Positions 1 to 33,320 of a DNA stretch of 33,320 nt are shown here, one piece after another. The position numbers and the translations under genes were made by a program. The stretch is from a bacterium. GTDB lineage: Bacteria > Zhuqueibacterota > Zhuqueibacteria > Oceanimicrobiales > Oceanimicrobiaceae. Below the pieces are notes generated by a model, which saw nothing but the letters and a program-made list of their open reading frames with translations, was not told the DNA's origin and made no database searches. The stretch's first letter is position 1, and each line of letters starts with the position of its first letter. The stretch covers positions 1 to 33,320 of the forward strand of contig JBHHXT010000037.1 of the NCBI GenBank assembly GCA_046757165.1, given 5' to 3'.

Positions 1-26
1 CGCCAAGAGAATCCTGAGTATTCCAT
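1..26 (-). CDS. 5' end of a gene running off the window (MEYSGFSW...), possibly RDD family
   Basis: ATG at 26 preceded by GAGGAAGG RBS; YSGF.WR resembles the YAGFWRR start of RDD proteins; only 8 codons visible. Confidence 0.35.
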
Positions 27-218
27 GGTCCCTTCCTCGCTTGCCTAAAAGCTTCACAACCTGAAAATTTACGATATTTCGACGAGAAAGTCTACAAGTT
101 TTCGCCAGTTCAGAATGCCAGTGGAGAATTTGAATCACTAGTTTGTTTATTTAGAAATCGTGCAGGAACATTGCCGCTTGTTACGGTTCCTGGAGCACAG
201 ATGTTGCAGGAAAAAACA

Positions 219-248
219 TTGACTTTCACCAAAATTTTTGCTTATTTA
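219..248 (+). promoter_or_regulatory. Putative sigma70 promoter of tmRNA
   Basis: TTGACT at 219-224 followed after 17-18 nt by an AT-rich TTATTT/TATTTA; weak -10. Confidence 0.45.
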
Positions 249-261
249 GTTTGATGTTTTT

Positions 262-626
262 GGGGACGACATGGCTTCGACGGGGGTCGAGAAGCTGAGA
301 ATTGCATGCCGAGGTTTTTCCGGGTCCTCGCTAAAGAACTGGAAACTAGAATTAAACGCAGACAATTATGCGTATGCAATGGCTGCCTAACTTAACTTAG
401 CGTAGCCCGTTTTGTCGGGGCTTGGCCACGGAGCCCGGATGAAGCGTCGATTCTTGTGGCTATATCTTCCCGCTCGCTCGAGGTGGGGAGATGAATCTTC
501 TCGAGCTGGCTGCAGCGGGTTTTGTTTGTTGTACCCCCGGCGGCGAGATTCAATCAACAAACTAAGCATGTAGACGTTCTTGGTGACTGTCCTTCGGACG
601 CGGGTTCGATTCCCGCCGTCTCCACC
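262..626 (+). ncRNA. ssrA: tmRNA; tag peptide ADNYAYAMAA* (358-390)
   Basis: 5' GGGGACG pairs with 3' CGTCTCC(A) with a G3.U wobble; TTCGAC near 5' end; T-arm GCGGGTTCGATTCCCGC; internal tag ORF ending AA-stop. Confidence 0.97.
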
Positions 627-666
627 CATTCAACTTTGGCGCCGGACATCCTTTACGGAAAAGACA

Positions 667-775
667 GTCATTTGTGCTTCGCACGTCATTTGTTGTCATT
701 TGCCCTGCGGCGTCATTGAGCAAGGAGGACCAAATGACGCCCGCAGGGCAAATGACGGCGCGAAGCGCTAATGAT
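667..775. repeat. Palindromic GTCATT/AATGAC repeat between convergent genes
   Basis: GTCATTTGCCCTGCGGCGTCATT ... AATGACGCCCGCAGGGCAAATGAC inverted arms; several GTCATT units. Confidence 0.75.
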
Positions 776-817
776 TCTTTTTGCAGCGAGGTCGGCGAAA
801 TAAAGCAGACTCTTCAC

Positions 818-1678
818 TTATTGTGCCGGCGTGACCTCGAAGTCCCCTCCATCGCGGTCCCACGGAATCATCAGATAGTTTGGGGTCAGCTCTTTTAGAT
901 TTGACCCGATGCTCTCCAGCAGTCCCGGTGGAATTTCCTCATGCATGATGTGCATGAACGGAATGACCCGGTACCTGGCGGGCGGCAGGTTGAGACTGCT
1001 GATCGAGAAGGAAGCAGACCGTGTTACCGGAGCCACACCGACGAGCACGACTTCCCGCGTGGTCACGGGCAAACTCTCGAAGATGAAAACGGCCTCACTC
1101 TCGACATTCTGGACAAATATCGGCCCCAGGAATCCGGCGGAAGTGTTGGGGAAGACCACCGTCACGGTATCTGCACCACTGGCGACGGTTTGCAGTTCGA
1201 CGTTGACCCTGATACCGCCATTATCATTGAAGCGAACAGAGCTCGGCTCCACCTCCGTCGTGGTGGAAAGAAACTTTTGCATGCGCTTAGGCTGACGTAG
1301 CTCGCCTTCCGCATTGAGCCCTGCCTCGTCAAACACGAACTCGCCATTTCGTAAAACGACTTCTACGAAATCCAGCTTATAGTTGGCCACAAAGAAATAG
1401 AGTTTGAACACACCGGTCACCTCACCTTTGACCCCGGATGGTAAAGTCAACGAGAATTGGCCATTTTCGTTTGTGAAGACCCCCTGCTCGAACCCTTCAA
1501 GCCAGACATAAACTTTGTCGGGATGGTTCTCCTCGTCCAACTGCACTCTGCCTGAGATTTTCCTGTTTCCCGCGCCGATTTTGTCTTTGCCAACCGGGTT
1601 GCTCGTGCAACCGGCAAGCAGGCCGATGACCAGGAAAACCAAACCCATGGTAAAGAAGACGCTCTTGATTTCCATCAT
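818..1678 (-). CDS. Hypothetical lipoprotein, carboxypeptidase-regulatory/Ig-like N-terminal domain
   Basis: 286 aa; lipobox LLAG-C; ISGRV...VYVWL...TNENGQFSL pattern; GGAG RBS. Confidence 0.8.
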   Translation of the reverse strand: MMEIKSVFFTMGLVFLVIGLLAGCTSNPVGKDKIGAGNRKISGRVQLDEENHPDKVYVWLEGFEQGVFTNENGQFSLTLPSGVKGEVTGVFKLYFFVANYKLDFVEVVLRNGEFVFDEAGLNAEGELRQPKRMQKFLSTTTEVEPSSVRFNDNGGIRVNVELQTVASGADTVTVVFPNTSAGFLGPIFVQNVESEAVFIFESLPVTTREVVLVGVAPVTRSASFSISSLNLPPARYRVIPFMHIMHEEIPPGLLESIGSNLKELTPNYLMIPWDRDGGDFEVTPAQ

Positions 1679-1736
1679 TCTCCACTCGGGTTGATGTTAC
1701 AGCGACAGATTCTTTCTAAACTTGTCAACGGATTCA

Positions 1737-1920
1737 GGTGTTCACGCTTCAGCGATGTCCACGCAAGGCGCGGATTTGGATGACAGTAAACCGGCGTGTC
1801 CCAACCGCCCCGCAAGCTGAAGCTTGAACACCGGCCCGCTCCGAGTCGAGAGTTCACTGTAGCGTATTTACTCGGAAGCGTGTTTTCCCTCCCCCTCAGC
1901 AAGCTGAAGCTTGAACACCG
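1737..1920. repeat. BIME-like cluster of REP-type units (GGTGTTCAMGCTTCAGC) in alternating orientation
   Basis: Forward copy at 1737; reverse copies GCAAGCTGAAGCTTGAACACCG at 1812 and 1899; degenerate forward copy near 1850. Confidence 0.8.
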
Positions 1921-1933
1921 CCCCCCCCGCGCC

Positions 1934-3439
1934 TCATTCCTGCACCGAACGTGCGACTCGAAAACCGAAGCGTGCAAATGCCAGCTCTGCCGCCGGAGCG
2001 GGATTGGCGGGCGAAAAATTGTTATAAGCAACACGCACCGCCGAGCGACAAAAGGAGGCCGAACTCAGGGAGCCTCCGCCGCGCACAACGGTGACCAAAT
2101 CGAAGCGACCCACGGGTCTTGCAGAACCCGGGCCGATCGGATTCGAGGAAGGGCTGCGGGAATAAAAGTCAGCCGCGTACTCATCGAAAACATGTTCCGC
2201 AACATTGCCGGCCAGGTCGAACAAGCCAAAGGGATTGGGCGCAAAGGTTCCGACTGGCGCCAGGTCTGTGAAAATATCCTTGCCGCCAACACCGTCGTAG
2301 TTGGCCAGGTCGTGCGTCAGAGTGCCGTCTGCTGTGCCAAACTCCAGACGCTGATCTGCCCGGCTGGCGCGCTCCCACTCCGCCTCGGTCGGCAGCCGCA
2401 GCCCGAAGAAGTCACAAAACGCCGCCGCACCAAACCATGTAATCCGGGTTACCGGAAAGCTCCCGATATCAGAAGCCATGACCACATCAAACCCGCCCTC
2501 CTCGAACTTGATGAACTCGGGAGCGCCCGGGATACCAGAAAAACTCATATAAAAGAACGGCAGATACGGTCCGGTCAGGGGGAAAATCTGGCCATTATCC
2601 ACGACGATATCTCCGCGGCGAAAGGCCAGATTCAAAAACCGGATGTACTCTGCATTGGTGATTTCAAACTTGCCGATGTCGTAGGCATCGAGAAACACTT
2701 CGTGCTCAGGCTGCTCGTCATCCCGGCCGTTGGCGTCTCCCATCAGAAAGCTGCCAGCAGGAATGCGCTCCATCTCAAAGGGACTGTCGTAAACAGGCTG
2801 CACAATGGCCGTGCTGGTGATGGTCAGGCCGGTGAAGGTCGCTTGCACGGTGACCGTCTCCGGTGCGGCCACACCCGGGAATGTTTGCAGTAACCCGGGC
2901 ACGGTCATCTCAGCGACAACGTTATTCGGCATAAGGGCCCACGATACTTCATCGGTTACGAATTCTAACCGGGTCGGCGACCCCGGGACGACAAAAGTAG
3001 CAAGGCCCTCGAATTGCACGCCATCGCCTGCCTGCACATGTACGAACGCGGGCCGGGTCGTGAAGCGCGTAGCCCCCTGCTCCACGTCGATCTCGACCGT
3101 AGCCGTCTGACTTTGAAACGCAAATTGTACGGTTTCGCGTCCAGTCTTATTGCTGAAGGCTTGAAATAATCCGGTTTGAGTGATCGCGCCTGCCAGTCCT
3201 GGCGAAACACTCCACGATCCCTCCCGACTCACGTCCCGCGTCTCGCCGCCAGAAAGGGTCGCCATGGCTGTCAGCTGAATCTGTCCGCCAGCGAACGTCT
3301 TGAACGTATCTGCCACAATCTCGAGCGTTGTCGTGGCGGCCGGTGGATTCGCGGGATTGTCCCGGCAAGCAACGAGAGACAGCAGCACACAAGCGGATAC
3401 GATTGTACTCCATTGGGTTGTGTTTGTCGTGTTTTGCAT
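1934..3439 (-). CDS. Lipoprotein with two Ig-like (Big_2-like) domains and C-terminal FGE-sulfatase (SUMF1/EgtB/PvdO) domain
   Basis: Lipobox LVA-C; IPAGSFLMG, E.P.HEV, FEITN, RLPTEAEWE, PNPFGLFDLAGNVAE, RGG, GFRVAR motifs. Confidence 0.9.
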   Translation of the reverse strand: MQNTTNTTQWSTIVSACVLLSLVACRDNPANPPAATTTLEIVADTFKTFAGGQIQLTAMATLSGGETRDVSREGSWSVSPGLAGAITQTGLFQAFSNKTGRETVQFAFQSQTATVEIDVEQGATRFTTRPAFVHVQAGDGVQFEGLATFVVPGSPTRLEFVTDEVSWALMPNNVVAEMTVPGLLQTFPGVAAPETVTVQATFTGLTITSTAIVQPVYDSPFEMERIPAGSFLMGDANGRDDEQPEHEVFLDAYDIGKFEITNAEYIRFLNLAFRRGDIVVDNGQIFPLTGPYLPFFYMSFSGIPGAPEFIKFEEGGFDVVMASDIGSFPVTRITWFGAAAFCDFFGLRLPTEAEWERASRADQRLEFGTADGTLTHDLANYDGVGGKDIFTDLAPVGTFAPNPFGLFDLAGNVAEHVFDEYAADFYSRSPSSNPIGPGSARPVGRFDLVTVVRGGGSLSSASFCRSAVRVAYNNFSPANPAPAAELAFARFGFRVARSVQE

Positions 3440-3634
3440 TTTCTTGCACGATTGGGGGACTTCCTGGAGTGAATTGCATGTGTCAGCTCATGTCTCGATG
3501 ACACTGGACGCACTCCAAAAACTTACGGCTACGCCGCGCCGGGTAAGACCTCAAAACACCTCATAGTACACTCACTTACTGCTTTCTATTCCGGTGTCGC
3601 AGCCCTTTTGATTATTACTGCTTGACAAGCCCAC

Positions 3635-3665
3635 AAAAAAAAGGGCGTCTCATCGAGACGCCCTT
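3635..3665 (-). terminator. Intrinsic terminator
   Basis: AAGGGCGTCT/AGACGCCCTT stem with a T-run on the minus strand, downstream of the 3721-4290 gene. Confidence 0.85.
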
Positions 3666-3720
3666 CGTCTATCAAATCATGCAGGACAACCGCATGCCGT
3701 TTTCCAGCTTCACCGCAAGG

Positions 3721-4290
3721 CTATCGAATCCCTGGCGAAGGACAGAATCCCGAGCCCCCGACAACCACGCTGACGCCGCCGGCCCCGACGCCCTCGCCTT
3801 TCTTACGACCAAAGGAATCGTATTCGCTGCCCGGCACATCACCGTTCACAGGCGAAAAGCCGCCCACTGAGTCCGCTGCCACAGCATGGGTGATGAAAGT
3901 GAATGAGTCGCGCAAGTCACTCAGCGCGGCCAGCGACGCTGTAACGACCGCATCACGATTCATGTTGCCTTTGACCACACTGCTCGCCCGACCGCTCGCC
4001 TCCAGAGCCTCGCGATTGGGAAGGCCATATTCCTCCGACGCCTGTGCCCGCTGCTGGCCTGACAAATCCGGGTTCTCTTTGATGGTTTGGAGATCGAAGA
4101 CGATTTCGTCTGCATGGCGTGCTTGCTGAGCCACTCGAGCCCCAACCCAATACGACCCGAGTGCGGCACCGAAAAAAACGTGCAACAAAAGGGAAATGCC
4201 GAGTGCGCCCCTGGGCGTCACGCGACGATGGAATCGTCCCTGGATGCCCTCCTTCATTTGCCTGAATCGAGTGAGTAAATCGAATTGCAT
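3721..4290 (-). CDS. Hypothetical single-TM protein (TonB-like N-terminal anchor SLLLH)
   Basis: ATG at 4290 with GAAGGTG RBS; ISLLLHVFFG TM segment; no TonB C-terminal domain seen; terminator follows. Confidence 0.65.
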   Translation of the reverse strand: MQFDLLTRFRQMKEGIQGRFHRRVTPRGALGISLLLHVFFGAALGSYWVGARVAQQARHADEIVFDLQTIKENPDLSGQQRAQASEEYGLPNREALEASGRASSVVKGNMNRDAVVTASLAALSDLRDSFTFITHAVAADSVGGFSPVNGDVPGSEYDSFGRKKGEGVGAGGVSVVVGGSGFCPSPGIR

Positions 4291-4485
4291 AAGAACACCT
4301 TCTGTTAAGAAATTAGATGACTCCCTACACCACATAGTACCTCAAATGTGAGTGAATTATTCCCGCAAGATGGATTTGAATCGTGCTGTGGCCAAAGGAG
4401 CTTCGCTCCTGGATATTGCACGATGCGGTCTTATGAGAGTTTTGCCCAATTGATCCGGTCATCTATTTATATAGGCCATATAGGC

Positions 4486-4558
4486 CTAACCCGGACAAGC
4501 CCGAAGAAGGCGCGGGATTGACAACCGGGAATTCGAAACCCTAAGCTCCAAATCCAAG
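4486..4558 (+). repeat. Dispersed ~75-bp repeat, copy 1
   Basis: CCGGACAAGCCCG..GAAGGCGCGGGATT.GACAACCGG.AATTC.AAA.CCTA..CTCCAAAT, shared with 12596-12671. Confidence 0.85.
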
Positions 4559-4675
4559 ACGTCGTGATTATGATTTCACCCGCCAGGTTTTGTCGATGTT
4601 TGGCGTACGCGCCTCAACTTCATGCCCTTGTCCTGGATTTGATTGGACTTATCCCTTAAACCAGTGGAGGAGAAA

Positions 4676-5992
4676 ATGTACAGAACAAGGTCCCTCATGT
4701 TAGCGCTGTTGGGGGTTCTGGCGAGTGGATGCGTGGCATCTCGCCCGAAGTCGACCGCTCTTGAAAGATGGGGAGCATCACAAACCACGCGCAATGACGC
4801 GTTCATCCAGAAGCTGCTGGATAAAGCTTATGGTTTGCTTTACGATGAAAATGAATTCAGCAAAGCACGCGCGTACTACTCGTTTGTTCTCGACATGGAG
4901 CCGAACAATGCCGAAGCGAATCTTGGGTTGAGTTTTGCCAACCGTTACCTCGGATACAACGAGCAAGCTCTGGAGGCCTGCGCAAAAGCGATTGCGCTGG
5001 ATTCGTTGGCACCGGCAGCGCAGTGGAATTACGGCGAGCTGCTGTGGCCCTGGCGCGGGGTAACATTGGATGAAGCCCTCACGGATAAGGAGCGAATCAG
5101 GCTCAGCATCCGCTATTTCAACCGGGCGACCTCCTCCGGGCGACCGACCTCGAAGCATGCGCACATCAGCCTTTGGACGGCCTACATGGCGTTGTGCCAG
5201 CCTGACAAAATGCACGAGCAGATGTTGGAGATGAAGCGGCGCGACTACTTCCCCCAACCCGTGCTGGACTTCGCTTATAACCTGCTGATCGGGCTTGACC
5301 AGAACGCCATCTTGATCACTAACGGCGACATGGACACCTATCCGACCATCTGCATGCAGGAGGCGTTTGGGGTTCGGCCTGACGTGCTCATCATCAACCA
5401 AAGTCTCATCGGACTTCCGCTCGTGGTCAGGTGCATGTTGAGAGAATTCGACATGACGTTGCCGGATGAATATCCGGTCGGCGACCAGAGCATGCCCGCC
5501 GGCGACGAGGTGCTGAACAATGTGATCGAAAGCGCACGCAAGCAAAACCGCTCAGTCTATTTCGCCATTACCATCGCAAAGGATCTGTTGAAATTGCATG
5601 AGAGCGACCTGACGCTTGAAGGCGTCGTGTTCAAGTTCGATGATGTGAGCGCACGCGGACGTATAGATATTGCAAAACTCGAAGAGAACATGACCCAGAC
5701 CTACCGGCTGGCCATTCCAGGGGCTTTGAGCGATTGGTCCTCAAACCTCTCCCCTACGACGCGAAACGTGGAGTCTGCCTTTCTTTATAACTACATTTTG
5801 CTCAACGCCATATTGGCCGGGCACCACGCAGAGCAAGGGGAGACACAGATGGCGGTTTCCTACTACAAAGAAATCATCAAGCTCTATTCTCTCCTGGATA
5901 ATGATGAAGGGATGATTAATATCCTGCGGCAATGGCTCAGCGATGAACCCGAGAATCCGGAAGTCAAGTTCCTGGCCAACAAGTATTTGTAG
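4676..5992 (+). CDS. TPR lipoprotein with DUF2723/TMEM260-like C-terminal soluble domain
   Basis: GGAGGAG RBS; lipobox ASG-C; TPR helices; NAILITNGDMDTYP...GVRPDVLIINQSL and VYFA motifs. Confidence 0.8.
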   Translation: MYRTRSLMLALLGVLASGCVASRPKSTALERWGASQTTRNDAFIQKLLDKAYGLLYDENEFSKARAYYSFVLDMEPNNAEANLGLSFANRYLGYNEQALEACAKAIALDSLAPAAQWNYGELLWPWRGVTLDEALTDKERIRLSIRYFNRATSSGRPTSKHAHISLWTAYMALCQPDKMHEQMLEMKRRDYFPQPVLDFAYNLLIGLDQNAILITNGDMDTYPTICMQEAFGVRPDVLIINQSLIGLPLVVRCMLREFDMTLPDEYPVGDQSMPAGDEVLNNVIESARKQNRSVYFAITIAKDLLKLHESDLTLEGVVFKFDDVSARGRIDIAKLEENMTQTYRLAIPGALSDWSSNLSPTTRNVESAFLYNYILLNAILAGHHAEQGETQMAVSYYKEIIKLYSLLDNDEGMINILRQWLSDEPENPEVKFLANKYL

Positions 5993-6029
5993 GAACGGCC
6001 TTGGGTTCAAGGCTTGATGTGAGCGGTGG

Positions 6030-7373
6030 TTAGAACTTAGGCCTCCAACTGCCGTTGCCATTCGGCCGGCCCACTGAAAAATAATCGATGTCCAGCTTTT
6101 TGAGCCGTGTGGGGTCATATAAATTGCGGCCGTCGAAAATCACAGGCGTTTTCAAACTTTCCTTGATCAGGTAGAAATCCGGCTCTCGGAAGGCATTCCA
6201 CTCGGTCATCACGATCAGGGCGTCTGCCTCCTCGAGCGCGTCATATCTTTTTTCGTGCAGGTAGAGCTCCCGGCCAATGCGCTCACCGAAAATCCTCTCG
6301 GCCTCGGCCAGGGCTTCCGGGTCATGTCCTTTCACCGTCGCGCCTTTGGCTGTCAGGCTGTTGATCATATCGATAGCCGGCGCCTCACGCATATCGTCGG
6401 TTTTTGGCTTGAAGGCCAGGCCCCACATCGCAAAGGTTTTGCCTTCCAGGTTGCCGCCGAAGTACTCGTTGATTTTGTTCATCAAAATGGTTTTCTGCCG
6501 CTGGTTGACTTTTTCGACCGCTTTGATGATCTCCAGGTCATAGTCATTGTCCTCGGCTGTTTGGATGAGCGCTTGCACATCTTTCGGGAAGCAGGAGCCG
6601 CCATAGCCAGTGCCGGGATAGATGAAACTCGGGCCGATGCGGCTGTCCGTGCCGATGCCCTTGCGCACCATTTCCACGTCTGCACCCAGCATGTCACAGA
6701 GATTGGCGATATCGTTGATGAAAGAGATCTTGGTGGCCAGCAAAGCGTTGGCAGCATACTTGGTGAGCTCTGCGCTGCGGCGGTCCATCACCAAAATCGG
6801 TTTACCGGAGCGCACGAACGGACGATACAGGTTGCGCATGATCTCGGCTGCTTCCTCATTACCGGCCCCGAGCACCACACGGTCCGGACGCAGAAAATCA
6901 TCAATCGCCGCGCCCTCTTTCAGAAATTCAGGATTGGCGACAACGGCAAATTTGTGGTCTGTGTATTTCTTGATCTCCGCTTCCACCTTCTCTGCCGTGC
7001 CCACCGGCACCGTGCTCTTGTCCACCACCACTTTGAAGCCGTTCATATATTTGCCGATGTCGCGCGCAACCGTGAGCACATGCTTCAAATCCGCCGAGCC
7101 ATTCTCGTCCGGCGGCGTGCCCACTGCAATGAAGATAATTTGCGATTGCTCGACCGCCTCCTTGAGTTCAGTGGTAAAAAAGAGCCGATCCCCTCTGACA
7201 TTGCGCCGCACCATATCGGAAAGACCCGGTTCATAGATCGGAATCGTTCCGTTGTTCAGGCTGTTGATTTTCTGTTCATCGACGTCGACACAAGTCACCT
7301 CGTTTCCGGTATCCGCAAAACAGGTCCCGGCGACCAGTCCAACATATCCGGTCCCGACGATAGAAATCTTCAT
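6030..7373 (-). CDS. ugd: UDP-glucose 6-dehydrogenase
   Basis: GTGYVG, NPEFLKEG, catalytic GYGGSCFPKD, GLAFKPKTDDMRE. Confidence 0.95.
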   Translation of the reverse strand: MKISIVGTGYVGLVAGTCFADTGNEVTCVDVDEQKINSLNNGTIPIYEPGLSDMVRRNVRGDRLFFTTELKEAVEQSQIIFIAVGTPPDENGSADLKHVLTVARDIGKYMNGFKVVVDKSTVPVGTAEKVEAEIKKYTDHKFAVVANPEFLKEGAAIDDFLRPDRVVLGAGNEEAAEIMRNLYRPFVRSGKPILVMDRRSAELTKYAANALLATKISFINDIANLCDMLGADVEMVRKGIGTDSRIGPSFIYPGTGYGGSCFPKDVQALIQTAEDNDYDLEIIKAVEKVNQRQKTILMNKINEYFGGNLEGKTFAMWGLAFKPKTDDMREAPAIDMINSLTAKGATVKGHDPEALAEAERIFGERIGRELYLHEKRYDALEEADALIVMTEWNAFREPDFYLIKESLKTPVIFDGRNLYDPTRLKKLDIDYFSVGRPNGNGSWRPKF

Positions 7374-7675
7374 TACCTTTTCCCTTTCTGTGGTCCCAAT
7401 TGAATCTAATCAGTTCCTATTCATCGGCAATTCTCGAGCAAGAATTAGCGCTCTCGAATTACGCCAACAGCGTGTCTTAGTAGAAAACACTAATAATTTT
7501 ACCGGCGAAATTCTGGTTTTGGCGAAACAAGGTCAGACATATTAACGACACTCAATGATTGCCCGCGGCCCAATGAACCCATGCTGGCCGCAAATTCATC
7601 ACATGACCCCCAATTTGAATGTCCTCCATTTTGGGGAGACCGTTAATTCAAGCCTGAGTCAACATCCCGCCTTTG

Positions 7676-7832
7676 CGTTTTCGCGTCAACTTGAGGAATT
7701 TTGACCCTAAGTTTGTAGTCATGCCCCGTGGTGGGGCACAATTTTGAACTCAGCAATTGCGGCCCACAAGGGGCCGGACTACAAAAATGGCCGCATTTTG
7801 AGGCGAAAACCGCTTAGGTTGACGCCAAAACG
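7676..7832. mobile_element. 157-bp MITE-like element with 20-bp imperfect TIRs and 6-bp TSD
   Basis: TIRs CGTTTTCGCGTCAACTTGAG / CTTAGGTTGACGCCAAAACG (17/20); CCTTTG at 7670-7675 and 7833-7838; internal GTAGTC...GACTAC REP-like hairpin. Confidence 0.75.
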
Positions 7833-7843
7833 CCTTTGCGGGA

Positions 7844-7904
7844 CAACCGTGTTTTGGGTACAAATCTGAGAGGGATACACAGTTGCAAACTGTGTAGGAT
7901 CACT
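7844..7904. repeat. REP-like ACACAGTTGCAAACTGTGT element, truncated copy
   Basis: About 55/61 identical to the reverse complement of 13582-13642. Confidence 0.85.
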
Positions 7905-7973
7905 CTTTCTCCATTCTTGAATTTAGATGGTTGCGGAAATTAGCGAAGCGGTTTCCGCAAGCGAGGCAATTCC

Positions 7974-8002
7974 TTGACTTTTTGCTTCCAGTTCTTTAAC
8001 TT
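7974..8002 (+). promoter_or_regulatory. Sigma70-type promoter
   Basis: TTGACT-N17-TAACTT, 38 nt before the ATG at 8041. Confidence 0.65.
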
Positions 8003-8040
8003 GTTCAGAAGTATCCCCTGCTTCTACAACGGAGGGATGA

Positions 8041-8670
8041 ATGCCGCAAAAAGAAAAGAAAGATAGCAGCGTCGTCGTGGTGGGGCTGCCGGGCAGTCTC
8101 AGACCGGGGAGCCATACGCGAATGGCGGTCGATATCGCTTTGCAGGGCGCTCGCGAGGTCGGTGCGATCACCCACCTGGTCGATTTGAGCGAATACACGT
8201 TGAGCTTCTGCGATGGCCGCGAGGATGAGTCGACGTATCCTGCGGACGTGATGAAACTGCGTGAGCTTGTCGGCCAGGCGCACGGGATCATCCTGGGCAC
8301 GCCCGAGTATCACGGCAGTTTCAGCGGCGTCCTGAAGAACGCGCTTGATTTGATGGGGTTTGACGAGTTCCAGGGCAAAATGCTTGGCTTGATCGGCGTA
8401 TCCGGCGGCGCGCTCGGAGCCACCAACGCTCTGAGCAACTTGCGCATGGTCGGTCGAGCCCTGCACGCCTGGCTGGTTCCGGAGCAGGCATCCATCCCGG
8501 AGGCATGGAAGGTTTTTGATGCGGCAGGAAATCTCAAAGATGAAAAATTGCAGCAGCGGCTGCAGGAGGTCGGACGTCAGGTGGCCCGTTTTGCCTACCT
8601 GCACACCTCCCGGGCAGCACAAGACTTTCTAAAAACCTGGGAAGGCGCGCCCATGAATCCTGGGGGTTAG
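8041..8670 (+). CDS. NAD(P)H-dependent FMN reductase (flavodoxin-like)
   Basis: GSLRPGSHT, GTPEYHGSFSGVLKNALD, SGGALG; GGAGG RBS. Confidence 0.93.
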   Translation: MPQKEKKDSSVVVVGLPGSLRPGSHTRMAVDIALQGAREVGAITHLVDLSEYTLSFCDGREDESTYPADVMKLRELVGQAHGIILGTPEYHGSFSGVLKNALDLMGFDEFQGKMLGLIGVSGGALGATNALSNLRMVGRALHAWLVPEQASIPEAWKVFDAAGNLKDEKLQQRLQEVGRQVARFAYLHTSRAAQDFLKTWEGAPMNPGG

Positions 8671-8742
8671 CTCGAGCAGACGAAACGGCGACCGGGTCCA
8701 GGCCTTTCGACGATGATTGGCAAAACAAATGGAGGGAGAAAT

Positions 8743-10803
8743 ATGCGTTCACAAAACACCCACCTTTTACTTCTTGCAACTGCGTTTCTTTTCGCCTGCA
8801 TCTTGCCGGACAGGTCGTTCTCGCAGCGCGATAATGGCAGTGCGCCGCTCAGCCCGAGACTCGCAAACTACGAGATGGAGGTCAAACTGGATGTGGACAA
8901 GCGGTTGCTCGACGGCACCGAAGTCCTGACCTGGAAGAACAACACCTCTCACCCAACTTCGGAGCTGCAATTCCACCTTTATTACAACGCCTGGCTCAAT
9001 GAACAGAGCTCCATGTTTAGATCGGTGCGGGCGCGTCGGTTCAAAGAAAAGTTGTCAGACTATCGTGAAAATGACTGGGCTTATGCTGATGTGCAGGCGA
9101 TCGAGATTCTGCCGGGGAGCGGCCGGGATGCAGCAGACCTCACAGGCAGCATGGAGTTCATCCAACCCGATGATGGCAACGAGCACGACCGTACGGTCCT
9201 TCGTGTCACCCTGCCCGGGCCGGTCGGGCCTGGCGAAACCATCCGCGTGCGAATTCAATGGCAGTCAAAGGTCCCGCGCGCCTTTGCTCGCACCGGCGTT
9301 CGCGGCGACTACTTCTTTCTGGCGCAGTGGTTTCCCAAGGTCGGCGTCTTTGAGCAAAATGGCCAGTGGAATTGCCACCAATTCATTCAGACCGAGTTTT
9401 ACGCCGACTTTGGCGTCTACGACGTGAAGATGACGGTCCCGGCAGGCTGGATTCTCGGCGCGACCGGCAAGGAGATCGAGAAAACAGACAATGGCGATGG
9501 CATGACCACGCACCGCTACTTCCAGGAGGATGTGCACGATTTTGCCTGGGTGACCACGCCGCACTTTCAGGTTCACAACGAAACGTTCGAAGAACCCGGC
9601 CTGCCGAAGGTCGACATGCGGCTGCTGCTGATGCCGGACCATGTGAGCAAACGGGATCGCTACTTCGCGGCCACAAGAGCAGCCCTCAAAACCTACGGCA
9701 CCTGGTGGGGCGCCTACCCCTACGACCACATTACCGTGGTGGACCCGGCGTATCGCTCCGGCTCAGGCGGCATGGAATATCCGACATTTTTTACCGGCGG
9801 GACCCGTTGGCTTTCACCGATCGAGCTGCGCTCACCGGAGGGCGTCACGGTGCACGAGGCCGGCCACCAATTCTGGTACGGCATCATGGCCAACAATGAG
9901 TTCGAGCATGCCTGGTTAGACGAAGGCTTCAACACCTTCTCGACCACCCGCACGATGGAGCAGTCCTATCCCAACCCCGTCCTGGCAAAACGGTATTTCG
10001 AACGCTTCATTCCGGTTGTTTTTTCAAGTGTCCCGGTCGCGGAACGCACGCAGGCGGCGGTTCGCTACGACGGCTTCCGCTCTGATTTGAAGCTGGACAA
10101 AATGTCGACGCTTTCGTGGCTCTACGGTCCCGGCTCTTATGGTCTGAACTCCTACGGCAAGCCGGCCATGATGCTGCGAACGCTGGAAAACTACCTCGGT
10201 TGGGAAACCTTTCAAAAGGTCATGTCCACTTATTTTGAGCGCTGGAAGTTTCGCCATCCGAAGCCGCAGGATTTCTTTGCCATCGTCAATGAGGTCAGCG
10301 GGCAGGACATGTCCTGGTTTTTTGAGCAGACCTACAACAGTTCCAACATCTTCGACTACGCGGTCAGTTTGGTTCAGTCGACGCCAATCACGACGCCAAA
10401 AGGGTATATCGACAAAGCCGGTGAGCTAACCTTTCAGGATGGCGAGCAAGTCGAGGAGGATGACAATGAAACAGACACACAGCGGCAATTCCACTCCACC
10501 GTGTTTGTGCGCCGCTGGGGCGAGGCGACGTTTCCTGTGCAAGTCAAAGTGACGTTTGGCACTGGCGATGAAGTTCTTGAAACCTGGGACGGCAAAGCCC
10601 GCTGGGCGCGTTTTGAGTATCCCCAAACTGCCAGAGTCACCCGGGTCGAAGTGGACCCGGAACACAAGCTGGTATTGGACGTGAACACCAGCAACAACTC
10701 CTGGATACGCAAATCCAAAGCAAACATCGCGGCCACAAAATGGGCCTCCAAGTGGATGATCTGGCTGCAAAACCTCATGGAGTTTCTTGCGCTCTTGTCA
10801 TGA
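8743..10803 (+). CDS. Secreted M1 family zinc metallopeptidase
   Basis: Signal peptide; AQWFPK, DVHDFAW, GGMEYP, HEAGHQFW...WLDEG, YGK motifs; GGAGG RBS before ATG 8743. Confidence 0.93.
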   Translation: MRSQNTHLLLLATAFLFACILPDRSFSQRDNGSAPLSPRLANYEMEVKLDVDKRLLDGTEVLTWKNNTSHPTSELQFHLYYNAWLNEQSSMFRSVRARRFKEKLSDYRENDWAYADVQAIEILPGSGRDAADLTGSMEFIQPDDGNEHDRTVLRVTLPGPVGPGETIRVRIQWQSKVPRAFARTGVRGDYFFLAQWFPKVGVFEQNGQWNCHQFIQTEFYADFGVYDVKMTVPAGWILGATGKEIEKTDNGDGMTTHRYFQEDVHDFAWVTTPHFQVHNETFEEPGLPKVDMRLLLMPDHVSKRDRYFAATRAALKTYGTWWGAYPYDHITVVDPAYRSGSGGMEYPTFFTGGTRWLSPIELRSPEGVTVHEAGHQFWYGIMANNEFEHAWLDEGFNTFSTTRTMEQSYPNPVLAKRYFERFIPVVFSSVPVAERTQAAVRYDGFRSDLKLDKMSTLSWLYGPGSYGLNSYGKPAMMLRTLENYLGWETFQKVMSTYFERWKFRHPKPQDFFAIVNEVSGQDMSWFFEQTYNSSNIFDYAVSLVQSTPITTPKGYIDKAGELTFQDGEQVEEDDNETDTQRQFHSTVFVRRWGEATFPVQVKVTFGTGDEVLETWDGKARWARFEYPQTARVTRVEVDPEHKLVLDVNTSNNSWIRKSKANIAATKWASKWMIWLQNLMEFLALLS

Positions 10804-10859
10804 ACTTCGCGGTTCGTAACTTTTGGAGTTGAATCAAACATCAGGAGAGAGGAAAGAAA

Positions 10860-11801
10860 ATGAAGATTCTCGACGTCTTATCAACCGGGCTTCGCCGTGT
10901 CAACAGCTCGAAGAGATACATTTTCGTAGTTTATGGCGTCAATTTGCTGCTGGCGCTTGTCCTGGGTGGGGCGCTGGCGGTATCGCTGGCGGGGTCGATT
11001 GGCAACAGTGTGGCAGGAGAAAAGCTGCTGCAGAGCTTCGACGAGCTCTGGTACCCCAACTTCGCCGCGCAGGCAAAAGGGGTGGCGCGGACATTCGATC
11101 CCAGCGTGGTCGGCATCGGAGCGGTGTTCAACGGACTCGATACCTTGCTCCAGGGCAACTTCTTTGATACCTCCCCGGCCGTGGCCGGAGTCGGTCTTTT
11201 CTATTTGCTCTTGTGGACCTTCTTTTCTGCCGGGTTTGTTTCGCTTTATGCCGCCGGCAGCGAGCGACCGTCATTTCTTCACCAGGCGGCGCATTTCTTC
11301 CCACGCTTTCTGATTCTCGGCCTCATGGCCGGCGTGCTCTATTTCCTGCTGTTTAAGTTCGTCCTGGGTTGGCTGACCAAGGCCGTCGATGAGCTGACGC
11401 GTGAAACCATCGACGAGAGAGTTCATTTTACCTACACCGTGCTCAAATACCTCATCCTCTGGTTCGGTATTTTGAGCGTCAATATTCTGCTGGACTACAG
11501 CAAGATTTTCACGGTCCTGAAGAATCACAAGAATGCGTTCACCGCGCCACTGGGCGCGATGAAAGTCGTCTTTGGCAATTTCTTGAAAACCTATGGCTTA
11601 TACATGACACTCGGCCTGCTGTGGGTTGCGCTCCTGTCCGTTTGCTGGCTCATCGCTCCCGGTGCGGGTCAATCCTCCTGGCTGATGATTTTTGCGGCGT
11701 TCCTGGTCGGACAGCTCTATGTCCTCAGCCGGATCTGGACCCGCTGCCTGTTCTATGCCGGACAAACGACTCTGTGTTCCGCTTTGACGGCCAGCGAGTG
11801 A
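10860..11801 (+). CDS. Multi-pass membrane protein, hypothetical
   Basis: 313 aa with about 6 hydrophobic segments; RBS; directly behind the M1 peptidase. Confidence 0.85.
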   Translation: MKILDVLSTGLRRVNSSKRYIFVVYGVNLLLALVLGGALAVSLAGSIGNSVAGEKLLQSFDELWYPNFAAQAKGVARTFDPSVVGIGAVFNGLDTLLQGNFFDTSPAVAGVGLFYLLLWTFFSAGFVSLYAAGSERPSFLHQAAHFFPRFLILGLMAGVLYFLLFKFVLGWLTKAVDELTRETIDERVHFTYTVLKYLILWFGILSVNILLDYSKIFTVLKNHKNAFTAPLGAMKVVFGNFLKTYGLYMTLGLLWVALLSVCWLIAPGAGQSSWLMIFAAFLVGQLYVLSRIWTRCLFYAGQTTLCSALTASE

Positions 11802-11890
11802 AACATTTGTCATGCGGGGCAGGTAGATTATGGCCTGATGTCTTTGCCTGGAACTTTTTTGATAGTTGCGGAGATAAGGCTGCAAATGAA

Positions 11891-12030
11891 TGGAACGCGG
11901 ATTTAGACGGATCTGATTTTGGGTGAGGCCCAAAGAATCATGAGCCGCCGGCCGCCGTTCCACTGGCTTTTACACATTACGTGAATCATGATTAAGTCCG
12001 ATCCGTTAAATCCGTCTTATCCGTGTTCCA
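11891..12030. repeat. Long imperfect palindrome of CGGAT/ATCCG units
   Basis: TGGAACGCGGATTTAGACGGAT ... ATCCGTTAAATCCGTCTTATCCGTGTTCCA. Confidence 0.7.
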
Positions 12031-12234
12031 TCTTTTTTGATAGTTGGTTTTCGTCGCGATCGTTCAAGACGTTTTTGGCACTATTCTTAAGTTCTGGGAA
12101 AAAGACAACGTAGGATTCAAGCGCTTACAAAAACGGTCGATAATTAGCACCTGTTTTGATTGTTTGGAAATTTTAGGCTGATAGATTCGGTTCCTGTAGT
12201 GTGAAGTTCGTAGAAATATTGGAAGAGTCGGTCA

Positions 12235-12582
12235 ATGAAGAAATTCGGACAGAGCCTGGATAAGATTGTTGCCGGTGCGGACCAACTGAAACAACTGCGC
12301 AAGCAGGACCTGCAGGTTGGCGATCTCGTCATCATCACGACGCGGAATTCTGAGTATCGCATCCGGACGCTGGAGGACGGGTTTTATCAAGTCTCCGGCG
12401 GATGGTTCGTCCGCCAGGGAATGTCGCCGATCAAGCTCAAGATCGCCGGCTGTACCTGGGGCGGCAGCATCATCAAGGCGGACGTCGTCGCAGCGTGTGG
12501 CCTCTGTCTGGAGTTCGGCAACCGTTTGATCACCAGCCCCATCAAGAAGTTCTGGGTCGTCCCGTATAGTGCGCATAATTAA
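12235..12582 (+). CDS. Small hypothetical protein (115 aa)
   Basis: Protein-like composition; beta-rich TTRNSEY...GG.F...GCTWGGS..K...LEFG.RL.TSPI. Confidence 0.8.
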   Translation: MKKFGQSLDKIVAGADQLKQLRKQDLQVGDLVIITTRNSEYRIRTLEDGFYQVSGGWFVRQGMSPIKLKIAGCTWGGSIIKADVVAACGLCLEFGNRLITSPIKKFWVVPYSAHN

Positions 12583-12595
12583 GTGTACAGGAATT

Positions 12596-12671
12596 CTAAG
12601 CCGGACAAGCCCCGCAGAAGGCGCGGGATTTGACAACCGGAAATTCTAAATCCTATACTCCAAATTCGAAG
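12596..12671 (+). repeat. Dispersed ~75-bp repeat, copy 2
   Basis: Direct-orientation match to 4486-4558. Confidence 0.85.
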
Positions 12672-12842
12672 AAAAAACTTGGCCTGCAAAAAGTCTTGCC
12701 AAAAAGTGGCAGAGGATAACTCGTCAGGCACTTAATACGATTACGTATTTAACCTCACCCAAAGACCGCCGAGCTTGTTTTTGACCTTCGTTTCTCTGCG
12801 GACTTTGCGGCTTTGCCTGGATGTTCCCCAAAAGTTCATCTG

Positions 12843-12910
12843 GTTCCCACGCTCCGCGTGGCGAACCAGTATTTGACGCTCCGCGTCGAGTCACGGGACG
12901 CAGAGCACCC
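12843..12910 (+). repeat. Partial REP-like element (GTTCCCACGCTCCGCGTGG / GACGCTCCGCGTC family)
   Basis: Two nested small palindromes followed by GACGCAGAGC. Confidence 0.65.
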
Positions 12911-13079
12911 TTACTTTGAGGGCTCCCATGCGGGTGTGCAGGGTTTTGTCTTTGAAGCCGTTAGCGTGGCCGGTGCGCTCATCGGTCCGTTTGTATGGAG
13001 CCGCCTTGCGAGCTTCAAGTCCGCTCAATCTTAGCAGCTTCGTTCAAAAGCGCTTGCAAGACGGCAGGCATGCCTTCGA

Positions 13080-13244
13080 ATGGCACTCTTGAATGGATTC
13101 AAATTGATTTGGTGTCCAATCTACCAGGGCATGGCTGACGCCGGCGTTGAGATCGGTTCGTGCATATTCGAGCCCAGTTGTTCAGAGTATGCCATTCAGG
13201 CGCTCAAAAAATATCCGCTGTCGCAGGCTGTTAGAGCGGCGTAA
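13080..13244 (+). pseudogene. yidD: Truncated YidD-like (membrane protein insertion efficiency factor) ORF, 54 aa, absent from ORF track
   Basis: Reads MALLNGFKLIWCPIYQGMADAGVEIGSCIFEPSCSEYAIQALKKYPLSQAVRAA*; C.F.PSCSEYA..AL.KY motif present, C-terminal RC.P...G.DP missing. Confidence 0.65.
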
Positions 13245-13581
13245 TGGGGTGAGTTTTTTGAGTCAAGGAGATTCCTTTTGCCGGCTTCAGCTTCGCCCTC
13301 GAGGATTCTTTCAAGAAAAAGCAATCTTTCGAAAACATCGGAAATCGTACAGTCGTCCGGCAATTGCTCTTTGGTTTTGATGGCTTTCTCTCTTAACGGT
13401 TGACATTTTGCCTCTTTCTTTTCGTTCACTTCAAATATAGAATCAACGAGCAAAATTGCAAGGAAAGCTTGAGCGATTGCCTCGATGTTCCCCAAAAGTT
13501 CTCTTTGTACTTAATGTAAGTTGCAGATAATAAATATGTTTATGCTTTTGATGTTCTATGAAAAGTCAAAAAAATAGAAAT

Positions 13582-13658
13582 AGTGATCCTACACAGTTTG
13601 CAACTGTGTATACCTCCCGGATTTGTGCGTAAAACACGGTTGCAAACCGTGTTGGATC
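13582..13658. repeat. REP-like element, full copy
   Basis: GATCCTACACAGTTTGCAACTGTGT ... ACACGGTTGCAAACCGTGTTGGATC. Confidence 0.85.
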
Positions 13659-13690
13659 GGACTTGAATGAAATAGGTTCACATCAAACGC

Positions 13691-13732
13691 AAAAAAAAAA
13701 CAGATACCACCACGCCTGCATGATGGTATCTG
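13691..13732 (-). terminator. Intrinsic terminator of the S8 protease gene
   Basis: CAGATACCA/TGGTATCTG stem followed by 10 T on the minus strand. Confidence 0.85.
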
Positions 13733-13772
13733 TCTGAATCGGCTGCTCAGAAACGAATGTCTTAATTAAGGT

Positions 13773-15644
13773 CTATTTTGCAAACGTTGTCGCCGAAGCT
13801 TCATTGCTAAAAGCAGACTCATTCCCCTGGCCGTCCACGGCCGTCACCACGTAGAAGAAGGTCACGGGGACCTGTAGTTTCTTGTCGGTATATTTTGTTT
13901 TCTTGATCCCTGAGTCGACAAGAGTATACGGTCCGCCAGCGGTCGTGGAGCGGTAAACGCTGTATCGGACGTTGGGCGTGGTGCTGGCATCCCATGTCAG
14001 ATCGATGTCGTCCCGGTCAGCGCTTGCGGCGAGGTTCGTTGGCGGTCCAACCACAACCGGGGCATTGACGGTAATCACCACATTATCGCTGCCGGTCAAG
14101 CCATCATTGTCGGTCACCGTCAGGGTGACGTTGTGCGTGCCGACATTGAAATTCGAGGTGATCACGGCGGTGTTCCCCAAAACGGTGGCCCCTTCCGTCC
14201 ACTGGTAGGCGACGATGACGCCGTCCGGGTCGAAGGATGCGGAGCCGTCAAGGGTGAGGGTCTCGAAGCCATTGCCATCGCTATCGGTGACAGTTTGATC
14301 CGGGCCCGCATTGGCGATGGGCGCTTGCGGCGCACCCAGTGCATTCGCGGCGTTCAACCGACCGCCTGTAACGGTCACGCCGTTCAACGACGCGACGGGA
14401 TCCACTGAGGCGAGAATCTGGTTCTTCACCTGCACCGGAGTCAGGCCGGGCGACTGGCTCAGGATGAGCGCTGCAACGCCCGTGACATGGGGCGTTGCCA
14501 TGGAAGTCCCGCTGAAGAGGCTGTAGGTGTTCAAGGGGGTGGTGCTCAAAATGCTGACGCCCGGGCCACCCAGATCGACGCTTGTCGCCCCGAAGTTGGA
14601 GAAGCCAGCCATCAGGTCGTCGTGGTCTGTCGCGGCGACGGCGATGAGATTGGCAGAGGTATAGCTCGACGGATAATGCGGCGAAGCATCGTTATCCAGC
14701 CCGCTGTTTCCGGCTGCGGCGCAGAAGACCGCCCCGCTGGCATCGATGGCGTTCTTGAGCGCCTGGCTGAAACCCCCGCCGCCCCAGCTTGCATTGATCA
14801 CCCGCACGCTCTTGTTGGTGGCATACTCGATAGCCAGGATGGCATCTGCTGTTGTGCCGCCGCCTGGTCCCAGGAATTTCAGCGGCATGATAGTCGCCTG
14901 CCAGTTCACCCCGGCGACCCCGATGCCGTTATTGCCAACAGCAGCGATGGTGCCTGAAACATGCGTGCCGTGGTCATCATTGAGAGGGTCGTCGAATACC
15001 GTGTTGTCGTTGTTGAAGAAATCCCAGCCATGGATGTCATCGATGTAACCGTTGCCGTCGTTATCGATGCCATCGTTGGGAATTTCGCCCGGATTGGTCC
15101 AGATGTTTGCGGCCAGGTCTTCATGGTTGATATCCGTACCGGTATCGATCACGCTGACCAATACCGTCGCAGACCCGGTGCTGATATTCCAGGCTTCCGG
15201 AGCGTCGATGTCAGCATCGGCTGTGCCACCGGTTTGGCCGGTATTGTTTAGACCCCACAACTCACCGAACCTGGGATCATTTGGCAAGAGATCTGCGTAC
15301 AGGGGATAATCCGGTTCAATGAAAGCAACATTCGGATCCAATTCCAGTTTTCTGAGGGATGCCGGTGTGAGCTCTGCCGCAACCGCGGGAATGAGTTTGT
15401 ACCGACTGTTTACGGCACCTCCGAGCTGTTCAAGCTTTTCCAGCTCTGCCTGTCCTGGATGCGTGTAGTAGCCAATGATGACTTTGCCACCCGTTTCCTC
15501 GACTGCTTTTGCGAGGACTCTGCCCGCCAGCTTTTCTTGCTGTTGCGCTTCTTGTCCGGGTTCAACCGGGCTTCTGGCGTTCTGACAACTCACCAACAGA
15601 CCAGCCAACAGCAAGACGCCTCCTAAACTAACCTTTTGCTTCAT
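13773..15644 (-). CDS. S8 subtilisin-like serine protease lipoprotein with I9 prodomain, PKD/Ig and FN3-like domains
   Basis: Lipobox LVS-C; IDTG, HGTHVSG, AAGN, GTSMATPHV triad motifs; ANAGPDQ...TLTVTD; PTNL...LTW...YYVVTAVD-like. Confidence 0.95.
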   Translation of the reverse strand: MKQKVSLGGVLLLAGLLVSCQNARSPVEPGQEAQQQEKLAGRVLAKAVEETGGKVIIGYYTHPGQAELEKLEQLGGAVNSRYKLIPAVAAELTPASLRKLELDPNVAFIEPDYPLYADLLPNDPRFGELWGLNNTGQTGGTADADIDAPEAWNISTGSATVLVSVIDTGTDINHEDLAANIWTNPGEIPNDGIDNDGNGYIDDIHGWDFFNNDNTVFDDPLNDDHGTHVSGTIAAVGNNGIGVAGVNWQATIMPLKFLGPGGGTTADAILAIEYATNKSVRVINASWGGGGFSQALKNAIDASGAVFCAAAGNSGLDNDASPHYPSSYTSANLIAVAATDHDDLMAGFSNFGATSVDLGGPGVSILSTTPLNTYSLFSGTSMATPHVTGVAALILSQSPGLTPVQVKNQILASVDPVASLNGVTVTGGRLNAANALGAPQAPIANAGPDQTVTDSDGNGFETLTLDGSASFDPDGVIVAYQWTEGATVLGNTAVITSNFNVGTHNVTLTVTDNDGLTGSDNVVITVNAPVVVGPPTNLAASADRDDIDLTWDASTTPNVRYSVYRSTTAGGPYTLVDSGIKKTKYTDKKLQVPVTFFYVVTAVDGQGNESAFSNEASATTFAK

Positions 15645-15731
15645 AATGCTTCCTCCTCAATTAATGAGTTTAGTTGTTAAGACCACGCGACAATTGATTA
15701 TGGTTGGACTTCAGATAAGCTCACATTAAAC

Positions 15732-15746
15732 GCAAACACCCTGCCA
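15732..15746 (-). promoter_or_regulatory. Sigma54 -24/-12 promoter of the S8 protease
   Basis: TGGCAG-GGTGT-TTGC (GG-N10-GC) on the minus strand. Confidence 0.75.
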
Positions 15747-15857
15747 AAAGTCCCTGGTGACCGACGGCAAACCTGGATGCAGCGTAACTTTTTGATAAGG
15801 TGAAACTTAAGAGAGTTATTGAAGCTCGTTCGATGCCAGGAGCCGCAAAACGTGGTA

Positions 15858-15872
15858 GTAACGAAATATTAC
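15858..15872. promoter_or_regulatory. Putative enhancer (UAS)
   Basis: GTAAC-GAAAT-ATTAC, ~110 bp upstream of -24. Confidence 0.65.
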
Positions 15873-16026
15873 ACGGAATGAAGAGAGACGTGTTTGCGAA
15901 GGTTCGAGAGCCTAGAGAGGCAAGATAAAAACAACTCTGATCCACACTATCAAAGCCGTGGATCAGAGTTCGTAGAATCGCAGCGTAGAATCGCGCTGTG
16001 ATGGGGGGTTCGAAATAGCATGGATG

Positions 16027-16899
16027 CTAGAAACACGGATGACCGACCGGCACCTGCAGGAGCGGGGCTTCCAGCTTGGGATACTTGGTGAAATCCGACG
16101 GTCTGGCCGTGCTCGGACCGTGCTGCACAAACCCGCCGACGCCGCCGGTGGTAATCCAGTCTTCCTCGGACCAACCATTTTCACAGGTGGTCGTGGCAAT
16201 ATTTTGCATATCCAACTGGGAGTCCATAAACATGAACGTGCCGGCAGGAATGACTCTGGGTGTCCCCGGGGCAAACTTCAGGATGTAGCGAATCCCCCAT
16301 CTGGGTTCTGTGACGGGTGTCGATCCATTGTTCGGATCCCAATCGCCGCTGTCGATAAATAAGCTGGCAGTTAAGGAAAGACCCGGAACGGGCAGACCAT
16401 CGGGTCCCTGGGTCACGACAAAGTCCCCTGGAACCGGCAGTCCCGGCAGGAAGTCATCATGAAAGACGCCTCTGAAGACCGTGGGTCTGTACGAGTTGGT
16501 TGCCGGGTCGAAGGGGCCCCAATGAAACGTAGCTATCTGTCCGTTCCAATTAGGATCGGGAGCAAAATCTGCGGTGAAATCATAGATTGCCCGATTGACT
16601 AACCGGAAAACATCACCCACTTCGGGAGCTCCCTCCCAGGTGAAGACGCCATCGCCGTTCACATCCGAGTAGCGCCAAAGAATGGTTACGCGTTTGGTGG
16701 CAACCGGATTGCCCGCGCGGTCGGTGATAGCAAGGCCGTCGATTTTGATTTTGCCTTTCTTGAGTTTGACTTTTTTCGCCAGTGAGGTCGTGTCATCTTT
16801 ACTGGCAATGGGCTCGGCCGGATTGTCACTGTTACATCCAATGACGAACAACAGGGCCATCATGACACCTGCAATAATGCAAAACGTGGTGACTCTCAT
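16027..16899 (-). CDS. Hypothetical lipoprotein
   Basis: 290 aa; lipobox VIG-C; AAGGAG RBS; SLAKK after the linker. Confidence 0.85.
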   Translation of the reverse strand: MRVTTFCIIAGVMMALLFVIGCNSDNPAEPIASKDDTTSLAKKVKLKKGKIKIDGLAITDRAGNPVATKRVTILWRYSDVNGDGVFTWEGAPEVGDVFRLVNRAIYDFTADFAPDPNWNGQIATFHWGPFDPATNSYRPTVFRGVFHDDFLPGLPVPGDFVVTQGPDGLPVPGLSLTASLFIDSGDWDPNNGSTPVTEPRWGIRYILKFAPGTPRVIPAGTFMFMDSQLDMQNIATTTCENGWSEEDWITTGGVGGFVQHGPSTARPSDFTKYPKLEAPLLQVPVGHPCF

Positions 16900-17018
16900 A
16901 GAACTATCTCCTTATACAATTTATGAAAATTATGGAATGTTCAAAGGCAGCACCGTCTAATTCTGTAGTTTTGTTTCTTTTATTTAGTGGCCACCTTTGT
17001 GTGCTTCGACGTTCTATC

Positions 17019-17033
17019 GCACAAGATGTGCCA
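17019..17033 (-). promoter_or_regulatory. Sigma54 -24/-12 promoter
   Basis: TGGCAC-ATCTT-GTGC on the minus strand. Confidence 0.7.
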
Positions 17034-17122
17034 CATAAACATGTATGCCATTTAACTACTTGATAGAGATAAGCTTAGCTATATTACTTATCTTGAAGTA
17101 ACGAAGGATCGCCAGGCATATA

Positions 17123-17172
17123 GTAACACAACGCTACATCAAAACGATACTTACGTGGTAACGTTTCGTTGC
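17123..17172. promoter_or_regulatory. Tandem putative enhancers (UAS)
   Basis: GTAAC-ACAAC-GCTAC (17123) and GTAAC-GTTTC-GTTGC (17158). Confidence 0.6.
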
Positions 17173-17362
17173 CATTAGTCGGATACATCTCAGCGATCCG
17201 AGCGCAGAAATCTGTCAGGGAAAATAAGCCAGAGCAACAGGTTGGAGGAAGGTCTAGACTGCCAGGGAGGAGTTAGGAGACACTTGACGATTCGGCCCCA
17301 CCTCACCGCTTCCGAACAGGAACAGGTAGGACTGACCAACATAGACCATAAAGGAGCAACCT

Positions 17363-18670
17363 TTATTCAGATAGCTCATCCAGTTCTTGCTTGACCTTTT
17401 GGATTTCTTTTTCTGCCTCGAGTTCGGTAAATAAATCGAGCGCCAGCTCAAACTGCGTTGTCGCCGCTTTCGTGATCCCCTTGATTCTCAGCATTCTTCC
17501 ATATTCAAAATGTGTTTCGGCTTCGCATAGCGGGCTTCGGTATTTGCGAGTGATTTGCAGGCTTTTTTCGAAATAAGATTGAGCAGGCGCCCAGGCCCGC
17601 CTTTCAGCGTCGAGCATGCCCAGGCACTTATAGACTTCAGCCTCACCCAAATGGTCTTCGAGATGGAGATAGGTTTGCAACGCCTGGTGGCACAAGGCTT
17701 CTGCCAATGTCGTGTCGCCGATGGCTATGTAGAGTTTCACCCGATTGAGCTTGACGGTGGCTTCCAGGCGGACGTCCCCGATTTCCTTGGCGACTTGGTA
17801 ACTTCTTTCATAATGCGCGCCCGCTTCCGGCCAGCGACCGGCATCCGCGTAGGTCATGGCCATATTATGATAGGTCTCGGCCAGGCCTCTTCTTTCACCG
17901 ATTTTTTCAAATCGCGGCAGACTTTCACCATAATTCGTCAGCGCTTTCTCCCAATGTCCCTGAACGTTGGCCAGAGCGCCCAGGTTGTTGTAGACTTGCG
18001 CTATGAGTTTGGTCGCATCCAACTGCTCAGCCAATTCCAGACTTTTCTCCCAATGGGACGACGCTTCGGCCAATTCTCCTTGCTCGAAGCAGAGACAAGC
18101 GATGCCGTTGTAGGCATAGGCTTCGCCTTCCTGGTCGCCGGTAGCGTGAGATAGATTCACGCTCTCTTGATAGGATTCTCGTGCATCCTGCCATTGACTC
18201 CGCATCAAGAGGATATGGCCTATCCATCTCAGCGCTTCGGATTTCTCACTGCGATATTGTGGTTGTGAATTACACAGGCGAACGACTTGCCGGTAGGATT
18301 CCAGTGCCTGGTCCCAGGCCCCAAATGTCTCATACGACCGTCCAGCACTGAGATAGACCTGAATTGTCTGCGCCGGGGTCAAGGTTGAAGAAAACGATTT
18401 CACCAGGTGGGCAACGGCCCGTTGAAAATACTCCAGTCTTTTCTGTTGCTCGCTTTCTTCGAAGATGGTCAGAACAAATTTCTGCAACTCTTGCAAAAGA
18501 GAAGGCCATCCTTTATTAGCGGGTTGCGCTCGAGCCAACCAATTACTTAATTGCTCTCCGTGGTTGTTCTCTGGAGATTTGGAAGCTCGTGGGATCTGTT
18601 CTGTATGTTTTTTTGTCACTTTTGGGTTGAGTTTTCTGATTAGAACCCGCCTAGCCCTTGGAAAGCGCAT
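17363..18670 (-). CDS. Cytoplasmic all-TPR protein (TPR_12/MalT-TPR-like); start uncertain (GTG 18619 possible)
   Basis: About 8 repeats of the A..YNNLG......G.W..A...Y..SL type; no signal peptide. Confidence 0.88.
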   Translation of the reverse strand: MRFPRARRVLIRKLNPKVTKKHTEQIPRASKSPENNHGEQLSNWLARAQPANKGWPSLLQELQKFVLTIFEESEQQKRLEYFQRAVAHLVKSFSSTLTPAQTIQVYLSAGRSYETFGAWDQALESYRQVVRLCNSQPQYRSEKSEALRWIGHILLMRSQWQDARESYQESVNLSHATGDQEGEAYAYNGIACLCFEQGELAEASSHWEKSLELAEQLDATKLIAQVYNNLGALANVQGHWEKALTNYGESLPRFEKIGERRGLAETYHNMAMTYADAGRWPEAGAHYERSYQVAKEIGDVRLEATVKLNRVKLYIAIGDTTLAEALCHQALQTYLHLEDHLGEAEVYKCLGMLDAERRAWAPAQSYFEKSLQITRKYRSPLCEAETHFEYGRMLRIKGITKAATTQFELALDLFTELEAEKEIQKVKQELDELSE

Positions 18671-19220
18671 ACCTGGAAAAATGAGTCGTTTCTCCCCTCA
18701 CCTCGTTGGCTTCCGTGTCGACACTGCTGGAAATGGCATCCCAGGTCTGGGTGGCCGGATTCCAAACCACGATGACAAGAGACTCCGCATCAATCCCTTC
18801 CATAACGGCGTGGTCATAGCTAAGAACCAGATTGATCGCGAGGTCAAAGTGGGTCCCGTCCGGCTGTAAATCAAACATCAGGGTGTCGGAAAGAGGCATG
18901 GAAAAAGACAACTCGACGGTTTCACCCAATGCCCCGGCTGGCACCTCCACCTGATGGCCTGCATGGACGAGAACCCCACCGTCTGGACCAATCTCAGCGC
19001 GGCTGACACCATTTTCGTCATCATCCCGAACCCGAACCAACAAAAGGGTGGAGTTGCTGTTGTTCGGAACCTTGCCTTTTTTGTGCAAGATGACTTGCTG
19101 AGAGTCGTCTGGCCCTAGCAGCGACCCGCTGGGAGACTTGTTGCAAGCGGTGAAGCATATCGCGGCAAAGACCAAGAAAGTGCCCATGACCACAGGGCCC
19201 ATTTTTCTGACAGTCTTCAT
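18651..19220 (-). CDS. Lipoprotein with ZU5-like beta-sandwich domain
   Basis: AAGGAGG RBS; lipobox FTA-C; IGPDGG.L...VEVPAGAL, P.G..F, terminal THFSRYA. Confidence 0.85.
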   Translation of the reverse strand: MKTVRKMGPVVMGTFLVFAAICFTACNKSPSGSLLGPDDSQQVILHKKGKVPNNSNSTLLLVRVRDDDENGVSRAEIGPDGGVLVHAGHQVEVPAGALGETVELSFSMPLSDTLMFDLQPDGTHFDLAINLVLSYDHAVMEGIDAESLVIVVWNPATQTWDAISSSVDTEANEVRGETTHFSRYALSKG

Positions 19221-19286
19221 TTGTGACCTCCTTGAGTGTTATTGACAACGAGGATGAATTGCGTTGTTTCCGGGCAGCGCACCTCT

Positions 19287-19302
19287 TGCAAAGGATGTGC
19301 CG
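19287..19302 (-). promoter_or_regulatory. Sigma54 -24/-12 promoter
   Basis: CGGCAC-ATCCT-TTGCA on the minus strand, near-consensus. Confidence 0.8.
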
Positions 19303-19403
19303 TCTACGTATCTCCTTGTGAGATGACCTATATGTATTTGATCTTATTCGTTTTACAGCAGGATCTAAGCCTGGAGGCCAGGGATGAGCCGCGCACAATC
19401 ATA

Positions 19404-19459
19404 GTAACATAATATTACTTTTCGGTTCCATTTTCTAACAAAGTGCAACGATTCGTTAC
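19404..19459. promoter_or_regulatory. Tandem putative enhancers (UAS)
   Basis: GTAAC-ATAAT-ATTAC (19404) and GCAAC-GATTC-GTTAC (19445). Confidence 0.7.
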
Positions 19460-19506
19460 CATTGGACTCTTGCTTTCGGAGAAAATGCCGGGGCATGAAT
19501 CATGTT

Positions 19507-20895
19507 TTAGCGACTCTGAAGACCGTACTTTTGTATTTTTCTATCCAGGCGAGGTCGTGAGATTTTCAGAATCTGGCACGTTCTGCGTTTGTTCCAGTTC
19601 ATCTTCTCCAGCACGGCCTGGATGAGCAACTTCTCTCCGTCCTCCAAACTCATTCCGTCTGCTGGCACATCTATTTGCAGGGTTGTTGTTTGCTTCTTCT
19701 CAGTCATGACCAGCGGGGTCTCGGATTCTATGGCCTCTTCCAGGACCTCGCGAGTTACGCTTTCTCCCGGGTGCAGCAACACGATGCGTTCAATGGTATG
19801 TTTGAGCTCGCGCACATTGCCGGGCCAGTCGTAGCTTCTCAAGAGCCCCTCTGCCTCCGGCGTGAATTCACGTAATGCATTTTCATATTCTCTGGCATAA
19901 TGGGTTAAGAAGTGCCGCGCCAACAGAAGAACGTCCTCCTCCCGTTCCCTCAGCGCGGGAAGATGGATGGTAATCACATTCAGCCGATAGAACAGATCAT
20001 TACGAAAGAGCCCGTCCCGGATGGCAGCTTGCAAATCACGATTGGTGGCCGCAATAATTCGTGTTCTTACTTCGATGTCCTGGGTGCCGCCTACACGGCG
20101 AATTCTCTTTTCATCCAGGGCCTTAAGCAACTTAACCTGAACCGCAGGCGTGATTTCGCCGATCTCATCCAGGAACATGGTGCCATTCTGCGCCAATTCA
20201 AACAGGCCCTTCTTTCGACTCTTCGCATCGGTGAAGGCCCCCTTTTCATACCCAAAAAGCTCAGACTCCAACAGACTCTCCGGCAGGGCAGAGCAATTGA
20301 TCTCGACGAAGGGTTGAAATTGGTCCAGGCTATTGTAGTGAATGACGCGCGCAATCAGCTCCTTCCCGGTTCCCGTTTCCCCTCGCACCAGGACCGTCAC
20401 CCGTTTCCGGCTAATGATCTTAGAGACGATCTCCAGGACGCGCTTCATGGCCGCGCTCTCTCCCAGGATAGTGGTGAAATCGTATTTCCCCTTCAAATCC
20501 TGGTGTAAGCGCTCCCCTTTTGTAAGTTCCTGCCATTGTTGAAAGAGTTTTGACAGCTCGCGTTGAAGCTTGAAAGGCTCATCATGCACATTGATGACCT
20601 CGTACACCCCCATTTTGATCGCTTTCACAACCACGCTTAGCGGACTCGTGGAGGTGATGCCGATCACTTTGAAGGTGTCTTTGTCTTGCATGAGGTCTGA
20701 CAGGAACTCCAGTGGCTGCAGCTCCTCGAGGTCAAAATCAACAATCACGAGCTGCGGCTCTTTGCGGCGCGCAATGGAAAGAGCGTTAGCTTTTTTCCTG
20801 GTGGTCAACAACGCGCTTTGTCCGCTGTCCAGAGTCGTACCGTCGAGTAACTTTTGTTTCTCGGAGCCTCCCAGGAACAGTATCTTGAATGGCAA
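19507..20895 (-). CDS. Sigma54-dependent Fis-family activator (NtrC-like) with atypical receiver
   Basis: [51 protein letters not shown]-terminal HTH; TTG start. Confidence 0.95.
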
Positions 20896-20951
20896 TCCTC
20901 TCTCACCTACCGTTTGTCATGAAATACGCTCTTTAGATCATTACCAGACAT

Positions 20952-20980
20952 AAAATAGAACTTACCGACGAACAAATCAA
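20952..20980 (-). promoter_or_regulatory. Sigma70-type promoter of the activator
   Basis: TTGATT-N17-TATTTT on the minus strand. Confidence 0.55.
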
Positions 20981-21027
20981 GCCCCTTTTGCCAATGAGCT
21001 GACGAATGGCCAATCCCCACCGATCGT

Positions 21028-21096
21028 GTAGCCATGCCCCCTTGCGCGGCATCTACTGCCGGGAGATAACAGCCACCCACAAGGGGTGGCGGCTAG
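21028..21096. repeat. GTAG-type REP-like pair
   Basis: GTAGCCATGCCCCCTTGCGCGGC ... GCCACCCACAAGGGGTGGCGGCTA; related to the hairpin in the 7676 MITE. Confidence 0.65.
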
Positions 21097-21127
21097 GAGC
21101 GGCGAATTGACACCTATTGGGAAGCGC

Positions 21128-22879
21128 CTAATAGAAGACCTGCATTCTTATCTTGCCCAGGAACACATTCGCAGGCGTGTCACCGAAAGCCGGGCCTGAA
21201 CGAAAATAGCCTAAGTTGAGCGTAACATCGAGGTGTCGAACCTCCCGAAAGGTCAGAACGACATCCAGCTCTTTTCCCAGGTCCCGGTGACTGCCAAGTG
21301 GCTCGGCGCCGAGGTTGGAGTCGCGCAGAAACGGCTGCGCCACGACTTGATGGTAGGCGTGAAAGATCAATTCCAAGGAGGATTGTAAGGTGGGCCGCAA
21401 GGCAAGTCCGATGGTAAGAATCCGCATGTTGCTCAGCTCAGGCTCGAACAGCTCGCCGTAATATTTGACGCGTTTTAGACCGCCTAACTTCACGCTGTTA
21501 TCTTGCAGGCCGGTCTGCCGGAAGCTCGAGTCCTCCCTGTCTTCGATGTTGTCATCGCCTGAACCGTATGCCATCCCCACGCTCAATGAGATCGGTTTGG
21601 CCCATCTGGTGCCGATACGCAAACCGGCGTCGTACCCCCATCCTTGCACGGTGTTGACTTCATCGGTGCCAAACACCGACGCCACATTCGACCAATATCG
21701 AATGATCTTGTGGAACTGGCCGCGAAACTGCACGCCCCACCAATTCAAGGCAATATTCTGATCATGATGTTTGCGGCCATAGGCAAAGCCTGTGAAATAG
21801 GTTCGGCGCGCCAGCCTGACTCGTGTGGATAGATAGTACTGAAGTTGATTGAGCGCATCATCGCGGTCATCCTGAGGGAAAAAGTCGCCCTTGATCAGCC
21901 CCACTTGCATATCCAGACGTTTGGTATCGTATATGAGGCGGAACGCATCGAGCGTTTCGTCGAACAACCATTCCCGTTTATCCTTGAATTTCTGCCGCCC
22001 AAACTGCATTCGTAACGGCGCGCCGAAGAGGTCATAGTACGTCAGGTACATCTCAGAGACTTCAAATCGAGTCGAGGCATCGTCATCATCGTTGGACCGG
22101 ATGAGCGGTTTACGTTTCAGCTTGAACCTGGCATACCCCTGAACCTCTGGATTGAAGTTCACAGAAAGCTCGGGTTTGAAGCTCAAGCGGGACGCCATTT
22201 CATCCTCTCCGCCATCCAAATCGAGATTGTTCTGGGGTTCCACTTCCACCTCGACCTTGCCGCCGATAATCAAAAAATCGCCGATGCGAAGCGGGGCCGG
22301 CTGCTGATCGTCATCGTCTCTTTTGATCGAATGGATGGACCGCCTTTTCTCTCTGGCATCTGTGAAGCGAACGGATTCGTCAAAAAGGATGGGAATATCC
22401 AGAACCAGACACGCGAACCGGTCGCCATCGTTCAGCCGTTGAATTTCGCCTTCGATGACGGTCTGGTCATCCGGGCGCGCTGCAATGACCTCTATTCTGA
22501 AGGCGACTAAGGATCTCTTACCGATTCGGCGGCCTTCTATCCGCACCCAATTCCCGACCATCAATTTCCTCCTCGGAATCCGCTGCGCCCGTTCATCCAG
22601 GATCTCGGTTTTTTCATCCAGGAACACATCCACGCCTGTGAGCGACAACAGCTTTGAGTCGATGCTGATGCTGCCAATCTCGCTCTGCAACAAAGCATCT
22701 TCAGCAGCGTCCTTTAAGACCACCCGTTTGCCCCCAAAAAAACCACCCGGGAGATATTTCCCGGTGACAGCGATCCTCTGACCTGGCTTCAGATCGTTGA
22801 CTTCAGCCGGGGTGGAAAAAGGGACCAGGCCGAAAAAGATGCTCAACCCGGCAAGCCCGATTGCAACCATTTTGACCAT
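21128..22879 (-). CDS. Alginate-export (AlgE-like) outer-membrane barrel with N-terminal DUF5666-like repeats
   Basis: Signal peptide; two L..G..V...G repeats; GRQKFKDKREWLFD, AYGSGD, FRQTGLQDN, YGELF.PELSN, GKELD; aromatic C-terminus. Confidence 0.88.
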   Translation of the reverse strand: MVKMVAIGLAGLSIFFGLVPFSTPAEVNDLKPGQRIAVTGKYLPGGFFGGKRVVLKDAAEDALLQSEIGSISIDSKLLSLTGVDVFLDEKTEILDERAQRIPRRKLMVGNWVRIEGRRIGKRSLVAFRIEVIAARPDDQTVIEGEIQRLNDGDRFACLVLDIPILFDESVRFTDAREKRRSIHSIKRDDDDQQPAPLRIGDFLIIGGKVEVEVEPQNNLDLDGGEDEMASRLSFKPELSVNFNPEVQGYARFKLKRKPLIRSNDDDDASTRFEVSEMYLTYYDLFGAPLRMQFGRQKFKDKREWLFDETLDAFRLIYDTKRLDMQVGLIKGDFFPQDDRDDALNQLQYYLSTRVRLARRTYFTGFAYGRKHHDQNIALNWWGVQFRGQFHKIIRYWSNVASVFGTDEVNTVQGWGYDAGLRIGTRWAKPISLSVGMAYGSGDDNIEDREDSSFRQTGLQDNSVKLGGLKRVKYYGELFEPELSNMRILTIGLALRPTLQSSLELIFHAYHQVVAQPFLRDSNLGAEPLGSHRDLGKELDVVLTFREVRHLDVTLNLGYFRSGPAFGDTPANVFLGKIRMQVFY

Positions 22880-22882
22880 GTT

Positions 22883-23716
22883 CTAGCGCTCCTTTAGACC
22901 GGCGTGTCTTTGGCAAATCTGTTCGAAATTCGGAAATTCGACCCCGGATACCGTCTTCAAGAGCGTCAAGATCCAACCAACAAAACCGAAATCCGTCGCC
23001 TGCATCTCATGGTGGTGCAGGAGGACGCCAACCGTTGATTTTGTTCTCAAAGCGGCCTGAATCTCGAAGAGCAAGTGGCCGGGCGCCTTCATTTCCGGAG
23101 CAGGCCGGCAATGGTGCAGGTCCACAACTGTCGAGATCTCCACCAGCTCGAAATCGGTCAGCCCAATGTGGCCGCCATCCGCCGAAAGCACCTCGAAGCC
23201 GAGCTCGCGCAACGACATCAAGGTGCTGCGATCATAGCGATTCCATGGTGGGGTAAAGGCCGGAAAGAAATCTTGCAAGAACAGCTCGCTCATTTTATCT
23301 TTGCCAGCGACGATGTCCAGAAATTGGTCGATTTGCGTCCGCGCATCGCCGAACTCCTGCTTTTTGCCGTTGCGACTGTGATTTTCATGACTCCAGCCAT
23401 GTTGGCTCAGGAAAACCAAATGCGGGTGACGCTGCTTCAATTCTCTCAAATAGTCGACCGCCTCCTGCGTCACCTCTCTGGGAATAACCTGAAGGTGCAG
23501 CGGAATCTCTTTTCCAACGAACACCTCCAGAAGATGAACCAGATTCGGTGTCAGCTCATCCGCATCGTCGTCACGAAAGAAAAACGAAATGGGCCTCTGG
23601 TGATTCGTGTGCGCTTCTTCGACCAGCTCAGCAAGGGTTGCTGCGAAGCCGTGTTTCTGCCATCGGGCCGCAAGCCTTTTGTACGCTTCACGATGTTGGA
23701 TCCTTTCGAGCTTCAT
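22883..23716 (-). CDS. Polysaccharide deacetylase (CE4/NodB-like)
   Basis: FFRDDD, QHGWSH.NH, FTPPWN, LLHH motifs; start set at ATG 23716 behind GAGG. Confidence 0.88.
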   Translation of the reverse strand: MKLERIQHREAYKRLAARWQKHGFAATLAELVEEAHTNHQRPISFFFRDDDADELTPNLVHLLEVFVGKEIPLHLQVIPREVTQEAVDYLRELKQRHPHLVFLSQHGWSHENHSRNGKKQEFGDARTQIDQFLDIVAGKDKMSELFLQDFFPAFTPPWNRYDRSTLMSLRELGFEVLSADGGHIGLTDFELVEISTVVDLHHCRPAPEMKAPGHLLFEIQAALRTKSTVGVLLHHHEMQATDFGFVGWILTLLKTVSGVEFPNFEQICQRHAGLKER

Positions 23717-23742
23717 GCCATTTTCCTCTGATAAAACAGACC

Positions 23743-23802
23743 GTAACGCGACATTTATGTCGCAGGGCTCGAGAATGACACTCGACATAAATGTCGAGTT
23801 AC
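23743..23802. repeat. REP-like inverted pair overlapping the GT 3' end
   Basis: GTAACGCGACATTTATGTCG ... CGACATAAATGTCGAGTTAC. Confidence 0.8.
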
Positions 23803-24963
23803 ATGTACACCCGGCTGGCATGCCTGGTCGATAAATCGCCTCGTGTTCTCCACGCCAGAGAGGTTCATTTCAAAAGAACTTGCTTGCAACTGCGCCGCTG
23901 ATTCTATGGCCAGGGTCAGACTTTTCGGGTTCAACTCTTCCGAGGGCAGCAGGGTCGCCACCCCCTTTGCAGCCAGAGACCGCGCCCGGCGCAGCTGCTC
24001 ATCGTTGCCGCCGCCGATAAAAGGCACGAACACAGCGGGAACACGGGCTTGCAAGACATCCAGGCAGGTGTTGTAGCCGGCCATGCTCACCGAAACATCG
24101 GACTGTTTGAGAAGCGCACACAGATTCGGAACAAAGGTCTCGATTCTGGTGTGCGGGTCATCTGCCGCCAGCAGATCCAATCGCATTCTCTCGGCTTGCG
24201 GCAAGAACGGCCCGGTGACCAGGGTCAGGTCCACGGGGGAGGCCCGATCCAGATATCTTTTGGCGTGCAGGGCCGTCTCGAGCAAAACCATGCCGACCCG
24301 TCCGCCTCCGGCACTGACCGTTATCTTCGTCAACGGCGATGAACGCGCGCGGGGCAGGAATTTTCCGCCTCCGTTGCCGTTTTCTGGCACCACGTAGCCG
24401 GTGTAACAGATGTTCGCTTGCAGCTCCTGCCATCTCTTGAAAGAGCCCTCGAGGGAGTGCATGCGGGCGTCGGAGTGCACCAGGATCGAGTCGAAGTAGC
24501 GGTTGACCAGGCGGCACACGCGTTGCTCGAATTTAGCCGGGTCTTTCTTCTTGACCAAAATGTCACGCAGGCTGCAGACAACATGCGCCCGGTTGGCATT
24601 GGATAGATTCGCCTCCAGCAAGGGCACCAGCTCGAAGGCGAACTTTTTGCGCCCGAACGGGAAAAGCTCAACGACGATGATGTCCGGTTGAACGTCCTTG
24701 TAGAGCTCGAGCAGCGTCTCCTTTCGACGTTGCTGGATTTCCGCTAAGGTTTCTGTCCCGGTGAGTTTGAAGTTGCCATCGCTCGCAATCGGGGGTAACT
24801 GCACCATGACCACGTTTTCCGGCAGCGCAATGCCGGGGATGGCCACCCCACCGTTAATGAAATAGACCTTATGATCTGACAACCCGGCGGCAAGGGCCAT
24901 GCTACGCACATAGTGCCCCATGCCTAACAGGTGTTGGCAGTACAACAGGATTTTCTTTTCCAT
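23755..24963 (-). CDS. GT-B glycosyltransferase (COG4671 / GT28-C-like)
   Basis: YCQHLLGMGH, ELFPFGR, CSLRDIL, YTGYV, SAGGGRVG, SMAGYNT, EQ..RA; GAGG RBS before ATG 24963. Confidence 0.9.
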   Translation of the reverse strand: MEKKILLYCQHLLGMGHYVRSMALAAGLSDHKVYFINGGVAIPGIALPENVVMVQLPPIASDGNFKLTGTETLAEIQQRRKETLLELYKDVQPDIIVVELFPFGRKKFAFELVPLLEANLSNANRAHVVCSLRDILVKKKDPAKFEQRVCRLVNRYFDSILVHSDARMHSLEGSFKRWQELQANICYTGYVVPENGNGGGKFLPRARSSPLTKITVSAGGGRVGMVLLETALHAKRYLDRASPVDLTLVTGPFLPQAERMRLDLLAADDPHTRIETFVPNLCALLKQSDVSVSMAGYNTCLDVLQARVPAVFVPFIGGGNDEQLRRARSLAAKGVATLLPSEELNPKSLTLAIESAAQLQASSFEMNLSGVENTRRFIDQACQPGVHVTRHLCRVSFSSPAT

Positions 24964-25921
24964 GCTCGAACCTCGCAAAGTCAGTAAACCACCGAACAAA
25001 CTTCTCGATGCCCTGCTCAATCTCAACCTGCGGCCGGTAGCCTAATTCTTCCCGGGCTTTGCTGATATCCGCGAAAGTCACCGGTACATCGCCTGCCTGT
25101 TGCGGCAGAAATCCGATGTCCGCCTTCTTGCCGAGGGCCGTCGAGATCAGCTCGACCAACGTGAGCAGCTCAATAGTCTTCGATTCTCCCAAATTGTAGA
25201 TGTGATACCCAGTGCACCTGTCGATGGACTTGCAGATGCCCTGGATAATATCTGTGATGTAGGTATAATCCCGGCGAGACCGCCCGTCGCCGTAAAGGGC
25301 GATTTTGTCTTGCTGAAAAATACGTTTCGTAAATTTGTGAATCGCCATATCCGGACGCTGCCGCGGACCGTAAACGGTGAAAAATCGCAAACAGGTCACC
25401 GGCAAAGCATAGAGATGGTGATAGGTGTAACAAACCAGCTCCCCCGCCTTTTTGCTGGCCGCATACGGGGAAATCGGATGGTCGACCACGTCCGCCTCGC
25501 TGAACGGCACCTTCTTGTTCCGCCCGTAAACGGAGGAGGAGGACGCAAAAATGAACTTTTGCACCCCGAAATCTTTGGCCGCCTCCAGCAAATTCACGGT
25601 TCCCTGCACGTTGACCTTCTGATACAACGGCGGATCCTGGATGGACGGTCTGACGCCGGCCCTGGCGGCAAGATGCACAATGGTGTCAATTCGCGTACTC
25701 TCAAACACTTGCCGCAGGAATCCCTGGTCGAGGATGTCCCCCTCGACCAGCTGATAATTCGCCTTGCCCAGAAGTCCCCGAAGGTTGTCGCGCTTGATTT
25801 TTGGGTCGTAATAGTCGTTGAAATTGTCCAGACAGAGGATTTGGTGGTCTCGCTGCAACAGCGCCTCACACAGGTGCGAGCCGATAAAGCCGGCCCCTCC
25901 GGTAATCAGAATTTGTTTCAT
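24902..25921 (-). CDS. NAD-dependent sugar epimerase (UDP-glucuronate 4-epimerase-like)
   Basis: TGGAGFIG, HLAARAGVRPS, ASSSSVYG, YAASK, LRFFTVYGPRQRPDMA. Confidence 0.93.
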   Translation of the reverse strand: MKQILITGGAGFIGSHLCEALLQRDHQILCLDNFNDYYDPKIKRDNLRGLLGKANYQLVEGDILDQGFLRQVFESTRIDTIVHLAARAGVRPSIQDPPLYQKVNVQGTVNLLEAAKDFGVQKFIFASSSSVYGRNKKVPFSEADVVDHPISPYAASKKAGELVCYTYHHLYALPVTCLRFFTVYGPRQRPDMAIHKFTKRIFQQDKIALYGDGRSRRDYTYITDIIQGICKSIDRCTGYHIYNLGESKTIELLTLVELISTALGKKADIGFLPQQAGDVPVTFADISKAREELGYRPQVEIEQGIEKFVRWFTDFARFEHGKENPVVLPTPVRHGALCA

Positions 25922-25951
25922 CTACGATTCCTCAGGTTGGCCAAAGAAAGA

Positions 25952-27184
25952 TCAGATTTTTAGAACATAGATCGGAATCAACTCCGCCACCGGGCGGCCC
26001 AATTCCAATTCAACGGTTTGCGAAAGAATCTCCTTGCCGCGGTATTCGTAGGGGACGTTTCTCAAATCCGTGATGATTTCGCTGCCCTGTCCCTTTCTGG
26101 ATTTCACCTCGAAAAAACGTCGCCCGTCGATTTCGTGCACCCGGAGCACGCTTTTCCAGCCCGGATAATTGTAGCCGGCGCCATGCGGCAGCATGTTGGC
26201 GTTCAGCAGACGGTGCTCCACGCCCAACCGCTGCGCGCGTTCCCGCCAGCCCAGTTTCTCCAGCATTCTGACCGAGTAGTTTTGCACGCCCCGGCACAGA
26301 TAAGCGGGCAAATCGGGCCGCAGCGCCAGAGGCGCCAGGAACTCACCCGAATGTTCCGTCCAGGTGTTGATGCCCAACGCGATGGTATTCATATCCACCA
26401 GTCCTTGATGATTGGCGTTGGCCAGGGGGATGAACTCGTCAAAAAGCAGCTCGGCGGCCCGGTTGCGCCGCTTTTGAGCGAACGCTTCCGCGACCTGATA
26501 GAACTGCCAGTAGGCCGTGGCGCGGTCGCCGGTCAGGATGTGCATCGGGCCAAAGGGGGTGTCGACGGTTTCGGCCCACTGGCGCAGCGTCTTGCTGGAA
26601 TCGATGTACAATCCGGGGCCCAGGTGCGACTCCTTCTTCAGCTCGCTGCCGGAAGTATGGGCCATAAACGCGTACGGTGGCAATTTCAAGCCCGACTCCA
26701 GAGGGCGGACTTCAAAGACATCGACGAAATGATTGCCCTTTTCCAGATTCCATTTGATCTTGATGCCGTCGACTTCACACTGCTCATCCTTCATCCGTAC
26801 CGACCGGCGAATCAAAGTTTCTTTCGAGGGCAGTTTCTCCAATCCGCCGACAAACATCCCGCAGCAATTGGGTTTGGTGTCCAGGAACATCAATTGCGTG
26901 TCACCGTCACCCCAGGCCAGTTTCCCGCCGTAGCCAAACCCACTTTGCCAGCGGTAGCTGTTGATGGTGACGGTCACGTCAGGGGAAGTGATAAACGTTG
27001 CGCTCGGCGGGAGAGCCAATTGTTGCTGCACATAGTGCATCTTTGCCAGGCCATATTTCATATTCTCCAGACAGAGCTCGGCGCCAACATCCAGGGGACG
27101 CGTATGAAAGATGAACTGGGCTGCGTCGTCTAACTGTCTATTTTTTCCCATTGCCGTTCTTTCCATTTCCATTTCCATTGCCAT
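25952..27184 (-). CDS. Divergent RtcB-fold protein (start between 27184 and 27151)
   Basis: RtcB-like motifs in canonical order: SPD, GFGYGG, NCCGM, GNHF, AHTSG, NHQ, PHGAG, YR, terminal PIYVLK. Confidence 0.75.
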   Translation of the reverse strand: MAMEMEMERTAMGKNRQLDDAAQFIFHTRPLDVGAELCLENMKYGLAKMHYVQQQLALPPSATFITSPDVTVTINSYRWQSGFGYGGKLAWGDGDTQLMFLDTKPNCCGMFVGGLEKLPSKETLIRRSVRMKDEQCEVDGIKIKWNLEKGNHFVDVFEVRPLESGLKLPPYAFMAHTSGSELKKESHLGPGLYIDSSKTLRQWAETVDTPFGPMHILTGDRATAYWQFYQVAEAFAQKRRNRAAELLFDEFIPLANANHQGLVDMNTIALGINTWTEHSGEFLAPLALRPDLPAYLCRGVQNYSVRMLEKLGWRERAQRLGVEHRLLNANMLPHGAGYNYPGWKSVLRVHEIDGRRFFEVKSRKGQGSEIITDLRNVPYEYRGKEILSQTVELELGRPVAELIPIYVLKI

Positions 27185-28181
27185 TGTAGTTGAAGTTGAT
27201 CAGGGTTGCGCCATAATCGCTGTACTGGCAGGTCTGGCACAAAGGCAGCTCCCGCGTTTTAATCTGCTCGCGGACTTGCTTCATTTTGTTGCTCTGCAGG
27301 ATATTCAGGAGGCCGCCGTCTTTGTTGACGTTTGCAAATACGTGCTCGCCACTGGAATCGTAGCAGCAGGTAGTGACATCGCCGTTGGAGAGCACGACGC
27401 CGTTTTCGTACGCCCAACTGCAAACCGAATCTTCGATTTTCAATTGCAGATCTTCCTCTGCCACCACATACTTGCGGTATTTGTCGTTTTTCGGCAGCAG
27501 CTTCCGGGCAATTTTCTTGCGAATGTTGCCGTCGATCCACGTGCCCAGAGAGACGTTTTTCAACGCCAGCTGATCGACCTGCATCTTCTCGGCCATATCG
27601 ATGATGTCTTCGATTTCATGCTCGTTGTAGCTGAACACCAGGTACTGCAATCGAATAAACGGCCATTTGCGCCCCAGTTTGCGCTTGCTCTGCGCCAGAC
27701 GGTTGATGCCCTCCACGACTTTTTCGAACTCGCTGCCGATGCGGTACCGTTCATGGGTCTCCTTGCTGGCGCCATCGAGACAAACGATGATCCGCTCCAG
27801 GTTGGACCAGAAGATCTTTTCGATGTGCTCCTCTTCGAGAAAGGTCGAATTGGTGCTCACTCTGATCTTGATTCCCCGGTCCGAGGCGTACTTGACCATG
27901 TCGAAAAAGTCAGGATTCAGAAACGGTTCGCCAAAGTTCCAGAAATCGATTTTCTTGGCGTGGCCGACGAGACCATCGATCACCTCCCTGAACGTGTGCA
28001 TCTCCATGTGCCCGACGTTACGATGCAAATGGGCCGGGACCGGACACAGCGGACATTTCAGGTTGCACAGACTGGTCGACTCGACCATGAATTTGTTGGA
28101 GTACAACCCTGCTTCATTGGGCACCTGGCTCATGGTCCGCAAGCCCTTCTCTGCATGAACTTCTTCTTTGGTAACAGTCAT
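27138..28181 (-). CDS. Radical SAM protein with SPASM/Twitch domain
   Basis: CNLKCPLC, GEPFLN, STN, LDG; C-terminal CSWAY...NGDVTTCCYD...CQTC; GAGGAG RBS. Confidence 0.93.
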   Translation of the reverse strand: MTVTKEEVHAEKGLRTMSQVPNEAGLYSNKFMVESTSLCNLKCPLCPVPAHLHRNVGHMEMHTFREVIDGLVGHAKKIDFWNFGEPFLNPDFFDMVKYASDRGIKIRVSTNSTFLEEEHIEKIFWSNLERIIVCLDGASKETHERYRIGSEFEKVVEGINRLAQSKRKLGRKWPFIRLQYLVFSYNEHEIEDIIDMAEKMQVDQLALKNVSLGTWIDGNIRKKIARKLLPKNDKYRKYVVAEEDLQLKIEDSVCSWAYENGVVLSNGDVTTCCYDSSGEHVFANVNKDGGLLNILQSNKMKQVREQIKTRELPLCQTCQYSDYGATLINFNYNGNGNGNGKNGNGKK

Positions 28182-28241
28182 ATCAATTCTCCTCTACGAT
28201 TCTAAGAAAGTCCTTCTTCTGCCAAGTCAGGCAATTGAGCC

Positions 28242-28270
28242 TTGACTTTTCAGAAAACTTTTCTTAACTT
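28242..28270 (+). promoter_or_regulatory. Sigma70-type promoter antisense to the locus
   Basis: TTGACT-N17-TAACTT, same hexamers as the promoter at 7974-8002. Confidence 0.6.
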
Positions 28271-28276
28271 CTTGAA

Positions 28277-28433
28277 ACCTTGAATGGCAGGAAAACACGA
28301 CGGCCCCAAAGCCGCGCGAGCTTTCCACAGCTTTTTGTTTCCGGCTACCACCAGAACAAAAAGATCGTTTTCAAGGATTTAAGGCGGTTGGTGAACGTTT
28401 TGACCGGCGATCTCAACCGCTTTTTTGTTTTTT
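28277..28433 (+). ncRNA. Candidate ~155-nt sRNA (or 32-aa sORF 28284-28382)
   Basis: Promoter upstream, hairpin CTTTTTGTT/AACAAAAAG, terminal AGGCGGTTG/CAACCGCTT stem with long T tract. Confidence 0.45.
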
Positions 28434-28504
28434 GTTAAACTTGCCTCCTTTCTTTGACAGGTTCTCGAGTTTCGCGAAACAGGGTTTTCAGTGGAACGGT
28501 TAAT

Positions 28505-29860
28505 TCAAGCCTGACCCAACACGGTTTGCAGCCGTGCTTTACGTTGGCCCAAATAGTGCTGAGCGAGATTCAAGTAGAATTCCACTTTTTCGCCGGCATT
28601 TTTCTCCAGTTGCCGCAAAACTTTGTACGCCCGGCGGCAGAGCAAAGCAGTGGCTATCTGTGAGTTGAGCGCCTCATCTGAAACCTCCCAGGACACGAAT
28701 TCACGATATAACGATGTAAAAAGCCCGATGACCTGCTCGATTTCGCTGGTCGAGAAGTATTCTTGAGCGGCCAAACGATGCAATCCGGCGATAAAATGTG
28801 CCACATCGTAGAGTGGGTCTCCAAGGCTGACCGAATCAAAATCCACCATGACAACTTTCCCAGGCTCAAACAGGAGTTGTGAGTCGTTAAAATCACCATG
28901 GATTGTCGTTTGCATGGACGGATTCCAAAAACGCTCCGAGCCGCGCAGACGAGCCAACAGACGTTCGATGCGCGGTTGTATCCGCGGATAGAGATGCGTT
29001 AACAGCTTCGTGCGTCCCAGCAGCTTATTAAAGCTCTCTTCTCGAGTATACTCAGGCAAATCCTCCAATTTCGAGCGATGCAAATCTGCCAGCGCCCTGG
29101 CCGTCATCACGCAAGCGCGAGACAAACCTTTGGCTCGCGCAAACTGTAGAAAGGAAGACCCGTTCGTCCAGCGCTGCCAGAGCACTTTGCGCCGGTCATC
29201 GTAAGCAAGCGGCTCAACGACGCCGAAGGCCTTCGGCTGTGCCAGGGTCTGCTGCCAAAGCCGCTGCATCACAGAATACACTCTGGCGCCCCGGTCGTCG
29301 CCGTAAGTTTTGCCGAAAACTTTCGTGCACTTTCCGGAAGGCCCGTGGTTCATTTCGACGACAAGCGCACAATGCCTGCGCGGCACATAATTCAGCGGCT
29401 CGACGCTCAACTCACGACGGTGCCCGCTGCCATTGCTGTCGAATATGCGCAGGTCGGTCAGAATCTTTTCGATGTCGTCGGCAGCTGTCAACTCTGCCAG
29501 GCTCTCGAGTTTGGGGTCGTGCGGGAATCGCCAAACATACATGCCCAGCGCCGGCAGCAGGTCCGCCCCTTTGGCTTTCAGCCGTGCTTGCTTTTTCGCA
29601 GCATTTCCGGGGCTTTCGATGCGCGTGTACAAAATTTGCGCCCGGGGCAGACTGGCAAAATCGAGCGCATAGGTCACGATACAGCGCTTGCCGGGCTTGT
29701 AGCGTTTGCCAATGATCGTGCACGCGTTCAGCTCGCCGCTGCCACTGCTCATTTCACGGCTAAAGTGCTCCCGAAAGAAATCCAGCATGAAGGTTTCATC
29801 GAGAACCCACGGGAGTTGTGGCAGTCTCGAGTCTATGATGTTGTTGCTTCGTGTTTCCAT
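28505..29860 (-). CDS. APH/choline-kinase-like phosphotransferase
   Basis: RYKPGKRC, FPHDPKL, NYVPRRHC, FGKTY, HGDFNDSQLL, DFD, GDPLYDVA; start uncertain (29860 or 29920). Confidence 0.88.
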   Translation of the reverse strand: METRSNNIIDSRLPQLPWVLDETFMLDFFREHFSREMSSGSGELNACTIIGKRYKPGKRCIVTYALDFASLPRAQILYTRIESPGNAAKKQARLKAKGADLLPALGMYVWRFPHDPKLESLAELTAADDIEKILTDLRIFDSNGSGHRRELSVEPLNYVPRRHCALVVEMNHGPSGKCTKVFGKTYGDDRGARVYSVMQRLWQQTLAQPKAFGVVEPLAYDDRRKVLWQRWTNGSSFLQFARAKGLSRACVMTARALADLHRSKLEDLPEYTREESFNKLLGRTKLLTHLYPRIQPRIERLLARLRGSERFWNPSMQTTIHGDFNDSQLLFEPGKVVMVDFDSVSLGDPLYDVAHFIAGLHRLAAQEYFSTSEIEQVIGLFTSLYREFVSWEVSDEALNSQIATALLCRRAYKVLRQLEKNAGEKVEFYLNLAQHYLGQRKARLQTVLGQA

Positions 29861-29950
29861 TATTCGCAATGCACCTTGATTTTTTCTGACGCTGTTTCTC
29901 TCTGATTCCCTCAGATACAAAATAAAAACATGGGCCCTTTATCTGAGAAA

Positions 29951-31711
29951 TTACCCGCTGAAGCCAGGATGACAAACCTGCTGCAGACGAGACGGTTGCA
30001 GCTCACTGATCTCCCCCCTCTCCAAGCAGTAGATCTTGTCCATTTCGAGCGCCAATTGATGTTGATGCGAGATCAGGATCGTCGTCTTGTTTCGGGTCAG
30101 GATTCTTAGCTGGTCCCAGACTTCTGCCTCAGTGGCGGGGTCCAAACCTGTCGTGGGTTCGTCCAGGACAATAATTTGAGCATCCCTGAGAATCGCCCGC
30201 GCGATGGCGAGTCTCTGTCTCTGGCCGCCCGACAAAGTCGCCCCACGTTCACCCACAATCGTTTCATACCCTTGCGGCAAACGGCAAACAAAATCATGAA
30301 TCCTGGCGAGTTTGGCCGCAGCCACAATTTCCTCCCGAGTGGCGTCCAGCCGGCCATAGGCGATATTCTCGCGGATAGACGTTCGAAAGAGCAAGGTTTG
30401 CTGCAGCACAAAGCTCAACTGCCCGCGAATCGAATCCGCGGTAAACGCGCCAAGATCATGCCCATCGATCAGAATTCGACCAGCGGTCGGGTCGTACAGT
30501 TTCGCGAGCAAGCTGACCAATGTGGATTTCCCGGAACCGGTGGGGCCAACTATGGCCACTTTTTCGCCGGCCGCAATCTCGAGGGTGAGGTCGTTCAATA
30601 CAGGAACATCCCCGTCATAAGCAAAATGAACGTGTTGAAATGCAATGTTGCCTCGAAGTTTGGGTGCGATGCGTGACGTCTGGCTGTCGCTTTGAGGTTC
30701 CGTCTGCAAGAGTTCGGCAATTTTCTCCCAGTGGACTTGTCCCCGCACCAGCCGGCGGAGCTGTCTGGAGAAATCTTTGAGCGGTTTGTAAAACGCCCGC
30801 AGATAGGAGAGAAACACCCAGAGGTCCCCGGGCGTGAGCACGCCAGCCTTAACGCGAATGACGCCAAAGCAAATCACCACCACCACTCCGAAGGCGGTCA
30901 CCACCTGCACGACGGGCATAAACTTGGCTTCCACGTTGGAGGCATTCAGAGCCGCCTCGAGATTGGCTTCACTCTCATGTTCAAAAAGCTCATCGGTAAA
31001 CTTTTCCCGGCTGTATGTTTTGACGGTCTCGATGGACGAAAACGTCTCCTGAGCGATGGAAGCGAGATTTCCCTCCCGGTGCCGCCGGGTGCGAGCGGCC
31101 CGTTTTATTTTCCGGGTGAAAATCATGGTGATGTAAAAAAGCAGCGGCGCCAGAATCAAGGCGACCAACATCATCTGCCAATCCATCCAAAACATGATCG
31201 CGGCCATCCCCAGGATCAGAAGCGTGCCTTTCAGCAATCCGGACAGGCTTTCGGAAAAGACGCCTTCCAGGAAGCTCGTATCGTTGGTGATGCGCTTGAC
31301 CACCTCTCCGGTGCGGAGGCTGTAATGAAACTGCAAACTCAGCCGCTGGACGTGCGAAAACAACCGGGAGCGCAGCCGGGTGATAATTTCACCGCCGGTC
31401 TTCTTCTGCAAATAAGTGGAATGATAGGTGATAACGCCATCCGCCACCGCGATCAAAAGAATGGCCGCAGCGATAAAAGCAAGAAAAGCCGGGACCGAGT
31501 CCGTCAAAACTGCTGGCAAAGCCAAACCCACGCCGCCGCGGCCGGGCTGACCTTCCACAAGATAGTCGATGACGAATTTCAGCGGCCAGGGTTTGAGTAA
31601 TTCGGCCAGGATGGCTCCCAAAGTCAGAAAAAAGATCGACCCGAAGGCGCGTCGATGGGCCTCGAGATTCTCTGCAACAAATGCAAACGTGTACTTTCGT
31701 GATTTGCTCAT
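29951..31711 (-). CDS. ABC exporter, fused permease/ATPase (MsbA-like)
   Basis: 6-TM domain (LLKPWPLK); GPTGSGKS, LSGGQRQR, IIVLDE, SH. Confidence 0.95.
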   Translation of the reverse strand: MSKSRKYTFAFVAENLEAHRRAFGSIFFLTLGAILAELLKPWPLKFVIDYLVEGQPGRGGVGLALPAVLTDSVPAFLAFIAAAILLIAVADGVITYHSTYLQKKTGGEIITRLRSRLFSHVQRLSLQFHYSLRTGEVVKRITNDTSFLEGVFSESLSGLLKGTLLILGMAAIMFWMDWQMMLVALILAPLLFYITMIFTRKIKRAARTRRHREGNLASIAQETFSSIETVKTYSREKFTDELFEHESEANLEAALNASNVEAKFMPVVQVVTAFGVVVVICFGVIRVKAGVLTPGDLWVFLSYLRAFYKPLKDFSRQLRRLVRGQVHWEKIAELLQTEPQSDSQTSRIAPKLRGNIAFQHVHFAYDGDVPVLNDLTLEIAAGEKVAIVGPTGSGKSTLVSLLAKLYDPTAGRILIDGHDLGAFTADSIRGQLSFVLQQTLLFRTSIRENIAYGRLDATREEIVAAAKLARIHDFVCRLPQGYETIVGERGATLSGGQRQRLAIARAILRDAQIIVLDEPTTGLDPATEAEVWDQLRILTRNKTTILISHQHQLALEMDKIYCLERGEISELQPSRLQQVCHPGFSG

Positions 31712-33112
31712 CTATTCAACCCCGGCCGGTTCTCCAGAATCCAGGATTTGCTCGCACAACGCTAACATCGCGTAGGCTCGCTCCATCCACCCCGCTTTGA
31801 CCGGACGCAGAATGCACTGAAAATAGGCACACCACAGACAGCTCAGGGCGCAGTACGTGGGGATCACCGCACGCAGCTCCTCAGAGCACCCGTGGATGTA
31901 CGTTTTCAGAAACGCCCGAACCCCGTGGTCCAAAGCGGTGTGATTTTGGTAGCGCTTCAAGGCAAGCAATTTCAGTTGGGCATAAAAGGACCCGACATCG
32001 ATTGCCGGATTGCCCATCAGACAATTCTCGAAATCGAGCAAGCTCAGACGCTGACCGTCGACCAAAATGTTGGCGACGTGAAAATCGCCATGAACCAGCT
32101 TTGGCTTGAGCCGGTTTTGCCCGAGCAACCTCATTTCCAGAGTAAAAATCGAATTCCGGATCCGGTTCCACTCGTCAGGTCGGCTTTGACCAAAATCTTG
32201 CCCCCACGCCTTCAGCTCCAGCAATTCATCCGACAAACTTTTGGTCTCATTCAATAGAACCGGAGTTTCATGAAAGTCCAGCAAGCCGCGGGCAACCCGC
32301 CGACACAGGTCCGGGAAGGTTTTCCTGCCGCAGACGTACGAGAGCTGTGTGCCGGGCAGAGCGCTGAGCAATTCCAACCGGAACTCCGGAACGAGACCCA
32401 GGGGTGTGGGAATTTGAAAAACCGAATTGTACCACGCCTGGTGGATGGTTTCCAGGTTGGCATACACCCGCTTCACTTTGCGAAAGACTTTGCCATAGAC
32501 ACTCTGCGTCGGGGTGCGGGGCTCCCGCGAGTCCTGCCAATGAAGCTGATACCGGAGCAAGCATTTGCGTTCAGGCTTATACTGAACGACCGCAACGTCA
32601 ACGTGCGTCAACTTCCCCGCCTCATCGCCGCAAATATGCTCCAACACCGGCTTCATCACCTCCGAATCGGTGGCAGGGATCAAAAAGGGCAGGCGGCGAT
32701 CGGCCGGAAATATTTGCACCAGCATCCCAAGAGCCGGGGAGTACACGGCAGCTTTCTGAAACACGCTCAAGATTTTGTTTTTCTGAATATCTAGAAGAAA
32801 CTGGCGGTTCATCTTCTCTTGCCATTCTTTTCCCGCTTTCGGTGACATCGTACGGGCAAAGAAGTAGTAGGGGCGCCTTTGAGAACCCGGCGATTCAGCC
32901 TGATACAAAAGCCTGAGACCCTCGAGCGGATTATTCTTCATCCAGATGAGTTTGAGGTTTTCAAGCACCAATTTTCCTGAGACAAGGTGTTGAAGAAAGC
33001 CCTGCATTACCTGTAGCTCGGGGGTCACATTTGTCAACTGCAGCGTGGGGTCTACCAAGATGAGCTCCTCATAAGGATTGGGTTCACGAGCGTCCTGAGA
33101 TGTGTGTGTCAT
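31712..33112 (-). CDS. APH/choline-kinase-like phosphotransferase
   Basis: FPADRRLP, QYKPERKC, YGKVF, HGDFHVANIL, DFE, GNPAIDVG; GGAGG RBS. Confidence 0.9.
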   Translation of the reverse strand: MTHTSQDAREPNPYEELILVDPTLQLTNVTPELQVMQGFLQHLVSGKLVLENLKLIWMKNNPLEGLRLLYQAESPGSQRRPYYFFARTMSPKAGKEWQEKMNRQFLLDIQKNKILSVFQKAAVYSPALGMLVQIFPADRRLPFLIPATDSEVMKPVLEHICGDEAGKLTHVDVAVVQYKPERKCLLRYQLHWQDSREPRTPTQSVYGKVFRKVKRVYANLETIHQAWYNSVFQIPTPLGLVPEFRLELLSALPGTQLSYVCGRKTFPDLCRRVARGLLDFHETPVLLNETKSLSDELLELKAWGQDFGQSRPDEWNRIRNSIFTLEMRLLGQNRLKPKLVHGDFHVANILVDGQRLSLLDFENCLMGNPAIDVGSFYAQLKLLALKRYQNHTALDHGVRAFLKTYIHGCSEELRAVIPTYCALSCLWCAYFQCILRPVKAGWMERAYAMLALCEQILDSGEPAGVE

Positions 33113-33142
33113 GCCCTCCTTCCTGACCAGGCGCGATTCAAT

Positions 33143-33320
33143 TTACTGCAACAAATTCTTCAGACGTGCGACGTTGGACTGCAAATTGAAATTTCGCTGC
33201 ACGGTTTTCGTCCCATTGACACCGAGATAGCGGTAGTCATCCGGGTTCAGCAAAATCTCTTGCAACGCCTCGGCCAACGCGCGTGGATTTCTGGCAGGCA
33301 CCAGGAAACCGTTTTCCGCA
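33143..33320 (-). CDS. C-terminal part of a GT4-family glycosyltransferase (partial)
   Basis: Reads ...ENGFLVPARNPRALAEALQEILLNP...LG.NG...VQRNFN...LLQ*; stop at 33143-33145. Confidence 0.85.
   Translation of the reverse strand, partial: AENGFLVPARNPRALAEALQEILLNPDDYRYLGVNGTKTVQRNFNLQSNVARLKNLLQ

Follow-up and report, generated by a model that had tools for sequence, protein, structure and literature searches.

The window analyzed here, a stretch of 33,320 nucleotides, corresponds to positions 1-33,320 on the forward strand of contig JBHHXT010000037.1 (assembly GCA_046757165.1), from a bacterium of the family Oceanimicrobiaceae in the phylum Zhuqueibacterota. Its right-hand part carries a gene cluster lying entirely on the reverse strand which, read in the direction of transcription, encodes an APH-fold kinase (kinase 1, 31712-33112), an MsbA-like ABC exporter (29951-31711), a second APH-fold kinase (kinase 2, 28505-29920), a radical SAM/SPASM enzyme identified by Pfam (27138-28181), an RtcB-like enzyme (25952-27151), an NAD-dependent nucleotide-sugar epimerase/dehydratase (24902-25921), a GT-B glycosyltransferase with a GT28 C-terminal domain (23755-25026) and, according to the Pfam scan, a DUF2334/polysaccharide-deacetylase-like protein (22883-23821) and a DUF5666-containing, alginate-export-type outer-membrane porin (21128-22879). 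The initial annotation had described the neighbors of the RtcB-like gene as sugar enzymes. This holds for the glycan cluster around it, but the gene directly coupled to it, encoding the radical SAM/SPASM enzyme, had been overlooked. Further along the same strand (17363-20895) are genes for a sigma-54 response regulator, for a protein of 189 aa that matches nothing in Pfam, and for a TPR protein. This trio, or part of it, also flanks the glycan cluster in three relatives (G050, G064 and G063) and is therefore probably its regulator. Elsewhere the window harbors a tmRNA gene (262-627, forward strand; tag ADNYAYAMAA) and open reading frames of 290, 313 and 204 aa (16027-16899, 10860-11801 and 3721-4335), none of which has a match in Pfam. 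Another contig of the same genome, C159, is probably continuous with the window and contributes upstream GT28-GT4-GT4 genes that run off its end.

The longest call for the RtcB-like gene is an open frame of 410 aa (25952-27184, reverse strand). This longer call arises because an Asn-Gly repeat closes the radical SAM gene (27138-27184, reverse strand), and the other frame of this repeat offers several ATG codons. Translation more likely begins at the ATG at 27151, as in the protein collection, where the entry (P0001) has 399 aa, and all residue numbers below are counted from this ATG. With this start, the gene overlaps the stop of the radical SAM gene by 14 nt. A comparable overlap occurs in 4 relatives, and a gap of 11-13 nt in 2. 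Scans for promoters and terminators returned counts near the shuffled expectation, and neither GC nor GC3 marked the two-gene cassette as clearly foreign. The motifs SPD, GFGYGG, KPNCCGM, KGNHF, AHTSG, NHQ, PHGAG, YR and PIYVLK, on which RtcB homology had originally been proposed, are all present in the order given. As a control for chance, none of 20,000 protein shuffles matched a loose ordered-motif pattern, and only 2 out of 3,358 long frames in the genome did so, namely the RtcB-like frame and canonical RtcB.

The relationship to RtcB lies beyond ordinary sequence searches. The RtcB-like frame had no match in Pfam, NCBIfam or single-sequence PDB searches; P0001 matched no family, the best E-value (0.007) being found in 3/120 alignment members. 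A profile of alignment A1 reached RtcB only at E 0.53, and a comparison of A1 with a single RtcB sequence fell short of significance (P 0.2). Only deeper profiles gave significance: in a local profile-profile comparison, 90 diverse members matched 28 canonical RtcBs with P 97.5 and E 3e-11. An AlphaFold2 model computed from a 120-sequence alignment scored a pLDDT of 94 and a pTM of 0.93. Foldseek returned 16 matches at E < 0.001 for this model, the leading ones all being RtcB chains (3e-7 to 9e-6 among the matches listed). When compared by VIA-align with 48,161 representatives, the model matched 2epg with Z 21.0 (rmsd 3.4, 306 aligned), the next entry scoring Z 4.8, and ten RtcB entries gave Z 18.9-21.7 and rmsd 3.2-3.5 Å over 304-319 residues at 12-16% identity. 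The highly divergent RtcB fold suggested at the outset is thus borne out by Foldseek, the AlphaFold2 model, VIA-align and profile-profile comparison alike: as modelled, and as confirmed by independent methods, the protein has the RtcB fold over its whole chain.

In RtcB, Cys98, His234 and His329 coordinate metal 1, and Asp95, Cys98 and His203 coordinate metal 2; His404 is the nucleophile, and the metal ligated by Asp95 is in contact with the gamma phosphate of GTP (PMC9745838, PMC8051266). Glu206 and Lys480 read the guanine (PMC9745838), and contacts to the 5'-OH strand come from Asn202, Arg190, Gln194 and Arg238 (PMC8051266). We assigned equivalents by profile alignment and motif order, not by residue-level superposition. 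On this basis, Asp58 (26978-26980; Asp65 position) is found in 120/120 proteins of A1 and 86/90 diverse members, and the K93-P-N-C-C97 motif (26861-26875) supplies Cys97 (86/90) as the counterpart of the bridging Cys98. Asn140-His141 (26729-26734) correspond to Asn202-His203 (88/90 and 90/90), and the stretch from His165 to Glu170 (26642-26659) begins with the equivalent of His234 (90/90). The profile alignment misplaces His248, and the match of His248-Gln249 (26405-26410) to His329-Asn330 rests on motif order and the invariance of the histidine (90/90). His323 (26183-26185), the predicted nucleophile, is aligned to the HGAG motif at His404 and is likewise invariant (90/90). All seven residues (D58, C97, N140, H141, H165, H248 and H323) are kept together in 80/90 diverse members. 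The early proposal that the metal Cys/His ligands and the nucleophilic histidine are retained is supported by these counts, and the enzyme is apparently metal-dependent and catalytically competent, as far as its predicted core residues indicate.

Other positions depart from RtcB. An aspartate is found at the Asp95 position in 0/90 diverse members, with proline in 73/90, in agreement with the change noted initially in the DINCG motif. In the absence of an equivalent of Asp95 at this site, it is uncertain whether an NTP is used. The residue two before Cys97 (N95) is asparagine in 81/90 and aspartate in 5/90, and may replace Asp95. Three contacts to the 5'-OH strand, kept in 28/28 canonical RtcBs, are replaced in the profile alignment (Arg190 by Asp128, Gln194 by Ile132 and Arg238 by Ser169); the glutamate following Ser169, Glu170, is invariant (120/120 in A1). 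The reported differences at the glutamate of GNHFxE and the asparagine of HN exist, but both are conservative (E to D and N to Q). The arginine motif after HGAG is indeed replaced. The guanine-contact positions, D144 (Glu206) and K398 (Lys480), are kept in 14/14 proteins of the subclade described below and vary in the deeper family (D/E in 31/90, K in 50/90). Basic residues specific to the family are kept as well (R67, K77, K93, R229 and R371), and its net charge is lower than that of RtcB, yet within about 1.5 SD of it.

The genomic context offers little link to RNA repair. As the initial annotation had it, no rtcA, rtcR, archease, Ro or prfH gene lies nearby: models for these proteins matched none of the 25 window ORFs scanned. 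The sigma-54 activator in the vicinity was considered as RtcR and rejected, as it has a receiver domain. Across the family, no rtcA, rtcR or prfH was seen among 127 neighbors scanned, and canonical rtcB or archease was found near the RtcB-like gene in 1/129 loci. In this sole case (L038, 4236-7971), the RtcB-like gene and an HD gene converge on archease and canonical rtcB. The window's genome has its own canonical rtcB, beside an archease-like gene (a label given from reading the sequence) on contig C31. Canonical RtcB was present in 45 of 50 carrier genomes tested, out of 80 and including the unpublished G183. Enrichment of canonical RtcB among carriers was rejected, the background in the phylum being already 159/167 genomes. 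The RtcB-like enzyme does not replace canonical RtcB. In seven genomes (G172, G211, G212, G149, G157, G159 and G161) the frame of canonical RtcB is about 990-1030 aa long, gave a split profile match and probably contains an intein.

Relatives of the RtcB-like enzyme are diverse and patchily distributed. At E < 0.001 we collected 459 proteins forming 361 clusters at 50% identity, with 380 matches in GTDB genomes of bacteria and archaea. The best 80 of these 380, whose loci were examined, came from Spirochaetota, Chloroflexota, Planctomycetota, Atribacterota, Nanoarchaeota, Methanosarcinales and others. Three phylum searches found the gene in 5/167, 8/201 and 2/201 genomes. In two further phylum samples, of 301 genomes around G170 and 86 around G171, nothing but the starting genome matched. 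Two fragments were dropped from all counts, one of 76 aa with two stops (G155, E 1e-4) and a 37-residue piece at a contig end (G343). No relative was found in the viral contigs searched.

The commonest partner of this wider family is a dedicated YpgQ-like HD hydrolase and not a glycan gene. A gene of the cognate HD subfamily was present in 32/80 GTDB loci, from which the HD profile was built, in bacteria as well as archaea. It was adjacent and on the same strand in 29, either upstream or downstream. It was also found in 7/48 JGI loci, many of them short. Among 201 Spirochaetota genomes the same 8, 7 of which were already among the family loci counted, hold both the RtcB-like and the HD gene, side by side in 7. 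In 49 further carrier genomes, HD was located elsewhere in 9 and none was seen in 40, these genomes being incomplete. The HD profile matches YpgQ/YedJ (E 1e-15 to 1e-13), including 5dqv, the structure of YpgQ, which PMC8177086 describes as a Mn-dependent (d)NTP pyrophosphohydrolase. Tandem duplications of the HD gene occur in L025, L075, L142, L143, L166 and G234. No glycan context was found outside the subclade, and the other neighbors are lineage-specific. For example, in Anaerolineae and one other lineage (L011, L012, L023, L025, L046, L057 and L007) the RtcB-like gene precedes a gene for a circularly permuted ATP-grasp-like protein, often together with an AstE/AspA-like gene and, in three loci, upstream U32-family genes. 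Similarly, neighbors include spermidine synthase and SAM decarboxylase genes in Atribacterota (L054, L067 and L079), and TetR, DksA-type finger and PolX-PHP genes in Planctomycetota (L013 and L034-L036). Finally, a single protein of a distant branch (P0139) is a fusion of an APH kinase, only remotely like those of the window, and an RtcB-like domain. This protein was found separately; a search for longer fused forms with A1 yielded none among 7,995 candidates, which is weak evidence, and another candidate, P0150 (565 aa), was rejected since its tail looks like frameshifted read-through.

The window's protein and its relatives at 61-83% identity form a subclade placed among HD-linked members, with a stem as long as 0.57 in one tree (support 1.0) and 0.51 in another, the exact sister not being resolved in the trees. 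A metagenome scan with the subclade alignment returned 49 loci, none of the subclade. Two residues nearly invariant in other members, Arg63 (106/106) and Asp135 (103/106), are replaced in 14/14 subclade proteins (here by I63 and N135), and positions 96, 262 and 365 are also shifted, with Cys96 found in 14/14 subclade proteins versus 13/106 others. The sequence pattern at Arg63 and Asp135 would fit a specificity switch at a putative pocket. The partner has changed as well. Cognate HD is absent from the window's genome, where the best score was 44 bits versus about 290-340 for full-length members, and from the genomes of L002-L006. In its place, the radical SAM gene (73-93% identity) lies directly upstream in 7/7 loci with context (the window, L002-L006 and G063), which are related and in several cases on short contigs. 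Kinase 2 precedes the radical SAM gene, and a GT28-type gene follows the pair, in 6/6 subclade loci each where the sequence reaches. Within the cluster, the pair comprises the best conserved genes, radical SAM and RtcB-like proteins of L005 being 73% and 64% identical to those of the window versus 33-43% for kinases, ABC exporter and glycosyltransferase. Of 167 genomes in the phylum, the same 5 hold the RtcB-like enzyme, a close radical SAM orthologue (83-100% identity; at most 38% in others) and a close kinase-2 orthologue (43-100%; at most 32% in others); these include the unpublished G158 and G162 and overlap with the 7 loci, so that they are not extra cases. The subclade itself and its switch of partner from HD to radical SAM, with few changes (63, 135, 262 and 365) at the putative pocket, are new.

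The best PDB sequence matches of the radical SAM alignment are BlsE, BtrN and DesII (E 2e-10 to 3e-4). The best NCBIfam matches are maturase models far below their cut-off (131 of 380 bits), and no curated model reaches its cut-off for this protein. A UDP-glucose/GDP-mannose dehydrogenase gene lies 14 kb from the cluster (6030-7373, reverse strand) and is not linked to it in the relatives examined; its product could supply uronic acid for a BlsE-like reaction.

Comparison of related clusters sets the pair apart from its surroundings. In G064 and G050, of the same family, a GT-GT4-GT4-kinase-ABC-kinase-GT-porin cluster contains neither the radical SAM nor the RtcB-like gene, the kinase is directly followed by the glycosyltransferase, and a heparinase-like gene is found instead. 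In clusters without the cassette, GT4 and kinase are separated by a heparinase II/III-like gene (L190, 6278-8317; L191, 8347-10374), which is absent from the cassette-bearing G063 and L005; this gene and the cassette are possibly alternative accessory modules. The epimerase was considered as a partner and rejected, as it is present in the window only among 6 subclade loci with downstream sequence. At the same place L005 carries genes for a methyltransferase and a rhamnulose-phosphate aldolase/dehydrogenase (11314-14264), and the site after the RtcB-like gene appears to be a variable tailoring slot.

Taken together, these data make activation of a small phosphorylated molecule, and not RNA repair, the probable role of the RtcB-like enzyme. 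A small acceptor is favored by three independent partner types, that is, an HD pyrophosphohydrolase, a fused kinase, and the combination of kinases, sugar-type radical SAM enzyme and glycosyltransferases. Our working model for the subclade, to which we give roughly even confidence, is a His-nucleotidyltransferase that takes a sugar or polyol phosphate made by a kinase and activates it for the tailoring of a glycoconjugate. The radical SAM and RtcB-like genes would then form a two-gene tailoring cassette added to a glycoconjugate synthesis and export cluster. An APH-fold kinase would make a sugar or polyol phosphate (X-P), and His323, as the conserved residues suggest, would attack an NTP, probably GTP, to give His-NMP. 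By analogy to the formation of RNA-3'-ppG, the NMP would be passed to X-P, giving an NDP-X donor, and the likeness to BlsE and BtrN suggests that the radical SAM enzyme would oxidize, epimerize or decarboxylate the sugar part. Either a glycosyltransferase would use this donor, or the RtcB-like enzyme would itself join X-P to a hydroxyl group of the glycan, forming a phosphodiester; the two outcomes are not distinguishable, since the equivalent of N140 serves both steps in RtcB. The kinases need not supply the substrate, as clusters lacking the pair contain them too.

The initial annotation had envisaged that an RtcB may have been repurposed from RNA repair to sugar-phosphate chemistry, which is partly supported. 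In its favor are the fold, the retained core, the lost strand contacts, the lack of RNA-repair neighbors, the canonical RtcB elsewhere in the genome and the glycan context. This context extends across the subclade but does not hold in general, as the wider family has no glycan neighborhood and is mostly tied to HD. A departure from RNA ligation, if it took place, would thus be older than the association with glycan genes. We therefore propose, more tentatively than for the subclade, an old second branch of the RtcB fold consisting of small-molecule His-nucleotidyltransferases. Its HD-linked majority would write and erase a nucleotide, and the subclade would be a novel type of NDP-sugar synthase or a one-enzyme phosphodiester-forming transferase that, with its radical SAM partner, puts an undescribed substituent on an exported glycoconjugate.

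Several other functions are conceivable. The enzyme could write a nucleotide signal or modified nucleotide, such as a dinucleoside polyphosphate or an NMP-capped metabolite, that HD erases, after the manner of a synthetase/hydrolase pair. In the subclade, the radical SAM enzyme would then tailor this nucleotide, which might either control the glycan cluster or simply be hosted there. The frequent, mostly adjacent cognate HD gene in GTDB and JGI loci, its co-occurrence in the same 8/201 Spirochaetota genomes, its YpgQ-like character and BlsE, which by its name acts on a nucleoside sugar, all fit, and for the HD-linked majority a writer and eraser is the likelier reading. For the subclade we consider it unlikely, given that cognate HD is absent from the window's genome and those of L002-L006, and none was seen in 40/49 further carriers, although these are incomplete, while the cassette is always inside a glycan cluster (7/7 loci). 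Chemistry on nucleic-acid ends, by a ligase or a 3'/5'-phosphate capping enzyme akin to RtcB/RtcB3 with a rebuilt RNA-binding surface, would agree with what the fold is known for, as all of its chemistry described in the available portions of PMC8051266 and PMC10630183 takes place on polynucleotide ends. The kept Asn202 equivalent, the family-specific basic residues and the arrangement in L038 also speak for it. With three 5'-OH-strand contacts lost, canonical RtcB co-occurring, repair genes near 1/129 loci only, no viral match and the glycan cluster context, we regard it as quite improbable.

An NTP-independent phosphotransferase or phosphodiesterase ranks slightly lower still in our estimate. 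With the second-metal aspartate gone, a phospho-His323 would open or move a (cyclic) phosphodiester on a small molecule; RtcB itself hydrolyzes 2',3'-cyclic phosphate (PMC9745838). The family-wide loss at the Asp95 position and the variable guanine-contact positions of the deep family would fit such an enzyme, but the conserved Asn/Asp two before the cysteine (N in 81, D in 5 of 90) could replace Asp95, and the subclade keeps D144 and K398. Finally, the radical SAM protein might be a maturase of the RtcB-like protein, acting on a metal site with a second cysteine, or the pair might act on a protein or peptide. Cys96 of the subclade, the overlapping genes and the sub-threshold maturase matches can be read in this way. 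The nearest solved radical SAM relatives are nevertheless sugar-modifying enzymes and most of the RtcB-like family has no radical SAM neighbor, which leaves this the least probable of the four.

No title or abstract listed in our literature searches dealt with the RtcB-like family, although a comparative survey of systems for RNA repair from 2016 might mention it. An RtcB review lists, in its available portion, nucleic-acid activities only (PMC10630183). If true, a family that combines the catalytic core of RtcB with small-molecule partners, and that no library model covers, would bring RtcB chemistry into metabolism and open a further way of making activated sugars or glycans decorated with phosphodiesters. 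Related clusters with and without the cassette provide a natural control.

In comparison with RtcB (PF01139; P. horikoshii 4dwq/1uc2, T. thermophilus 2epg and human 7p3b), the RtcB-like enzyme has the same whole-chain fold and shares the equivalents of Cys98, Asn202, His203, His234, His329, His404 and, within the subclade, Lys480. In contrast, Asp95, Arg190, Gln194 and Arg238 are replaced, and the same is true of three motifs, HRKG, PGxMG and the Arg after HGAG. The archaeal-type insertion is shorter by about 60 residues, and a new conserved T-R/I-N-x-x-R-W segment follows Asp58. Its first step, if the proposed mechanism is right, would resemble that of RtcB. It scores below the Pfam and NCBIfam cut-offs and lacks RNA-repair neighbors; by profile score, Asp95 position, strand contacts and neighborhood, it falls outside the RtcB ligase family. 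The likeness of the radical SAM partner to BlsE (cytosylglucuronate decarboxylase), BtrN and DesII covers only its N-terminal 120-160 residues. The HD protein of the wider family constitutes a subfamily separate from the YpgQ/YedJ hydrolases, found almost only with the RtcB-like gene. NDP-sugar pyrophosphorylases convert X-phosphate and NTP into NDP-X and PPi, the same net reaction as proposed here, and are likewise placed between kinase and glycosyltransferase; however, they have a different fold and form no covalent His-NMP. No Pfam match to their domain was found in the RtcB-like frame, residues 3-399 of which are taken up by the predicted RtcB fold. The closest precedent for stopping at a nucleotidylated phosphate is capping by RtcB and Myxococcus RtcB3, as reviewed in PMC10630183, although these enzymes act on DNA or RNA ends and, unlike the RtcB-like enzyme, are recognizable RtcBs.
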